64,000 nucleotides of DNA from contig CAWJTK010000014.1 in NCBI GenBank assembly GCA_963845785.1, positions 100-64,099 on the forward strand. Direction: 5' to 3'. Below the pieces are notes generated by a model. It had not been told where the DNA came from. It did not search any database and saw only the letters and a list, made by a program, of their open reading frames with translations. Made by a program: the position numbers and the translations under genes. Position 1 is the first letter of the stretch. Every line of letters begins with the position of its first letter. Positions 1 through 64,000 of the stretch are shown here, piece by piece. This stretch comes from Terriglobia bacterium. GTDB taxonomy: Bacteria; Acidobacteriota; Terriglobia; Bryobacterales; Bryobacteraceae.

Positions 1-3000
1 GGCGCAGGAGGTCGAGCAGCGGCATCCTGGATTCGATCAGCGTCTGCTAACCTTTACCGAGCGTTCGCGGGATAACGCGGCCGATCCGTTCCTGCCTCTG
101 CTTGCCGAAGACGCGCTCGTGATTGCGCGCGACGCCGAACCGGAACACGTGATCGCCAAAGGCAGGTTCATCCGTTTTGCCTCGATCGCCGCGGCTGCGG
201 CGAGCGTGCTCGTCTACCTGATGTTCTGGGGGCCCGGCGTGTTCGGTTATGGCACCTCGCTGCTCTGGGGAAGCTACTCGAAGGATCAGCCGCTCAAGCC
301 GTTTTACAGCATAAGCGTGAAGCCGGGTTCGAAGACCATACGGCGGAATTCGGATCAGACCATCACCGCGACCGTGAGCGGCTTCTCAACCTCCCATGCG
401 AGCGTCTGGGTGCAGTACGCCAGCGCGAGCAAGTGGGAAGAGGCGCCGATGGAGCCGCAGAGCGGCAGCTCGGGCTTCGCATTCCTCCTGCCAAGGGTGC
501 CGGAGGATGTTCAGTATTACGTCGAAGCGGGCGGCATCAAGTCTTCGACCTTCAAACTGCATACCATCGATCTGCCGGCTGTGAAGAATATTCGCGTCAC
601 CTACAATTACCCCTCCTGGACCGGAGAGGCGGCGGTGACCGAAGATCCGGGCGGCGACCTGCGCGCGGTCCAGGGCACGGTCGCGAAGGTCGAGATCCAG
701 ACCGATAAGGCGCTGAGCAATGCGCAGCTTGTTTTCGACGACGGCAAGCCGATCAATCTCGACTCCACACAGAACAACCGCACCACCACGAACGTGCCGA
801 TCGAGAAGGACGGCATGTATCACATCGCCGTGATGGATCACGGCGAACTGGTGCGGCTGACCGACGATTACTTCATCGAAGCAAGGAAACCGGGCACCCC
901 GAGCGTCAGGATCACAAAGCCGGGCAAGGACGCCAAAGTGAGCCCGATTGAAGAGGTGGGAATCGAAGTCAACGCCGAAGACGACTATCCGCTGCAGGAA
1001 GTGAGCCTGCACTACTCGGTCAATGGCGCGCCGGAGAAAGTCACCTCGCTGCTCAAAGACAAGGGCTCGAAGAAGATTGACGGGTCGATGCTCATGTCGC
1101 TCGAAGACTTCAAGCTCGTTCCCGGCGACATCGTCAGCCTGTATGCAACTGCGAAAGACGGCAAGAATTCGGCGAAGACCGACATGTTTTTCATTCAGGC
1201 CGTACCGTTTGAATTTGAGTACACGCAGGGCTCCGGTGGGGGGGGCGGAGGAGGTGGCGGCGGCGCCGATCAGGACCAGCAGATTTCAGAGCGCGAGAAG
1301 GAAATCATCGCGGCCACGTTCAACCAGGTGAATGGCGATGCGAAAGCCAAAGCTGCGGCCGCCGAGAACGGTAAATATCTTTCGGAAGTGCAGGCGAAGC
1401 TTCGCGATCAGGCGCAGTCTCTTGCTAATCGCACCAAGGCCCGCCAGCTCGATGGCAGCGGCGCCGGGTTCGCGCAGTTCGTGAAAGAAATGGAATTGGC
1501 GGTAGCGTCGATGTCCCCGGCTTCGGATAAGCTGAAGTCGCTTGGGTTCCAGGACGCGCTGACTCCCGAACAACAGGCCCTGCAGCATCTCTTGCGCGCG
1601 GAAAACACCTTCCGCCAGATTCAGGTTCAGGTGAGTCGCGGTGGCGGTGGTGGAGGCGGAGGTGGCGGCGGAGCGGGACGCGATCTTGCGAACCTCTTCG
1701 ACCTCGAACTCGATAAGGATAAAAATCAGTACGAGACGAACGCCAGTTCCTCGGCCGAGCAAAAGCAGCAGGAAGTGGACGAGACGCTCAAGAAACTTGC
1801 GGATCTCGCGCGCAGGCAGCAGCAGCTGGCCGAACAGCAGCAGAACAATCCCCAGCAACTCGCCCAGCAGCGATACCAGCAGGAAATGCTGCGCCGCGAG
1901 GCCGAGGAGCTGAAGCGGCAAATGGAGTCGCTCCAGCGCGGCGATCAGGGTCAACAGGGTCAGCAGGGCCAGCAAAGCCAGCAGCAGGGCCAGCAAAGCC
2001 AGGGTCAGAGCAGCGGCCAGGGCCAGCAATCGGCGTCTTCGAGTGGCGGCCAGCAGGGTCAGCAGCAACAGAGCCAGAGCCAGCAACAAGCGGGCTTGAG
2101 CCGCCAGATGAAGAACCAGCTGGATCAGGCGATTAAAGACCTGGCTCAGGCGGAGAAGGACATGAGTAACTCCGCTTCGGCTCGGCAGCCTGGCCAGCAG
2201 AATGGCGCCCAGGGACAGTCCGACGCGCAGCGCGCGGCTGAGGGCCTGAAGCGAGCGCAGCAGAATCTGCAGTCCGGGTTGAAACAGCAGAACGGCTCGG
2301 AGATCGGGAATATCGCGAATAAAGCCGAGCAGCTGGCAACCCAGCAGCAGGACTTCGAACAGCGGCTCCGGCGCAATTTCGGCCAGAGCGAGGGCAACCA
2401 GCAGACAGCCCAGCAGATGGCCGACGAGAAGCACCGCATGATCGACCAGTACAACCAGATGCAGAAGGATATGCAGCAGGCGGCGCGCAATATTGCGGGC
2501 ACTCAGCCTGGCGTATCCAAAGACCTCCGGGACGCCACGGGCCGGATGCAGCAGGAAGAGATCGGCACCCGGATGGAAGTGACCGAAGAGGCGCTGCGCC
2601 GCGGCTACGGACAACTGGCCGTGATGCGCGAAGCTCCCGTGACCCAATATCTCAACGAGCTCAAAGACCAGATGAGAAAGCTCGAAGCCGAATCGGCGGC
2701 GCAAGGGACCGCTGGCGGTGCTGAGGACAAGGGCCAGATCGCAACCCAGCAGGCGCTCAACCAGGCCGAGAAGATCCGGCAGGGAATGCAGCAGCTCGCC
2801 CGCTCACGCCAACAGCAGCAGGGGCAGCAAAACGGTCAAGGTCAGCAGCAAGGCAACAAGGGCTCGCAGCCAGGTCAGGGACAGCAGGGGCAACAGGGCC
2901 AGCCGGGGCAACAAGGTCAGCAAGCCCAGCAGGGTCAGGGCCAGCAGCCGGGCCAAGGCCAAGGCCCGCAACAAGGGCAAGGCCAGCAAGGTCAGGGCCA

Positions 3001-3496
3001 AAGCCCGGGGCAGGGGAACAGCCAGCAGGCAGGCTCGCAGTCTCCGAACGGCGGCGGCGGTGGCGTGAATAACAGCGCACGCGGCGGTTACGGCGGGAAT
3101 TACGGAGGCTACGTTGATCGGCCATACGGCGGCACCTATGGCGATCCCCGGATGGGTGCGTTGCCACCGAACTACTCGCCCGAAGTGGCGTATAACGACA
3201 TCATGCGCGACATCGGCCGCTTGCGCGCTCAGGTGGGCGACGATAAGGATCTGGCGCGAGAGCTCCAGGATCTCGTTCAAAAAGCCCAGCAGCTCGATCC
3301 CCGGCACATGACGAACGAGGGCCAGTTGGCGGCGATCGTCGGCGCACAGGCGATGTCGGAGGTTGACGAGGTCGAACTCGTTCTGCGACGCAAGCTGCAG
3401 GCGACCGATGGAAGCGTGCGCAGCACGAACCCGCGCAACACGCCTCCTGGATACGCGGACTCAGTCGCGGAATACTACAAGCGGCTGAGCCAGTAG
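1..3496 (+). CDS. Large membrane-anchored Gln/Gly-rich low-complexity protein, 5' end open at the window edge (DUF4175-like architecture, unverified)
   Basis: The frame of the 119..3496 ORF is open from base 2 with no stop, so the GTG at 119 is probably internal. It has one TM helix (FIRFASIAAAAASVLVYLMFW), a beta-rich region of about 350 aa, two Gly10-11 tracts (nt about 1235-1264 and 1640-1672), and long GQQGQQ/SQQQ repeats with coiled-coil-like Q/E/K/R stretches. Confidence 0.75.
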   Translation, partial: AQEVEQRHPGFDQRLLTFTERSRDNAADPFLPLLAEDALVIARDAEPEHVIAKGRFIRFASIAAAAASVLVYLMFWGPGVFGYGTSLLWGSYSKDQPLKPFYSISVKPGSKTIRRNSDQTITATVSGFSTSHASVWVQYASASKWEEAPMEPQSGSSGFAFLLPRVPEDVQYYVEAGGIKSSTFKLHTIDLPAVKNIRVTYNYPSWTGEAAVTEDPGGDLRAVQGTVAKVEIQTDKALSNAQLVFDDGKPINLDSTQNNRTTTNVPIEKDGMYHIAVMDHGELVRLTDDYFIEARKPGTPSVRITKPGKDAKVSPIEEVGIEVNAEDDYPLQEVSLHYSVNGAPEKVTSLLKDKGSKKIDGSMLMSLEDFKLVPGDIVSLYATAKDGKNSAKTDMFFIQAVPFEFEYTQGSGGGGGGGGGGADQDQQISEREKEIIAATFNQVNGDAKAKAAAAENGKYLSEVQAKLRDQAQSLANRTKARQLDGSGAGFAQFVKEMELAVASMSPASDKLKSLGFQDALTPEQQALQHLLRAENTFRQIQVQVSRGGGGGGGGGGGAGRDLANLFDLELDKDKNQYETNASSSAEQKQQEVDETLKKLADLARRQQQLAEQQQNNPQQLAQQRYQQEMLRREAEELKRQMESLQRGDQGQQGQQGQQSQQQGQQSQGQSSGQGQQSASSSGGQQGQQQQSQSQQQAGLSRQMKNQLDQAIKDLAQAEKDMSNSASARQPGQQNGAQGQSDAQRAAEGLKRAQQNLQSGLKQQNGSEIGNIANKAEQLATQQQDFEQRLRRNFGQSEGNQQTAQQMADEKHRMIDQYNQMQKDMQQAARNIAGTQPGVSKDLRDATGRMQQEEIGTRMEVTEEALRRGYGQLAVMREAPVTQYLNELKDQMRKLEAESAAQGTAGGAEDKGQIATQQALNQAEKIRQGMQQLARSRQQQQGQQNGQGQQQGNKGSQPGQGQQGQQGQPGQQGQQAQQGQGQQPGQGQGPQQGQGQQGQGQSPGQGNSQQAGSQSPNGGGGGVNNSARGGYGGNYGGYVDRPYGGTYGDPRMGALPPNYSPEVAYNDIMRDIGRLRAQVGDDKDLARELQDLVQKAQQLDPRHMTNEGQLAAIVGAQAMSEVDEVELVLRRKLQATDGSVRSTNPRNTPPGYADSVAEYYKRLSQ

Positions 3497-3503
3497 TAAC
3501 GGC

Positions 3504-3572
3504 CTTACCAGCGGTCTGTAGGGCAGGCGATCTTGTCGCCGGCCGTCACCCGAACCGCCTCTTCGACGGAGC
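3504..3572. repeat. Copy A of the structured hairpin-repeat family (core GGCGA-TCTTG-TCGCC at 3526-3542)
   Basis: It aligns by eye to 51365-37 of the era insert (TTAC.CCAG..GGTAG.GC.GGCGATCTTGTCGCCGG..GTC.C.CG.ACCGC.TC.TC..CGGAGC). It lies directly after the stop codon of the large gene. Confidence 0.6.
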
Positions 3573-3759
3573 TTATTTCCCATCATGCGCCACGCGATAG
3601 CAGCAAGCACCGGGGCAGGGAAGGGTCTCACACCTGGAGAAATCTGGAACGCGTGCGTGAGCCTCGTCGCTTGGAGTTCGAGAAAAGGCCAAAATGTAAC
3701 GCAGGCCGGTCTTTTTGTGGCCTGAATGCTAATCACCTGATCGGATTATAAATATAGTT

Positions 3760-4077
3760 TCATGGATGAGCCGCGACGCGGGGATGAAATCGCCTGACGC
3801 GGATTTCTTTCTCCCGGCTGCGGGTCCTGGCGATATCGAAAGCCGATTGCATACGCATGAGCGTTTCCATCTTCACGCCGAAAGCCTTCTCAATGCGCAG
3901 CGCCATTTCCCCGGACAGGTCGGCCTTGCCGTTCAGCAAACTGGACAGGGCAGGGCGTGACACTTGAAGCGCAGCGGCGGCGGCGGTGACAGACAGGCCG
4001 GCCGGTTCAATGATCTCCGTTCGGATGAAATCGCCGGGGTGCGGTGGGTTCTTCATGGGCATAGTTCGCTTCTCCAT
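3760..4077 (-). CDS. higA: HigA-family antitoxin (XRE-type HTH)
   Basis: The translation MPMKNPPHPGDFIRTEIIEPAGLSVTAAAAALQVSRPALSSLLNGKADLSGEMALRIEKAFG is a classic HigA N-terminus plus HTH. The ATG at 4062 (GGAG 9 nt upstream) is an alternative start to 4077. Confidence 0.85.
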   Translation of the reverse strand: MEKRTMPMKNPPHPGDFIRTEIIEPAGLSVTAAAAALQVSRPALSSLLNGKADLSGEMALRIEKAFGVKMETLMRMQSAFDIARTRSREKEIRVRRFHPRVAAHP

Positions 4078-4080
4078 TTG

Positions 4081-4364
4081 CTAGTGGTAATCCTCTAAAT
4101 TCAGATCGCAGATTTCGCGCTCGTCGATAGTGAAGGTCAAACGGCGGTTGCGGGTAACGCTTGAACTCCATGTGTCTTTGCGGTCGCCAGTCAACGTGTG
4201 AACCTTCCAGACCGTGAGCGCCCGCAAGTCGTCGGCCTCCTGCATCGCGTCGAGAAACGCAAACATCTTCCGCAGTTTGTCCGCGGTGTCGGCGGAACGC
4301 CTTTGGCGCTGTCCTCGGCGTAAAGACGTTTGAGGCCCTTGTGCGCAAAGCTGCGAATTTTCAT
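4081..4364 (-). pseudogene. higB: HigB-family (RelE/ParE superfamily) toxin, disrupted by a 1-nt deletion
   Basis: The ATG at 4364 gives MKIRSFAHKGLKRLYAEDSAKGVPP. The remainder (DTADKLRKMFAFLDAMQEADDLRALTVWKVHTLTGDRKDTWSSSVTRNRRLTFTIDEREICDLNLEDYH) is in another frame. The join at about 4288-4292 needs one extra G (ccgccgGac). Confidence 0.8.
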
Positions 4365-4370
4365 CGGCAG

Positions 4371-4399
4371 ACTGTAGCCTGTAGCTTAACACTTGTCAA
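4371..4399 (-). promoter_or_regulatory. Candidate sigma70-type promoter of higBA with a tandem CTGTAGC operator-like repeat
   Basis: The minus strand reads TTGACA-17 nt-TACAGT, ending 6 nt before the higB ATG. The spacer/-10 region contains GCTACAGGCTACAG, a direct repeat of GCTACAG. Confidence 0.45.
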
Positions 4400-4777
4400 C
4401 ACATGCCGGTGCGAAAAGCCGGTGGGGACGCCGCGCCCCGGCCGCCGCAGAGCGTCCGGGCGGCAAGCCGAAACCCTGAGCGGGCGGGCAGTAAACTCGT
4501 GACCCGGGGCGCAGGTGTACCTCTTGGCTGGTCTACTCTCTGTGCTCATGCCGGGTTCTCTCATGCTGGGATACGTTGATCCTGTTTCACAGGCTCTGGT
4601 GCAACCATACCTGGGGCTTCGAAATCTCAGTAGGGTCCACGGCAACCGCATCTCCCAGACAGACCATTCACAAATTTCAAAAAATATTCGCATCTTGTTT
4701 TCAGTCGCTTGGCGACCCGGATGTCCGCATCCCCATTCCCGCATGTTCTACTGCGATCGAGAGACGAGATATCAACC

Positions 4778-5518
4778 ATGACCTCCGAAAAGCAGTTCGA
4801 AGCCAATCGCCGCAACGCGTTGCGTTCCACCGGCCCGAAAACCGCCGAAGGCAAAGTCCGTTCCAGCCGTAACAACCTGCGTCATGGGCTCACCGGCCAG
4901 ATCACGGTGCTCCCTTCCGAAGATCGCGAAGCGCATGACGCCTTCGTCAATCGACTCATAGAAGGCCTCACTCCCGAAACGCCCATGGAAGAGCAACTCG
5001 CCCATTCCATCGCTGAGGACAGCTGGCGTCTCAACCGTGTCTGTGCCCTCGAGACCAACATCTTCGCGCTCGGCCACGAGCACGAGCGGAATCCGGTACG
5101 GATTGCCCTCGCGGATGCCCAAACCTTCCTCGATCACGCAAACAAATTCCAGCTCCTGAGCGTCTACGAGCAGCGCATCAACCGCAACATGCAAAGGAAC
5201 CTGCAGCAGCTCCGCAGCCTCCAGGCAGAACGCCGGCAGCAGCGCGAAGCGGCTGTCGAAGAGGCCAAACTTCTGGCTCAGCCCAACCTGAACAACTGTT
5301 TACCTTCCGAAGCGGAACAAGACGAAGAAGCCGACTCCGTGGCGCATCCAGCCAGAAATGGCTTTGTTTTTTCAACCGCCGAAATCAACCGCGCCATCGA
5401 CCGCGATCATCTCCCCAAAGCGCCCCGGCCGGAGGGCCCGTTGTGCGCGGCCGAGCCGCCTGAAGCGTCAGCAGGCGTCGGAGCGCGATATGCTGTCCAG
5501 GGACATTCTCACTCCTGA
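4778..5518 (+). CDS. Conserved hypothetical protein
   Basis: The ATG at 4778 gives MTSEKQFEANRRNALRSTGPKTAEGKVRSSRNNLRHGLTG... This N-terminal motif recurs in uncharacterised bacterial proteins. No function is inferable. Confidence 0.6.
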   Translation: MTSEKQFEANRRNALRSTGPKTAEGKVRSSRNNLRHGLTGQITVLPSEDREAHDAFVNRLIEGLTPETPMEEQLAHSIAEDSWRLNRVCALETNIFALGHEHERNPVRIALADAQTFLDHANKFQLLSVYEQRINRNMQRNLQQLRSLQAERRQQREAAVEEAKLLAQPNLNNCLPSEAEQDEEADSVAHPARNGFVFSTAEINRAIDRDHLPKAPRPEGPLCAAEPPEASAGVGARYAVQGHSHS

Positions 5519-5529
5519 CTTCTATTAAA

Positions 5530-6915
5530 ATGAACCTCACATTCCACGGCGCCGCCGGAGGCGTCACCGGCTCCATGCACGAAATTGAAGTCGGCGGACG
5601 CCGATACCTTCTCGATTGCGGCATGTTCCAGGGAAGGCGCAAGGAATCGGAGCATCTCAACCGCGACTTCCCCATCGATGCCTCCTCGATTGATGCCGTG
5701 GTTCTCTCACACGCGCACATCGATCACAGCGGCCGGCTGCCCCTCCTCGTCAAGAACGGCTTCGGCGGCCCGATTTACGCCACCTCCGCGTCCGCCGACC
5801 TCTGTCAGGCCATGCTGAGAGACACCGCGCACATCGCCGAAAGCGATGCGGAATTCGTCAATTACAAGCACCCTGACGACCCTCCGGTCGAGCCGCTCTA
5901 CACCATGGAAGATGCGGTTCGAACCATGCCGCTGTTTCGGCCGGTGCCTTACCACAAGCGAACCACTATCGGGGAGGGTCTCGACGTCGAGCTTTATGAC
6001 GCGGGTCATATCCTCGGATCCTCGTCACTCCTGTTGAATGACGGCCTGATTCGCCTGGGATTCTCGGGCGACGTCGGACGCCACGACGTGCCGATCATCC
6101 GCGACCCCGAGCCGCTTCCGCCCGTTGATTACCTGATCATGGAAAGCACTTACGGCGGCCGCAAACATCCGCCGCCACAGGAGGCGCTCGGCAAGCTGGA
6201 GCAGATCGTATACCGCACCATTGCGCGTGGCGGCCGCCTGATCGTGCCGGCGTTCGCCGTGGGCCGTACCCAGCAACTGGTGCTCATGCTTCACCAGTTG
6301 ATGAATGCGCAGCGCCTTCCGCCCGTGCCGATCTTTGTCGACAGCCCGCTTGCGGTAGACGTCACCGCCGTTTTCCGCGCGCACCCGGAGTGTTTCAACG
6401 ACGACACGCGCAAGTATCTGGAAAATGGCGAGGATCCGTTCGGCTTCAAGCGCCTGACCTATGTGAGGGACGCGAACGAATCGAAGAAACTGAACGACTT
6501 TCGCGGCCCCTTCATTGTCATTTCGGCCTCCGGAATGTGCGAGGCGGGCCGCATCCTGCATCACCTGCGCCATAACATCGGCGACAGCAGAAACACCGTG
6601 CTCCTGACCGGGTATCAGGCGGAAAACACGCTCGGCCGCAAGCTTCGCGACGGGGTGAAATGGGTTCGAATTTTCGGCATCCCGCAGCGGGTTGAGGCGG
6701 AAGTCGACTCGCTCGACGCCTTGAGCGCCCACGCCGATTCCGAAGAACTCCTCGAATGGATGAAACCCGCGGCGACGGGCCCGACTCCGAAACTGAAGAA
6801 GGTCTTTCTGGTTCACGGCGAGCGGGAGCAGTCGCTGGCGCTGGCGGAGGCGATCTGCACCCGATATAAGGTGGAGGCCACGCCCGTCGAGCCGGGCCAG
6901 ACTTATAATCTTTAA
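5530..6915 (+). CDS. MBL-fold metallo-hydrolase of the beta-CASP (RNA-metabolising) type
   Basis: It has the HAHIDHSGRLP metallo-beta-lactamase motif, a length of 461 aa, and a C-terminal HADSEELLEW motif typical of beta-CASP nucleases. Confidence 0.85.
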   Translation: MNLTFHGAAGGVTGSMHEIEVGGRRYLLDCGMFQGRRKESEHLNRDFPIDASSIDAVVLSHAHIDHSGRLPLLVKNGFGGPIYATSASADLCQAMLRDTAHIAESDAEFVNYKHPDDPPVEPLYTMEDAVRTMPLFRPVPYHKRTTIGEGLDVELYDAGHILGSSSLLLNDGLIRLGFSGDVGRHDVPIIRDPEPLPPVDYLIMESTYGGRKHPPPQEALGKLEQIVYRTIARGGRLIVPAFAVGRTQQLVLMLHQLMNAQRLPPVPIFVDSPLAVDVTAVFRAHPECFNDDTRKYLENGEDPFGFKRLTYVRDANESKKLNDFRGPFIVISASGMCEAGRILHHLRHNIGDSRNTVLLTGYQAENTLGRKLRDGVKWVRIFGIPQRVEAEVDSLDALSAHADSEELLEWMKPAATGPTPKLKKVFLVHGEREQSLALAEAICTRYKVEATPVEPGQTYNL

Positions 6916-6992
6916 TCTGAAAACCGGCCGTTCCGGGAAACGCAACCAGAATTAGCACTGTCTATAATGTAGATTCAGGAGAGTACGACCAG

Positions 6993-7883
6993 ATGAGCAC
7001 ACCCCAATATCCGTATCCTGCCCCGCCGCCGCCTCCGACCGGAAACTCAAATTTGAAGACGGCCCTGGCTGCGGGTGCGATCATAGCGTCCCTCGCCGCC
7101 AACGGATTCCTTCTCTATCAGTTGCACGATTTGAAGACCGACACCGACAAGGGTCGCGAAATCATGCAGAGCGAGATCGACACCATCAAAGAGAACAGCA
7201 CGGTGATGACCGCCACCCAGCGGAAGCACCTGGACGATCTCAAAGAGGAACTCGACCAGCGTTCGCGGGAGTTGAATCAGGCTGCCAGTCAGGCCAAGCG
7301 GGAGGCCGTCACTTACGCCGACCAGCAGGCGCAAAAGCTTGAGGCCGAAAACCAGAAAACCGCTGCCAACGTAAACCAGGTTTCTTCGGACCTCACAAAT
7401 GTCAAACAGTCCGCCGACACCGCGAACGCAAAAATCGCCGTTGTCGGCAATGACGTGACTGGCGTCAAGACGGATCTGGCAAGCACCAAAACCGATCTGC
7501 AGCAGACGAAGACCGACCTCAAGCAGGTCCGGGGCGATCTTGGTGGTACCAACAGCCTCGTCGCGACCAACGGCAAGCAAATCGACGAGCTGATTCGCCG
7601 CGGCGAAAGGAATATCGTCAAGTTCAACGTTACGAAGAAGGAGAAGGGCTTCCAGAAGGTCGGCGATATCGCGCTCGAACTGAAGAAAACCGATCCCGGC
7701 AAGAACCGCTTCACGCTGAACGTGCGCGCCGACGACAAGCTGACTGAGAAGAAGGACCGCAATATCAACGAGCCGCTGCAGTTCTATGTCGGCAGCGCCC
7801 TCTATGAGCTGGTCGTCAACACCGTGACCAAGGACGCGGTTTCCGGTTACGTCTCCAGCCCGAAATATCAGGGCCGCAGCTAG
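6993..7883 (+). CDS. Membrane-anchored coiled-coil protein, unknown function
   Basis: It has a Pro-rich N-terminus, one TM helix (LKTALAAGAIIASLAANGFLLY), a long heptad-like region with repeated (T)KTDL motifs, and a globular C-terminal domain. Confidence 0.6.
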   Translation: MSTPQYPYPAPPPPPTGNSNLKTALAAGAIIASLAANGFLLYQLHDLKTDTDKGREIMQSEIDTIKENSTVMTATQRKHLDDLKEELDQRSRELNQAASQAKREAVTYADQQAQKLEAENQKTAANVNQVSSDLTNVKQSADTANAKIAVVGNDVTGVKTDLASTKTDLQQTKTDLKQVRGDLGGTNSLVATNGKQIDELIRRGERNIVKFNVTKKEKGFQKVGDIALELKKTDPGKNRFTLNVRADDKLTEKKDRNINEPLQFYVGSALYELVVNTVTKDAVSGYVSSPKYQGRS

Positions 7884-7896
7884 GATCCGGTAACAC

Positions 7897-7913
7897 GGCG
7901 ATCTTGTCGCCGG
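7897..7913. repeat. Copy B of the hairpin core (GGCGA-TCTTG-TCGCCGG), between convergent genes
   Basis: It matches the core of the other copies exactly. It sits 14 nt after the stop at 7883 and 9 nt before the stop at 7922, so it may act as a bidirectional terminator-like hairpin. Confidence 0.6.
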
Positions 7914-7921
7914 TGGCTTTG

Positions 7922-9043
7922 TTACTGCGTATCGCCGCCGGTTTCTTCGACGAACCGTCCGACGTGAACCTGATAAATCGCCGGTTTGCCATGCCGGTCG
8001 CTCACAAAAAGAACGCTCTGGCTGTCCGGTGAGAATACCGGCCGCACCATAGCGGGGTCGGAAGCCCGGTGTTCGCAGAGAGTCAGCTCGCGCCTCGCTA
8101 CGCGCACCAGAATCAGCACATATTCCGAAGCCAGGCTGCGGCTCGCCCCCGTGAACACCGAAGCGTCGCCGTTGGGCGAAACCGAAGCGAACTGGCTCGT
8201 TTTCGCGATCAGGGCGTCCGTCCCGTCGTCCGGAGAATGCTCCCGAAGCGTGACCAGCTCTTTCGGATCTTCCGGCACATGCAGGTAGATGAACGTGCGC
8301 CCCGAAGGGATCCAGAGCGGCGAGGCGGAGCGGCCTGGGGCGGTCTTGAGTTGCCGCTTGCCGGAACCGTCGGCGTTCACGAGCCAGAAACGGTCTGCGG
8401 CGCGATAGAGAATCTGCGAGCGGCGCGGCCGTGCCATCACCTCTCCGATTTCCTGGTCGGTTTCGACAACGCGCCGGGTCTGCTGGCGCAGCGCGCTGAC
8501 GATTCTCGATCCTCCGTTCTCGCGTTCGGCGAAAATGGCGGCTCCGTCAGTCCCGACCGAAAATCCGGAGCGCGTGGCGCCCGCCGGAACCGAGTGAAGT
8601 TGCCGTGTTCGTTCGGTGGCAAGCGTGCCTTCCATGAGGGCTCCGCCGTCGAAAAACAGAAAGCTGCGTTCGTCGGGCGCCAGGGAAAGTGTGGACGGGT
8701 CGAGCGCGCTGACTTCGGTCAGCTGTTTTGAGCCGCCGTTGCGCAGGTCGAACAGAAAAGCCTGTCGTGAACCGGGTGCCTCGCCGGAATCGCGCTCGCT
8801 CCAGTAGAGCAGCATGTCGGAGCGGCGCGTAAACTGCCGCAGATGCATCGCGGTCATGCCGCTCGTAAAGGCGGGATCGGTTAGCCGGACAACTTCGAGT
8901 TCAGTCGCCGGATCCGGGTACCGGCGCCACTCCGGGCTCGACACGCTGCCCACCGCCGCCATAGCAAGCCGGCCGCCGGCCGTAAGGGCAAAAAAGCCGC
9001 GGCGCGATAGGATCGGCGGGACCAAGTAGTCTATTCTAGGCAT
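7922..9043 (-). CDS. TolB/PD40-like beta-propeller protein (oligogalacturonate-lyase-like fold), probably exported
   Basis: The likely start is MPRIDYLVPPILSRRGFFALTAG (Tat-like signal) at 9043. Supporting motifs are WRRYPDPATELEVVRLTDP and a C-terminal FSPDSQSVLFVSDRHGKPAIYQV PD40-type motif. The start overlaps the miaA stop by 8 nt. Confidence 0.65.
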   Translation of the reverse strand: MPRIDYLVPPILSRRGFFALTAGGRLAMAAVGSVSSPEWRRYPDPATELEVVRLTDPAFTSGMTAMHLRQFTRRSDMLLYWSERDSGEAPGSRQAFLFDLRNGGSKQLTEVSALDPSTLSLAPDERSFLFFDGGALMEGTLATERTRQLHSVPAGATRSGFSVGTDGAAIFAERENGGSRIVSALRQQTRRVVETDQEIGEVMARPRRSQILYRAADRFWLVNADGSGKRQLKTAPGRSASPLWIPSGRTFIYLHVPEDPKELVTLREHSPDDGTDALIAKTSQFASVSPNGDASVFTGASRSLASEYVLILVRVARRELTLCEHRASDPAMVRPVFSPDSQSVLFVSDRHGKPAIYQVHVGRFVEETGGDTQ

Positions 9044-9986
9044 TCGCCGGATTTTCCGAGAGAAACGCCTGGACGCGCGCTTCCACCTTCGCTGCCGTTG
9101 CAGGTTCGTCGCCGAAGCCGGCAAAGACCTCAAGTCCGGGTTCCTGCCGGAACCAGGTCATCTGCCGTTTGGCGTAGCGGCGCGTCTCGCGGGCCGAATA
9201 GAACGAAGCGTCTTTGGGGGAGAGTTCCCCCCGAAGCACCTGCAGCGCCTGCTTGTATCCGATCGATTCGAACGGCTTGCAATCGGACGCGTATCCACGT
9301 TCCAGGATGGCGGCTGTTTCCTCGATCAGCCCGATCGAGAACATCGCCTGCATGCGGGATTCGAGGCGCTGGTAAAGCTGAGCGCGGTCCGGGAAGAGGC
9401 CGATCTTGAGGGTACGAAAGTCCTGCAGCGCATCGCGTCCCGCAGCGAAAACGTCGGTCGCGCTCCGCCGCTCCGAAAGGCAGATCTCGAGCGCGCGGAT
9501 CACCTTCGGCAGATCGTTCGGGTGAATTCGCGAGGCGGTCGGCGGGTCGAGGCGGCGCAGAAATCGATGGGCGCACCCCGGTCTTTTCGCCTCGCGCGCA
9601 CGCAGCCCCGCCCGTAACTTTTCATCGCGTTGGGGTCCTGGCGCGAGGCCGTCGATCAGCGCCCTGAGGTAAAAACCGGTGCCCCCGGTTACTACCGGAA
9701 GCCGCCCGCGGCCGGCGATCTCGCGAAGCACGGGCCGGCCGATGCGGGCAAAATCGCCCGCCGTGAACAGTTCGTCCGGATTGGCGATATCGATCAGATG
9801 GTGAGGAACATCCCGGCGTTCCGCGGCGGCCAGCTTGGCCGTCCCGATATCGAAGAGGCGGTAAATCTGGACCGAATCGCAATTCACCACCTCGCCGTTG
9901 AAGCGCTCGGCGATGCGCAGCGCGAGTTCACTCTTGCCCGACCCCGTAGGACCGGCGATGGCGACAAGATCAGGACTTTTCAGCAA
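9036..9986 (-). CDS. miaA: tRNA dimethylallyltransferase
   Basis: It has the P-loop AIAGPTGSGKSELAL, followed by VNCDSVQIYRLFDIGTAK and LPVVTGGTGFYLRAL. Confidence 0.93.
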   Translation of the reverse strand: MLKSPDLVAIAGPTGSGKSELALRIAERFNGEVVNCDSVQIYRLFDIGTAKLAAAERRDVPHHLIDIANPDELFTAGDFARIGRPVLREIAGRGRLPVVTGGTGFYLRALIDGLAPGPQRDEKLRAGLRAREAKRPGCAHRFLRRLDPPTASRIHPNDLPKVIRALEICLSERRSATDVFAAGRDALQDFRTLKIGLFPDRAQLYQRLESRMQAMFSIGLIEETAAILERGYASDCKPFESIGYKQALQVLRGELSPKDASFYSARETRRYAKRQMTWFRQEPGLEVFAGFGDEPATAAKVEARVQAFLSENPANA

Positions 9987-10075
9987 CGGATGAAACTCTC
10001 TTAACGTCCAATGGAGCGTTATACAATGATGACGAAGGATTGTGTCGCTTTACGGCGCACAAGGAAAGCTGGAAC

Positions 10076-12133
10076 ATGATCCGTCCCTACGCCGCCTTTT
10101 TGCCCGCCGGTTTTGTCTTCTTTTGCTCGCTCACGCCGGCCTTCGGCCAGGCTCCTGCCCAAGCCCCGGCGAATCAGGCTCCAGCGGGACCGACGGACGA
10201 ACACGCCTCCGCCTATTACGACTTTGCCATGGCGCATTTGTATGGCGAGTTGGCGGGCGCTTACGGCAACCGCGGCGAGTACGTAAACAAAGCGATCGAC
10301 ATGTATCGCGCGGCGATGAAAGCGGATCCTTCGGCGACCTATATCCCCGAGGAGTTGACGGAGTTTTACGTCCAGACGGGTCAGCTCGACAAGGCGATGC
10401 AGCTGGCGGAAAGTCTGCTGAAGACCAATCCTGAGAACAACAACGCGCGCAAGATTCTGGCGCGCATTTACAGCCGGCAGATCGGCGATCCCGACCAGGG
10501 CAAAGTCGATCAGGCGATGCTTAAGAACGCGATCTCCGAGTACCAGAAAATCACCCAGCAGGATCCGAAGGATTCCGAGAGCCTTTCCATGCTCGCGCGG
10601 CTCTATCGAGTGAGCGGCGACGCTGCAAATGCCGAAAAGGCCTATAAGCAGGTGCTTCAGATCGACCCGAACGATGCGGACGCACTGAACGGTCTGGCAG
10701 CGGTCTATGCGGATCGCGGAGACTTACCCGATGCCATCGACGTTCTGAAAAAAGCGGCGGCGGAGGATCCCGATCCGCGCACGATCCTGACACTCGCCGA
10801 GTTTTACGAGCAGGCCAAAGATTACGGGAATGCGGCCGACACATACAAGCAGGCGCTTTCCGTGGTCAACGACGACGTGAGTGTTCGCGTGCGGCAAAAG
10901 TGGGCGGTCAATCTTCTTGCGGCCGGCCGTCTGGATGAGGCGCTGTCGGCATTCCGGCAACTGGCCACCGACGATCCGAAAAACGTAGCCTTGCAATTGC
11001 AGTTGGCGGAACTGCTTGAACGGAAGCATGACTTTGCGGCTGCGGGCGACGCGCTGGCAAAGGCCAAAGCGGTTGACAATTCTTCTCAGGTTCGCTACGC
11101 CGAAGTAGAACTGCTGCGTGTTCAGGGCAAGACTCAGGAAGCGATTGCGGGTATGCAGGCCCTGCTGAACGACACGAAGAAAGACAATTACTCCGAGGAC
11201 GAGAACGCCCAGCGGAAACAGATGCTTCTGGGCCTGGCAGGCATGCTGCAGGAAGCGGGCAAGACACAGGAGACCGTCGCGGCGTTGCGGCAGATTTCGG
11301 ATCTCGATCCTTCGGTGACGTCGAAGGTAGAGGCGCAGATTATCGAAGCGCTGCGCTCGGCAAAAGAATACAAGGCCGCCAGGCAGGAAGCCGATTCGGC
11401 GTTGAAGAAGTTTCCGAGCGAACGGACCGTAGTCCTTGAACATGCCCAGCTGCTTGCCGACATGGGTCAGACCGATGCCGCCATCAACGAACTCAAAGGA
11501 CTGCCGAACTCTTCGAAGGACCGGGACACGCTGGTCAACATCGCGCAGATCCAGGACAAAGCCAAACGCTTCGAAGACGAGCGGAAGACGCTCGATGCGG
11601 CCGATGCTTTGGCGAAGACGCCGCAGGACAAGCAGACAGTCCAGTTCATGCGCGGCGCCATGTACGAGCGCGAGAAGAATTACGACGCCGCCGAAAAGGC
11701 ATTCCGCGATGTCCTCGCCGCCGACCCTGAAAATGCGGATGCGATGAATTATCTGGGCTACATGTTTGCCGATCGCGGCATTCGCCTCGATGAAGCGCAG
11801 CAGCTGATTCTGAAAGCTCTGGACCTCGAGCCGGACAACGGCGCGTTTCAGGATAGCCTTGGATGGGTCTATTACCATCAGAACCGGCTGGATCAGGCCG
11901 CCGACGAGCTTCGCCTGGCCGTGGACAAGGTCGGGAAAGATCCCACGGTTCACGACCACCTGGGCGACGTCTACTTCAAGCAGGGAAAGATTCGCGAAGC
12001 GATTCAGCAATGGGAAGTCTCGGTATCCGGATGGAAAGTAGCTGCACCCGGCGATCAGGATCCTGTCGAACTCGCGAAAGTTACGAAAAAGCTTGAGGGC
12101 GCGCGCGTCCGCGTCGCCGAAAAAGCCCGCTAA
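10076..12133 (+). CDS. Secreted tetratricopeptide (TPR) repeat protein
   Basis: The ATG at 10076 gives the signal peptide MIRPYAAFLPAGFVFFCSLTPAFGQ. Repeated TPR-like A..Y......P.......LA motifs run throughout. Confidence 0.8.
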   Translation: MIRPYAAFLPAGFVFFCSLTPAFGQAPAQAPANQAPAGPTDEHASAYYDFAMAHLYGELAGAYGNRGEYVNKAIDMYRAAMKADPSATYIPEELTEFYVQTGQLDKAMQLAESLLKTNPENNNARKILARIYSRQIGDPDQGKVDQAMLKNAISEYQKITQQDPKDSESLSMLARLYRVSGDAANAEKAYKQVLQIDPNDADALNGLAAVYADRGDLPDAIDVLKKAAAEDPDPRTILTLAEFYEQAKDYGNAADTYKQALSVVNDDVSVRVRQKWAVNLLAAGRLDEALSAFRQLATDDPKNVALQLQLAELLERKHDFAAAGDALAKAKAVDNSSQVRYAEVELLRVQGKTQEAIAGMQALLNDTKKDNYSEDENAQRKQMLLGLAGMLQEAGKTQETVAALRQISDLDPSVTSKVEAQIIEALRSAKEYKAARQEADSALKKFPSERTVVLEHAQLLADMGQTDAAINELKGLPNSSKDRDTLVNIAQIQDKAKRFEDERKTLDAADALAKTPQDKQTVQFMRGAMYEREKNYDAAEKAFRDVLAADPENADAMNYLGYMFADRGIRLDEAQQLILKALDLEPDNGAFQDSLGWVYYHQNRLDQAADELRLAVDKVGKDPTVHDHLGDVYFKQGKIREAIQQWEVSVSGWKVAAPGDQDPVELAKVTKKLEGARVRVAEKAR

Positions 12134-12248
12134 GATCGCGGGGCCTCTCGCAATAAGAATTCCCGTAAATTCTTTTGACATTTTAACAATTCTGCTGCCT
12201 TTTATAGTTAACTTGCGCTAGCATGGTCAGCATTCGAGGAGAATGCCG

Positions 12249-12902
12249 ATGAGCAGCAAGCCGGATCCGATCCCGCACGTCATCCCGCAGGAAGGGATAA
12301 CCTGTTGCCTCAAACAGGTCCAACTGGGCGAACAGGGCGCCGAGGAACGTCTTCTAACTCTGGTTTACAATCAGCTGCGGAAAATGGCCGGGCAGCGAAT
12401 GCGGAAGGAACGCAGCGACCACACGCTCCAACCCACGGCGCTGGCCAACGAAGTCTGGCTCAAGCTGATCCGCACGGCCAGAGGTACGGCCTGGATCGAC
12501 AGCAACCATTTCTACGCCACTTGCGGCCGTATTATGCGCAATCTCCTCGTGGATGCCGCGCGCAAGAGGAAATACGAAAAAATCGATGTCGAACTGGTAC
12601 CGGGAGTCGCAATTACTGAACAGCGCTCGGAGGAACTGCTCGCGCTGGATGTTGCGTTTGAACGGCTTGCCAGATTCGATCCGCGCGGAGCGCAGGTTGT
12701 CGAACTGATTGCTATTGTCGGACTCACCCAGCAGGAGACCGCCCAGGTTCTCGGCATCTCGGACCGGACCGTAAAGCGGGACTATACGGCCTGCCGGATG
12801 TGGCTGCGGGACCAGTTGAAATCTTCTCGAATCCCTCCCACCCTGCCCGCAACGACGCCTGCCCCGCCGCCTGCAACGAGGGCTGCCGCCGCAAGCGCTT
12901 AA
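12249..12902 (+). CDS. ECF-type RNA polymerase sigma factor (TIGR02999 / Sigma70_ECF-like)
   Basis: It carries LLTLVYNQLRKMAGQRMRKERSDHTLQPTALANEVWLKL and a region-4 HTH (LTQQETAQVLGISDRTVKRDYTACRMWL). AGGAGA lies 6 nt before the ATG at 12249. Confidence 0.88.
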   Translation: MSSKPDPIPHVIPQEGITCCLKQVQLGEQGAEERLLTLVYNQLRKMAGQRMRKERSDHTLQPTALANEVWLKLIRTARGTAWIDSNHFYATCGRIMRNLLVDAARKRKYEKIDVELVPGVAITEQRSEELLALDVAFERLARFDPRGAQVVELIAIVGLTQQETAQVLGISDRTVKRDYTACRMWLRDQLKSSRIPPTLPATTPAPPPATRAAAASA

Positions 12903-12913
12903 GCGCCGCCTGC

Positions 12914-15900
12914 ATGTCTCCGGAGTTCAGTTCGGAAGATTGGGAGTGGCTTAAAGAGCGTCTGGCGGACTATGCCGAGGCTGCACCGTCGGAGCGCGAG
13001 TCGATCTTCCAAAGCGTCAGCGCCCAGCGGCCGCATCTGGCTGCCGCGTTCGAGCGCGCCATCCGGGAATTTCGCGAAGACCCCGCGTCGCGCCTTTTTT
13101 CGATGTTTGAAACCGAATGGTTCGGGAAGCCAGACGAGGAAAAGCGGAACTTCGAACCGGGAGAACTGATTTCCGGGCGATATCTGGTGAAATCCTGGGT
13201 TGGCCGCGGCGGCATGGGCGAAGTCTATGAGGTTACCGATGAGGACTTGCCCGATCGCGGCAGAATCGCCCTGAAAACCATCCGCGGCGACATGATGGGT
13301 AGCCGCGAGGCCGCGGTGCGATTCGAAGAGGAAGTCCGTAATTCGCTCGCGGTGGCGCACCGCAACGTCTGCCGTATTTACGACGTCGGCCGATGCCGCA
13401 AGCAGGATTCCGGCTTTCTCTATTTGACGATGGAGTACCTTCCGGGCATCACGCTCGCGAAGTGGCTGCACGACAGGAACGTCCGCGCAACGCCGTTGTC
13501 CGAGGCCGAGGCGCTGCCCCTGATCCGCCAGATGGCCGCGGGTCTGGCGGCGATCCACGCAACGGGCATCATTCACCGGGATTTCAAACCGGCCAATGTC
13601 ATGCTTACGGCGGAGCGCTCCGCTCATCGCGCGGTGATCATGGACTTCGGATTGTCCCTGGCAGCGGCCGGCGATCCGGAAGGCAATATCACGCAGGCCG
13701 GTCAGGCGTTCGGGACGATACCCTGGATGGCGCCGGAGCAGTTCAGCCGGGAAGCGCCGGTGACGGTTACAAGCGCGGCAGACGTATATGCGCTCGGTGT
13801 GACCATGTACGAACTGGTGACGGGCCGCCGCTACGGGCTTGGCAGTTCGCTCGCCGACATTGCAAAAGCGCCTGTCAGCCAGCATTTGCGCCAGATCATG
13901 CGGCGCTGCCTGATGCCGGAACCGACCGACCGGTTTGCGGATTGCGGCGAACTGATCGAGGCGCTCGATACCGAACCGCCGCTGATTACCCGGCACCCCA
14001 CTCGCACCGGAATCGCAGTTGCCCTCGCCGTGGTGGCCATCTTTGCATTCTCGTTCTGGCGCGCCGCCGGTCCGAATCGCCCCGCCGCCGAGCGGCAATT
14101 GTTGCAGCAGGCGGCGGCGGGTATTTCCAGCAATTCGTTCCACCAGGCCAGCATGGCGCTGAAAAAAGCGCTCGTCGTCGCGCCTCACGATTCGTTCGCG
14201 CACGCGATGCTGGCGTATGCATACACGAATCTGGATCTGACCGGCAAAGCGAATGGCGAGATTATCAAAGCCGCAGCCGACGCCGATCTCGAGCGGGCCT
14301 CCGTGGATGAGCGGCTGTTTATCAAGGCTGTGCAGTCCACCATGGCTCGCGACTATCCCGGCGCCGCCGATCAGTTCCGCCGGTATTACAACAGCGGACC
14401 GCAGGCAGTAAAACCGGACCGCGCTGTGATCCTCGGGCGTGCGCTGGAACTGGCGGAGAAATACGACGAGGCGGAGAAGGTATACGAGTCGGCTGGAAAC
14501 CGGCCGGCAGTCCTTGAGGCGAAGGCGATATTCGATAGCAAACGGATGCGCATTCCGCAAGCGCGCCAGGAATTTGACGAAGCAGGCAGCGGATTTCGGC
14601 AGTCGGCTCAACTCGCCGCTCTCGATGAGACTGAGTTTCAGATGGGAGTCGCGCTGAACCGCTGGGGAATGATTCCCGAAGCCCGGAGGGCGCTGGAATC
14701 CTGCGTAAGCCAGGCGAAAGCCAGCGGCGATGATTACGGCGGTCTTCGCTGCAAACAGATACTCAGCGTCGTCTTTCTCGATCAGGCGACGACGGATCGG
14801 GAACTTGCGGCCACGCAGCGCTACCTCGAAGAGGTGATCGACGAAACGGGGCCTCTGGGTTTTCAACTGCTCCTCGGGCGGGAGCATTCCTCGCTCGGAC
14901 AGGTTTTTTCCCGAAGAGGCGACTACGAAGCCGCGGACCGGCAGTATCGGGAAGCGATGACGCTCGCCGAAAGCGAAGAGTCTGCGCGGCTTGAGGCGCA
15001 GATCGATTACGCCGCCGCAGATACCCATAACCGGTCCGACCGTTCGATCGAGGCGGAACAGGAGGGTCGGCAAGCTCTGGCTTTCTACGACGCCGATCAC
15101 GCGCAGAAGGACATCGCGTGGTGCGTCATCGTGCTCGGGCGCGCGCTTCGGAATCAGGGGAAATTCGACGAAGCGCGGACGCTGCTCGAAACGAGAAACG
15201 CGAAGATGACGAATTTGTCGCCGCACGACAAGGCCGTCATGTTACAGACGATCGGGATGATTTACGCCGGGGAGCAAAACTACCCCGCAGCGTTGAAGGT
15301 ATACCGGGACGCTCTCGCGCTCAAACCCGGCGGCGACCTCGGCCCTTATCAGCTCCTGATCGCAAGAGCCCAGGCGGAAACGGGCGACCTGGCTGCGGCA
15401 CGCGACACTCTGCGGGAACTGGCGCTTCGGGGGGATCTTCCGGGCGCGGAACAAAACGAACTTGAGGGCGATCATATTCTGCTCGATCTTTATGAAGGAT
15501 CGCCCGCGGCAGCCGCGCAGATTTCACCTCCGAGAGATGAGGGGCAGTCCATGGTATTCGCCGCCATCGCGAAGATCCGGACAAACAGAAGCTCGGACGG
15601 AATCTCTTCGTGTCAAAGTGTCCTGAAATCGAGCCACGATACGCGAGTAGTTACAGCGGCTCGATTATGCCTGCTTGAAGGATTCGTGAAACAGAAAGAC
15701 CGGGTCCAGGCCATAGACGTTTACGACTCGATCGGGAAGACGTGGAGTCCCCCGGTCGAATCGGCATGGAAGGCGGATGCGTTCATGTGCGCGCTGGAAC
15801 CGGCGAACAGTCAGTTCCGAAATTCGGCGACGGCGCATCTCGAAGATCTTCGCCGCCTCTGGTCCGTTCCGGTGTTTCGCCAGTACCTCAGCAGAACGGA

Positions 15901-15976
15901 TATTCGGCAGGTAATGTCGGAAGCCCGACTGAAGAACCAGGAGATGAAAAATGGCAGTGAACGACCCAGAGACTGA
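12914..15976 (+). CDS. Ser/Thr protein kinase with TM segment and long C-terminal TPR-like region
   Basis: It has Hanks kinase motifs (GRGGMGEVY, ALKTI, HRDFKPANVM, DFGLS, PWMAPE) and a TM helix (GIAVALAVVAIFAFSFW), followed by about 600 aa of TPR-like repeats. The start is uncertain, because the frame is open from 12800. Confidence 0.88.
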   Translation: MSPEFSSEDWEWLKERLADYAEAAPSERESIFQSVSAQRPHLAAAFERAIREFREDPASRLFSMFETEWFGKPDEEKRNFEPGELISGRYLVKSWVGRGGMGEVYEVTDEDLPDRGRIALKTIRGDMMGSREAAVRFEEEVRNSLAVAHRNVCRIYDVGRCRKQDSGFLYLTMEYLPGITLAKWLHDRNVRATPLSEAEALPLIRQMAAGLAAIHATGIIHRDFKPANVMLTAERSAHRAVIMDFGLSLAAAGDPEGNITQAGQAFGTIPWMAPEQFSREAPVTVTSAADVYALGVTMYELVTGRRYGLGSSLADIAKAPVSQHLRQIMRRCLMPEPTDRFADCGELIEALDTEPPLITRHPTRTGIAVALAVVAIFAFSFWRAAGPNRPAAERQLLQQAAAGISSNSFHQASMALKKALVVAPHDSFAHAMLAYAYTNLDLTGKANGEIIKAAADADLERASVDERLFIKAVQSTMARDYPGAADQFRRYYNSGPQAVKPDRAVILGRALELAEKYDEAEKVYESAGNRPAVLEAKAIFDSKRMRIPQARQEFDEAGSGFRQSAQLAALDETEFQMGVALNRWGMIPEARRALESCVSQAKASGDDYGGLRCKQILSVVFLDQATTDRELAATQRYLEEVIDETGPLGFQLLLGREHSSLGQVFSRRGDYEAADRQYREAMTLAESEESARLEAQIDYAAADTHNRSDRSIEAEQEGRQALAFYDADHAQKDIAWCVIVLGRALRNQGKFDEARTLLETRNAKMTNLSPHDKAVMLQTIGMIYAGEQNYPAALKVYRDALALKPGGDLGPYQLLIARAQAETGDLAAARDTLRELALRGDLPGAEQNELEGDHILLDLYEGSPAAAAQISPPRDEGQSMVFAAIAKIRTNRSSDGISSCQSVLKSSHDTRVVTAARLCLLEGFVKQKDRVQAIDVYDSIGKTWSPPVESAWKADAFMCALEPANSQFRNSATAHLEDLRRLWSVPVFRQYLSRTDIRQVMSEARLKNQEMKNGSERPRD

Positions 15977-16163
15977 ACCGAAGACGACGCCGACGCCTGT
16001 GCCTCCGCCCACAACTGATCCGACCAAAGAGAAGGAGCATCCTGACGGAAACGGCTCGTCGGGTGGCGGCGGTGACGGCGGCCATTAAGATCCGCTGAAC
16101 TTAAAGGCTAAACCCCATAGGTAAACCAGGCTGAACAACGCGCCGGCGTTCCCACGCTACCGC

Positions 16164-16976
16164 TTACAGAACGTCGGCGAATCCCCGTTTCATGTAACGA
16201 AATACCAGCCCGCCACAAATAAATGCCGCGATAGCGAATAACGCGATGGAGCCCAGGTCCCTGAACGAGGGCAGTTTGCTTCCCAGGAGAATTTCCCGGT
16301 ATTCACGCACAATATAGGTGAGGGGATTAGCTCTCAGCAGCACCAGACCCCAGGAAGGGAATTTATTCTCGGGAATCATAATGGGCGTGGCCCAGAACCA
16401 TAGCGTCAGGATCACCACTATCACCTGCGCGGTATCTCTCAGATAGACTTGCAGCGCCGCAGCGATCCAGCCGATTCCTACCGCAAACAGTCCCAGCAAC
16501 ACGATAAATACCGGCAGTAACAGGAGGATCGGATTGATGTGGCCGAGGAATATGGCCGCACCCGCGATAACCAGCGCCGCCGCCAGCAGATGGCTGATGA
16601 GTGAAGAAAGAAAAATGGACACGGGCACGATCTCGGCCGGGAATACGGTTTTCGTAATCAGATTTGCCTGCTCGACAAGAGAGCCCGCCGAGCGCTGCAC
16701 GGTCTCGCTGAAAAGGAGCCAGGGAAGCATGCCGGCGAAAAGAAACATCGGGTAATTCGTCGTCACCTGACCGGGTTCCAGGGTTTGCTTGAGGCAGATG
16801 CTGAAAATGAATACGTAGCTTGCCAAAAGAACCAGAGGGTGAATTAACCCCCAGAGCCAACCTGCGGCGGAGCCTACGTAGCGCTGCTGGAAATCGCGTT
16901 TAACCAGTTGTGAAATCAGTGTTCTGCGCGTGACGAGATTGCGCGCGAAGTGAGTTCCGGGAATGCGCCTTTGCAA
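16164..16976 (-). CDS. ABC-2 type transporter permease (polysaccharide/O-antigen export type, Wzm/TagG-like)
   Basis: It has six predicted TM segments and an N-terminal LISQLVKRDFQQRYVGSAAGWLWGLIHPL signature. The apparent start is TTG. No ATPase partner gene is adjacent. Confidence 0.8.
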   Translation of the reverse strand: MQRRIPGTHFARNLVTRRTLISQLVKRDFQQRYVGSAAGWLWGLIHPLVLLASYVFIFSICLKQTLEPGQVTTNYPMFLFAGMLPWLLFSETVQRSAGSLVEQANLITKTVFPAEIVPVSIFLSSLISHLLAAALVIAGAAIFLGHINPILLLLPVFIVLLGLFAVGIGWIAAALQVYLRDTAQVIVVILTLWFWATPIMIPENKFPSWGLVLLRANPLTYIVREYREILLGSKLPSFRDLGSIALFAIAAFICGGLVFRYMKRGFADVL

Positions 16977-17142
16977 GCCGAAATCTTAGCAATTAAAACG
17001 GTTGACTTGCAACCTTAAAGGATGTTAACCTCGCAGTTTCTTTATTCATAACCAGGTTTCGATCTCGCTTTGCCGGATTGTTATCTTTTGGCAGGGTTTA
17101 CGGTCCACCTGACGCGGGAGATACGCGTCCAGAGGAAAAGGA

Positions 17143-18033
17143 TTGAAGCAAAATTATTTTATTGTTGTTCTGGCGCATTCATTCCACGGGCGCTTGCAGC
17201 GTGTTCACATTCCGCACCGGTTCGTATACGGAGCGCTGGCGGGTTTCGGCGTGGCGATTTTATTGCTGTGCAGCGTCGTGGGCAGTTATGCCCGAATGGC
17301 TTCGAAGGTTTCGAACTACAATTCACTGCAACACGAAGCGCAGCTGCTGCGCGAGCGCTATGACAATCTGCAATTGAAGGTCAAACAGACCAACGAACAG
17401 CTCGCGAGTCTGGAATCGCTGGCCGACGAGGTGAGCATCGCCTACGGAGTCAAGAAACAAGTCGCCGGCTCTTCGGACCTGGTCGACGAGGCGCCGCTCG
17501 TGCCGACCATGCGCGATACCCTTGCGGAATACAGCTACCTTCGCACCACGAACCTTGCGGACCGCCAGCGAAACATCTTTATGCGCGGAGACATGAACGT
17601 GCTGCCCAGCGTCTGGCCCATCAATGGGCGCCTGATGGGCGGATTTGGAGTTCGCCTGGACCCGTTTTCCGGGGAAGGCGCGATGCATACGGGTATCGAC
17701 ATCTCTGCTCCGTACGGTACTCCGGTTCACGCGACCGCGGATGGAATTGTCATTCACGCGGGTTGGAACGGCGGCTACGGGCGATGTGTGATTATCGATC
17801 ACGGCAACAATTATCAGACCTGGTACGCGCATCTCTCCCGAATGGATGTAATAGAAGGCCAGGAGATCCGCCAGGGCGAAGTGCTTGGGGCGGTCGGCAG
17901 TACCGGGCGTTCTACCGGGTCGCATCTTCACTATGAGGTTCGCATTGCTTCCACGCCGGTAAATCCGTACCGATTTCTCGGGCGTACGAATTTTGCGGCA
18001 AAGGCTTCTCCGGTCAGCGAATTTCCTTTCTGA
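17143..18033 (+). CDS. M23 family metallopeptidase
   Basis: It carries HTGIDISAPYGTPVHATADG...GYGRCVIIDHGNNYQTWYAHLS...GSTGRSTGSHLHYEVR, with an N-terminal TM anchor and coiled coil. Confidence 0.9.
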   Translation: MKQNYFIVVLAHSFHGRLQRVHIPHRFVYGALAGFGVAILLLCSVVGSYARMASKVSNYNSLQHEAQLLRERYDNLQLKVKQTNEQLASLESLADEVSIAYGVKKQVAGSSDLVDEAPLVPTMRDTLAEYSYLRTTNLADRQRNIFMRGDMNVLPSVWPINGRLMGGFGVRLDPFSGEGAMHTGIDISAPYGTPVHATADGIVIHAGWNGGYGRCVIIDHGNNYQTWYAHLSRMDVIEGQEIRQGEVLGAVGSTGRSTGSHLHYEVRIASTPVNPYRFLGRTNFAAKASPVSEFPF

Positions 18034-18114
18034 AGCAGATCGCCTGGCGACTGCACACGCTGGCTGACGTAAAGCTCCGCCCCACGAAGGCTGGCTCGGA
18101 AGAGCCCGTTCGCT

Positions 18115-18522
18115 TTACACAACGGATTGGGCTGCCGCAGGCTTTGCGAATGCCACATTAATGCGAGGCGATAATCCCAAGGTGATGTCCATCTCCACGC
18201 TTTTGAAACTCGAATCGCCGAGCTGCTCTTTGACGTGATAAGCGGCCTGCAACGCTTTCAGGATGGCGATGAGCAACTGCTGATCCTTGTGTTGGGCGAT
18301 TAACTCATTGATGCGGCTTACATTCACGGTGTCGAGGGACGCAATCAGCTTCGCGTTTATATCAGGCGGCAGTCCCATACTCATCCGAAAATCTTTAATG
18401 GTGAAACCGAGTGCGCGCATAGTCGGAAGCGCATCATTAAATTCATCAAGAAATTTACTGGCGGCGCCCAGTACCGCGCCGGTTAACCCGTCGACCTTAT
18501 TCACGAAACCGCTGAGAACCAT
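18115..18522 (-). CDS. Hypothetical protein (lower-GC gene)
   Basis: The likely start is MVLSGFVNKVDGLTG at 18522. I recognise no motif. GC is visibly lower (about 50%) than in the neighbours. Confidence 0.5.
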   Translation of the reverse strand: MVLSGFVNKVDGLTGAVLGAASKFLDEFNDALPTMRALGFTIKDFRMSMGLPPDINAKLIASLDTVNVSRINELIAQHKDQQLLIAILKALQAAYHVKEQLGDSSFKSVEMDITLGLSPRINVAFAKPAAAQSVV

Positions 18523-18661
18523 AAGATTCCTGCTCCAGGACGATGTGCCGCCCGGGCGAGATATGTTACAGATGGTTTTCTCGCGGAACAAAATCCGAAC
18601 ATCTGTCGTCAAAGCCTCGTATCGTCAAATCGACAGGCCGCTTGCCGGGGAGGCAAGCTTT

Positions 18662-19807
18662 ATGAAATATCTGATCGCGTTCGTGATGTTCGCAGCGCTT
18701 CAGGGCAGCCTTTTTGCCCAGGCACTGACGGGTACGTGGCAGGGCGCACTGAAGATTCCGCAGGCGAAGAACGGGGAACTGCGGGTGGTAATCAAGATAG
18801 CGACGACTGATGCGGACAAGCTGAAAGCAGACTTCTATAGCATCGATCAGCAGTCCCCCGCGATCCCGGCGACCACGGTGAGCCAAAGTGGTTCCACGCT
18901 AAAAATGACCTGGCCACCGATGAATGCCACTTTCGAAGGCAAGGTCAGCGAAGATGGGAACACGATCACCGGAACGTTTACCCAGGGAGCCCCACTGCCG
19001 CTGACCCTGGTCAAGGCTACCGCAACGACCGCATGGACCATTCCCGAACCGCCGCCTCCGCCGAAGATGATGGACGACAAGGCGAAGCCGGAGTTCGAAG
19101 TAGCGACGATCAAGCCAAGCAAGCCCGAGGAACGCTTTTCACTACTGTTGAATAGAAGCGGAATGCTGAATACGACGGGTACGTCGGTGATCGATCTCCT
19201 TAAGTTCGCGTACGACCTTCATCCGCGCCAGATCACCGGCGGCCCTTCATGGCTCGAATCGGACAAGTTCGATGTGTCGGGCAAGCCGGACAAGCCGGGA
19301 ATTCCGACGGTGAATCAGCTGAAGACGATGATTCAAAAGTTATTGGCGGACCGCTTCAGCCTCACATTTCATCGGGAGCAGAAGGAGTTGTCGGTGTATG
19401 CCATAACCGTGGCGAAGACCGGTTTGAAAATCACCAAAGAAGAGACCAACCCGATCCCGATTCCTGGCTTCGGCGGGCCGCCGCGGACCGGATTCAATGT
19501 CAGGAACGCGACCATTAAGGAGTTTGCGGATGTCATGCAGGCTCAGTTTATGGATCAGCCCGTGGTGGATCAAACCGGGCTCGGCTCGCAACGCTATAAC
19601 TTCGTTCTCAAATGGACGCCGGACCCCACCCAGAGAGCGCTTGCCGGAGGCGCCGACCCGAATAACGCCGCCCCCGTCCCGGATGCCGACGCTCCGCCAG
19701 ACTTGTACACCGCCATTCAGCAGCAACTGGGGCTGCGCCTGCAGAACACCAAAGCTCCTGTCGATGTGCTGGTCATCGACAAAGTCGAGAAGCCTTCCGA
19801 TAACTGA
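18662..19807 (+). CDS. TIGR03435-family protein (Solibacter-type uncharacterised domain) with extra N-terminal domain
   Basis: It has the signal peptide MKYLIAFVMFAALQGSLFAQ, then PEFEVATIKPS...LLKFAYDLHPRQITGGPSWLESDKFDV...LLADRFSLTFHREQKELSVYAITVAK...VVDQTGL. Confidence 0.8.
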   Translation: MKYLIAFVMFAALQGSLFAQALTGTWQGALKIPQAKNGELRVVIKIATTDADKLKADFYSIDQQSPAIPATTVSQSGSTLKMTWPPMNATFEGKVSEDGNTITGTFTQGAPLPLTLVKATATTAWTIPEPPPPPKMMDDKAKPEFEVATIKPSKPEERFSLLLNRSGMLNTTGTSVIDLLKFAYDLHPRQITGGPSWLESDKFDVSGKPDKPGIPTVNQLKTMIQKLLADRFSLTFHREQKELSVYAITVAKTGLKITKEETNPIPIPGFGGPPRTGFNVRNATIKEFADVMQAQFMDQPVVDQTGLGSQRYNFVLKWTPDPTQRALAGGADPNNAAPVPDADAPPDLYTAIQQQLGLRLQNTKAPVDVLVIDKVEKPSDN

Positions 19808-19879
19808 GAATCGGCCGGTGCGCGGTCTCGAATAAGATTGTAGGGTTTGCAAAAGCGCCGGTTCACTTTATTCCGGGGC

Positions 19880-21535
19880 ATGCGCCCATTCCACCGCGCC
19901 GCGGCCATACGGGACGCGCTTGCGGGGTTTGCGCTCGCGGCGATGAACATCCCGCAGGCGCTCGGCTATGCCGCCATAGCGGGGATGCCCGCGGTGACGG
20001 GATTTTATACTCTTCTTGGGCCGCTGCTCGCCTTCGCCACGTTCGGCGCATCACGATATCTGGTGGTCGCGGCGGACTCGGCCACCGCCGCGATCCTCGC
20101 CGCGGGGCTTTCTCCGCTGGCTGCCGTGGGCAGCCCGACATACGTCAGATTCGCCGCAATGGTGGCGCTGCTCACTGCGGGGATGCTGTTCATTGCGCGA
20201 ATTACGAAACTTGGTTTCCTGGCCGATTTCCTTTCTCAGACCGTCCTGACCGGCTTTCTCACGGGCGTGGGGTTTCAGGTCGGGATAGCGGTCCTCGGGC
20301 AGATGCTGGGTGTGACGGTACACGCCCGCAGGACAGTTCTGCAATTGATGGAGGTCTTACGCGGCCTGCCCCAGGTACATTGGCCCTCACTCGGTTTGTC
20401 TGCGCTGGTGGTCGGAGGGGTCCTGCTTCTCAGCCGATATGTTCCAAAGTTGCCTGGTCCGTTGATCGCCGTAGTTGGCGCTATCGCAGCAAGCGCGGCG
20501 TGGAATTTCGAAGGACACGGCATCGCCGTCCTCGGTGCGGTCCCGGGGGGTCTTCCCCACTTCGGCTTGCTTCAGGTCGACTGGAGCGACGTGGAAAAGC
20601 TGATCCCCGTGGCGGCTTCGTGCTTCGTCATGATCATCACGCAGAGCGCGGCGATCGGACGAATCTATGCGTTACGCCATAACCAGACGCTCGATGAAAA
20701 CGAGGATCTCACGGGTCTCGCCGCGGCCAATGCAGCCGCCGCACTGAGCGGGACCTTCCCGGTCAACGGGAGTCTCACGCAAACCGCGATGGTGGAGAGC
20801 GCCGGGGGGCAGAGCCAGGTGGCGCATGTCGCCACAGCGGCGGCGGTGGCGCTGGTTCTGCTTTACCTTACACACCCTTTGCAGTACCTGCCGCACTGCG
20901 TTCTGGGAGCGATCGTCTTTATCGTTGCGATCCGGCTGGTGAAGTTGCGCGAGCTGCAGGGCATTCGGCGAGAGAGCCCGGGCGAATTCTGGCTGGCGGT
21001 TACGACGGCGGGGGTCGTGGTGCTGATCGGTGTCGAGCAGGGCATTGTGCTGGCCATGATGTTGTCGCTGCTTCGCATCGTTCAGCACAGCTATCATCCC
21101 ACCACGGCCGTGCTGGTGCGGGAGGTGGGTGGCACGTGGGAACTGATACCCGTTGTGGCCGGGGCCGAATCGGAGCCGGGACTGGCGATCTATCGCTTCG
21201 GAGCGCCGCTGTTTTACGCAAACGCGAGCCGGTTCGGGAGCGAGATCCTTGAGCTCGCGACGCCGCATCTCCGCTGCGTTCTGGTGGAGTCGGGGGCGAT
21301 CACGAAGGTTGATTACAGCGCCGCGCGGGTCGTCGAGAGGCTTCATGAAGACCTGGCGCGGCGCGGGGTGCAGATGGTGTTTGGCCGCGTGCAGGCGGAA
21401 CTCAAAGCGGATCTGGACCGGCATGGGCTCACGAAAATCATCGGCGCGGATCACATTTTCTACACCCTGCACAAGGCGATTGCGGCGTGCGAGGCGATGC
21501 TCGGGTTGGATTCCGGTCGGGCCAGCCGGGAGTAA
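19880..21535 (+). CDS. SulP family inorganic anion transporter with C-terminal STAS domain
   Basis: It carries AGFALAAMNIPQALGYAAIAGMP, multiple TM segments and a STAS-like C-terminus (AIYRFGAPLFYANASRF). A TTG at 19847 is an alternative start. Confidence 0.88.
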   Translation: MRPFHRAAAIRDALAGFALAAMNIPQALGYAAIAGMPAVTGFYTLLGPLLAFATFGASRYLVVAADSATAAILAAGLSPLAAVGSPTYVRFAAMVALLTAGMLFIARITKLGFLADFLSQTVLTGFLTGVGFQVGIAVLGQMLGVTVHARRTVLQLMEVLRGLPQVHWPSLGLSALVVGGVLLLSRYVPKLPGPLIAVVGAIAASAAWNFEGHGIAVLGAVPGGLPHFGLLQVDWSDVEKLIPVAASCFVMIITQSAAIGRIYALRHNQTLDENEDLTGLAAANAAAALSGTFPVNGSLTQTAMVESAGGQSQVAHVATAAAVALVLLYLTHPLQYLPHCVLGAIVFIVAIRLVKLRELQGIRRESPGEFWLAVTTAGVVVLIGVEQGIVLAMMLSLLRIVQHSYHPTTAVLVREVGGTWELIPVVAGAESEPGLAIYRFGAPLFYANASRFGSEILELATPHLRCVLVESGAITKVDYSAARVVERLHEDLARRGVQMVFGRVQAELKADLDRHGLTKIIGADHIFYTLHKAIAACEAMLGLDSGRASRE

Positions 21536-21550
21536 GCGCACGCTGCCAAC

Positions 21551-21589
21551 AGAGATTACTTACCCAGAGATTACTTACCGTGATCACGG
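21551..21589. repeat. 15-bp direct repeat x2 (AGAGATTACTTACC[C/G]) abutting a perfect 12-bp palindrome CCGTGATCACGG
   Basis: Read directly at 21551-21565, 21566-21580 and 21578-21589, in the sulP-icd intergenic region. Confidence 0.7.
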
Positions 21590-21971
21590 ATGTACACGGA
21601 AATCTGCGAGCCCTCGAACCTCGGTGATCACCTTTCCGGCCTATGCAGGCCGCGGCCATAGCCGATGCGCTTATGAGCGAGGCATAGCCAGCCCGGAGAA
21701 GCGGCGGAGAGACTGTCGACGGAAGCGGCATTCGGCTTCGGACGTGTGGCCTGCGATCCGCTGGGAGCGGGTCCATGGTGTCGTGGGTTGACCGATTCGG
21801 CATGCGTGCGACCCGTCGGCTCGCAGCCGGCGCGCCGGTGGCGGCGGAGGAGCAAGTCAACCAACGGAATCAATGCTTTGCCGTGTGATTCAGCGGGTTG
21901 GTGATATCATACGCATTCAGTTTGAGACCGCTTTTGCGAAGCGCGTTCTCTCCGCACTCACTCATATACAT

Positions 21972-24218
21972 ATGAAGCTCACGTGGACCAAGACCGACGA
22001 GGCGCCGGCGCTCGCGTCATACGCGCTGCTGCCCATCCTGCGCGCTTACTTCAAAGGGACGGGGGTGGAGATCGAAACGGCCGACATCTCGCTCGCCGGC
22101 CGTATTGTCGCCAACTTCCCTGAGTGTCTTCCGCAAGATCAAAGAATTCCCGACGAGTTGACGCGCCTGGGAGAGTTGGCAAAGACACCCGAAGCCAACA
22201 TCGTCAAGCTGCCCAACATCAGCGCATCGATTCCGCAGCTGCGGGACGCGATCGCCGAACTTCAGGGGAAGGGCTACAACATTCCCGACTATCCAGACAA
22301 CGCCTCTACGGAGGAGGAGCGCGCGGTGCAGGCCCGGTTTGCCGTAGTCCTGGGCTCGGCCGTGAATCCGGTGTTGCGCGAAGGCAATTCCGACCGGCGC
22401 GCTCCCGCGGCCGTGAAAGCGTTCGCGCGGAAGCATCCAAATAAGATGAAGGCCTGGCCGACCTCCGGCTCGGTGACGCGTGTCGCCCACATGAGCGACA
22501 AGGACTTCTTTGGCAGCGAGAAATCCGCGACGGTGAGCTGCGCCGCACCCAATTCAACCGCACCCAATTCAACCAGCGTGGCGCGTATCGAATTCGTGGA
22601 TTCCGCCGGCGCGGTGAAAGTCCTGAAGCAACGAATCCTTTTGACCGATGGCGAAGTTGTCGACTCCGCCGTCATGAACGTGGCTGCGTTGCGGAAATTC
22701 TATGCGGAGCAGATCGCTGCCGCTAAAGCCGACAATGCGCTGTTCTCGCTGCATCTGAAGTGCACGATGATGAAGGTATCCGACCCGATTATGTTCGGGC
22801 ATTGTGTGGCAGAGTATTTCGCCCCAGCCCTGCAGAAACATGCGGGCGTCCTCGCGGAGATCGGCGCGAACGTAAACAACGGGCTGTCCGACGTGCTCGG
22901 CAAACTCGGCCAGCTTCCCGCCGGGAAAAAGGCTGAGATTGAAGCCGATATCGCAGCTTGTTACGAAGGGCGTCCCGGTCTGGCGATGGTGGATTCGCGT
23001 GCGGGCAGGACCAACCTTCATGTTCCCAGTGACGTGATCATCGATGCATCGATGCCCGTGGTGATCCGTGATGGCGGCAAGATGTGGAACAAAGACGATG
23101 GGCTGCAAGACACCGTTGCGGTGATCCCGGACCGATGCTACGCCACCATGTATCAGGCCGTGATCGAGGACTGCAAGGAGAACGGACAGTTCGATCCGGC
23201 GACCATGGGTAGCGTGTCGAACGTTGGATTGATGGCTCAGAAGGCCGAAGAGTACGGTTCGCACGACAAGACGTTTGTGGCGCCGGGCGACGGAACGATT
23301 CGCATTGTAACTGACGGCGGCAAAGTCCTGCTCGAACAGAGCGTGGAGCGTGGCGATATCTTCCGCGCCTGCCAGACGAAAGATGAACCCATCCGCGACT
23401 GGGTGAAGCTGGGCGTGACACGGGCGCGGGCAAGCGGCACACCCGCGGTGTTCTGGCTCGACCCGGATCGCGGCCACGATGCGCAAATTATTCAGAAGGT
23501 GAAAACCTATTTGGGGGACCATGACCTCTCCGGTCTGGAAATCAAGATCCTGAAGCCCGTGGACGCGATGAAATTCTCGCTCGAGCGAATTCGCCGTGGC
23601 GAAAACACCATCTCCGTTACGGGTAACGTGCTTCGCGACTATCTCACCGACCTGTTCCCGATTCTCGAGTTGGGGACGAGCGCCCGTATGCTCTCGATTG
23701 TGCCACTGCTGCAGGGCGGCCAGTTGTTTGAAACGGGAGCCGGTGGTTCCGCGCCCAAGCATGTTCAGCAGCTGGTGAAAGAAGGTCATCTGCGCTGGGA
23801 CTCGCTCGGGGAGTACTGTGCGCTGGCGCCATCGCTGGAGCTGATAGCAGCAAAGAGCGGCAACCCGCGTGCGGAGGTCCTTTCGAAAACGCTGGACGAG
23901 GCCATCGGCCAGTACCTCGAAGACGCCCGGTACCCGTCGCAAAAGGTGAACGAGATCGACAACCGCGGTTCGACGTACTATCTCGCGCTGGCGTGGGCAA
24001 AGGCGCTCGCCGCCCAGGATGAGGACGAGGATTTAAAGCAACGCTTCACTCCGGTGGCCGCCGCGCTGGCGGCGGCCGAGAGCAGGATCACGCAGGAGTT
24101 GCTGGGGGCGCAGGGCAAACCAGTGGACATCGGGGGGTACTATTTTCCGGACGACGATAAGTGTGTCGCAGCGATGCGGCCCAGCGCTACATTGAACGCG
24201 ATCATCGATCGAATGTAG
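21972..24218 (+). CDS. icd: NADP-dependent isocitrate dehydrogenase, monomeric type
   Basis: It has [23 protein letters not shown] and a length of about 748 aa. [17 protein letters not shown] and the rest resemble Azotobacter-type monomeric IDH. Confidence 0.92.
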
Positions 24219-24523
24219 CGGGGGCTTTTTACGGGCGAACCTGGACGGGGTGAACCAACGGAGCCCTTAGCCTCGACGCATTAAGGGTCTCAATCGCAGC
24301 GAGTTGAGGACGGGCGACTGTGACCGGGGTGGTTCCCGACGAACAGGCTGCCCTGAACCGAGTAACGCGTTTCTCTGCGATGTCCCAGGTCATATGAGAG
24401 TCCAGGAAACCTGGCCCCGCCAGCTTTCTACGCCGGCCTCGCGCCCGGGGAAATCGACGGTCTCGATCAGGGTTTCGCGATCAACGTGGGCCGTCGTCTG
24501 AAGCTTCCTGCGGCAGAGGGACA

Positions 24524-24628
24524 CCGGCGACAAGATCGCCGGCGCTACCAGCACCATTGAAAAACCGCCCTGAAGTGACCGAAAAACTACGCGCCGAGCT
24601 GGGGCTCGGCGGCAGGCCTGCCCCACGA
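24524..24628. repeat. Copy C of the structured repeat (inverted relative to the era copy), with both hairpins
   Basis: It has CCGGCGACAAGATCGCCGGCGCTACC, then about 40 nt, then the hairpin GCCGAGC-TGGG-GCTCGGC (24593-24610), then GGCAGGCCTGCCCCAC. This matches the reverse complement of 51310-51407. Confidence 0.6.
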
Positions 24629-24746
24629 TGAAATTGCGAGCGGATCGAACGGTTTTTCGTAGTTGCTCGTGGACGCAGGTCCATCTGGACAGGGCGGAAC
24701 CGCGCGCAGGGCAGCGGTCGCGGTTGGGAAACTCTTTCAGCGATGG

Positions 24747-25748
24747 CTAATTCTCGCTCGGCATCTTTTCCACGTAGTCGACGATGAATTGATCCACCAT
24801 TGCTTTGCGGGACTCCAGCTTCAAGCCCATCGATTGCACGGCGTCCGTTACTGACGAACCTCCGCCGCCGGGATCCGGCGCGATCTGTATTCCCGCGCCC
24901 GCGCCGCCCGGCGCAGCCATCGGAATATTCGCGCCCGCCGCTCTCGCCAGCGCGATTATTTCCGCCAGCGAGATTTCGAGGGATGCATCGTAGTTGCCTT
25001 TGATGCCGGTCATGTCCACAATTTGCCGTCCCCGCTGCGCCGCCGCCCAATTAGCGTCATCAGTTGAGTCATCATATCGGCAAAGCCAGGCATCGTCGTC
25101 ATGCGTGAAATCTATATGCATCGATTGCGTGGCGGGGTTCAGCTTGTAGGACATTTTGCCCTTAAGTCCCATATCGACTACCGAACTGCCGGTCGAAAGA
25201 TCGACTTTGCGCGCACTGGTCCCTCCGGACCATCCATCTTCATCTCGCCTGGTTTGAGGGGCGCGCTCTCATCGATGGCAACCGGCTTGTTCGGCGAAGC
25301 CTTCAGTTTCGGACCACCCTTACCCATCACCAGCGCCAACACGGGATGTTCCGCACTGGCGCGATGCGCCATCAGATTAAAGCGATCTTCGAGAAGCGAT
25401 TGCAGCATTTTCGGCGCGTCATCTTTCGTCGAGCCCTGCGGCATTTTGGCTACGATATCGAAACGCGTCGTGGCCATCCAGTCGGGCCCGGTGATCTGGT
25501 AAGGCTTCACGCCGTAGGCATACTCAAGAGGGTCTTCAGATCCAGGTAACGGTATTCGGCTCTGCCGGACCCGATATCCGCTCCAAAGGGCATCTTTCCA
25601 CCGCCTCGCAGCGCCGCCAGCATTTTGGCCTGATCCATGGGCTGGGCGGGTTTGATTGTGGCCACTTCGAAGGATGGCTTTGTCTGCGCGAAGGCCCAAC
25701 GGCCGTAAGAGCCAGGCAGATCGCGAGTTCCCGGAACGTTTGCCGCAT
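24747..25748 (-). pseudogene. TIGR03435-family paralog broken by three frameshifts
   Basis: The pieces lie in three frames: MRQTFRELAICLALTAVG | AFAQTKPSFEVATIKPAQP...YRYLDLKTLL | EYAYGVKPYQITGPDWMATTRFDIVAKMP...GPVRAK | VDLSTGSSVVDMGLKGK...IVDMTGIKGNYDASL...FIVDYVEKMPSEN. The joins are near 25695, 25526 and 25200. Confidence 0.8.
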
Positions 25749-25879
25749 ATGGTTGGTTTCCTCCGGCTATTCGGCGCCCGACTATTCGGACGGATAATTA
25801 AGGTGTGTGATTCACGTGTAAGGATATCAGTGAATTCGTAAGACCTTTTGACGGTCTCAGACTGACGCCGTGAAATTTG

Positions 25880-25898
25880 CCGGAGACAAGATCGCCGG
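25880..25898. repeat. Copy D of the hairpin core (CCGGAGA-CAAGA-TCGCCGG, one stem mismatch)
   Basis: Read directly, in the intergenic region between the TIGR03435 pseudogene and the PAS kinase. Confidence 0.5.
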
Positions 25899-25973
25899 CG
25901 CCGCAGGGCGGTGTACCATCGTTCACCAAACAAGCGTCGCATGTGAAATCCATTCCATTTTGGCCGCGAAAGC

Positions 25974-28350
25974 GTGGCTATAATTCAGTTTGGTTTTCCA
26001 GGGTTCATATTGAGTACTACATCGAGCAACAGGGTTGTCCCCGATCCGATTTCTTCTTTTCTCGAATCGGGCGCAAGGGGATCCGGGCTTTTGCATGCCG
26101 TCCTGGATGTCCTGCCGAACCCATTATTGGTCTTTGATACGGGCCGTCGTCTGATTTTCGCCAACGCCGAAGCTGTTCGCTATCTGACCGAGCGCAATCT
26201 GCCGCTCGACGGCGAGCCGGGAGCGCTGTGCGCAGCGGTCAGGGTTTTCGACGCCTCATCCCGCGACCCCCTGCCGCCCGAACGTCTGCCGCTGGCGCGC
26301 GCGCTGCGGGGCGAAACGGTCAGCAACACGGAGTATGTGGTGCGGCCAGCACGGCGCGGCGCCTCAATCTGGATCGAGTGCGGCGCACGGCCTGTCCGCG
26401 GCTCGGCGGGAACCATTCGCGGGGCGGTTCTCACATTCAGTGACATTACGCAACGCAAGAAGCGCGAACTCTCGGAGGAATCCGCGGCGCAGCTTCACGA
26501 CTTTATCTATCACGGAAATCTGGCGGGAATCCTGCACACCACGGTCGACGGGCGCATCCTCGACTGCAACGATGCGATCGTGCGCATGTTCGGCTATGCG
26601 TCGAAAGAGGAATTGAAGGCTGTCCGCGCGCCGCAACTCTACTATGATCCCGCGGATCGCGAGCGTCTGATGCGCCTCGTCCGGCTTTCGCATCATGTGC
26701 GGGAGTTCGAAATGTCGTTCCGCCGCCGCGACAACGTTCGCCGTTGGGCGCTGATCAGCACACGCCTGTTCGACCCGCCGCCCGGCGAGGTCGGAGGCAA
26801 CCTGATTTCCACCGTTATCGATATAACCGAACGCAAACTTTCGGAAGAGGCGGTGCGGCACAGCCAGCAGAGATTCGCGGCGTTCATGCGCTATCTTCCC
26901 GGGATTGCTTTCATCAAAGACTTAAGCGGGAAGTATCTCTATTACAACGATGCGGCGTGGGCGCAATTCCGGAAACAGCCCGAGGACATTGTGGGGAAGA
27001 CCGATGAGGACGTCTGGGCCGCCGAAGACGCAGCGCGCTATCGGGCGAACGACGCCGCGGTGATTGAGGGCGGGCGCCCGCTGGAATTTGTCGAGCCGAT
27101 GGTCCAGGACGACGGGATTCATTCGTGGCTGATTTATAAATTCCCCATCATGGAGGACGGCGCGGTTGCTCTGGTCGGGGCGATTGGAATCGATATCACG
27201 GAGCGGCGAAATCTGGAAGATCAGCTCACGCAGGCGCGCAAGATGGAGGCGCTCGGCCGTCTCGCAGGAGGTGTGGCGCACGATTTTAATAATCTGCTGA
27301 CGGTGATTTCGGGTTATGCGCAGCTGGCGCTGGAAGGGCTCGGATCCGCGTCCACGTCGCGCATGTCGACTTATCTGCAGGAGATACTCAATTCCTCGCG
27401 GCGCGCTTCGGGATTGACCGGGCAGCTTCTCGCCTTCAGCCGCCGGCAGGCGGTGCAGCCAAGAGTGCTCGACCTCTGCGTGCTGCTGCGAAATATTGAA
27501 CGCCTGCTGCAGCGGATGATCGGCGAGCATGTCGATCTCAGCGTACGCTGCGGTCCCGAGCCCTGCCTGGTACACGCCGACGCACACCAGATGGAACAGG
27601 TGCTGATGAACCTCGCGGTCAATGCGCGAGACGCGATGCCGCTCGGCGGGACTCTCGAAATCGAATGCGAACGGCTCCCGGAACCGGTGGAACGTCCGGG
27701 AAAACAGCCGCTGAGTGTCGCGCTGGAGGTTTGCGATACAGGAGTCGGCATGGACGCCGCGGTGAAGGCGCAGATGTTCGAACCATTCTTCACATCGAAG
27801 GATAAGGGGAAGGGAACGGGGCTGGGACTCTCGACGGTTTACGGGATTGTTTCACAAGCGGGCGGCGAGATCGATGTGCAAAGCGAACCGGGGCACGGAA
27901 GCAGGTTTCGGATTTATTTCCCGGAGGCGGCGGGGGATGCGGAGCCGGCGCGATCGTCGACGACCGACGGCGCGCCCGTCGGACTGGAGACGGTGTTGCT
28001 GGTGGAGGACGAGCCGAGCGTGCGCGCTCTCGCCGAGACCGTTCTGAAGAAGCTCGGGTACAACGTTCTGGTGGCGGACTCCGGGGCGGCCGCGCTCGAA
28101 ATCTGGAACACGCGGAGGGATTCCATCGACATTCTTGCTGACCGATGTGATCATGCCGCATATGAGCGGCGGCGAACTGGCGCACCAGTTGCGCGAGATG
28201 AATCCTCAGCTGAAGATCCTGTTCATGTCGGGCTATACGGACGATATGATTGCGAGTCACGGGGTATTGGTGGGCGAGACGCAATTGATCCAGAAGCCGT
28301 TCACGGCCGAGGCGCTGGGGCGCAAACTCCGTGATGTGCTGGACGCGTAG
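25974..28350 (+). pseudogene. PAS-domain hybrid sensor histidine kinase/response regulator, with a +1 frameshift in the receiver domain
   Basis: It has PAS repeats, HisKA (LAGGVAHDFNNLL), HATPase (GTGLGLSTVYGIV) and a receiver (VLLVEDEPSVR...DSIDIL). The frame then switches at 28134-28137 into LTDVIMPHMSGGEL...ILFMSGY...KPF (ORF 28135..28350). Confidence 0.82.
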
Positions 28351-28353
28351 AAT

Positions 28354-31020
28354 TCAATCGTGACGCAGGGAAGCTGCGGGATCGACCCGGGCGGCGCGTA
28401 AGGCGGGCCCAAGACATGCCGCCAATGCCGCGAGCAAAAGCGCCGCAGTGAATCCGGCGCAGATGGCAGGATCGAGCGTGCTTATCCCGAACAACAGCGA
28501 AGCCACAATTGGCCGGAATGCGTACGCACCGGCGAGGCCGATCGCGCAGCCGATCATCCCGAGCGTCAGCCCCTCGCGAACGATCAGTTGAAGGATCTGG
28601 CCGGGCCGTGCGCCCTGTGTCAGGCGGACGCCGACTTCATGCGATCGCAGCGTCACCAGATAAGACATAACTCCGTAGACACCGACTGCGGCAATAAGGA
28701 GCGCAGCCATCGCGAAACATGCGATCCAGGCGGCGTTGAAGCGCCGGGATGCGAGGGAATCAGCAAGCCGCTGATCCATGGTCTTGACGTCGTACGCCGG
28801 CTGATCGGGATCGACTGATGCGACGAGCCTTGTGACGATTGAGGAGAGCGAAGCCGGATCGGATGCGGTGCGGACCAGGATTCCCATGCGCGCCAGGATG
28901 TTCTGGAAGCCGTTTTGAAAGTAGCATTGATAAATCCAGGGCTCGGTGTCGCGATCCAGTCCGTTCTGTCGAATATCGCCGACGACTCCTACTATTTCGA
29001 GCCAGACAGGATGGTCTGTTATCCCGACGGCAATTCGGTGGCCGACAGGATCCTCATCGGGGAAGAACAGCCGGCGGAATGTCTGGTTCACTACGATCGC
29101 TTGCGAAGAGCCGGGGCGATCTCGCGAGTCGAGCAGGCGGCCTTCGAGCAGCGGGATGGAAAGGGTTTTGAAGAAATCCGGACTGACCTCCATAAAGCTG
29201 GTTTGTGGCTCTCGCCCCTGCTGCGCGGCAGGACGATTCTCAATGCGAAATACGGCGGAGTTCGGCAGGTTGTCGCCGTTCAACGGAATGCTATTTGTCA
29301 CAGCGGCCGAGATTACGGCGGGGTTGGCGCGCAGCTTTTCCAGGACCTTTTCGTAGAATGCGACGTGGCGTGGATCTGAGGAATACGCGGGGCCGTCCAG
29401 ATTGACGCGGGCCGTCAGCACGCGGTCCGGTCGAAAGCCCGGATCGCTGTTGCGCAGCTTGAGAAAGCTCTTCGCCAGTAAGCCAGCTCCGAGCAGGAGC
29501 GTTAAAGACGCGGCAAGTTGCGCCACGACCAGCGCCTGGCGTAGTCGCCGCAAAGGCAGGCCGCCGGCATTTCGGCTCTCCTGCCGCAACATCTCCGAGG
29601 CGGAAGATCCCGGCGTGTGGAGGGCCGGCGCCAGACTAAAGACCAGACCGATCAGAAGACTGAGGGCAAATGTGAATCCGATCGTCGTGCTGTCGACCGA
29701 AATCTCCGGGAATCCGGCGAGAACGAGGGGACGATAAGAGTTAAGCACTGCGGCAACGACGCTCGCCAATGCAATTCCCATTGCGCCGCCCAACAGGGAT
29801 ACCAGAAGACTCTCGATCACAACCTGACTGACGATGCGCTTCCGGGGAGCGCCTAACGCGGCCCGGATCGCGATCTCCCGGCGGCGGCCGGAGGCGCGCG
29901 CGAGCATCAGGTTGGCTACATTGAAACACACGATTGCCAGCATCAACAGGACTGCTCCCGCGAGCATGAGAAGCGCGGGACGAATCTGGCTGGTCAGGCG
30001 CTGCTGGAGCGGCGTTGCGAAGATCCTCGTATCCGCACTTACGCCGTTAGCGTGGTATTCGTCTTCGACGATGTGCGTCAGGCGGTTTATTGTCTCTGAC
30101 ACTCGCGTCGCAGAGACGCCTTCTCTTGCGCGAGCGATAATTTTTGCAAGAACAAAGTTCTGGCGCTGCCGCTGCTCGATTTCATTCAGCCGGAACGGCA
30201 TCCACAGTTGAGTTCCCGTTGGAAAATCAAATCGTGCTGGCATGATCCCGATCACAACCGCCGGTTCCCGATCCAGCCGAATGGTCTTGCCGATGATGGC
30301 GGGATCACCGCCGAATTGGTGTTGCCACAGGCCATAGCTGAGCACGGCCGTCAGATTCGCTTTCGGGCGATCTTCATCCGTGCGAAAGGAACGGCCGCGG
30401 AGGGCCGGAATTCCGAACAGCGGGAAGAACGATGCGGTTACGCGCGAGGCTGTCAGTTGTTGCGGCCGCTGCGTCCCCGTCCAGTTTACGCCGGATGTGT
30501 CGAATGCGGCCATGCTGCTGAATGCTTTCGTCCGCTCCCGCATCGTGAAGTAATCCGCCGCGAGCTGGAACTCCTGCTTCACGCCGAATAGTTGCTCGCC
30601 GATCCAGTAAAGCTGCCGCGGTTGCGCGAATGGCAAGGGCCTCAGCAAGACCGCATTCACGATGCTGAACATGGTTGCGGCGCCGCAGATGCCCAACGCG
30701 ACGGTGAGGGCAGCCAGCGCCGTCCATGACGGAGTTCTGGCGAGGATGCGGACGGCATACCGGAGATCGCGGAGGAAATCTTCGACGAGGTTCAACCGGC
30801 GCATGTCGCGGCATTCCTCTTTTCGTTGTTCCAGTCCGCCGATGGCACGGAGGGCGGCGAGACGAGCTTCTTGCGGTGGGAGGCCCCGCGAAATTTCCAG
30901 CTCCATCTGCCGTTCGATATGAAACTGGAACTCCTCTTCCAGTTCCTGTTCCACGCGGCCTCGGACGCATAGCGTGCGAAGGCGGAGAAATAATCGTCGA
31001 AGCCAGCGATAGTCCGGCAT
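28354..31020 (-). CDS. ADOP-family (acidobacterial duplicated orphan permease) MacB/FtsX-like permease
   Basis: It is 888 aa, with the typical N-terminus RGRVEQELEEEFQFHIERQMELEISRGLPPQEARLAALRAIGGLEQRKEECRDMRR and two FtsX-type 4-TM modules. Confidence 0.88.
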   Translation of the reverse strand: MPDYRWLRRLFLRLRTLCVRGRVEQELEEEFQFHIERQMELEISRGLPPQEARLAALRAIGGLEQRKEECRDMRRLNLVEDFLRDLRYAVRILARTPSWTALAALTVALGICGAATMFSIVNAVLLRPLPFAQPRQLYWIGEQLFGVKQEFQLAADYFTMRERTKAFSSMAAFDTSGVNWTGTQRPQQLTASRVTASFFPLFGIPALRGRSFRTDEDRPKANLTAVLSYGLWQHQFGGDPAIIGKTIRLDREPAVVIGIMPARFDFPTGTQLWMPFRLNEIEQRQRQNFVLAKIIARAREGVSATRVSETINRLTHIVEDEYHANGVSADTRIFATPLQQRLTSQIRPALLMLAGAVLLMLAIVCFNVANLMLARASGRRREIAIRAALGAPRKRIVSQVVIESLLVSLLGGAMGIALASVVAAVLNSYRPLVLAGFPEISVDSTTIGFTFALSLLIGLVFSLAPALHTPGSSASEMLRQESRNAGGLPLRRLRQALVVAQLAASLTLLLGAGLLAKSFLKLRNSDPGFRPDRVLTARVNLDGPAYSSDPRHVAFYEKVLEKLRANPAVISAAVTNSIPLNGDNLPNSAVFRIENRPAAQQGREPQTSFMEVSPDFFKTLSIPLLEGRLLDSRDRPGSSQAIVVNQTFRRLFFPDEDPVGHRIAVGITDHPVWLEIVGVVGDIRQNGLDRDTEPWIYQCYFQNGFQNILARMGILVRTASDPASLSSIVTRLVASVDPDQPAYDVKTMDQRLADSLASRRFNAAWIACFAMAALLIAAVGVYGVMSYLVTLRSHEVGVRLTQGARPGQILQLIVREGLTLGMIGCAIGLAGAYAFRPIVASLLFGISTLDPAICAGFTAALLLAALAACLGPALRAARVDPAASLRHD

Positions 31021-31023
31021 GTC

Positions 31024-31410
31024 TTAGCCCTCTTCGAGCTCGGCCTTTGTCAGGCGCACGACCTGAGAAATTGCGCCGGCCAGCCTTTCCCAGTTGGCGA
31101 CCTCGCGGTCCAGCGCTTTGCGGCCCGAGCGGGTGAGAGAGTAGTATTTTGCACGCCGGCCGTTTTCCGTCACCTTCCACTCGGCTTTGATCCAGCCTTC
31201 CTGTTCCAGCTTGTGGAGCGAGGGATAAAGAGAGCCGTCGCTGACCTGGAGTACGTCTCCGGACGCCTGCTTCAAGCGCTGGCTTATCGCCCAGGCATGC
31301 AATGGCTCGAGCGCCAGGATCTTGAGCAGAAGAAGATCCAGAGTGCCCTGTACGAGATCGGCGGGTTTGCTCACGGATAGCTCTCGGTTACCGAGGTTAG
31401 CGTATCGCAT
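31024..31410 (-). CDS. PadR family transcriptional regulator (acidobacterial type, paired with ADOP permease)
   Basis: It carries LVQGTLDLLLLKILALEPLHAWAISQRLKQASGDVLQVSDGSLYPSLHKLEQEGWI. Its stop is 3 nt upstream of the permease start. A GTG at 31374 is a possible alternative start. Confidence 0.88.
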   Translation of the reverse strand: MRYANLGNRELSVSKPADLVQGTLDLLLLKILALEPLHAWAISQRLKQASGDVLQVSDGSLYPSLHKLEQEGWIKAEWKVTENGRRAKYYSLTRSGRKALDREVANWERLAGAISQVVRLTKAELEEG

Positions 31411-31480
31411 CTTCCCTCGGTAATCAAGGGAAAGTCCGGCGCCGCTGAATTCGCGCGGAAGCCCGCGTAGAATAGGGCAA

Positions 31481-31999
31481 ATGGCCCTGCGACCGCTGCT
31501 CTCCGAACAACAGATTCAGGCGCGCGTGCTGGAGATGGGGGCGCAGATTGACGCCGACTATCCGAGCGGCACCCTTTTTCTGATCTGCATTCTGAAAGGC
31601 GCCTGCTATTTTCTGGCGGATCTTTCGCGCGCCATCCGGCGGGACGCATTCATCGACTTTATGGGTATCTCGAGTTATGGCCGCGGCAAGACGAGTTCCG
31701 GTGAAGTCAAGATAACAAAAGATCTGGATATCTCTCTCGAAGGCGCCGATGTGCTTATCGTCGAAGACATCATCGACAGCGGACTGACGCTCAGTTACCT
31801 GACCAGTCTGCTGCAGCAGCGCAGACCCAAAAGCGTGCGCATCGCGACGCTGCTCGATAAGCCGGAGCGGCGCATTCGGCCGGTGGATGTGGCCTACGTC
31901 GGATTCAGCATTCCGGATGAGTTCGTGGTGGGATACGGGCTCGACTACGGAGAGAAGTACAGGAACCTGCGTGAGATCTGTATTCTGCAGCCGGAATAG
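31481..31999 (+). CDS. hpt: Hypoxanthine phosphoribosyltransferase
   Basis: It has the PRPP-binding motif VLIVEDIIDSGLTLSYL, plus ILKGACYFLADL and VGYGLDYGEKYRNL. Confidence 0.92.
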   Translation: MALRPLLSEQQIQARVLEMGAQIDADYPSGTLFLICILKGACYFLADLSRAIRRDAFIDFMGISSYGRGKTSSGEVKITKDLDISLEGADVLIVEDIIDSGLTLSYLTSLLQQRRPKSVRIATLLDKPERRIRPVDVAYVGFSIPDEFVVGYGLDYGEKYRNLREICILQPE

Positions 32000-32000
32000 C

Positions 32001-33572
32001 TCAGGACAGGCCGATTTTTGTTCTGAGCATACCGTCAAGACGCGTGCGCAGGATCTTCATCAGAAAGCGGAACGGATGATGCCGGAGTTCGAAGATCTCG
32101 CGATTTTTTCTTTCCAATTCGGCATTGAGTTGAAGCGCCCAAGCCGCTGCGCTCCTGTCCGCTTCGCTCTCCTTGACGAGTTCCAGGGCCCAGGCCGTGC
32201 GTTCTTCCAGTTCGCTTTCGAGACGTCGAGCCCATTTTGTTCTGTCGCCAAGCTCCCGCTGAAGCGCGTCTTGAGTTCGTAAAGCCCAGACCGTTCGTTC
32301 CTCCAGTTCTTCCTGAATGTGCCGGTTCCGAAGATTTGCCGCGGCCGCCCCCGCCTCAAGCCGCAGAGCCCACGCAGTTCGCTCTTCCAGTTCTTTCTCA
32401 AGATTCAAGGCCCAGTCGGTACGAGCGGATAGTTCCTGATCCAGCCGGTTACCCCACGCCAGGAGATCCTGCTCCCGCGCCTCGCTCCGCCCGAGGCGCA
32501 GGCATACGGCCCGGAGTTCCCGCTCGGCGTCATGAGGCCAGGAAACCCAGTCATAAGCCGGGGAAGAGAGAGAGGGAGTCTGCATCGTGTCATCTCCGGC
32601 GCGAAGGCAGAATTGCGGAGAAAGGTTGCCGGGCAAGACCGTCTCGCACGCATCGTTTTCGACAACGGCCAGCATGTGGGTTGGCGTCAGGAGTCCGGCC
32701 GCCAGGCCGGCTTCGTCGCGCGCCTGGACCCGATCGATGAAGGCCCGGTCCCATTCCGCCGCGGGATCGAAATGATGACCGAACGAGCGGTCGATAAAAG
32801 GATCGATGATATTTCCGAACGGCACGAACAGCCGGAAGTGGAAGTTTTGAAGGAGCAGAGGCAAAATATCCTGCGAGCGTACGCCTTCGAATCCCTCTGT
32901 GGAACAATCCCAATCCTGAAAGAGTTCTTCGTAACGGCCGGATCGCAGATTGAAGCGATAAGAAGGGGGCATCTGTCGCCACAAGTCATGGATGGCCTGG
33001 AGCGCTTCCGGCCAGCGCTGATGGCCGTTCCGCCCGATCATGTCCGAAATAATCAAGCAGCCGCCAGTTGCGAGCGATTTCTTCACCTGTTCGAAAAGGC
33101 CTTCGAGGTTAAGAATATGGTGCAGAGACTGATTGGCAATTACGGCATCGTATGCGTATGCCGGCTCCCAGTTATTGCAATCCGCCTCAACAAATTCGAG
33201 ATTCTTCGAAAGGCCGGCCCGCTCCGCGGCGAAACGCCCTCGGGCCAGCATGGAAGAGTTGAGGTCGAGGCAATCGATGGTGAAAGATTCGTGTCCGCGG
33301 ACGCGCAGCCGACGCGCGAGTTCGATTTCCAGGTCGCAGTTGCCTGAGCCGAGGCTGACAAACCGCGTGTGCCCACGCGAATCCTGCTCGCATCGTTCCG
33401 CGAGATATTTCAGGAACATTGCATCCGGGCTGTCAAACCCGAACGGAAGTAACTTCGGCCTTAAATGCTTCTCGCTCCAGTAATGAAAGATTGCCGGCAG
33501 ATTGTGTACATTGAGGCAATTCTCAAAGACGGACCGCTCCTTCGAAAGAGTTTCCTCGTAAGTGGCAGGCAT
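32001..33572 (-). CDS. Class I SAM-dependent methyltransferase with C-terminal repeat/coiled-coil extension
   Basis: It has methyltransferase motif I (FVSLGSGNCDLE) and DAVIANQSLHH. The C-terminal 160 aa or so carries 5-6 copies of EL(E/G)(E/D)RT.WA..L. Confidence 0.8.
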   Translation of the reverse strand: MPATYEETLSKERSVFENCLNVHNLPAIFHYWSEKHLRPKLLPFGFDSPDAMFLKYLAERCEQDSRGHTRFVSLGSGNCDLEIELARRLRVRGHESFTIDCLDLNSSMLARGRFAAERAGLSKNLEFVEADCNNWEPAYAYDAVIANQSLHHILNLEGLFEQVKKSLATGGCLIISDMIGRNGHQRWPEALQAIHDLWRQMPPSYRFNLRSGRYEELFQDWDCSTEGFEGVRSQDILPLLLQNFHFRLFVPFGNIIDPFIDRSFGHHFDPAAEWDRAFIDRVQARDEAGLAAGLLTPTHMLAVVENDACETVLPGNLSPQFCLRAGDDTMQTPSLSSPAYDWVSWPHDAERELRAVCLRLGRSEAREQDLLAWGNRLDQELSARTDWALNLEKELEERTAWALRLEAGAAAANLRNRHIQEELEERTVWALRTQDALQRELGDRTKWARRLESELEERTAWALELVKESEADRSAAAWALQLNAELERKNREIFELRHHPFRFLMKILRTRLDGMLRTKIGLS

Positions 33573-33632
33573 AACAGTCTAAGTTAAACAGCGGGCACGA
33601 TGCCGCGAGGATATCGTGCCCGCGTGACGCCG

Positions 33633-34757
33633 TCAACTCTTCTGAAGGTGTACGACGAGAGTTGCGAGGGTATTGGCGGCGGTATTCGCCTGACCCTGGG
33701 ATACATCCTGGAGGTAAAAGATCATTCCGTCGCTCACCCACGGACCCGTCATCATGGAACCGCTGTTCACGTTATCGGTGAGCAGCGTGCCATCGGGAGC
33801 GCCTACTCGAACCTGGATGATGCTGGACATAGGGGCATTCCAGCTTATATTTGTCTGTCCCAGGAAGGCGCTTCCGGTTACCGGTATAGGATTCGGATTG
33901 GCTGTCAGTGAGGGCGAATCCGACATCGCGGGAGTAGCGGAAGACGTGTTCAGCGTGCCGTTTACGCCGCTCGGGAAGAAGCCGCCGGAGGTTGCGTTAG
34001 CCGCTCCGCCGAAAGCGACATAGAGAACCTGTCCGGGTGTCCGGACTTCGGTCAGGGCACTCGCGTCGGTGGAGAAATACTGGGAGCCGGAAGGCGGCGG
34101 CACATGGTCCGCGCCGTCGAGGGCTGTGATCGGAACTCCGAGGCGCGCCACCGCAGCGCGGATATTCCCGGAATGTTCCGCTTCTACAGCCAGAATTCTG
34201 GCGGCATAGCCAAGAATGGCGCTGTTTTGAATCAGTGGAGCGGCGCCTCCGTACGCCGTCACGCCGATATCCTCGAAGGCCCGCGCCAGGGTTAGGAACT
34301 CGGCCTGGCTGCCAAACCCGACTCCGAGAGCATTGAGGTTGATAGCCGGTTCAGCGATCGCAGTACCGCCGAACTCCGCGATGGCTCCTTGCAGCAACTT
34401 AACGTGAGTGCGCTCGTCGTTTGCGAGCTCCATCGCTGTGGCGGCAACGTAGGTGTCCCCAAGGGTGACCTGAGCCCCGCCGGTGACCATTCCCTGCGTT
34501 CCGGATCCCGTGAGCGTGAACCCACCGTACTGGGCGAGTGTTTTCCCCGTGGTCACCACCGTGTAGAATTCTGCTTCGAGATACTCAAGATTCAAAGCAA
34601 AGTTGAGTATGTCCGCGTCCGTGATCGTAGTTTGCGCCATTCCCCTGTTAGTCGCGGCAGCGCCGACTACCGCTCCCGCGATTCCCAGCTTCTTGACGAA
34701 ACTTCGCCGGTTCGGCGATTGTGAGACTAACTTTTCGATAAGATTCTTTCCGGCCAT
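33633..34757 (-). CDS. Ferritin-like domain protein with Tat signal and extra C-terminal beta-rich domain
   Basis: It has the Tat motif NRRSFVKKLGIAGAVVGAAA and the ferritin-like signature DILNFALNLEYLEAEFY...ERTHVKLL...ILAVEAEHSG. Confidence 0.8.
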   Translation of the reverse strand: MAGKNLIEKLVSQSPNRRSFVKKLGIAGAVVGAAATNRGMAQTTITDADILNFALNLEYLEAEFYTVVTTGKTLAQYGGFTLTGSGTQGMVTGGAQVTLGDTYVAATAMELANDERTHVKLLQGAIAEFGGTAIAEPAINLNALGVGFGSQAEFLTLARAFEDIGVTAYGGAAPLIQNSAILGYAARILAVEAEHSGNIRAAVARLGVPITALDGADHVPPPSGSQYFSTDASALTEVRTPGQVLYVAFGGAANATSGGFFPSGVNGTLNTSSATPAMSDSPSLTANPNPIPVTGSAFLGQTNISWNAPMSSIIQVRVGAPDGTLLTDNVNSGSMMTGPWVSDGMIFYLQDVSQGQANTAANTLATLVVHLQKS

Positions 34758-34780
34758 TTATTTACGCACTTATCCTTTCC

Positions 34781-34844
34781 TAACTCCGCTCCCTGACTCC
34801 GCTCCCTAACTCTGCTCCCTAACTCTGCTCCCGACTCTGTTCCC
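34781..34844. repeat. Tandem array, 13-bp unit x5 (T[A/G]ACTC[C/T]GCTCCC), in the leader/promoter of the ferritin-like gene
   Basis: The units are at 34781, 34794, 34807 and 34820 (the last two identical), plus a 12-bp degenerate unit at 34833. The array lies 24-88 nt upstream of the ATG at 34757. The coding strand reads GGGAGC(G/A)GAGT(T/C)A. Confidence 0.85.
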
Positions 34845-35055
34845 TTGTTCCAGATGCGTTATCCAGTTGCCCGGCTTAAGCGTCTGTTGACGAGGGTACG
34901 GGATAAGTCAGCCGACGGATTTATCGGTTTGTACCTTCGGGTACGTTACAGGGGAGGCTACGGGATATCTGGATACATCCGGGCCGGCAATCATGCCGCG
35001 AACTTATGAAACGTTGATTTATTCCGACTTTAAAACCCGACTTTAAAGCCCGGCT

Positions 35056-35511
35056 TCAAAAGAGCGTTTGCTGGTCTGATGCAGGAGCACCCTTTTTCTT
35101 CCTCGTCCGCAACGGGCTTCCCACGACTCCCAGGATTTGTATGTTCTTCAAAGCCGAGCGGGGCACAAATACTCGCTGGTTATTGGAATCGGGTTCGGGC
35201 GGAGTAACTGTAAATCCAGCGACCTCCCAGGCCAGAAGGTTGTTGGGCAGGATGCCATCCAGAACTTCGCCGTCGCGAAATATCATCCGCACCCAGAGGC
35301 CTTCCAGTTTCGGCCGGGTCAGAAAAATGCGCCGGGATTCGGGTTCGGCTTCGAAATCCTTCACAAAGCAGACACTCTTTACCTCGTCGTAGGGGAGCAA
35401 AAGGAGCGATCCCTCGGGTGTCAGCAGTTCGATATTGGCGGGCTGCAGGTAACTGAATGGATTGACAAAACCGTTGAGGTTCGCGCGGTCGAACCGCCGG
35501 ACCACAACCAT
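35056..35511 (-). CDS. Hypothetical protein
   Basis: The likely start is MVVVRRFDRANLNGFVNPFSY at 35511, because the longer ORF would overlap the xerD leader. I recognise no motif. Confidence 0.55.
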   Translation of the reverse strand: MVVVRRFDRANLNGFVNPFSYLQPANIELLTPEGSLLLLPYDEVKSVCFVKDFEAEPESRRIFLTRPKLEGLWVRMIFRDGEVLDGILPNNLLAWEVAGFTVTPPEPDSNNQRVFVPRSALKNIQILGVVGSPLRTRKKKGAPASDQQTLF

Positions 35512-35648
35512 CTTCGCGGTGGAACTTGCCACGGTTTCAATCCCGCCGTGAGGGCCGGCGCGTTTTGGCCGGATCTGACGATTTACTCGGAATTGATCCA
35601 AACATTTTTGCGAGTATTGTATCATTGCACGAAAGGGTGAGCGATCCG

Positions 35649-36563
35649 ATGGCGGCAACGGAACGTGCGGCGGAGTCGAAGACCTCGGGGGCAATCCGGG
35701 AGTTTCTCACCTTTTGCCGCATGGAGAAGGGCTTGTCCCGGAACTCGCTCGACGCCTACAGCCATGATTTGTCCGATTTCCGGAGCTACACGGATCCGCT
35801 GACCGGCGGCGATTTTCCGGGCGCGGCGGTCCTGAAGGACTGGATCAACTATCTGTATCGGCAGGACCTGAGCAGCCGCTCGATCGCGCGACACCTCAGC
35901 TCGATCCGGGGCTTCTTCCATTTCCTCGTCGGTGAAGGTAGAGTCGCGGTCGACCCGACGGAGGATCTTTGCAGTCCGAAACAGTGGAGCACCCTCCCGA
36001 AGTTTCTGAACCGCGAGCAGATCGAAAAGCTGATCGCCGCCCCGGATTGCGCCAAACCCAGCGGAATGAGGGACCGGGCCATGCTGGAACTTTTGTACGC
36101 AACAGGCATCCGTGTAACTGAGTTGACACAATTACGAACGTCGAATCTGGACACAGGCCTCGGACTCATCAGGGTTACCGGCAAGGGCAACAAACAGCGA
36201 ATGGTACCAGTTCATGCCACCGCGTTGCGGGCGGTAGCCGATTACGCCTCGATGGGACGTCTGCAACTGCTCGGAGAGAGAGTCTCTCCCTACCTATTTG
36301 TGACCGCGCGGGGCGGCCCCATGACCCGGCAGGCGTTCTGGGCCTCCGTCAAAGCAAACGGGAAGAAAGCCGGCATTTTTCATAACCTGTCGCCACATGT
36401 GCTGAGGCATACGTTTGCGACGCATCTTCTGGATGGCGGGGCCGATCTGCGCAGCGTGCAGACCATGCTCGGCCATGCTGATCTTTCGACCACGGAAATC
36501 TATACGCACGTGGTTCGCTCGCGTCTGCGGGATACCCTGGACCGCCATCATCCCAGAGCCTGA
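35649..36563 (+). CDS. xerD: Site-specific tyrosine recombinase XerD-like
   Basis: The N-terminal SAM-like domain reads FLTFCRMEKGLSRNSLDAYSHDL. The catalytic region has ATGIRVTEL...HVLRHTFATHLL...LGHADLSTTEIYTHV. Confidence 0.85.
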   Translation: MAATERAAESKTSGAIREFLTFCRMEKGLSRNSLDAYSHDLSDFRSYTDPLTGGDFPGAAVLKDWINYLYRQDLSSRSIARHLSSIRGFFHFLVGEGRVAVDPTEDLCSPKQWSTLPKFLNREQIEKLIAAPDCAKPSGMRDRAMLELLYATGIRVTELTQLRTSNLDTGLGLIRVTGKGNKQRMVPVHATALRAVADYASMGRLQLLGERVSPYLFVTARGGPMTRQAFWASVKANGKKAGIFHNLSPHVLRHTFATHLLDGGADLRSVQTMLGHADLSTTEIYTHVVRSRLRDTLDRHHPRA

Positions 36564-36566
36564 GCG

Positions 36567-37883
36567 ATGAGCGACTACCTCTTCGTCCTCGAAAATCATC
36601 TGGATCCCGCCCAGAACAGAGTCGTCTCGGAGATTCAGAGGATTGCCACTCAAGCCGGGATGAACGTCTGGCTGACCGGCGGAGCGATGCGCGACACGCT
36701 GCGGGGCTCCCGAATTGTGGATCTGGATTTCACGGTGGAGCGCGAGGCGCTGAAGGCGGGCGAGTCGCTGGCCGCGGCGCTTGGCGGGACAATTCTGGAG
36801 CAGGACAGCCTGAAGCGCTGGGTGGAACTGGAGCTTCCCGGAGGCGTGCGCGCTTCCGTGGCTAACGCGCGCACCGAAAAGTATTCGAAAGCGGGCGGAA
36901 AACCGCAGATTTCGACAGCCACCATTCACGACGACCTGCTCCGGCGCGATTTCACCATCAACGCAATGGCGTTGTCGCTGAACCGCGGCTCCCGCGGCCT
37001 CCTCGTGGACCCCACGAACGGGCAAGCGGATCTGGAAAACCGGGAGTTGAGGGCTACGAATCCTTACGTGTTTTTCGACGATCCTTCGCGCATTTTCCGT
37101 TTGATCCGATTTCAGTATGTTCTCGGTTTCTCGATCGCTCCCCGCGCGCAACTGCAGCTTGAAAATGCGCTGATGGAAGGGTATCAGAATCAGGCTCCGG
37201 TGTCGGTTCTGGCGGCGGAGATTCGGGCGCTTTCGAGAAGTGAGAATGCCGTCGCGGGTCTGGAGGCTTTCGACCGATACGAGCTGCTGAAATTGATCTC
37301 ACCGGCGCTGACAGGTCCCGCGCTCAATGCCGCCGGGCTGGGGCGTCTCGAGCGGCTTGCGCACACGGTCCTGCCGGCGGAGATGGGCGGCGGATGGCTG
37401 GCGTTCCTGACTGTACTCACAGAGAAGCTGACCGCGAAGGACAAATCGGCGCTGCTGCGGACTCTCAACCTCCCGCATGGCGAAGCGGAGGAACTGGCAA
37501 AGCTCGAAGCCCAGGCGAAAAAGCTCGAGGCAGCGGTGAAATCGTCCCGCATCACCAGGCCGTCGCATGTATTTGAGGCTCTGCATCGGGCGAGCGCCGA
37601 CGAGGTTCTCATGGTGCTGTATGAATCGGGGCAGCGCATCGTGCAGGATCGAATTCGCGCTTACTTCTCGAAATATTTGCCGCTGTCGCAGGAAATTACG
37701 GAAGAGCAAGTGGCGGCGACGGGCGTGAAGCCGGGTACGCCGAAGTTCGAGAAGGCCCTTCAAAGCATGATTGCGGCGCACCTGAATGCCCGGCCGAAAA
37801 AGGTCGTGGAACCGGAAGCAGATGTTGCTGCGACGGCGCCCCCCACCGCGCCGATGGTCGTGCCGCGCGGCGCACGCAAGTAG
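36567..37883 (+). CDS. CCA tRNA nucleotidyltransferase / poly(A) polymerase family protein
   Basis: It has the nucleotidyltransferase head NVWLTGGAMRDTLRGSRIVDLDFTVE and RRDFTINAMAL. I saw no HD domain. Confidence 0.8.
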   Translation: MSDYLFVLENHLDPAQNRVVSEIQRIATQAGMNVWLTGGAMRDTLRGSRIVDLDFTVEREALKAGESLAAALGGTILEQDSLKRWVELELPGGVRASVANARTEKYSKAGGKPQISTATIHDDLLRRDFTINAMALSLNRGSRGLLVDPTNGQADLENRELRATNPYVFFDDPSRIFRLIRFQYVLGFSIAPRAQLQLENALMEGYQNQAPVSVLAAEIRALSRSENAVAGLEAFDRYELLKLISPALTGPALNAAGLGRLERLAHTVLPAEMGGGWLAFLTVLTEKLTAKDKSALLRTLNLPHGEAEELAKLEAQAKKLEAAVKSSRITRPSHVFEALHRASADEVLMVLYESGQRIVQDRIRAYFSKYLPLSQEITEEQVAATGVKPGTPKFEKALQSMIAAHLNARPKKVVEPEADVAATAPPTAPMVVPRGARK

Positions 37884-37931
37884 CTGCCGGGACGCGCGAT
37901 TACAAATCGGAGTTGCGATACACTGGGCCGC

Positions 37932-39050
37932 GTGGAGGCTTCCTTGAAATACCTCGTCGCATCGCTTGTGTTCGCGGCTTCATCGGCGTTTGCCCAGCAG
38001 ACAGTGCCTGAAATCCCGTTCGAATCGGTTCCGAACCTCCTGAAACTGCCGCCCGATTTGTACCTTGGCGAGGTGTCGGGCGTGGCGGTGAATTCGAAGG
38101 GGCACATTTTCGTGTTTTCGCGGGGAAATACGACGGGCCCGGCGTATGCCGCGGCGGCGGCGCAATTGCTGGAGTTCGGGGCGGATGGAAAGTACATCCG
38201 GGAGATCGGAAAAAATCTCTACGCCTGGTCGTTCGCCCACGCGATCCGAGTGGATAAGGACGATAACATCTGGGCGGTCGACAAGGGCTCGGACATGATG
38301 ATCCGGTTCAATCCGGAGGGGCGTGTGACGATGGTTTTCGGACGCAAGAAGGAAGCTTCCGATGAAGGCGCAGAGGCGTGGAAGCATCCGCGGCCTCCGC
38401 TCCCGGCGGTCGACGGGCAGTTCCGCCAGCCGACCGACGTGGCATGGGATACCGAGGGAGACATTTTCTTCAGCGACGGTTATATCAACTCGCGCGTGGC
38501 CAAGTATGACAAGAACGGCCGCTGGGTGAAGTCGTGGGGAACGCCAGGCTCGGGACCCGGCCAGTTTAATACGCCGCACAGCATTGCCAACGATGCTAAG
38601 GGCAACATCTACGTCGCGGACCGCGGAAATCGCCGCATTCAGGTCTTCGATCCGGGTGGAGGCTTTCTACGCGAGATCAAGATCGACGTTCCCGTGCCGG
38701 CCGACGCCCAGGTCTGGATGGGCGCCAAACCCGCGCAGGGCGAGGGGTTGCCCGGCACGATGCAGAGCGGCGCCCCCTGGGCGGTATGCATTACCCCGGG
38801 ACCGGGAACGCAGTATTTATATGCTTCGGATGCCTTTCCCGGGAGAGTTTACAAGTTATCGCTGGATGGCAAGGTGTTGGGCATGCTCGGGAGCACCGGG
38901 CGTCAGATGAAGGAATTTGGCTGGATCCACGAGATTGCGTGTCCGTCGGAGAATACGATTTTCGTCGCGGAGCTTTTGAACTGGCGGGTGCAGAAGCTGC
39001 TGCTGCATCCAGGGAAGTCTCAAGTGCAAACGTCGGCGGCTAAACGCTAG
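37932..39050 (+). CDS. Secreted NHL-repeat six-bladed beta-propeller protein (peptidylglycine amidating-lyase-like)
   Basis: It has the signal peptide LVASLVFAASSAFAQQ (GTG start) and NHL-type repeats such as FNTPHSIANDAKGNIYVADRGNRRIQVFD. Confidence 0.78.
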   Translation: MEASLKYLVASLVFAASSAFAQQTVPEIPFESVPNLLKLPPDLYLGEVSGVAVNSKGHIFVFSRGNTTGPAYAAAAAQLLEFGADGKYIREIGKNLYAWSFAHAIRVDKDDNIWAVDKGSDMMIRFNPEGRVTMVFGRKKEASDEGAEAWKHPRPPLPAVDGQFRQPTDVAWDTEGDIFFSDGYINSRVAKYDKNGRWVKSWGTPGSGPGQFNTPHSIANDAKGNIYVADRGNRRIQVFDPGGGFLREIKIDVPVPADAQVWMGAKPAQGEGLPGTMQSGAPWAVCITPGPGTQYLYASDAFPGRVYKLSLDGKVLGMLGSTGRQMKEFGWIHEIACPSENTIFVAELLNWRVQKLLLHPGKSQVQTSAAKR

Positions 39051-39066
39051 GGCACCGTCACCGGTC

Positions 39067-39765
39067 TCACAAGATCGTTACTTTGCCTGTGGCGATCTCA
39101 TACATGCCCGCTACGACCTTGATCTTGTTTTCTTTCACCATCGGCGCGATAACGGTCGACGATTCGCGGAGCAGTCGCGCCTGAATTTGAGCGTTCGCCT
39201 TTGTCGTCGCCGTCAGATCGTGGCCGCCCTGATCGACCGCGAGTTGAAGGTGCGGAAACAGGGAGCTGATCTGGCCCGGTACTTCTTTTCCTTGAAGAGC
39301 CGCTTTAACCGCTCCGCATCCCGTGTGACCAAGCACGAGGATGACTTTCGTCCCGAGTACGGCGGCGCCATATTCGAGGCTGGCAATAACCTCGGAGGTG
39401 GCGACGTTCCCGGCCACACGTGTAACGAAAATGTGACCGATCGTCTGATCGAACGCGACCTCGATGGGCACTCGCGAGTCCGCGCATGACAGTACCGCGG
39501 CAAAGGGCTCCTGTTTTTCCGCGTTGTGTTCTCGCAGGATCTGAAGATCGTGTTCGAAACTCGTCATTTTAGTGGAAACGAATCGCTCGTTTCCATCCAT
39601 CAACTGCTTGAGCGCCGCATCCGGAGTAAGCTGGCTTTGCGCTTTGAGATGGGGTTGCGTCAGAATCAAGTCCGCCATGGCGGCCGTGGCGCACCAGTAT
39701 GCCGCTCTTTCAAGAACCCGGCGGCGCGAGTAAGTTTGTGAGGTCGATGAGTCGGGCGATTTCAT
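39067..39765 (-). CDS. Beta-class carbonic anhydrase with Tat signal
   Basis: The ATG at 39765 gives MKSPDSSTSQTYSRRRVLERAAYWCATAAMA. The zinc ligand context is SCADSRVP...VLGHTGCGAV. Confidence 0.88.
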   Translation of the reverse strand: MKSPDSSTSQTYSRRRVLERAAYWCATAAMADLILTQPHLKAQSQLTPDAALKQLMDGNERFVSTKMTSFEHDLQILREHNAEKQEPFAAVLSCADSRVPIEVAFDQTIGHIFVTRVAGNVATSEVIASLEYGAAVLGTKVILVLGHTGCGAVKAALQGKEVPGQISSLFPHLQLAVDQGGHDLTATTKANAQIQARLLRESSTVIAPMVKENKIKVVAGMYEIATGKVTIL

Positions 39766-39876
39766 TTGCTGATCCTTTTCAAGGAGATTATGGCTCAAGT
39801 ATCTGCTAATGCAGTGCCAAAGATGCTCCACAGAAGCTGTTCGATTCAGATAACTCCCACCCTTACTTCGGCGCTC

Positions 39877-41073
39877 ATGAAGATTACAAGGATGAGACGG
39901 GGCCTCAGGTGCGTGTGCGCTTTATGGGCGCTCTTTTTTGCGGGTTCGCCTGTATTGGCTCAACTGCCGCCCTCAGGAACTTTGTCTGAAGCCGATCGGT
40001 CGTCGTTTCACGCTGAGGTCGGCCGAATCGAAAAACTGTTGCCTTCCGCTCCAGACAGAGCGACGGTTACCTATCAGATGGCCCGCACCTGGGCGTCGGC
40101 AAAACAGTGGCCGGGAACGATGGAATGGCTTCGAAAAGTCGCCGCATTAAAGGCGGGACTCGATCCCTCTCGTGATTTAATCTTTGCCGACCTGCGTGAC
40201 ACGCAGGAATTTCGCGAGATTCTCACCGCTGTGCGCGAGGCGACACCTGCGGTTTCGACCAGTCGCGCCGCCTTCGTGGTCAATGAAGGCGATCTTGTCC
40301 CCGAAAGCGTTGCGTATGACTCGAACGGTAGGAACTTCTACTTTGGGAGTATGAAAAAGGGGAAGGTAGTCAGGTGTTCGGGGGCAGGGAAGTGCACGCA
40401 ATTCGCGAGCGGGCTTGGGGTCGTCCTCGGGCTCAAAGTACGCAACGACGGGCTCTGGCTCCTGAACAACGCAGATCAGGATTCCGCGCTGATTCATTAC
40501 GACCTTGCTTCGGGCCGCGCGATTCGCAGCTATCACGTCGCTGGCAAGGGCCACAACTTCAATGACCTGGCCTTTGCATCGAGCGGCGAAATCTATCTCA
40601 CCGATACTCCTGCCGGAGCAATCTGGTACCTCGCGAATAACACGTCGGAACTTGTAAGACTTCCCGGACGATTCGCGTCAGCGAACGGAATTGCGCTCTC
40701 ATCAGACGCCAGGTTGTTGTATGTTTCAACCTTTCCCGACGGGATCAGCGTGCTGGATCTCAAAACTCGCGTGGCCAAACCGCTTCTGCATTCTGAAGAA
40801 CTGTGCCTCGCGACGATTGATGGTCTCTATTTCCATAATGGCGCGCTGATCGCGATACAGAATGGCTTCATGACCCCGCGAGTCGTCCGATTCGTCTTGA
40901 CCCGCGACTTGCAGGCGGTCGATCGCTTTCAGGTTCTCGAACGCCGCAATCCTTTGTTCGAAGGGATCACGACAGGTGTGGTGGCGAAGGGTGAGTTCTT
41001 CTATATGGCGAACATTCAGGATGACAAGACGACACGGTTTAATCCGATCATGATTTTGAAGCTGCGACTATAA
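39877..41073 (+). CDS. Secreted beta-propeller protein (SMP-30/strictosidine-synthase-like) with helical N-domain
   Basis: The ATG at 39877 gives the signal peptide MKITRMRRGLRCVCALWALFFAGSPVLAQ. The C-terminal region has propeller-like repeats (GEIYLTD, ANGIALS, LLYVS). Confidence 0.6.
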   Translation: MKITRMRRGLRCVCALWALFFAGSPVLAQLPPSGTLSEADRSSFHAEVGRIEKLLPSAPDRATVTYQMARTWASAKQWPGTMEWLRKVAALKAGLDPSRDLIFADLRDTQEFREILTAVREATPAVSTSRAAFVVNEGDLVPESVAYDSNGRNFYFGSMKKGKVVRCSGAGKCTQFASGLGVVLGLKVRNDGLWLLNNADQDSALIHYDLASGRAIRSYHVAGKGHNFNDLAFASSGEIYLTDTPAGAIWYLANNTSELVRLPGRFASANGIALSSDARLLYVSTFPDGISVLDLKTRVAKPLLHSEELCLATIDGLYFHNGALIAIQNGFMTPRVVRFVLTRDLQAVDRFQVLERRNPLFEGITTGVVAKGEFFYMANIQDDKTTRFNPIMILKLRL

Positions 41074-41715
41074 TCCGTTCTCAACCATCTGAAGAAGCCT
41101 TTCAGAAAGTTTTTGAACCTCCCTCTCCGGGGTTCCGCTTAGCGGCCCTTCCAGAATGAGAAACGCCAGACCATGCACGGCCGACCAGGCAACATACTCC
41201 GCTCCGGGCCGCCTCTCGGACGGGAGAACGCCGGCCGCCACCATTTTGTCTAAAGCCGATGATAGAAGCTCAAAGGGATTCAGGCCGCTCTCGCCCTTTT
41301 TCGCATCATCGAAATCGCCTTCGACCGCGTCTTGCACCGAGAACGCTGTCCGGAACAGTCCAGGCTCCGCGAGAGCAAATTTCAGATAACCGGTTCCCAC
41401 CGCGCGAAGAGCCGCCCTGGCGGCGTCTGCGGGGCGTTTACTTCGCGCCGCTCCCGCAAGTTCGGCCTCGATCGCATGTGCAAGCGACGAGAGCGCCGCG
41501 GCTCTGACCGCTTGCAGAAGGTCGGCATGGCTCGAAAAGTGCCGGTACGCGGCGTTCGGAGCGACTCCCGCCCGGCGCGTCGCCTCCCGGAGGACCACGG
41601 CGCTCGGGCCGCCGTCGCGCGCCAGTTCGATGCCCGCCTGCAAAAGCGCGCGGCGGAGATCTCCGTGGCGAAAAGTCTTTCGTTTCGCAATGTGATTTTT
41701 TTTGCCAACGCTCAT
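41068..41715 (-). CDS. TetR/AcrR family transcriptional regulator
   Basis: The ATG at 41715 gives MSVGKKNHIAKRKTFRHGDLRRALLQAGIELARDGGPSAVVLREATRRAGVAPNAAYRHF, a TetR HTH. Confidence 0.88.
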   Translation of the reverse strand: MSVGKKNHIAKRKTFRHGDLRRALLQAGIELARDGGPSAVVLREATRRAGVAPNAAYRHFSSHADLLQAVRAAALSSLAHAIEAELAGAARSKRPADAARAALRAVGTGYLKFALAEPGLFRTAFSVQDAVEGDFDDAKKGESGLNPFELLSSALDKMVAAGVLPSERRPGAEYVAWSAVHGLAFLILEGPLSGTPEREVQKLSERLLQMVENGL

Positions 41716-41774
41716 GACACCCTTGTGGACAGTGTACATTTTCTGTGATAAGTTATTGTGGACGGTGTACACAT

Positions 41775-42569
41775 ATGCAAAACGCATTCGATACAAATAC
41801 AACGCCTTCGGACTTTGTCTGGTACGAACTTCATACTCCCGATGCGGCATCGGCGGCGACTTTCTATCAGGGCGTCCTCGGCTGGGGAGCGCAGGACTCG
41901 GGCCAGAAGGACCGGAAATATACCCTGGTCACCGTAAGTAACCTTCCCATTGGCGGCCTCCTCGAAAAGCCGGCGTCCAGCTTCACCAATGGTGCAAAGC
42001 CCGGCTGGATGGGCTATATCGGAGTCGCCGATGTCGACGCCGAGGTAAAGCGTCTCAAGGAGGCGGGGGGTGTCGTTCATCGGCCGGTCGAGGTCATCCC
42101 TGGTATCGGCAGCTTCGCCGTGGTTGCGGATCCCCAGGGTGCGATCTTTACCCTCTTTCAACCGCCGGAGAAAAATCAGCAACAACAGAAGCCGGCGCCT
42201 GGCACGCCCGGCTCAGCCGCATGGCACGACCTTGCCGCCATTGACTGGGAGAGCGACTTCGCTTTTTATTCGGGTATGTTCGGCTGGACTAAAGCCGATG
42301 CGATGCCGATGGGATCCGCCGGCGTTTATCAAATCTTTGCCACGCGCGGCGTGCCAATCGGAGGCATGATGACGCGGATGGACGCTTCCCAGAGCCCCGG
42401 CTGGCTTTATTACTTCAATGTCGAAAATATCGGAGCGGCGGTGGCTCGAGCCACGCAGCACGGAGGAACAATCACACACGGTCCGTCCGAAGTTCCCGGC
42501 GGCCAGCAAATCGCGCACTGCCTTGACACGCAGGGCGCAGCCTTCGGAATGGTGGGACCGGCGAAATGA
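41775..42569 (+). CDS. VOC (glyoxalase/bleomycin-resistance) family protein, two-domain
   Basis: FVWYELHTPDAASAATFYQGVLGW and a second half AAWHDLAAIDWESDFAFYSGMFGW. It is divergent from the TetR gene. Confidence 0.8.
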   Translation: MQNAFDTNTTPSDFVWYELHTPDAASAATFYQGVLGWGAQDSGQKDRKYTLVTVSNLPIGGLLEKPASSFTNGAKPGWMGYIGVADVDAEVKRLKEAGGVVHRPVEVIPGIGSFAVVADPQGAIFTLFQPPEKNQQQQKPAPGTPGSAAWHDLAAIDWESDFAFYSGMFGWTKADAMPMGSAGVYQIFATRGVPIGGMMTRMDASQSPGWLYYFNVENIGAAVARATQHGGTITHGPSEVPGGQQIAHCLDTQGAAFGMVGPAK

Positions 42570-43033
42570 GTGCTCTCGAGAACTTTCCCCGAATCACACC
42601 CTTCCTCTGGTTCGACTCAAACGCGGAAGAAGCCGTAGATTTCTACATCGGCGTTTTCAGGAATTCGCGGCGTCTGGACGAACTGGTCACTCCCGTGGAC
42701 GCGACCGTTCCCAAAGGCAAAGTGATTACCATTTCCTTCGAACTGGATGGTCAAAAATTCACCGCCCTCAACGGCGGTCCGAATTTCAAATTTAACGAAG
42801 CGATTTCGATGGTGGTGCGCTGCGATTCCCAGGAAGAGGTGGATTATTACTGGACAAAGCTCTCAGCAGGCGGCGCCGAAAGTCAGTGCGGATGGTTGAA
42901 AGACAAATTCGGGCTCTCATGGCAGATCACACCTGCCCGGATATCTGAGCTCGTCAGACACCCAAAAGCGATGCAGGCGATGATGAAGATGCGAAAACTC
43001 GATATCGCGGAGCTGGAGCGCGCGGCGAGGTAA
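42566..43033 (+). CDS. VOC family protein, PhnB/3-demethylubiquinone-9 3-methyltransferase-domain type
   Basis: It carries ITPFLWFDSNAEEAVDFYIGVFRNSR...FTALNGGPNFKFNEAISMVV...CGWLKDKFGLSWQI. It has a 4-nt start/stop overlap with the upstream gene. Confidence 0.82.
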   Translation: MSALENFPRITPFLWFDSNAEEAVDFYIGVFRNSRRLDELVTPVDATVPKGKVITISFELDGQKFTALNGGPNFKFNEAISMVVRCDSQEEVDYYWTKLSAGGAESQCGWLKDKFGLSWQITPARISELVRHPKAMQAMMKMRKLDIAELERAAR

Positions 43034-43051
43034 TAGCGTCCGCGGGATCTT

Positions 43052-43504
43052 ATGAAGAATCTGTTCGATTCAAAGGCAGCAGACGAGATCCGGACAAGGC
43101 TGGCAACGCTTGGCCCACGCAATGAGCGGCAATGGGGCAAGATGACCGTGGCTCAGGCGATAGCGCATTGTTCCGCGGGTTTGGAGACGGCGTCGGGGGA
43201 CAAAGTGCCTCCGCGCGCTTTTCCGGGGCACGTGATCGGGCGTATCGTGAAGCGAATGGCGCTGCGGGACGATAAGCCGATGTGGCGGAATTCGCCGACC
43301 GCGAAGGAACTGATTATCGAGGATGAACGCGATCTCGCATTGGAGCGGGAACGCCTCGGGACATTAATCGATCGGTTTGCGGCTGCCGGTCCCAGGGGTT
43401 GCACTACGCATCCCCACAGCTTCTTCGGGCGATTGACGCCGGACGAGTGGGCGATATTGATGTACAAGCATCTGGATCATCATCTGCGGCAGTTTGGCGC
43501 GTAA
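43052..43504 (+). CDS. DUF1569 domain protein
   Basis: It carries RQWGKMTVAQAIAHCS...HPHSFFGRLTPDEWAILMYKHLDHHLRQFG. Confidence 0.8.
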   Translation: MKNLFDSKAADEIRTRLATLGPRNERQWGKMTVAQAIAHCSAGLETASGDKVPPRAFPGHVIGRIVKRMALRDDKPMWRNSPTAKELIIEDERDLALERERLGTLIDRFAAAGPRGCTTHPHSFFGRLTPDEWAILMYKHLDHHLRQFGA

Positions 43505-43505
43505 T

Positions 43506-44720
43506 ATGGCAAATCTTTCAAAGCCGGGTATTGAGCGCATGCATCGGGTCTTGTCGGGGCATATCCAGAGCGGGGAAGCTTCCAGGCCTCGTCGCGCTGG
43601 TGAGCCATCGCGATGACGTTCACGTGGAAGCGCTCGGCGCCATGTCATTCCCGAGCGAGTCGTGTATGAGCCCGCCTCCCATGAAACGTGATTCGATCTT
43701 TCGCATCGCTTCGATCACAAAGATCGTCACTGCCGTTGCGGCGATGATCCTGGTTGAGGACTGCAACCTGCGGCTTGACGATCCCATCGACCCGTGGCTG
43801 CCGGAACTTGCGAATCGCCGCGTGCTCAAATCCCTTTCGTCGGAGATCGACGACACCGTTCCTGCATCGCGGGCCATCACGGTTCGCGATCTGCTGACGT
43901 ACCGGATGGGCTTCGGAAGCGTGATGGCGCCCCCAGGCATCTGGCCCATTCAGAAACTGATTCGCGAGTATCACATCGGCGGCGACAGTCCGATGTTGCC
44001 GTCGCAGGCGCCAGCCATGGACGAATGGCTGCGCAGGTTGGGATCGCTGCCGCTGCTGGCGCAACCGGGCGAGCGGTGGATGTATCACGTAAGCGGCGAC
44101 GTGTTGGGCGCACTGATCGCGCGAGTCCCCGGGCAATCTCTCGGAGCATTCATGCGCGAGCGCATCTTCGAGCCGCTTGGCATGAAGGACGCCGCGTTCC
44201 ATGTTCCTCCCGAGAAAATCGATCGCCTGCCTGCGCTTTACTTTTTCAATCGTGAGACGAACAAGCTGGACCTCTTTGAAGACCCCGCAAACAGCGACTG
44301 GCTTCCGAGCCGCCTTTTGAGTCCGGCGGAGGCGGCCTTGTTTCGACGGTCGACGACTACTTTGCCTTCAGCCGTATGATGCTGGACAAGGGCCGATACG
44401 GCCGTGAGCAGATTCTCTCTCGGGCGACAGTTGAACTCATGACGTCGGATCAACTCACCTCTCAGCAGCGGGTGGGTTCAGAAATCTTCTTCGGCACCCA
44501 TTCCAGTTGGGGGTTGGGAATGGCCGTGGATGTCGGGCGCGGTGAAATTTTCCAGACCCCGGGCCGGTATGGCTGGACGGGCGGCTTCGGCACAACTGCC
44601 TATGTCGATCCCGCGAAAGAATTAATCGGCATCCTCTTTACCCAGCGCATGATGGATTCACCGCAGCCGCCGAAGGTATTCGGCGACTTCTGGACCCTGG
44701 CGTACGCCGCAATAACGTGA
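43506..44720 (+). pseudogene. Beta-lactamase-family serine hydrolase, paralog 1, with two frameshifts
   Basis: The pieces are MANLSKPGIERMHRVLSGHIQSG | KLPGLVALVSHRDDVHVEALG...FRIASITK (SxxK)...DPANSDW | ASEPPFESGGGGLVSTVDDYFAFSRMMLDKG... The joins are at 43572-43578 (+1 in a G run) and 44300-44301 (-1 in a G run). Confidence 0.82.
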
Positions 44721-44899
44721 CGCAACGCATCATTTCGCCCCACGTCGCGTGTCAACTCCCCGCAAGAACTAAACCCCGTCCAAGGATGGCCATACACCTG
44801 TGATACCGCGCGCCGGAGGTTTTGCGTCCTGGAGACGTTTCCCCTATCGCCGCAGTCACGACCCTTTCATGCCAGATCACCGTAGCTTTCGATATCCAG

Positions 44900-45503
44900 G
44901 ACGCTGCTGATGTTTCTCGCGGGATGTCACCTTGTGACTGCTCAGTTGGCGCTCACGCCCGCTCCCCACGGCCCATTTTTTACGATTGAGGGAAACGGGG
45001 TCCTTGACGCGGCGGGAATCCCACGCCCATCCGGGGTATGCAACTCGCCGAATTGACCAGCAGTTCGGCCCCCTAATCCGCCACAGCGCTCGTTACCATT
45101 CGCCAGCGCCTCAATATGAACGCGGTCCGGCTGTCGCTAAATGCGCGCGAATATGGCGAAAACGCCACCTATCGAACCAATGCCCGCCGCCTCATTCGCA
45201 ACGCCGGCGAATTTGACCTCGCGGTTATCGTCGAAGCGGATTCCAGCGCTACAGCGGAGTTCTGGAAACAGTTCGCCGCCGAATATAAAATCCACCCGGC
45301 GTCTTTTTCGCCCCTGTCCGCAAAAAGAGAAGCTTATGCGCGGATTTCACCTCACCCCGCAGAACCGTCCCGATCTGACGGCCTTTCTTCGAAGCCTCAC
45401 CGATGAGCCGCCAATCCGCAATCCCGCCTTTTCCAATCCATGGCAACAAGCATCGGCCGGCTCGGACAGGCCGTATGGCATCATCACAGCTTTAACACTC
45501 TGA
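44900..45503 (+). pseudogene. Multi-frame coding remnant; its end resembles the C-terminus of di-haem cytochrome c peroxidase-family proteins (tentative)
   Basis: Three overlapping + strand ORFs in different frames (44986, 45116, 45141). The last ends ...LTPQNRPDLTAFLRSLTDEPPIRNPAFSNPW. A lipoprotein-like MFLAGC start lies at about 44909. No intact frame exists. Confidence 0.25.
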
Positions 45504-45558
45504 TTTGCGCCTCCCGGCAAGAGTGAAGACAAGTACAAAAGGAGAAAACAGCGGAATC

Positions 45559-46797
45559 ATGGCAGGTCTTACCAAATCGCGCCTGGAGCAAATGCGTTGG
45601 GTGTTGTCGGGGTACGTCGAACGCAAGGATCTGCCGGGGCTGGTTGCGTTAGTGAGCCACCATGACGAGGTCCATGTGGAGGCGCTCGGAACCATGTCAT
45701 TTACGAAGACGACCGCGGGCGCTCCGGCGCCCATGAAGCCCGGCGCCCCCGCGCCTATGAAGGCGGATACCATCTTCCGCATCGCCTCGCTCACGAAACC
45801 CATCGCCGCGGTTGCCGCGATGATTCTCATTGAAGAGTGCAAGCTGCGGCTCGACGATCCGATCGACCCCTGGCTGCCGGAACTCGCAAACCGCCGCGTG
45901 CTCAAATCCCTTTCCTCCGATCTCGATGACACCGTCGAGGCCGTGCGCGCTATTACCGTTCGGGACCTTCTGACCTACCGCATGGGATTCGGCAGTGTGA
46001 TGGCGAAACCCGATACTTATCCGATCCAGCGATGGATTCGCGACTATCGCCTGGGTGGAGACACTCCGGTTTTACCATGGGAAGCGCCGCCCATTGGTGA
46101 ATGGCTGCGCAATCTCGGCTCACTGCCTTTGCTCGATCAGCCCGGCTCACGATGGAGGTATCACACAAGCGGAGATGTTCTGGGGGCGCTGATCGAGCGC
46201 GTCTCGGGAAGATCGTTCGGCGCCTTCCTGCGCGAGCGCATTTTCGATCCGCTCGCTATGAAGGATACCGGCTTCCATGTTCCACGTGAAGACCTCGACC
46301 GCTTATCCGGACTCTACTTCTTCAATCGCGGCACGAACAAACTGAATATGCTTGACGACGCCTCTGGTAGCGCGTGGGCGTCCAGACCGACATTCGAATC
46401 GGGCGGCGCGGGGCTGGTCTCGACGATAGACGATTACTTCACCTTCAGCCGCATGATGCTTCACAAAGGGCGCCACGGCAGCAAGCAGATCATTTCGAGA
46501 GCAAGCGTCGAACTGATGACATCGGATCATCTGACTCCCGAGCAACGCGCCGGCTCTGAAATTTTCTTCGGCGCGCATTCGAGTTGGGGCTTCGGAGTAG
46601 CGGTCGACATCCGGCGCGCTGAGATCTTCCACACCCCTGGCCGATTTGGCTGGACCGGCAGTTTTGGTACAACCGCCTACACCGACCCCGCGGAAGGAAT
46701 GATCGGGATCCTGTTTACGCAACGCATGATGGATTCGCCTGAGCCCCCCAAAATATTCACCGACTTCTGGACTCTTGCGTACGGCGCGATGGAGTAA
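45559..46797 (+). CDS. Beta-lactamase-family serine hydrolase, paralog 2 (intact)
   Basis: It starts MAGLTKSRLEQMRWVLSGYVERKDLPGLVALVSHHDEVHVEALG and has the FRIASLTK SxxK motif. By eye it is about 75% identical to paralog 1. It contains an imperfect 24-bp tandem duplication (GAPAPMKP/GAPAPMKA, 45718-45765). Confidence 0.85.
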   Translation: MAGLTKSRLEQMRWVLSGYVERKDLPGLVALVSHHDEVHVEALGTMSFTKTTAGAPAPMKPGAPAPMKADTIFRIASLTKPIAAVAAMILIEECKLRLDDPIDPWLPELANRRVLKSLSSDLDDTVEAVRAITVRDLLTYRMGFGSVMAKPDTYPIQRWIRDYRLGGDTPVLPWEAPPIGEWLRNLGSLPLLDQPGSRWRYHTSGDVLGALIERVSGRSFGAFLRERIFDPLAMKDTGFHVPREDLDRLSGLYFFNRGTNKLNMLDDASGSAWASRPTFESGGAGLVSTIDDYFTFSRMMLHKGRHGSKQIISRASVELMTSDHLTPEQRAGSEIFFGAHSSWGFGVAVDIRRAEIFHTPGRFGWTGSFGTTAYTDPAEGMIGILFTQRMMDSPEPPKIFTDFWTLAYGAME

Positions 46798-46886
46798 AGA
46801 CCTGCCATCTGTAGTCGTCCTCCGGATCTTCAGCAAACATTCAGATTCGCATGATACGGTCGCCTCAGGAACCCAATGGAACTCTG

Positions 46887-47888
46887 ATGCGCAAGACTCT
46901 GGGCCTCATCGTCGCAGCCGCGGCATCACTCGCCGCGCAGTCTGCCGGGTCTTACCACGTTACCCATACCTGGAAGCTAGGCGGCGAGGGGAGCTGGGAC
47001 TACGTCGTGCCCGATCCCCCGAATCACCGTTTGTTTATCGCCCGCCAGAATCGCCTGATGGTGATCGACTCGGACAACGGAACATTGCTGGGAGAGGTGA
47101 CCGGCATCAAGGGAGCGCATGGGACTGCCATTGCGCAGAAGACGGGTCACGGCTTCGCGACCTCCGGCAACGATCAGTCCGTCGTCATGTTCGATCTGAA
47201 GACCTTCAAGGCACTCGGCCGGATCCCTGCCGCCGAAGACGCCGACGCTATCGTTTACGATCCCGCGTCGAACCGCGTCTTCACCCTGAACGGCGACGCG
47301 CAGTCGTCGACCGTGATCGATCCGGAGGCCGGCGCTCTCATCACTAACATTCCACTCGGCGGAAAACCCGAATATGGCGCCTCGGCCGGTGACGGTATGG
47401 TGTACGCGAACCTCACCGACACCAGCGAAGTTGTGGAGATCGACGCGAAGAAGGCGACGGTTGTTCGGCGCTGGTCCACCGCCCCGTGCAAACAGCCCGT
47501 ATCCATGGCGGTTGATACCGCTCATCATCGGCTGTTCAGTGGATGCCGAAGCGGCGTGATGGCCGTCTCCGACTATCGCGCGGGCAAGGTGGTCGCGACC
47601 CTTCCGATCGGGACTGGTGTCGACGGCGCGGGGTACGACGCCGCAGCCAGCAACGCTTTTGCTTCGAACGCGAACGGCACCCTGACCGTGATCCATCAGG
47701 ACAGCCCGGATCAATATCATGTCCTCGAAAACGTCCCGACCCCGATGGGATCGCGCAACATGGGTCTCGACCCCACTACGCACCGGATATTCATCGCTTC
47801 GGCAGAGTTCGGACCAGCGCCCGCAGGCGGCCGGGGCAGACCACCGGTGCTGCCTGGAACGTTCGCCGTGATGGTAATCGAAAAGTGA
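46887..47888 (+). CDS. Secreted YncE/YVTN-type beta-propeller repeat protein
   Basis: The ATG at 46887 gives the signal peptide MRKTLGLIVAAAASLAAQSAG. It has repeated propeller blades (NRLFIA, NRVFTLN, HRLFSG, HRIFIAS). Confidence 0.7.
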   Translation: MRKTLGLIVAAAASLAAQSAGSYHVTHTWKLGGEGSWDYVVPDPPNHRLFIARQNRLMVIDSDNGTLLGEVTGIKGAHGTAIAQKTGHGFATSGNDQSVVMFDLKTFKALGRIPAAEDADAIVYDPASNRVFTLNGDAQSSTVIDPEAGALITNIPLGGKPEYGASAGDGMVYANLTDTSEVVEIDAKKATVVRRWSTAPCKQPVSMAVDTAHHRLFSGCRSGVMAVSDYRAGKVVATLPIGTGVDGAGYDAAASNAFASNANGTLTVIHQDSPDQYHVLENVPTPMGSRNMGLDPTTHRIFIASAEFGPAPAGGRGRPPVLPGTFAVMVIEK

Positions 47889-48096
47889 CAACGACAAGCG
47901 ATACACCGACCTTCTGATCACGTTTTGGTATACTTACAGCGGATGGTGTTTCCCCTCCCCGCGCCCGCGCGGCATCACCGCTCTCCGTTTTATCGCCATC
48001 GTTTTGTCTGTCTCCCCCAATCTCCTTCCCAGAACGCCTGATGTTCGCATTTTCCGCAAAGAGGTCGTTTGTTAAATGAGGTCCATCTCCCTTTAA

Positions 48097-49209
48097 ATGA
48101 AAGCCACAGTACAGGTCAGCCGCGGTATTGAGAGCCTTTTCGGCACGCGCGACGAGAATATCCGTTTGCTCGAAACCGGTTTGAGCGTTCACACGAGGTT
48201 AAGCGACGACTGCATTGAAATCGAGGGCGAACCCGAAGCCGTATCTCGTGCCGAGCAGATTCTTGCGGATTACTTCGCGCTCGTCCGCGAAGGCGTCGTC
48301 TTCAAGAACGGCGATCTCAACAGCCTTCTGCGCGTGGTGACAGCCGATCCCGAGGTCACCCTGCGTTCGCTTTTCAAGAGCGGGCAACAGCGCAGTTTCG
48401 GCAAAAAAGTTCTCGCGCCCAAGACGGTTACCCAGCGCCGCTATCTCGAAGCGATCGAGCGCAACGATCTCGTTTTCGGCATCGGCCCGGCGGGTACCGG
48501 CAAGACCTACCTTGCCGTCGCCATGGCGATTCAGGCGCTCATTAGCAAGCGCGTGTCCCGCATCATTCTGACCCGTCCGGCCGTCGAAGCGGGTGAAAAA
48601 CTCGGCTTTCTGCCCGGCAGTCTGCAGGAAAAAATCGATCCGTACCTGCGGCCTCTCTACGACGCGCTTTACGACATGCTCGAATCCGACAAGGTGGAAA
48701 AGCTGCTCGAACGCGCCTCGATCGAAGTCGCGCCGCTCGCCTTCATGCGCGGCCGCACGCTCAACGACAGCTTCATCATTCTCGACGAAGCGCAGAACAG
48801 CACCTCCGAGCAGATGAAGATGGTGCTCACGCGCCAGGGCTTCAACTCAAAAATGGTCGTGACCGGGGACATCACGCAGATCGATCTTCCCAACGGCCGG
48901 CGCTCCGGCCTGCTCGACGCGGTCGAGATCCTGAAGGGCGTCGAAGGCATTTCATTCGTCCAGTTCGACGAGCGGGACGTGGTTCGGCATAGTCTCGTCC
49001 AGCGCATCGTGCGCGCTTACGAGAAATACAACGAGGGAATCGCCGGACGGCAGCTCTCGCTCAGACTCTCCGATGGAACTCCGCTCGAAGCTGCCGCGGA
49101 ACAAACCCGCGCGGAGCAAACCCGGGCGGAACAAACCAACGCGGAACAAATCCCCGCGGAACAAATCCCCGCGGAACAAACGAGCCCGGAACCCGTTCAG
49201 GCGGCATAA
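48097..49209 (+). CDS. phoH: PhoH family ATPase (YbeZ-like) with repeat-bearing C-terminal tail
   Basis: It has Walker [13 protein letters not shown], plus [18 protein letters not shown] and IILDEAQN. The tail is [30 protein letters not shown]. Confidence 0.9.
49096..49185 (+). repeat. In-frame 15-bp tandem array x6 (GCGGAACAAAYCNNN, encoding AEQ[T/I][R/N/P/S]) in the phoH 3' end
   Basis: The units start at 49096, 49111, 49126, 49141, 49156 and 49171. Units 4 and 5 are identical. Confidence 0.85.
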
Positions 49210-49227
49210 TCGCCTGACCGGCAGAAA

Positions 49228-49686
49228 ATGAAATCCGACCCACTGATAACTTACCGGCGGAAGCCGGCCACGCTCGACACCGCAAGCCTGGAGTCCTTCG
49301 CTGAAACCCTGCGCCACCGTGTAGCCCGCGGGCGCGAATTCCATTGCCGCATCACCAACGATGCTGAACTTCAAGCTCTCAATGCGCGCTTCCTCGGCAA
49401 TGACTATCCGACCGACGTTTTGTCGTTTCCCTCCGGCGCCGAATCGGCGCACGCGGGCGACATCGCGATCTCCCTCCAGCGCGCGCGCGCCCAGGCCCGA
49501 GACTGGAACCACACTCTCGAAGACGAGATCCGCATTCTCATGCTGCACGGCGTGCTGCATCTTCTCGGTATGGACCACGAATCCGATAACGGCCGGATGC
49601 GCAACGCCGAGCTTCGCTGGCGCCGAAAATTCAGACTACCCAATGGATTGATCGAGCGCGCCGACGATGAGGCTATTCGGCAATGA
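49228..49686 (+). CDS. ybeY: rRNA maturation endoribonuclease YbeY
   Basis: It has the zinc motif HGVLHLLGMDHE. Its stop overlaps the next start (ATGA at 49683-49686). Confidence 0.92.
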   Translation: MKSDPLITYRRKPATLDTASLESFAETLRHRVARGREFHCRITNDAELQALNARFLGNDYPTDVLSFPSGAESAHAGDIAISLQRARAQARDWNHTLEDEIRILMLHGVLHLLGMDHESDNGRMRNAELRWRRKFRLPNGLIERADDEAIRQ

Positions 49687-50956
49687 TCATCGCCGCCATC
49701 ATCATACTGCTCGTGCTGGTGACGTTGTTCACCGCGATCCAGACGCTTTACCTCGAAGGCATGCGGCTGCGCACCCGCGATCTCCCTCACTGCAGTACTT
49801 CAAGTCCACCCTGGAACCACGCCTGAATCTTCGCTCCGAAGAAGGCGCGCTCACGTTTTCCCTTTGGAAGCACACCTCTCTTGTCGTTTTCGGCATACTT
49901 GTGCTGGCCGAGGTAATTGACGGAGGCCCTCTTTCACTCCCGGAGCTGCTGGAGAGCATGGCCGTCGCGTGGCTCCTGATGATCCTTGCCGCTTATCTGA
50001 TTCCCCAATTGCTCTTTCGCCGGACCTCCTGCCACTGGCTCACGGCGCTCCTGCCGTTTTATTCCGGAGCCTCTCTGGTCGCGCGGCCGCTCGTACTTGC
50101 CTTCGGCTTCATTCACTCCCTGCTCGATATCACGACGCCGGAAGAGAAGCGCGACGAACCCGCGACCTCGGCGGAAAACATCGAAGCCCTGATCACCGCC
50201 GGTACCGAAGAGGGGCTGATAGAGGAAGACGACCGCAAGCTGATTCAGTCCGTAGTCGCGTTCGGCGATAAAGTTGTGCGCGAAGTCATGACGCCGCGCC
50301 CGAACATGGTTGCGATTCAGGCCGACGAATCGCTCGAAGCCCTTCGGGAACTCGTGGTCAACGAACAGTATTCGCGCATCCCCGTCTTCCAGACCTCGAT
50401 TGACGACGTGATCGGCTTCGTTCATGTGCGCGACATGTTCGAAGTCCCGGAGAGCGATCGCCTCACGCGCACGGTGCGCGAGCTGATGCGGCCCATCCGG
50501 TTCGTCCCCGAAACCAAGCCCGTCAACGATCTGATGCGCGAGATGCAGCAGGAAGGCGCGCACATGGTGATCGTGGTCGACGAATATGGCAACACCGCGG
50601 GCCTCGCCACCATGGAAGATCTGGTCGAAGTGATTCTGGGCGAGATTCGCGACGAGCACGAACCGGGTTCTGACGTCACCGAAGATGGTCATGGGGGCTA
50701 CATCGTCTCCGGCAATTTCGACATCGCGCGGATACGCGATATGCTCGATTTCAAACCCGAGGAAGAGATCGAATCGACGACCATCGGGGGTCTCGTGACC
50801 GAATGGCTGGGCCGCGTTCCTTCGCCGGGGGAAAGCGTGGTGCGCGACGGCATACGCGTCGAAGTTCTGGCGAGCGACGAGATGCGCGTGGAACAGGTGC
50901 GCCTGAGCAAAGCCGAGCCGGTGGAAAAAGAGGAACAGGCTGTGAACAAAACATGA
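49683..50956 (+). pseudogene. Hemolysin-family / CorC-type protein (DUF21 TM + CBS pair + CorC_HlyC), with a -1 frameshift near the 5' end
   Basis: The ATG at 49683 gives MIIAAIIILLVLVTLFTAIQTLYLEGMRLRTRDLP. The frame then switches at the C run 49784-49786 to SLQYFKSTLEPRLN... The rest is intact (MTPRPNMVAIQ, CBS, EDLVEVILGEIRDEH). Confidence 0.82.
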
Positions 50957-52013
50957 CCCCTAAAAAATTCGTATCCGGCTTCGTCTCCATTCTCGGCCGC
51001 CCCAACGCCGGCAAATCGACGTTGTTAAATGCGCTCGTGGGGCAAAAGGTCGTCCATCGTGGCGGACAAGCCGCAGACCACGCGCACCGCCATTCAGGGC
51101 GTTCTGACGACGGCTGAAGCGCAGGTGATATTCATCGATACGCCGGGCATTCACAAATCCGACAGCGCCATCAATAAACGCATGATGGACGCCGTGCGCG
51201 CGTCGCTCGAAGAGCGCGATCTGTTCATCTACGTGGTCGATGCCGCCAAACCCTTCGGCGAAGGCGACGAAAAAGCGCTAAGCATCCTCCGCCGTGATCG
51301 TAAGCAGAGCAGCCTATGTGGGGCCAGGGCTTCCGGCCTGCCGCCGAGCTTCCGCTCGGCGCGGAGCTTTACGCCAGTACCGGTAGCGCCGGCGATCTTG
51401 TCGCCGGTAGTCGCACGGACCGCGTCATCAGCGGAGCGACCGCACCCCCGTAATTTTCGCCCTGAACAAAATCGACGCCCTGGCCGCCAAACACGAAATG
51501 CTGCCGCTGCTCGAGGAATACCGGAAGCGCTACGATTTCGACGCATACTTGCCGATCTCGGCCGCAACCGGCGAAGGGCTCGACGAACTGCGCGACGAAG
51601 TCATCCGCCGCCTGCCCGAAGGGCCCGAATATTTTCCCCGCGACCACTACACCGACCAGCCCGCGCGCTTCCTCGCCGCCGAATTGATCCGCGAAAAAAT
51701 CCTGCACGCCACCCGCCAGGAAGTGCCGCACTCGGTCACCGTCCTGATCGAAAAGTGGGAAGAACTGCCGCGCCTGATCCGCATCTTCGCCACCATCCTG
51801 GTGGAGCGTGAGGCCAGAAGGCCATCATCATCGGCTCGAAAGGCGCAATGCTCAAGCAAATCGGCACTCAGGCGCGGCGAAGAAATGGAAGCTTTGTTCG
51901 ATACGCACATCTATCTCGACCTGCACGTGAAGGTGGAAAACGACTGGCGCGAGAAGGCCGCGTATCTCAATGCGCTCGATTGGCGTACAATGGCCGGAAG
52001 AGATGAAACATAA
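50953..52013 (+). pseudogene. era: GTPase Era, disrupted by a 142-bp repeat insertion plus three indels
   Basis: It has G1 [16 protein letters not shown], then [16 protein letters not shown], and a KH-domain end VHLDLHVKVENDW-like. Frame changes occur at 51049-51055 (+1), 51301-51442 (insert), about 51812 (-1) and about 51880 (+1). The start overlaps the corC stop (ATGA). Confidence 0.85.
51301..51442. mobile_element. Copy E: 142-bp structured repeat (REP/BIME- or RPE-like) inserted in era
   Basis: It has two hairpins, GCCGAGC-TTCC-GCTCGGC (51343-51360) and CCGGCGA-TCTTG-TCGCCGG (51389-51407). It is flanked by GATCG / GACCG. Deleting 51301-51442 gives ...ILRRDRTPVIFALNKID... in frame. Confidence 0.6.
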
Positions 52014-52301
52014 GCGGATATTCCTTCCCGTCGTACTGTTTTTTACTGTTCCTCGCCGCGACTTCTGCAGCAAGCAAACCCGTTTCCGACGATTTTCTGG
52101 TCGACACCATCCGTCAAAAACTGGCTGCGGACCAGGTCGTGAAAGGCGGCGCCATCGAAGTCGACGTCAAGGATGGCGCCGTAGTTCTCAAAGGCAAAGT
52201 CGAAGAAGAGAAGCAGAAGAGCAAGGCTGAGAAGATCGCGAAAAGAGTCAAGCGGCGTGAAGAGCGTCGACAACGAGTATCCAGATCGCTCGCACCCCTG
52301 A
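52003..52301 (+). pseudogene. BON domain protein (small secreted/periplasmic), with two +1 frameshifts
   Basis: The pieces are MKHKRIFLPVVLFF | LFLAATSAASKPVSDDFLVDTIRQKLAADQVVKGGAIEVDVKDGAVVLKGKVEEEKQKSKAEKIAKRVK | GVKSVDNE... The joins are at the T6 run at about 52041-52046 and at about 52253. Confidence 0.7.
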
Positions 52302-52305
52302 TCCG

Positions 52306-53154
52306 TATGCTCTTCGTTGCAGGATACTCCCGGCAGTTACGAAGCTGAAAAGATCGCGAGCAACCTGCAGTTCGTCGACGGCCTCGCGTGGTCTCGCTCG
52401 GGATTTCTGGCCGTCGGCCGACGTCCGGCAACGCAAGATTTACAAGCTCGACTTCGTCGCCGCATCCCGAAGTCCTGCGGGAAGACAACGATGGCGGCGC
52501 CTCCGGACTGGCCTACGATCTCGCAGGGCCGTTTGTACATCTGCGAATCGGAAGCCCGCCAGCGTCACGCGCCTCGATCAGAACGGCGAAATCGAGACGC
52601 TCGCCGCAGGATTATCAGGGAAAGAAATTCAATTCGCCGAACGATATTGTGGTTCGCAGAGACGGGCACGTCTATTTCACCGATCCGGCCTTCGGCAGCG
52701 CGAACGATCACCGCGAACTCGATTTCTACGGCGTCTGGCACATCGCGCCGAAGGCGATCATCGAAGTGGTGGCGAAGTGGCAGACGCGCCCCAACGGCAT
52801 CGCGCTTTCGGCCGATGGCAAGCTGCTTTACGTGACCGATTCCGACCGTCACGCCGTCGTCGCCTTCGATCTCGATCGCAATGGCGCAGGCTGCGAACCA
52901 GCGCGATTTCGTCAAAAACATCGCGGGCGTTCCCGGCGGCATCAGGACCGATGTGGAGGGCCGCCTCTACGTGGCCGCGAAGGGCGTTGCGATATATTCG
53001 CCGAAGGGCAGACTGCAGCGCACGCTATCTCGAACCGAGTACACGCTCGAACTGCGCGTTCGGCGAAGGCGACCTCGAATCGCTCTTCATGTCGTCGCGC
53101 GCGGCAAGTGTCTTCGGAGTGAAGATCGGCGTCAAGGGAGCGTTGCAGTATTAG
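52306..53154 (+). pseudogene. SMP-30/gluconolactonase/LRE family protein, with at least 7 successive +1 frameshifts
   Basis: The reconstructed protein reads EKIASNLQFVDGLAW...ADVRQRKIYKLD...EVLREDNDGGASGLAYD|SQGRLYICESEAR|RVTRLDQNGEIETLA|YQGKKFNSPNDIVVRRDGHVYFTDPAFG...PNGIALSADGKLLYVTDS...|VPGGIRTDVEGRLYVAAKGVAIYSPKG|CAFGEGDLESLFMSS. The frame cycles 0,1,2,0,1,2,0,1. Confidence 0.78.
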
Positions 53155-53581
53155 CCGCCGCTATCCCGGAACGGCCCATCCTCGGCGTGGGCGCGCTCAT
53201 CATCGAAGGCGACCGGATCCTGCTCGTCGAGCGCGGCCGCGAACCCCTGAAAGGCTGGTGGTCGCTGCCGGGCGGCGTTGTCGAAACCGGCGAGACGGCT
53301 CGAAGAGGCGCTGCGCCGCGAAGTGCGCGAAGAGACCGGCCTCGAAGTCGAGATCCTCGGCCTGCTCGAAATCTTCGAGCGCATCATGCGCGATGACAGC
53401 GGGCAGCCCGGAATATCACTACGTGCTGATGGATTACCTGTGCCGCCCCGCGGGCGGAACTCTGCTGCGCGGCGGACGATGCGAGCCGGGTCGCATGGGT
53501 CGCGGAGCCGGAACTGCGGAGCTCTGCAGATCACCGAAGGCACTCCCGGCCGTGATCGCGAAGGCTTTTCGCGGAAACTAG
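53151..53581 (+). pseudogene. NUDIX hydrolase, with five successive +1 frameshifts
   Basis: The Nudix box is split across frames: GWWSLPGGVVETGE | LEEALRREVREETGLEV. It continues EYHYVLMDYLCRPAGG | DDASRVAWVAEPEL | LQITEGTP | AVIAKAFRGN. The start codon is uncertain. Confidence 0.72.
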
Positions 53582-56019
53582 TGAGTGTGAAGTTCACCAG
53601 CGCTGAAGCGCTCGAGTGGGAGCAGGTCCGTGCCCTCGTTGCCCGCTATATCGGCAGCCCGCTGGGAGCCGCTGAGCTGGCGAAGCTCGAGCCCGGCGAC
53701 GACCGCGAAAGCTTGCAGCGCGATCTCGCCGAAGCCGGCGAAGCGATCCACTACATTCGCGCTCGGCACTCCGCGCCCGCAGCCGGAACGGTGCGCGAGC
53801 CGGCAGCAGCGCGATCCGGATCAATCTCAACGGTCTGCCCGACATCACCGTCACGATTCAGAAACTGCACATCGAAGGCGCGGCGCTCGAACCGCGCGAA
53901 ATCTTCGATCTGATCGCGTTCCTCGATCGCGCCGCCGACGCCGCATCGTTTCTCGCTGCCGCTCGCCGAACGATTCCCGCTGCTCGGCGAAACGCGCGCG
54001 GCGGCATCGGCGATTTCCGGCCGCTGCTCAAGGAAGTCGAGGGCAAGATTCAGGCGGACGGAACCGTTCTCGACAGCGCCAGCCCGCATCTCCATCGTCT
54101 CCGCCGCGAGATCGAGAAGCAGAAGAAGGGCATTCAGGAATCGCTCGAACGCTTCCTCCGCGCCAATCGCAACGAAGGCGTGTTGCAGGAAGAGTACATC
54201 ACCATTCGCAACGAGCGTTACGTGGTGCCGGTGATCTCCGGGCAGCGCCGCAAACTGCCCGGCGTGATTCACGGCGCGAGCTCCACCGGTCAGACGCTGT
54301 TCCTCGAGCCTCTCGAAACCATCGACCTCAACAACGAACTCGTGCGTCTCCAGGAAGAAGAGATCGCGCGAAGTGTTTCGCATCCTGCGCGAGCTGACCG
54401 GGCGCCTCCGCGTCTACGGCGACGCCGATTCGCGCCGCGGCCCAGGTGATGGCGACGCTCGATCTGATTTTCGCGAAGGCAAGATTCGCAGCGGATTTCG
54501 ACTGCGTGCATTCCGGTCTTCGGCGAACGCTTGCATCTCGAAAACGCCCGCCATCCGCTGCTGATCGACGTCTTGCGCAAAAGCCGCAAACGCGTCGTTC
54601 CCTTTGCGCTGACTCTCGATCGCGAACTGCCGCACGCTCCTGATCAGCGGCCCGAACACCGGCGGCAAGACCGTAACGCTGAAGACCGTCGGCGTGATCG
54701 CGCTGATGGCGCAGGCCGGTCTTCCGGTTCCGTGCTCCGCCGCCGAACTTCCGCTCTTCGAACAGGTGCTGGCCGATATCGGCGATAACCAGTCGATCGA
54801 GCAGAATCTCAGCACCTTCTCCGCGCATGTGTCGCGACTCCGCGAAATGGCTCTCGATGTCACGCCCGATTCACTCGTGCTGCTCGATGAAATCGGCTCC
54901 GCCACCGATCCCGAGGAGGGCGGGGCGTTGGGCGTCGCGCTGGTCGATCACTTTCGCGCGGCGGGCGCGTTCACGCTCGCCTCCACGCACCTCACGGCGC
55001 TCAAGATCTACGGCGCGAATACAAAGACGGTGCTGAACGCGTCCATGGGCTTCGACGAGCAAACGCTGGAGCCCACTTATCAGCTGCAGATCGGACTGCC
55101 AGGCAAATCCGCCGGTCTCGATATCGCGGCGCGGCTTGGCATGCCCGAAGACATCATGAAGCGAGCGCGTGCATCCCTGAGCACGCAGGAGATCGAGCTT
55201 TCGACGCTCATCGCCAACCTGCACAAGCGCATGGCGCAAACCGGCGCCCTCGAAGCGTCGCTCGAGCGGGAGCGAGCCGCGCTGGTGGAGCGAGAGAAGC
55301 AGATCGTCCAGGAGTGGGAGCGGAAAGAAACAGCTAAGTTGCGCGAACTGGAAAGCCGCTTCGATGAGATGCAAAGTCGCTGGCAAGAGCGGGGCGATGA
55401 AACGCTCTCGCGCATTTCCGAAACCGCGGAACGCCGCAAGGCAGTCGACGAAGCGCACCGCCAGACCGCCCGCGTCAAACGCGAGATGCGCGAAGACTGG
55501 GAGAAGATCGTCCCGCAACCGAACCATACCGCAACCGTCTCGCGCTTCAAAATCGCAGAGGGAACGCGGGTCCGGCTGAAAGGCATCCGCGAGCCCGCCC
55601 GTGTACGCCGAATACTCAGCGACGGCAAGTTCGAAGTGGAAGCCGGGTTCATGAAGATGCAGGTTTCGACAGGCGACATCGAAGAGGTGCTGCCCGATAT
55701 CGTTGGTCCTGTTTCAACGAAGCCGAAACTGCCGAAGAATGTGCGCTATCAATCCGGTCCCGAACTAAGCCCATCGGTCCAGGAAATCAACGTGATCGGC
55801 GAGCGCGAAGCGGAAGCAGTCGAGCGGGTCGAGCGTTTTCTCGACTCAGCCGTCATGGCCACCGCCGCGCGCGTCCGCATCGTACACGGCCACGGTATGG
55901 GCATCCTCAAACGCGCGATCCAGGAAGTGCTGAAGAACAGCCCCCACGTCGAGAAGTTCTATCCGGCGTCCCAGTTTGAGGGCGGCGCGGGCGCCACCAT
56001 AGCCGAACTAAAGGACTAA
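53581..56019 (+). pseudogene. mutS2: Endonuclease MutS2 (MutS domain V ATPase + Smr), with multiple frameshifts in the first 1.06 kb
   Basis: From about 54640 the gene is intact: LLISGPNTGGKTVTLKTVG, LLDEIGSATDPEEG, and the C-terminal Smr domain VRIVHGHGMGILKRAI. The upstream pieces (LEWEQVRALV, INLNGLPDITV, LAERFPLLGE, DSASPHLHRLRREI, NERYVVPV, EVFRILRELTG, MATLDLIFAKARFA, LENARHPLL) lie in alternating frames. Confidence 0.85.
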
Positions 56020-56056
56020 AAAAGCGACCAGCGGGATTGTGGGGCGACCCCCGGTA

Positions 56057-56074
56057 GCCGACGCCCTCGTCGGC
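56057..56074. terminator. Hairpin GCCGACG-CCCT-CGTCGGC between convergent mutS2 and the DUF4337 gene (no T tract)
   Basis: It has a 7-bp perfect stem read directly. It is preceded by CCGGTAG, as in the repeat family. A terminator role is inferred from position only. Confidence 0.35.
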
Positions 56075-56124
56075 ATCCACGGAGTGGGGATCCGCCGCCG
56101 TCAACAGCGCCAATGGAGAACCCG

Positions 56125-56808
56125 CTACGCCCGCGGAAGCATAAAGATCCGGTAGAGCGGAAAACACAGCAGCAGTATGGAGAATACCGCCAGTGCAACC
56201 CGCACACCATGGACCTTGAACCGCTGGCTGATCGCCGTCAGCAGCAGCACTGTCGCCAGTGTCACTGTCACTCGGACGTAGTCGTCGGAGTGCTTTCGGG
56301 CCATATCGCCCTCTTCAAAAACGGCCGAGGCCTGGTCATTCAGTTTGGCTGCGCCTTCTGTCCTCGAACTGCGGTATTCCTTCATCAATTGAGGGCCGGC
56401 CGGAGCTTCCGGATTATTGAGCGGGTCCGTCTTCTTCCAGGCCTCAAATGCGGGACGAAATTCAGGCAGGAATCGCCTTTCAAACAGCCTGGAGAGCTTC
56501 TGATCTCCCTGCGCTTCTGCTTTCAGCCACTCGACCACAGTGGCGGCATTGTATATGCGCTCTTGATCCGCTGCTGCCGCAACCCCCTCGGCTTGAATGC
56601 GAAACTTGCTGGATTGTCCGTAAAGTTTCGCTTGCTCTCCGGTCCAGAGAGCCGCCTGATATCCACTCCATGCTGTGGCGATCGCTACGATCGCGAGTAC
56701 GATGGCTTCCGCGATCTCCAAAGTCTCATGCGCGTGCGTTCGCGAGGAACTTTTGTGTTCGCTCAGATGGTGGGCTACCTCGATATTGGAACCTGCGCCT
56801 TCTGCCAT
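56125..56808 (-). CDS. DUF4337-like membrane protein
   Basis: It starts MAEGAGSNIEVAHHLSEH...HETLEIAEAIVLAIVAIATAWSGYQAALW and has a C-terminal TM helix (VRVTVTLATVLLLTAISQRF). This architecture is typical of DUF4337. Confidence 0.7.
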   Translation of the reverse strand: MAEGAGSNIEVAHHLSEHKSSSRTHAHETLEIAEAIVLAIVAIATAWSGYQAALWTGEQAKLYGQSSKFRIQAEGVAAAADQERIYNAATVVEWLKAEAQGDQKLSRLFERRFLPEFRPAFEAWKKTDPLNNPEAPAGPQLMKEYRSSRTEGAAKLNDQASAVFEEGDMARKHSDDYVRVTVTLATVLLLTAISQRFKVHGVRVALAVFSILLLCFPLYRIFMLPRA

Positions 56809-57575
56809 AAGGACCCTCCTGGCCGTGCCTGCTCTTTGCCGCTATCGCTGGATAGCGGCACCAATTTGCGGTTTCCCGCGTTCCGTGTAACGCGGAACTG
56901 CCATGTTACCGCGCTCCCGGCTCAGGATCCCACGGCGAGCGAATCAGCGCATTCCGATCGATGGAGGACCCGACAGTAGCCAGGCTGTTGGGCGAATGGT
57001 CCAGTTGCGTCAGGGTACGTGTCCCTGGCTTTACCGGCACCGCCCGGTATGGGACATACTTATGCTCTTTCTACTGCTCAGCGGTACCAGTCTCTGTGTT
57101 ACGGCAGTTATCTTCGGATGGCAGGTGATCGCACGCAAGCTGCCGCAGACGGGAGCCCGCCGTATACGAGGAGCGGTCTGACTAGTCACCCAAGGCGTTC
57201 GGAGTGTGCGGTATCTCCACAAACACGACCAGAAGCACGCTCTCCGACCCCCAAACGGTTAGCGATGTAAACGTTATCCGGATCGTCAGCAAGTACCGGA
57301 AACATGATTCTCATGGTTGCGTAGAGTACGATCATTCGCCAGTCGAAGGTTCTCCTTCAGTTCCCAGTACAAAATGCTTTGAGATCGTGTAAGAGCTCTG
57401 CGGAACAATAGCTCGTCCAACAATTCAAGCAGGTTGGTACCTCGTCGCGTGTGCGCCGATCGCTGATTGGGGAGTGGTTTGGAATCAAACGAGCCGCAAG
57501 CCAGAGTGCGTAGCTTTAGCTGAAAGCGCCAGATTTACATCTCACCTCGGTGATCGGATGGAAGGCGGCAGGTCG

Positions 57576-60500
57576 TCACTCGGCAAGCGTGTCTAAAAGC
57601 AGCTGTACGAGATCGTTGAGTCGGAACGGTTTGCGAATAAACCCACGGATCTGTGGCGCGTGAAGTGTCTTCGTTACAGTTTCCTCGCTGTAGGCACTGG
57701 TAAGAATGATTTTCACATGGGGATGAACCCGCACGGCTTCCAGGATCACTTCCCGGCTCGACGCCCCGGGTATGGTCATATCCAGCAGAATCAGATCGAT
57801 TTGTCCGCTTGCCGCAATCCGACCGATCGCGGAGGAACCGTCAGCGGCCTGAATCACGGAAAAGCCCCTCCTGGCGAGCATCTGTGCCACGGATGACCGA
57901 AGCATTTCTTCGTCTTCTACCAGAAGCAAGGTCCCAACCTTGCCCGGAGTCTGTGTGTGGGTCGCGCGTCCCGTGTCGCGCTGTTCCACCTTCGGCGGCT
58001 TGACAGTGGATGGCAAAAGGATCACCAGAGTCGTCCCCTTTCCTGGTGCACTGGTCAGATGAATTGTCCCACCGTGAGCGCGGACGATACCCTGTACTAC
58101 CGAAAGCCCCAGGCCGCGGCCCGCGAATTTGGTGGTGAAGAATGGTTCGAAAATTTTGCGTTTGACGTCCTCGGTCATCCCATGGCCGGTGTCGGAGATT
58201 TCCAGCCGGACGAATTCGGGGGAACCCTGGTTTGCCTGCAGCGCGGTAGTCACCGTGATCAACCCCCGTTTCTCTCCAATCGCTTCCGAGGCGTTGAGGA
58301 CCAGATTCATGATTATCTGGCGAAACTGAGCGGCATTGCCCGGCACGAGGGGAAGGTCCTTCGCGAGCTCGGTCTTTAAGACGGCGTGTTTGGAGATCGA
58401 CACCTTGAGCAACTCCAGCATTTCTTCCGCCAGCGGCGATACATCGACCTCCCCGAGTACCCCTTGATCTTGCCCCGCGTACATCATCAGCTCACGCACT
58501 ACCTCGGCGGCCCGGATTGCAACGGTCTGAATCGCATGAATTTCTTCCGCGGGAACCGAACCCGCGGCTACTTCGGCCGCCGCCAGCTCTGCCTGCGCCA
58601 GAATGCTGCCCAGAAAATTATTGAAGTCGTGGGCGATGCCGGCGGTGAGAACCCCGAGGCTCTCCAGTTTCTGCTTGGCCATCATCTCCTCCTGTTTGCG
58701 CGCGGCCACTCGCAGACGCCACCACAGGAAGAAGCCGATTGCGCCTGCCCCCAGCGCCAAATCCAGCAGGCGGGCCCACCAGGTCTCCCACCACCTCGGT
58801 TCCACTCGGAACTGGGAGGTTGCGATTTCGGGCGAGACTGGGTCGTCGCGAACCCGGCAACGCACCTCCAGTCTGTGCGTGCCTGGTCCCAGCCCGGCGA
58901 TGGAGATGCTCCGCTCCGGCGAGTCTGTCCAGGGGCCCGCGTCCAGCCGGTAAGCGAATTGAACCAGTTGTTCGGCCTTGTAGTTCAGGGACGAAAACTC
59001 GGCCCGGACCGTTCGGGCCTCCGTGTTCCAATCGAGCCGCGCGATGATGGGAGTAGCGGCCAGAGGAACCAGCGGACTTTCGTTTCCGGGACGGTAGTGT
59101 GACAATCCGCCGCCCGTGCCCAGCCACACACTGCCATCCGAATCGGCCCAGAAAGCCTCCCCGGCGCACACGTTCGAAACCAGGCCATCTTCGGTGGTGA
59201 ATGCGGTCCAGGAGTTTCCGTGCCGCACTGTTGCTCCGTTCGCACCGCAGCGCCAAAAGTTGCCGTAGGCATCGAAGCCGTGAAACGCGGTGACCTTCGC
59301 CGTGGTTGGTTCCGCGGGCACCACTGCGGTTGAGCGCACAATTCGATCTCCGAAAACTTCCATTCGGTCCACACCCGCGTCGTAGCGATGCCGCAGCCAG
59401 ATGGACCCGTCGACGGCCAGCGACATCACGTACGGGTGATCTGTAAGTAGCCCATCGGCACGGCTGTACTTGCGCCACTTCCCATCTCGCAGGCTCCACA
59501 ACCCCTCCCTGTTGGTGAACCACATGGTCCCCTGGGCGTCTTCCAGCACCTTCCATGCGCCGCGGTTGAGGGATTCCGGCGACGCCACCTGAGTAAAGCG
59601 GTTGGAGACTGCCGGCCGGTCATTGCGAAACACTCCGCAACTGGTGGGAATCCACAACCGGTCGCGCCGATCCACAAACACGTCTTCCGGACCGCAGGGA
59701 AGCCCCTCGGCCTTACCTGCGAGGGTAATCTTTCCCGAAGGCGGATCGATCCGGGCCAGGGCACCGGGTTTCGTGGCCACCCAAATAGAGCCGTCCGAGG
59801 TCTCGGCCAGCCAGCGGACATTGTCGCCGCCCAACCCGTCCTTTCTGGCCCAAACCCGGTTCGCGGTCCCCCTGGATTCGTCCAGACGAGCCAGGCCCAA
59901 ACCAGTCCCTGCCCAGAGGGCTCCCTTCCGATCCCGCCGGATGGCCCAGACCAGGTCCGATGGCAGGCCTTGATCCACTTTCCAGGATTCCCAAACGCCT
60001 CGCCCAAGCCAGCGCGCCATACCATAGGCGACCAGGCCGATCCACACGGACCCCTCGCGGTCCTCCAATACCGCCGCAGTCATTTCGTTATGCAGCCCGC
60101 GTTCCCGGTTGACGAGGCTCCACCCTGCGGCGGTATGGATGGCCAGACCCTTGTCGGTTGGCACCATGACGGAGCCGTCTCTCCCAAGCGTCAGCGCGCC
60201 CCAGAATCCGCTGGAAGCGATGGCCGGATTTTCCTGCGAGAACGTGGTCCGTCCCGGCGCCCGGACATAGACGCTCTTCGGGCTCCGGAGCCATACCGAT
60301 CCATCGGGCGAAATCCGGATCCCGTCCCATCTGTCTGGCGGCAGTCCCTCTCCGGGTCCGAATACCGAAACGCGTCCAGCCTCCTCCATGCACAGCCTCT
60401 GGTCACACCCGAACCACAAACGCGCATCTTGCCGCAGGATCCCGTTCATCGGCCTGCCCGCCAGCGCCGGAGGCAAGGGATAGGCGCGGATGGAAAAAGA

Positions 60501-61028
60501 TCCGGCACGACTGCGGGACGCCTGATAAAGGCCGGTTGGCGTGGCGATCAGCAGGCCGCCCTGGGCATCATCTGCCATCACCTGGGCACCGCGCAGCATC
60601 GTATCCACCCCGGGTATCGCCTCAAACCGCTCGCCGTTGTAACGGAAGATCGCGGAGCATGTATTGACCCATAGGGCTCCGTCCGATGCGAGGTACAGGC
60701 CATGGGTCTCGGTAGAGCACGGCAGTCCTTGTGCGACTCCAATTAGTTGGAAATGCGTCCCGTCGTAGCGATAGAGTCCGCCTTCCGTTCCGGCCCAGAT
60801 GTAGCCGGCGCGGTCTTGAGCCAGCGACAACACGACCAGGTTTTGAAGTCCCTCAGCCGCTCCATAAGAACGGAAACTATACTCCTGAGCAACGACGGTC
60901 GCTGCCAAACCAAGAGTGAGCAGCAGGACCCTGCTGATGCTCCGGCCCTGCCCCCAACGTTTGGCCTCCGATCGAGAATCGACCATCCTGATCGGAACGG
61001 CGGAGTGAGCGCCGGTGCTTACTTTCAT
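57576..61028 (-). CDS. Hybrid sensor histidine kinase with periplasmic two-component-regulator propeller repeats, Y_Y_Y-like domain, HisKA/HATPase and receiver
   Basis: About 700 aa of Reg_prop-type repeats (G.IW.GT..GL) are followed by a TM helix, HisKA (LTAGIAHDFNNFL), HATPase (GRGLGLSVVQGIV) and REC (LLLVEDEEMLR...DLILLDMTIPG). An ATG at 60983 is an alternative start. Confidence 0.88.
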   Translation of the reverse strand: MKVSTGAHSAVPIRMVDSRSEAKRWGQGRSISRVLLLTLGLAATVVAQEYSFRSYGAAEGLQNLVVLSLAQDRAGYIWAGTEGGLYRYDGTHFQLIGVAQGLPCSTETHGLYLASDGALWVNTCSAIFRYNGERFEAIPGVDTMLRGAQVMADDAQGGLLIATPTGLYQASRSRAGSFSIRAYPLPPALAGRPMNGILRQDARLWFGCDQRLCMEEAGRVSVFGPGEGLPPDRWDGIRISPDGSVWLRSPKSVYVRAPGRTTFSQENPAIASSGFWGALTLGRDGSVMVPTDKGLAIHTAAGWSLVNRERGLHNEMTAAVLEDREGSVWIGLVAYGMARWLGRGVWESWKVDQGLPSDLVWAIRRDRKGALWAGTGLGLARLDESRGTANRVWARKDGLGGDNVRWLAETSDGSIWVATKPGALARIDPPSGKITLAGKAEGLPCGPEDVFVDRRDRLWIPTSCGVFRNDRPAVSNRFTQVASPESLNRGAWKVLEDAQGTMWFTNREGLWSLRDGKWRKYSRADGLLTDHPYVMSLAVDGSIWLRHRYDAGVDRMEVFGDRIVRSTAVVPAEPTTAKVTAFHGFDAYGNFWRCGANGATVRHGNSWTAFTTEDGLVSNVCAGEAFWADSDGSVWLGTGGGLSHYRPGNESPLVPLAATPIIARLDWNTEARTVRAEFSSLNYKAEQLVQFAYRLDAGPWTDSPERSISIAGLGPGTHRLEVRCRVRDDPVSPEIATSQFRVEPRWWETWWARLLDLALGAGAIGFFLWWRLRVAARKQEEMMAKQKLESLGVLTAGIAHDFNNFLGSILAQAELAAAEVAAGSVPAEEIHAIQTVAIRAAEVVRELMMYAGQDQGVLGEVDVSPLAEEMLELLKVSISKHAVLKTELAKDLPLVPGNAAQFRQIIMNLVLNASEAIGEKRGLITVTTALQANQGSPEFVRLEISDTGHGMTEDVKRKIFEPFFTTKFAGRGLGLSVVQGIVRAHGGTIHLTSAPGKGTTLVILLPSTVKPPKVEQRDTGRATHTQTPGKVGTLLLVEDEEMLRSSVAQMLARRGFSVIQAADGSSAIGRIAASGQIDLILLDMTIPGASSREVILEAVRVHPHVKIILTSAYSEETVTKTLHAPQIRGFIRKPFRLNDLVQLLLDTLAE

Positions 61029-61664
61029 CCCTGAGCTGGGCCTTTCCAGGGCCCTTGCGCCGTAACTGCGGACACCAATGGGCGCACAAAGTCTCTACCA
61101 CTGCTTTAGGTTGAGATGCCACCTATCATAGCGCGCTCGAAAACCGTTCCAGATGGAGAGCACCCAGCGAGGCATGTGCAGTATAGGAGCGGTGCGGCGG
61201 GCTGCCTGTAGACGACGCGACGGTGATTTTCTTGCTTCGCGACAGGCTCGAACTGGCCGGGGTTTGGTTGGCGGCGATGGATGGTGTTCATCGGAAAACC
61301 TTTATCACTCCAACCGATCGATTAATATCCTTCGCCAAATGGCTAACGATATTACCCCTTATCGTTGCGACCTGTTCGAACACCCGCGCGGCGGAAGCAC
61401 CCAGTCTCGTCACGACTAATGAGCCAGGCGCAACGCCCCTTTAAACGATTTGTGAAATACTCGCGGCGACGAGTCCACGATTCGTACAACGTCTCATCCG
61501 CTGGCGAGATGAAGAGCGATTTTTTCTGAGTGTAGAACGAAGTAACGAAACTCCGGGCACGTGTTCTCGTTGTAGGTGGAAACTCTGAGTCCATCATTCG
61601 TGGGCATCATTACCCGCGATAAAGTCTCAGCACTTTGAGCTACTCAGACTCTCGCTCCGCAGAC

Positions 61665-61724
61665 GTTGGGGGGCAGGACTTCCTCCCTGTCGCCGAACTT
61701 TACGTCAGTGCCGGTAGCGCCGGC
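61665..61724. repeat. Copy F: degenerate partial copy of the structured repeat
   Basis: GTTGGGGGGCAGGACTTCCTCCCTGTCGCCGAACTTTACGTCAGTGCCGGTAGCGCCGGC aligns by eye to 51317-51394 of the era insert. It lacks the second hairpin arm. Confidence 0.5.
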
Positions 61725-61848
61725 ATTCGTGAAAACCACGTCTTCGACAAAGCGTTTGCCAGTGTTATTTCGTGACGAGTCCTAAGATATCGCGGCGAAA
61801 AGACTCTCCAGTAAAACGCGAAACCGGCGTCATCGCGCCCGAAAGCAC

Positions 61849-63357
61849 TTACCGCCGGTGCCCGAAGCTGTGTCCCGCACTCCGCGACGAGCTATGCGAA
61901 CCAAAGCTCTTGCCGCCCGAACTGGAACCAAATCTTTTCCCAGCCGAACTGCCGCTTTCATGCGGCTCTGCATGCGAGAAGCCTGGTGTTTCCGAATGCC
62001 CGAATCCCCCCGACTCCCTGTTTGACGCATACGCCGAACCCTTGAAGCCGCCCGATTGCACATACCGGCTTCCCGCGTATCTCTCGGCGGTAAAAGTTCC
62101 CTGGCTTCCGTACTTCGGCGGACTGGCAGGCGTCTCCCGGCCGTAGTAACTCCGTCCCGCGCGCTGTGCGGTCTGATAACCGTAGTACTCATTGACGACA
62201 ACCGGCCGGTAACTGTGCCCCCACAGTAACTCACGCATGATGAGATACTCGGGAAGAAACGTCCAGACGCTGTTACCGCCGGAATGACTCCAGTAACCAT
62301 ACTGGTTCGAGCCCTGAGAAGGTGGCGCGATATAAGCGAACCCCGGGGGTTGCGCGGTGGTTACCGCTTCCGAATCGAACCGGCCCGCATCCTTGTGTGA
62401 AATCGCCATCCCGAGGTCGTTTTCAACTGCGCGGTAGGCAGAAGGCGAGACATTCACCCACCGTTCATCGTTTGAAACCTCGGTCTGTTTTAACGCGACA
62501 TCAGTGAAGTGGGTATTTACGGTCTTGATCTTCTCGGAATACTCTGTGTCGAAGCCGCGGTGCGACTTATCCAGATCGACCAGAACTTTATCCCAGGCGT
62601 TATAGAGCTGACCGCACGATGCGCGTAAGTCGTCGGCGCCCTGAGTGATGCCGGATTCCTCGCTGGCCAGTTTCCGATTCGCCTGGATAAGTGTCGCGAC
62701 CTCCGGCCCTGTGGCTTTACCCGCAGCCGCATCCTGGCGGGCCGATGCGGTCGCGCTCCACAGCATGTCCGCGTCGGCTGATGATGCGCGCAGTCGGGCC
62801 AGTCGCTCATCGAGGACATCCTTTTTCGCCGGCCAATCCTTTCCGGCCTTCTCCACTGTCTGGGAGACAGGGCTCAGATCAATCGCGTGAATATCGTCGT
62901 ATTCGCGCTGCATCGTAGCCAGATAGTGCGGAATATTCCGCTGGAAATCGAGCCAGCTGTCAGCCTCGGTTTGAACAGCTTCCGAATCCCGCAGAACGGA
63001 TTCGCGCAGGTCGCGCTCTTCGCGCAGCAACTGCGTCGCGCGCGCACGATCTCTGCCGCCCATCTTCTCCAGTTTCTGCAAATCGGTCCTGGCGTGGTCG
63101 AGTTCGGACTGGTCCGAGTCGAGGCGGCCCGGCCATGCCGTCGCTACAGGCGTACCCGCGAAGAGATCCGGCGAATGCGCCATATCATCGCGCACCGTCT
63201 GCCGGGAGGTCTCCAGCTGCCGCTGGGCTTGAGGGAGCCGGTCCTTTTCAGAAGCGATCTCGTCGCGAAGAGACCTGGGCAGACCTCCGCACGATAGAAG
63301 TAACGCCGCTAGCAGAGAGGCCGCGGCGATAGCAGGATAGCGCTTGCGCGCGTTCAT
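61849..63357 (-). CDS. Hypothetical lipoprotein with Gly/Ser/His-rich tail, co-operonic with the DUF4178 gene
   Basis: The ATG at 63357 gives MNARKRYPAIAAASLLAALLLSCGG (lipobox LLSC). It has a helical Q/E/R/D-rich region and then the C-terminal tail GGFGHSETPGFSHAEPHESGSSAGKRFGSSSGGKSFGSHSSSRSAGHSFGHRR. Confidence 0.65.
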   Translation of the reverse strand: MNARKRYPAIAAASLLAALLLSCGGLPRSLRDEIASEKDRLPQAQRQLETSRQTVRDDMAHSPDLFAGTPVATAWPGRLDSDQSELDHARTDLQKLEKMGGRDRARATQLLREERDLRESVLRDSEAVQTEADSWLDFQRNIPHYLATMQREYDDIHAIDLSPVSQTVEKAGKDWPAKKDVLDERLARLRASSADADMLWSATASARQDAAAGKATGPEVATLIQANRKLASEESGITQGADDLRASCGQLYNAWDKVLVDLDKSHRGFDTEYSEKIKTVNTHFTDVALKQTEVSNDERWVNVSPSAYRAVENDLGMAISHKDAGRFDSEAVTTAQPPGFAYIAPPSQGSNQYGYWSHSGGNSVWTFLPEYLIMRELLWGHSYRPVVVNEYYGYQTAQRAGRSYYGRETPASPPKYGSQGTFTAERYAGSRYVQSGGFKGSAYASNRESGGFGHSETPGFSHAEPHESGSSAGKRFGSSSGGKSFGSHSSSRSAGHSFGHRR

Positions 63358-63358
63358 T

Positions 63359-63928
63359 TCAGATCCCCCGAAAAACCGCAATGTCCGACGGCTCAACCAT
63401 GACCCAGAGGGAAGCGCTGAAAGGTTCCCCTGCGAGTTTCCGAACATCCAGGTAACGTTTACCGTCTTGTTCATGGAATTGCCAGCAGTAGAAGCGGCGC
63501 CCCGTCGTGGTGTTGCTTTCGCTGAACAATCCCGTCTCCCGGCTGAAGCGGTAGAGCCAGGTCTTGCCTTCGAATTCGAAATTATCTGCGACATTCTGGC
63601 GGGAATCGATCTCCGCCATGTCGGCTTCGCTCATCCCCAGTTCGTCCAGCGTAATGCGCCGCCCATCGAAGTTCCCGAGTACCTGAACTCCGTCTTGTTT
63701 GTGGATCTCGAGATAGACGCGCCGGTCCCGCCAGAGGCCGCTCAATACCGTCCAGCGGCTGCTCCCCGCCTCATACAGATCGCGCCGGTCCACCGTAAAA
63801 TCGATATCGCTGAAGTCCTCCGCGGCGCCCGTAACGGAGAGAGCGTCCTTGACTCGCGCGTCGGTGATCTTCAGGTTTGCCAGATCCTGCTGCGGCGCAG
63901 GCTGAGCTGGGTTGTGGTCAAAGAACAT
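63359..63928 (-). CDS. DUF4178 domain protein
   Basis: 189 aa. SSRWTVLSGLWRDRRVYLEIHKQDG...FEFEGKTWLYRFSRETG...RFYCWQFHEQDGKRYL matches my recollection of the duplicated DUF4178 pattern. Its stop is 1 nt before the downstream start. Confidence 0.6.
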   Translation of the reverse strand: MFFDHNPAQPAPQQDLANLKITDARVKDALSVTGAAEDFSDIDFTVDRRDLYEAGSSRWTVLSGLWRDRRVYLEIHKQDGVQVLGNFDGRRITLDELGMSEADMAEIDSRQNVADNFEFEGKTWLYRFSRETGLFSESNTTTGRRFYCWQFHEQDGKRYLDVRKLAGEPFSASLWVMVEPSDIAVFRGI

Positions 63929-63931
63929 ACG

Positions 63932-64000
63932 TCTAACGGGCGCCGGCCGCGGGCAGTTCCTTTTGAACGGTCACCGTCGTCGCGCGCTCGCGTTTCAGCG
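63932..64000 (-). CDS. 3' end of an upstream gene in the same operon (partial, runs off the window)
   Basis: The open frame ...LKRERATTVTVQKELPAAGAR ends at TAG (63932-63934), 3 nt before the DUF4178 start. Confidence 0.4.

Follow-up and report, generated by a model that had tools for sequence, protein, structure and literature searches.

The essential GTPase gene era looks broken at this locus: how did a structured repeat come to lie inside it, and is the gene still functional? In the window (the whole 64,000-nt stretch of DNA that was analyzed), Era can be followed in one frame up to ...ILRRDR and then in another from ...PVIFALNKIDALAAKHEMLPLLEEY, as the original prediction had described. 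Its core idea, a REP/BIME-like repeat (RPE-like in behavior) within the era coding region and with relatives in intergenic DNA, holds. We consider it highly probable that a REP/BIME-type mosaic repeat inserted once into era and is read through in frame, and that the frameshift in the window comes from assembly errors. The locus would then show, in a clean and datable case, how a selfish repeat of REP type has been absorbed by a GTPase that is essential and universally conserved.

Structure of the element

Three hairpins (21, 18 and 19 nt), a linker and a tail make up the element (Table 1), and their order is repeated in at least nine copies. The two perfect 7-bp-stem hairpins of the original prediction, here hairpins 2 and 3, were both found. 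Hairpin 1 is a third, absent from that account. A covariance model matches the era copy over 51317–51412 with 114 bits. Across copies, 90.7% of hairpin cells are base paired, compared to 31–54% in slid controls, and three hairpin pairs stay paired despite changes on both sides. Hairpin 1 shows compensatory changes, with CAGGGC/GCCCTG, CAAGGC/GCCTTG (L136) and CAGCGC/GCGCTG (L167) as alternative stems. In hairpin 2, which is identical in the three era carriers, an A–U pair is swapped for G–C in three copies. Gaps in the raw alignment of the 12 copies kept RNAalifold from detecting hairpin 1, and this hairpin was scored by hand. Single-strand folds of the element have z values of -2.2 to -4.0.

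Hairpins 1 and 3 are REP-type units. The foot of hairpin 1 lies directly at the stem and is GTGG in the era copies and L040, and GTAG in L136 and L167. The foot of hairpin 3 lies 2 nt from the stem and is GTAG in long copies and GTAA in many short units. Hairpin 3 is also solitary in many Bryobacterales and Solibacteraceae genomes, and forms closely spaced inverted doublets in the relatives L092, L028 and L043. The motif C[CG]GAGC occurs three times in the element, and two of the three sense frames are open. The mosaic is also visible at the peptide level in spurious ORFs, which hold the further modules SRDREG and FHGPRRAAKGDEDTAQP.

The window, L001 and L040 copies have internal hairpins only and no terminal inverted repeats. 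The GATCG/GACCG pair proposed as a target duplication does not stand: its right copy was created by a private deletion, L001 reads GACAACG at this point and L002 differs again. A terminator in the era copy was also considered and rejected, as this copy has no terminator-like site on the sense strand.

Table 1. Coordinates of era, the repeat element, its parts and its extragenic copies in the window
Feature	Position	Strand	Basis or remark
era (GTPase Era)	50953..52013	+	Translation in three frames; orthologue with five private 1-nt indels, otherwise intact
Private 1-nt indel sites in era	~51051 (+1), ~51308 (-1), 51445-51449 (-1), ~51811 (-1), ~51877 (+1)		
Expanded loop-coding segment of era	51296..51449	+	Orthologue comparison; mapping to 1EGA
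Repeat element proper	51309..51438	+	GCAGCC... to ...GCGGAGCG; part recognizable in extragenic copies; 12-copy alignment
Hairpin 1 with 5' GTGG foot	foot 51318-51321, stem-loop 51322-51342	+	REP-type unit
Hairpin 2, GCCGAGC-TTCC-GCTCGGC	51343..51360	+	Perfect 7-bp stem
Linker GCGGAGCTTTACG(C/T)CAG	51361..51377	+	Nearly invariant columns in copy alignments
Hairpin 3 with GTAG foot, CCGGCGA-TCTTG-TCGCCGG	foot 51383-51386, stem-loop 51389-51407	+	Perfect 7-bp stem
Tail module (...GACCGCGTCATCAGCGGAGCG)	51408..51438	+	Counterpart of 'NRVFDRA' module in extragenic copies
Extragenic unit, hairpin 3 and tail	3514..3572	+	Core match and covariance model
Extragenic unit, hairpin 3 and tail	7896..7950	+	Directly past stop of ORF, last sense codon ending 7880
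Extragenic degenerate composite copy	18031..18114	-	Between convergent genes; covariance model 20 bits
Extragenic composite copy	24519..24627	-	3' of minus-strand gene ending at 24750; covariance model 38 bits
Extragenic unit, hairpin 3 only, one mismatch	25880..25907	-	Core match and covariance model
Extragenic composite copy without hairpin 2	61666..61767	+	Covariance model 35 bits

Copies outside era

The 17-nt hairpin core occurs six times in the window at up to two mismatches, against 0.1 expected by chance. With the covariance model the 64-kb window holds seven family members; the six besides the era copy are all extragenic, which bears out the claim that the same sequence family is intergenic elsewhere in the window. 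Four of these six lie just 3' of a same-strand ORF. The first unit in the table, for example, begins 18 nt past the TAG stop (3494–3496) that closes a long ORF, its last sense codon ending at 3493. The second is missing at the orthologous site in L005, with flanks too diverged for exact junctions. An empty-site comparison at 61.7 kb with L003 was uninformative, as homology ends at ~61850.

The many further copies expected of a repeat exist in other genomes as well, again extragenic. Full-length ones were found in L040, L073, L101, L136, L147, L167 and L004, and none of these seven is spanned by a long ORF. A genome-collection scan with the 17-nt core found family copies in Bryobacterales, SbA3 and Terriglobia loci among the matches listed, which are mostly chance matches from GC-rich genomes. 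In a metagenome scan with the linker, only L136, L147 and L167 are family members; the rest are mostly chance matches because AELYVS is a common peptide. A peptide census of the three open frames returned 82 spurious short ORFs without Pfam domains that read the element in three different frames. This census missed the known positives P0001 and P0002 and is thus no evidence that era is the sole decorated gene.

A search for a RAYT/TnpA-Y1 transposase with an E. coli RAYT sequence as query gave no tblastn matches in ~1.2 Mb of scattered loci, which is a weak test. In SbA3, two stretches with REP units on either side code for an esterase, an ECF sigma factor and a GNAT acetyltransferase, and for no transposase.

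The insert in Era

Three other assemblies (P0001/L001, P0203 and P0002/L002) carry the same element at the same era codon, in frame, and their intact Era proteins have 41–48 extra residues. In the GTPase domain, the insert replaces a 2–3 residue turn that leads from helix alpha3 to strand beta5 (the NKxD strand). On E. coli Era (1EGA) it maps between residues 114 and 117, where the turn has only 2–3 residues, in agreement with the short spacing before the NKxD motif noted in the original prediction. The insert-free orthologue L005 has TEDF at this position. After two 1-nt deletions are corrected, the loop segment of the window reads approximately DRKQxQPMWGQGFRPAAELPLGAELYASTGSAGDLVAGSRTDRVISGATAPP; QPMGGQGFGPAAELPLGAELHVSAGSAGDPVAR is a peptide to be expected from carriers such as P0001. 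The equivalent residues of P0001, 115–162, have a pLDDT of ~29 and no predicted secondary structure, so the insert probably forms a disordered surface loop.

The insert appears to be translated. In L002 part of its tail has been deleted without loss of frame, a change to be expected only of a translated segment. Among carriers, era codon positions 1 and 2 are 96–100% identical and position 3 is 69–76% identical, upstream and downstream of the insert alike; in the carriers, strong purifying selection acts on Era to either side of it. Of the four explanations offered at the outset, only the one in which the element is tolerated and in frame in the real genome survives, in agreement with the intact ORFs and the selection. 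The alpha3–beta5 turn of Era is a permissive site for large insertions.

History of the insertion

In a neighbor-joining tree, the window and its relatives branch as (window,(L002,(L001,(L003,L004)))), where the nodes have bootstrap support of 200, 199 and 188 in 200 replicates. The carriers are paraphyletic, which points to one old insertion. Judging from this phylogeny, the element entered era once, long ago, in the ancestor of a Bryobacteraceae-like (Acidobacteriota) group of soil species. A very recent event, as had been suggested, is contradicted by the tree and by the sharing of the element across species that are 11–13% diverged. The nested L003/L004/L007 lineage has an unrelated Pro-rich sequence at the insert site, which may be a remodelled remnant or a second independent insertion. 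The right junction GGAGCGA[C/T]AACGCCCCC is common to the L003/L004/L007 insert and L001/L007, and a 26-nt SRDREG-type motif of that insert matches an intergenic site in L001. A single insertion would have been kept in frame through several speciation events, and the nested lineage would then have remodelled it.

We propose the following course of events. A mosaic palindromic repeat whose usual place is extragenic DNA, frequently the 3' untranslated end of a gene, would have been mobilized, presumably by a RAYT-type HUH tyrosine transposase. In the ancestor of the species group one copy would have inserted into the alpha3–beta5 turn of era and landed in one of the element's two open sense frames. 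Era would then be made with an extra loop of 41–48 residues, probably disordered, and stay functional. Comparisons of empty with filled sites gave no clean junctions, so this mode of insertion and the precise ends of the element are provisional.

Conservation of the hairpins

From hairpin 1 through the linker of the era insert, three species agree at 21 of 23 third-codon positions. The highest value among 277 flanking windows in era is 18, and the same species differ at 24–31% of third positions elsewhere in the gene. Either selection on the structure of the nucleic acid or gene conversion by other copies may have produced this pattern. The strong nucleotide conservation of hairpins within an ORF is a testable handle on which of the two keeps orthologous REP copies alike.

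If the cause is selection, the array may have a dual use, kept as a nucleic-acid signal while it encodes a tolerated loop. The signal could act in mRNA processing, stability or translation pausing in the phoH-ybeY-corC-era operon, or the array could be a still-active REP substrate. The same 70–100 nt would then serve as loop codons and as a structured signal, and the fact that synonymous-type positions are the best conserved of the whole gene in three species would be explained. The orientation of extragenic copies, sense at gene 3' ends like transcribed REPs (PMC3733652), also fits. However, gene conversion from other genomic copies would yield the same pattern, and the three era copies show no compensatory change relative to one another. 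In L001 and L002 the decay of hairpin 3 has already begun, and the nested L003/L004 lineage lost the hairpins but kept era. We regard dual use as unlikely.

We also considered a protein module that is specific to the lineage and under selection for its amino acid sequence, in which case the similarity of the insert to extragenic DNA would be secondary. Retention of an insert in every descendant lineage, with loss in none, favors such a module, but the pattern of change does not. Differences in the hairpin part are evenly spread over codon positions 1, 2 and 3 (5, 2 and 4; 4, 3 and 3; 6, 3 and 5), and it is the third positions that are best conserved. The tail is poorly conserved within era: it diverges freely, has indels and is partly deleted in L002. 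The insert is predicted to be disordered, and the nested L003/L004/L007 lineage has replaced it with its unrelated Pro-rich sequence. The original prediction had named a homologous insert of about 47 aa, conserved as protein, as evidence against a repeat; orthologues do have the insert, but it is conserved as nucleotides and not as protein. We find a selected protein module very improbable.

Reading frame of era in the window

On the preferred reading, a repeat that is read through in frame, the frameshift in the window comes from single-base assembly errors. Indels were called from a DNA alignment of the window with six orthologous era genes; the encoded Era is 84–90% identical in amino acid sequence to proteins P0001–P0006. 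Five 1-nt indels are private to the window, including a C-run (51445–51449) that is C5 in the window and C6 in relatives. Two of the five bracket the insert, so the true insert would be ~144 nt and in frame. The +1 frameshift reported across the insert is therefore not real, and the boundaries 51301–51442 are an artifact of the indel errors. Exact excision of this segment does restore the frame by arithmetic, but this is a coincidence.

Taken at face value, the four to five frame breaks would make era a true pseudogene that the inserted repeat and further frameshifts have inactivated. Frame switches are also present in the neighbors corC, BON, SGL, NUDIX and mutS2, which points to assembly noise; the larger of these (CorC, BON and MutS2) have 76–93% amino acid identity to their orthologues. 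The era indels are private to the window while codon positions 1 and 2 are 96–98% identical to orthologues, which is not a pattern of decay, and carriers with clean assemblies have intact ORFs. We give a pseudogene very little credence. From comparison with relatives, and not from reads, we conclude that the private indels are single-base assembly or sequencing errors. This removes a false alarm: an essential gene is not disrupted, and its frameshift appears to be assembly noise shared with neighboring genes.

Era could also be made without the insert if the segment were taken out of the RNA or skipped in translation, by an intron-like process, bypass or programmed frameshift. The segment is strongly structured and its excision restores the frame of the raw window sequence, but in relatives the insert is in frame and stop-free, so that removal is unnecessary, and the tail deletion in L002 preserves the frame. 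At ~140 nt the segment is far below the size of group I or group II introns. Self-splicing introns and other described structured RNAs were rejected for want of a curated Rfam family match: a scan of the entire window at gathering thresholds gave 0 matches and a permissive scan of 51200–51550 gave 0 at E≤1. Removal at the RNA level, raised in the original prediction, is hardly credible.

An assembly chimera mis-joined at the repeat, also raised there, has next to no chance: repeats are classic mis-assembly sites and this assembly is visibly noisy, but left and right junctions are identical in four independent assemblies (ENA/NCBI, JGI) and synteny (phoH-ybeY-corC-era-BON-SGL-NUDIX-mutS2) is preserved to the left and right of the insert.

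Comparison with known systems

MITEs (ERIC and others) include intragenic in-frame copies (Delihas 2007, cited in PMC10969869). The era element resembles them as a small non-autonomous repeat able to create in-frame fusions. The MITE class was rejected because the element has neither terminal inverted repeats (criterion ~15–30 bp) nor a target-site duplication.

Solibacter usitatus has ~600 copies of class 3 TnpA-Y1-associated hairpins with a CnGA foot (PMC6006769). It belongs to the same order or neighborhood, and its hairpins likewise form a REP-like family of high copy number. The GT[AG]G foot of the era element sets it apart by description, though C[CG]GAGC recurs in it. REPIN/RAYT systems (Bertels and Rainey 2011, PMC3116915) share the inverted doublets, seen in relatives for hairpin 3, and persistence across species. 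Unlike REPINs, neither the era copy nor the long copies form inverted doublets, and no RAYT was identified in the ~1.2 Mb of loci searched.

REPs are defined by a GT[AG]G foot and a hairpin (PMC6006769, PMC3733652), and the element matches this definition. Like GTAG-type REPs and BIMEs, it has short, GC-rich imperfect palindromes (~20–40 nt) that form hairpins, with a 5' GT[AG]G foot on hairpins 1 and 3, set in a fixed mosaic with other conserved motifs. Its many copies, in the 64 kb and the sampled loci, are dispersed and mostly extragenic, tend to lie 3' of ORFs and between convergent genes, and occasionally insert into genes with the frame preserved. It differs from GTAG-type REPs in the hairpin-3 foot, often GTAA and 2 nt off the stem, and in that no RAYT has so far been linked to the family. 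E. coli BIMEs alternate two REP types in inverted orientation, whereas the two REP-type units of the era element are in direct orientation, with both feet on the same strand. Our literature search found no description of a mosaic repeat family in Bryobacterales, of which this is a first outline, and no report of an intragenic REP in era, in Bryobacterales or conserved across species.

Rickettsia palindromic elements (RPEs) are ~100–150 bp and lie in frame in housekeeping genes that remain functional (PMC10969869, PMC3733652). The era element behaves alike: a palindromic repeat inserted in frame adds a peptide at a fold-compatible position, and the host protein is retained and keeps its function. 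The likeness is one of behavior only, and common descent is not expected, as the host is an acidobacterium; the phylum is different and the sequence family presumably unrelated. Many Rickettsia genes are decorated by RPEs, whereas in the family described here only era has been seen so far, and the family is otherwise a typical extragenic, 3'-UTR-associated REP. Intragenic REP clusters that encode 43–82 aa have been published (Di Nocera et al. 2013, PMC3733652; Quentin et al. 2018, PMC6006769). REPs and RPEs that lie in frame within genes are thus on record already, and the era element adds one more of that sort.

Reading frame of era

In the window sequence as given, the Era frame goes to ...ALSILRRDR and resumes in a different frame at ...PVIFALNKIDALAAKHEMLPLLEEY, with about 142 nt between the two parts. 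The gene order phoH-ybeY-corC-era-BON-SGL-NUDIX-mutS2 is identical in every related contig fetched. We aligned the era DNA of the window to six orthologous genes (L001, L002, L003, L004, L005 and L007). The era frame changes four to five times, not once, each time at a single-base indel that none of these orthologues shares. The +1 frameshift of the original prediction is of this kind: two private indels lie at the insert's two edges, so that the true insert is about 144 nt and in frame. Exact excision of 51301-51442 does restore the frame, but by coincidence, since -2 and +1 shift the frame alike (modulo 3). Nor is GATCG/GACCG a target-site duplication, because its right-hand member was created by a private deletion and is absent in relatives (GACAACG in L001, different again in L002).

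Compared with L004 proteins, the window switches frame once in corC, four to five times in era, once in BON, at least three times in SGL, at least once in NUDIX and at least twice in mutS2. Gene decay is an unlikely cause, as the larger genes (CorC, Era, BON, MutS2) retain 76-93% amino-acid identity despite the switches. Judged from sequence, the pattern across neighbouring genes is that of an indel-prone assembly, which looks like unpolished long-read data and calls for caution with any frame-based inference from the window. Single-base indels occur about once per 500 bp across 49700-56020, breaking all six of these genes.

Era, the element and its relatives (window coordinates unless a locus is named; R1, covariance model of the family)
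Feature	Location	Strand	Detail
era	50953-52013	+	translation
Private era indel	about 51051		+1
Private era indel	about 51308		-1; at insert edge
Private era indel	C-run 51445-51449		-1; five C versus six in relatives; at insert edge
Private era indel	about 51811		-1
Private era indel	about 51877		+1
Era copy of element	window era		114 bits (R1)
Composite copy	24519-24627	-	R1
Composite copy	61666-61767	+	R1
Composite copy	18031-18114	-	R1
Short units	3514-3542, 7896-7912, 25880-25907		R1
Different Pro-rich insert, same era codon	L003:10340-10518, L004:10340-10431, L007:606-772		contains CAATTTCCGAGCCGCGACCGGGAGGGAGCG units, ends ...SRDREGA
5' end of element			GCAGCC remnant of upstream module
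Hairpin 1 (hp1)			foot GTGG/GTAG; GTGG-GGCCAGGGC-TTCG-GCCCTGCC
Hairpin 2 (hp2)			GCCGAGC-TTCC-GCTCGGC
Linker between hp2 and hp3			GCGGAGCTTTACGTCAG
Hairpin 3 (hp3)			foot GTAG/GTAA; GTAG-CG-CCGGCGA-TCTTG-TCGCCGG
Tail			...ACCGCGTCTTCGACGGAGCG

Translation of the element

A search with the reconstructed Era showed that the five closest relatives exceed ordinary Era in length (327-356 versus about 300-310 aa). The extra residues that an orthologue alignment was proposed to reveal are there: P0001 (353 aa) and P0002 (346 aa), the Era proteins of L001 and L002, contain ...RRDRKQTQPMGGQGFGPAAELPLGAELHVSAGSAGDPVARDPANRVISGATTPPVIFALNK..., which is the window's other frame across the element (QPMWGQGFRPAAELPLGAELYASTGSAGDLVAGSRTDRVISGATAPP), and P0203, from a separate JGI assembly, also has the element in Era. 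Four independent assemblies thus have the element at one and the same codon of era, and in the three clean ones the ORF is intact. On both sides of the insert, codon positions 1 and 2 are 96-100% identical among carriers and position 3 just 69-76%, so the whole of Era, also beyond the insert, is under purifying selection and must be translated through the element. L002 has a frame-preserving deletion within the insert tail. Among the explanations first offered, an element tolerated in frame is therefore the correct one.

The AlphaFold2 model of P0001 (67-sequence alignment, mean pLDDT 68.8) has the Era fold, with residues 115-162 lacking secondary structure (pLDDT about 29) between helix 103-112 and strand 167-172. 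Judged from Ras-like GTPases in general, this alpha3-beta5 turn would lie where the strand begins (its N-terminus), not at the nucleotide-binding end. The short spacing attributed to E. coli Era is borne out by a 2-3 residue turn at the insert site in solved Era structures; in 1EGA (E. coli Era), matched stretches stop at residue 114 and restart at 117, between helix ...DEMVLNKLRE and strand PVILAVNKVD, which holds the NKxD motif. The same loop is variable in the wider family; elsewhere among the Bryobacteraceae, Era is extended there by 4-25 unrelated residues.

Structure and conservation of the hairpins

The anatomy of the element (Table) was derived from two alignments of its copies, A2 and A4. 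Both predicted perfect 7-bp-stem hairpins are present, at 51343-51360 and 51389-51407. Across three helices, 90.7% of cells pair, versus 31-54% with slid partners. Three pairs stay paired through two-sided changes: G-C to A-U and to C-G in hp1, and A-U to G-C in three copies in hp2. Single-strand folds return all three hairpins (z -2.2 to -4.0). Rfam gave no match for the element, even at E<=1, and no terminal inverted repeats were found in it. The heptamer CCGGTAG flanks hp3 on both sides in direct orientation (window 51380-51410; L040:3491-3523), giving the stem a GTAG foot on its 5' side as well as on its 3' side.

The hp1-hp2-linker part is 91% identical between three carriers (63/69), and the insert tail merely 43-69%. 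Third codon positions of the hairpin part match at 21-22 of 23, versus 71-74% in the rest of era (binomial P 0.004-0.04 for third positions, below 4e-4 for all positions). As an empirical control, a 23-codon window was moved across the remainder of era; the insert's three-way third-position identity of 21/23 was not reached in any of 277 flanking windows (mean 13.8, maximum 18). Differences in the hairpin part are spread evenly across codon positions. It is thus the nucleotide sequence of this stretch, not its peptide, that is conserved. Selection on the hairpins and gene conversion from other copies both fit. Over 53 nt, the window's era copy and an extragenic L004 copy share 98% identity; the era copies of the three carriers show no compensatory changes among themselves, and hp3 is already decaying in L001 and L002. 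Of all features, only this nucleotide-level conservation of hairpins within an essential ORF might merit further study.

Distribution of the family

R1 finds seven family members in the window. The 17-nt core GGCGATCTTGTCGCCGG occurs 6 times there at <=2 mismatches (0.1 expected). As predicted, the family recurs between genes: all six non-era members are extragenic, four of them immediately 3' of a same-strand ORF. Near-full-length copies occur in further genomes and metagenomes, at three loci of Terriglobia MAG MFD06714.bin.2.104 (L040, L073 and L101) and in L004, L136, L147 and L167, and none is spanned by a long ORF. Lone hp3 units (GGTAACGCCGGCGATCTTGTCGCCGGT) are common across Bryobacterales, Solibacteraceae SbA3 and Terriglobia MAGs, and some form inverted doublets.

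A protein-database search with the element's three open frames returned 82 clusters of hypothetical proteins of 50-159 aa without Pfam domains. These are spurious ORFs that run through the element in two frames of the sense strand and one of the antisense strand. They contain further modules, in the order SRDREG(V/A), FHGPRRAAKGDEDTAQP, VWGQGF...DLVAG and NRVFDRAF, which makes the family a larger mosaic and the era copy a 5'-truncated piece.

With its GTAA/GTAG foot, an hp3 unit can provide or adjoin the stop codon of the gene upstream (L044:5205-5233, Solibacteraceae SbA3; L113:3936-3964); in L044 an ECF sigma factor ORF ends ...CTC CGG TAA, the TAA belonging to GGTAACGCC. What looks like a distant relative, GTAG-GGGCGGA-TTCCATA-TCCGCCC with the identical linker after it, lies at L129:7737-7792 and L143:690-745 in non-soil metagenomes, one a human-gut contig, and matches R1 weakly (about 20 bits).

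The window holds other repeats. At the phoH 3' end, directly upstream of ybeY (49080-49214), a 15-nt unit (CGCGGAACAAACCCG and variants) is repeated in tandem about 7-9 times, which would give PhoH a C-terminal pentapeptide repeat. A large ORF ending at 3493 contains long low-complexity coding repeats rich in Gln and Gly (CAGGGCCAGCAA...) at 1826-3027. Two adjacent copies of about 2 kb (43671-44599 and 45747-46676; 73-75% identity) are, from synteny with L001 (3191-5855), tandem beta-lactamase-family paralogues.

History of the insertion

A neighbour-joining tree built on the ybeY-mutS2 region (5,441 ungapped sites) gave (L005,(window,(L002,(L001,(L003,L004))))), its bootstrap values being 200, 199 and 188 of 200 replicates; L005 is an insert-free era orthologue. 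The three carriers are thus paraphyletic, with L003 and L004 nested among them, as is L007 from its insert type. These three have Pro-rich inserts at the same codon, ending ...QFPSRDREGA, and L007 has the right junction GGAGCGA(C/T)AACGCCCCC in common with L001. The simplest history would be one insertion predating the divergence of the species (11-13% at the DNA level), then remodelling in the L003/L004/L007 sub-lineage. The 26-nt SRDREG-type motif of L003 and L004 is also intergenic at L001:4432-4459 and is a module of the mosaic (SRDREGV-FHGP... adjoins the element in spurious ORFs), so the same loop seems to have been remodelled by another mosaic module, which may have come in with a second insertion or through gene conversion. 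No descendant lineage has lost the insert.

Comparison with known repeats

The original observation is partly confirmed and its interpretation partly supported; the frameshift, target-site duplication and exact excision are artefacts. Canonical REPs are defined by a 5' GT[AG]G foot adjoining a hairpin and lie 3' of ORFs and between convergent genes (PMC6006769, PMC3733652). The element likewise has a palindrome and a GT[AG]G foot, and its extragenic copies are dispersed and lie at gene 3' ends. A search for a RAYT gene, covering about 1.2 Mb of scattered loci with an E. coli RAYT query, gave no hit. Its fixed mosaic build is BIME-like, although the REP units run in direct orientation and do not alternate. 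It behaves like the RPEs, the classic case of in-frame intragenic repeats (PMC10969869), but is not an RPE. The reading as a REP/BIME- or RPE-like element in a coding region holds. For Solibacter usitatus, REP-like hairpins numbering about 600 copies have been reported as one family (PMC6006769); compared by description only, its foot is CnGA, versus GT[AG]G here. Our literature search found no description of this element family or of a decorated Era. REPs also occur within tnpA_REP genes (PMC6006769), and in-frame intragenic REPs are documented in Opitutus terrae, Thauera, Rickettsia conorii and others, where clusters encode 43-82 aa (PMC3733652). The era element is a further case of this known phenomenon.
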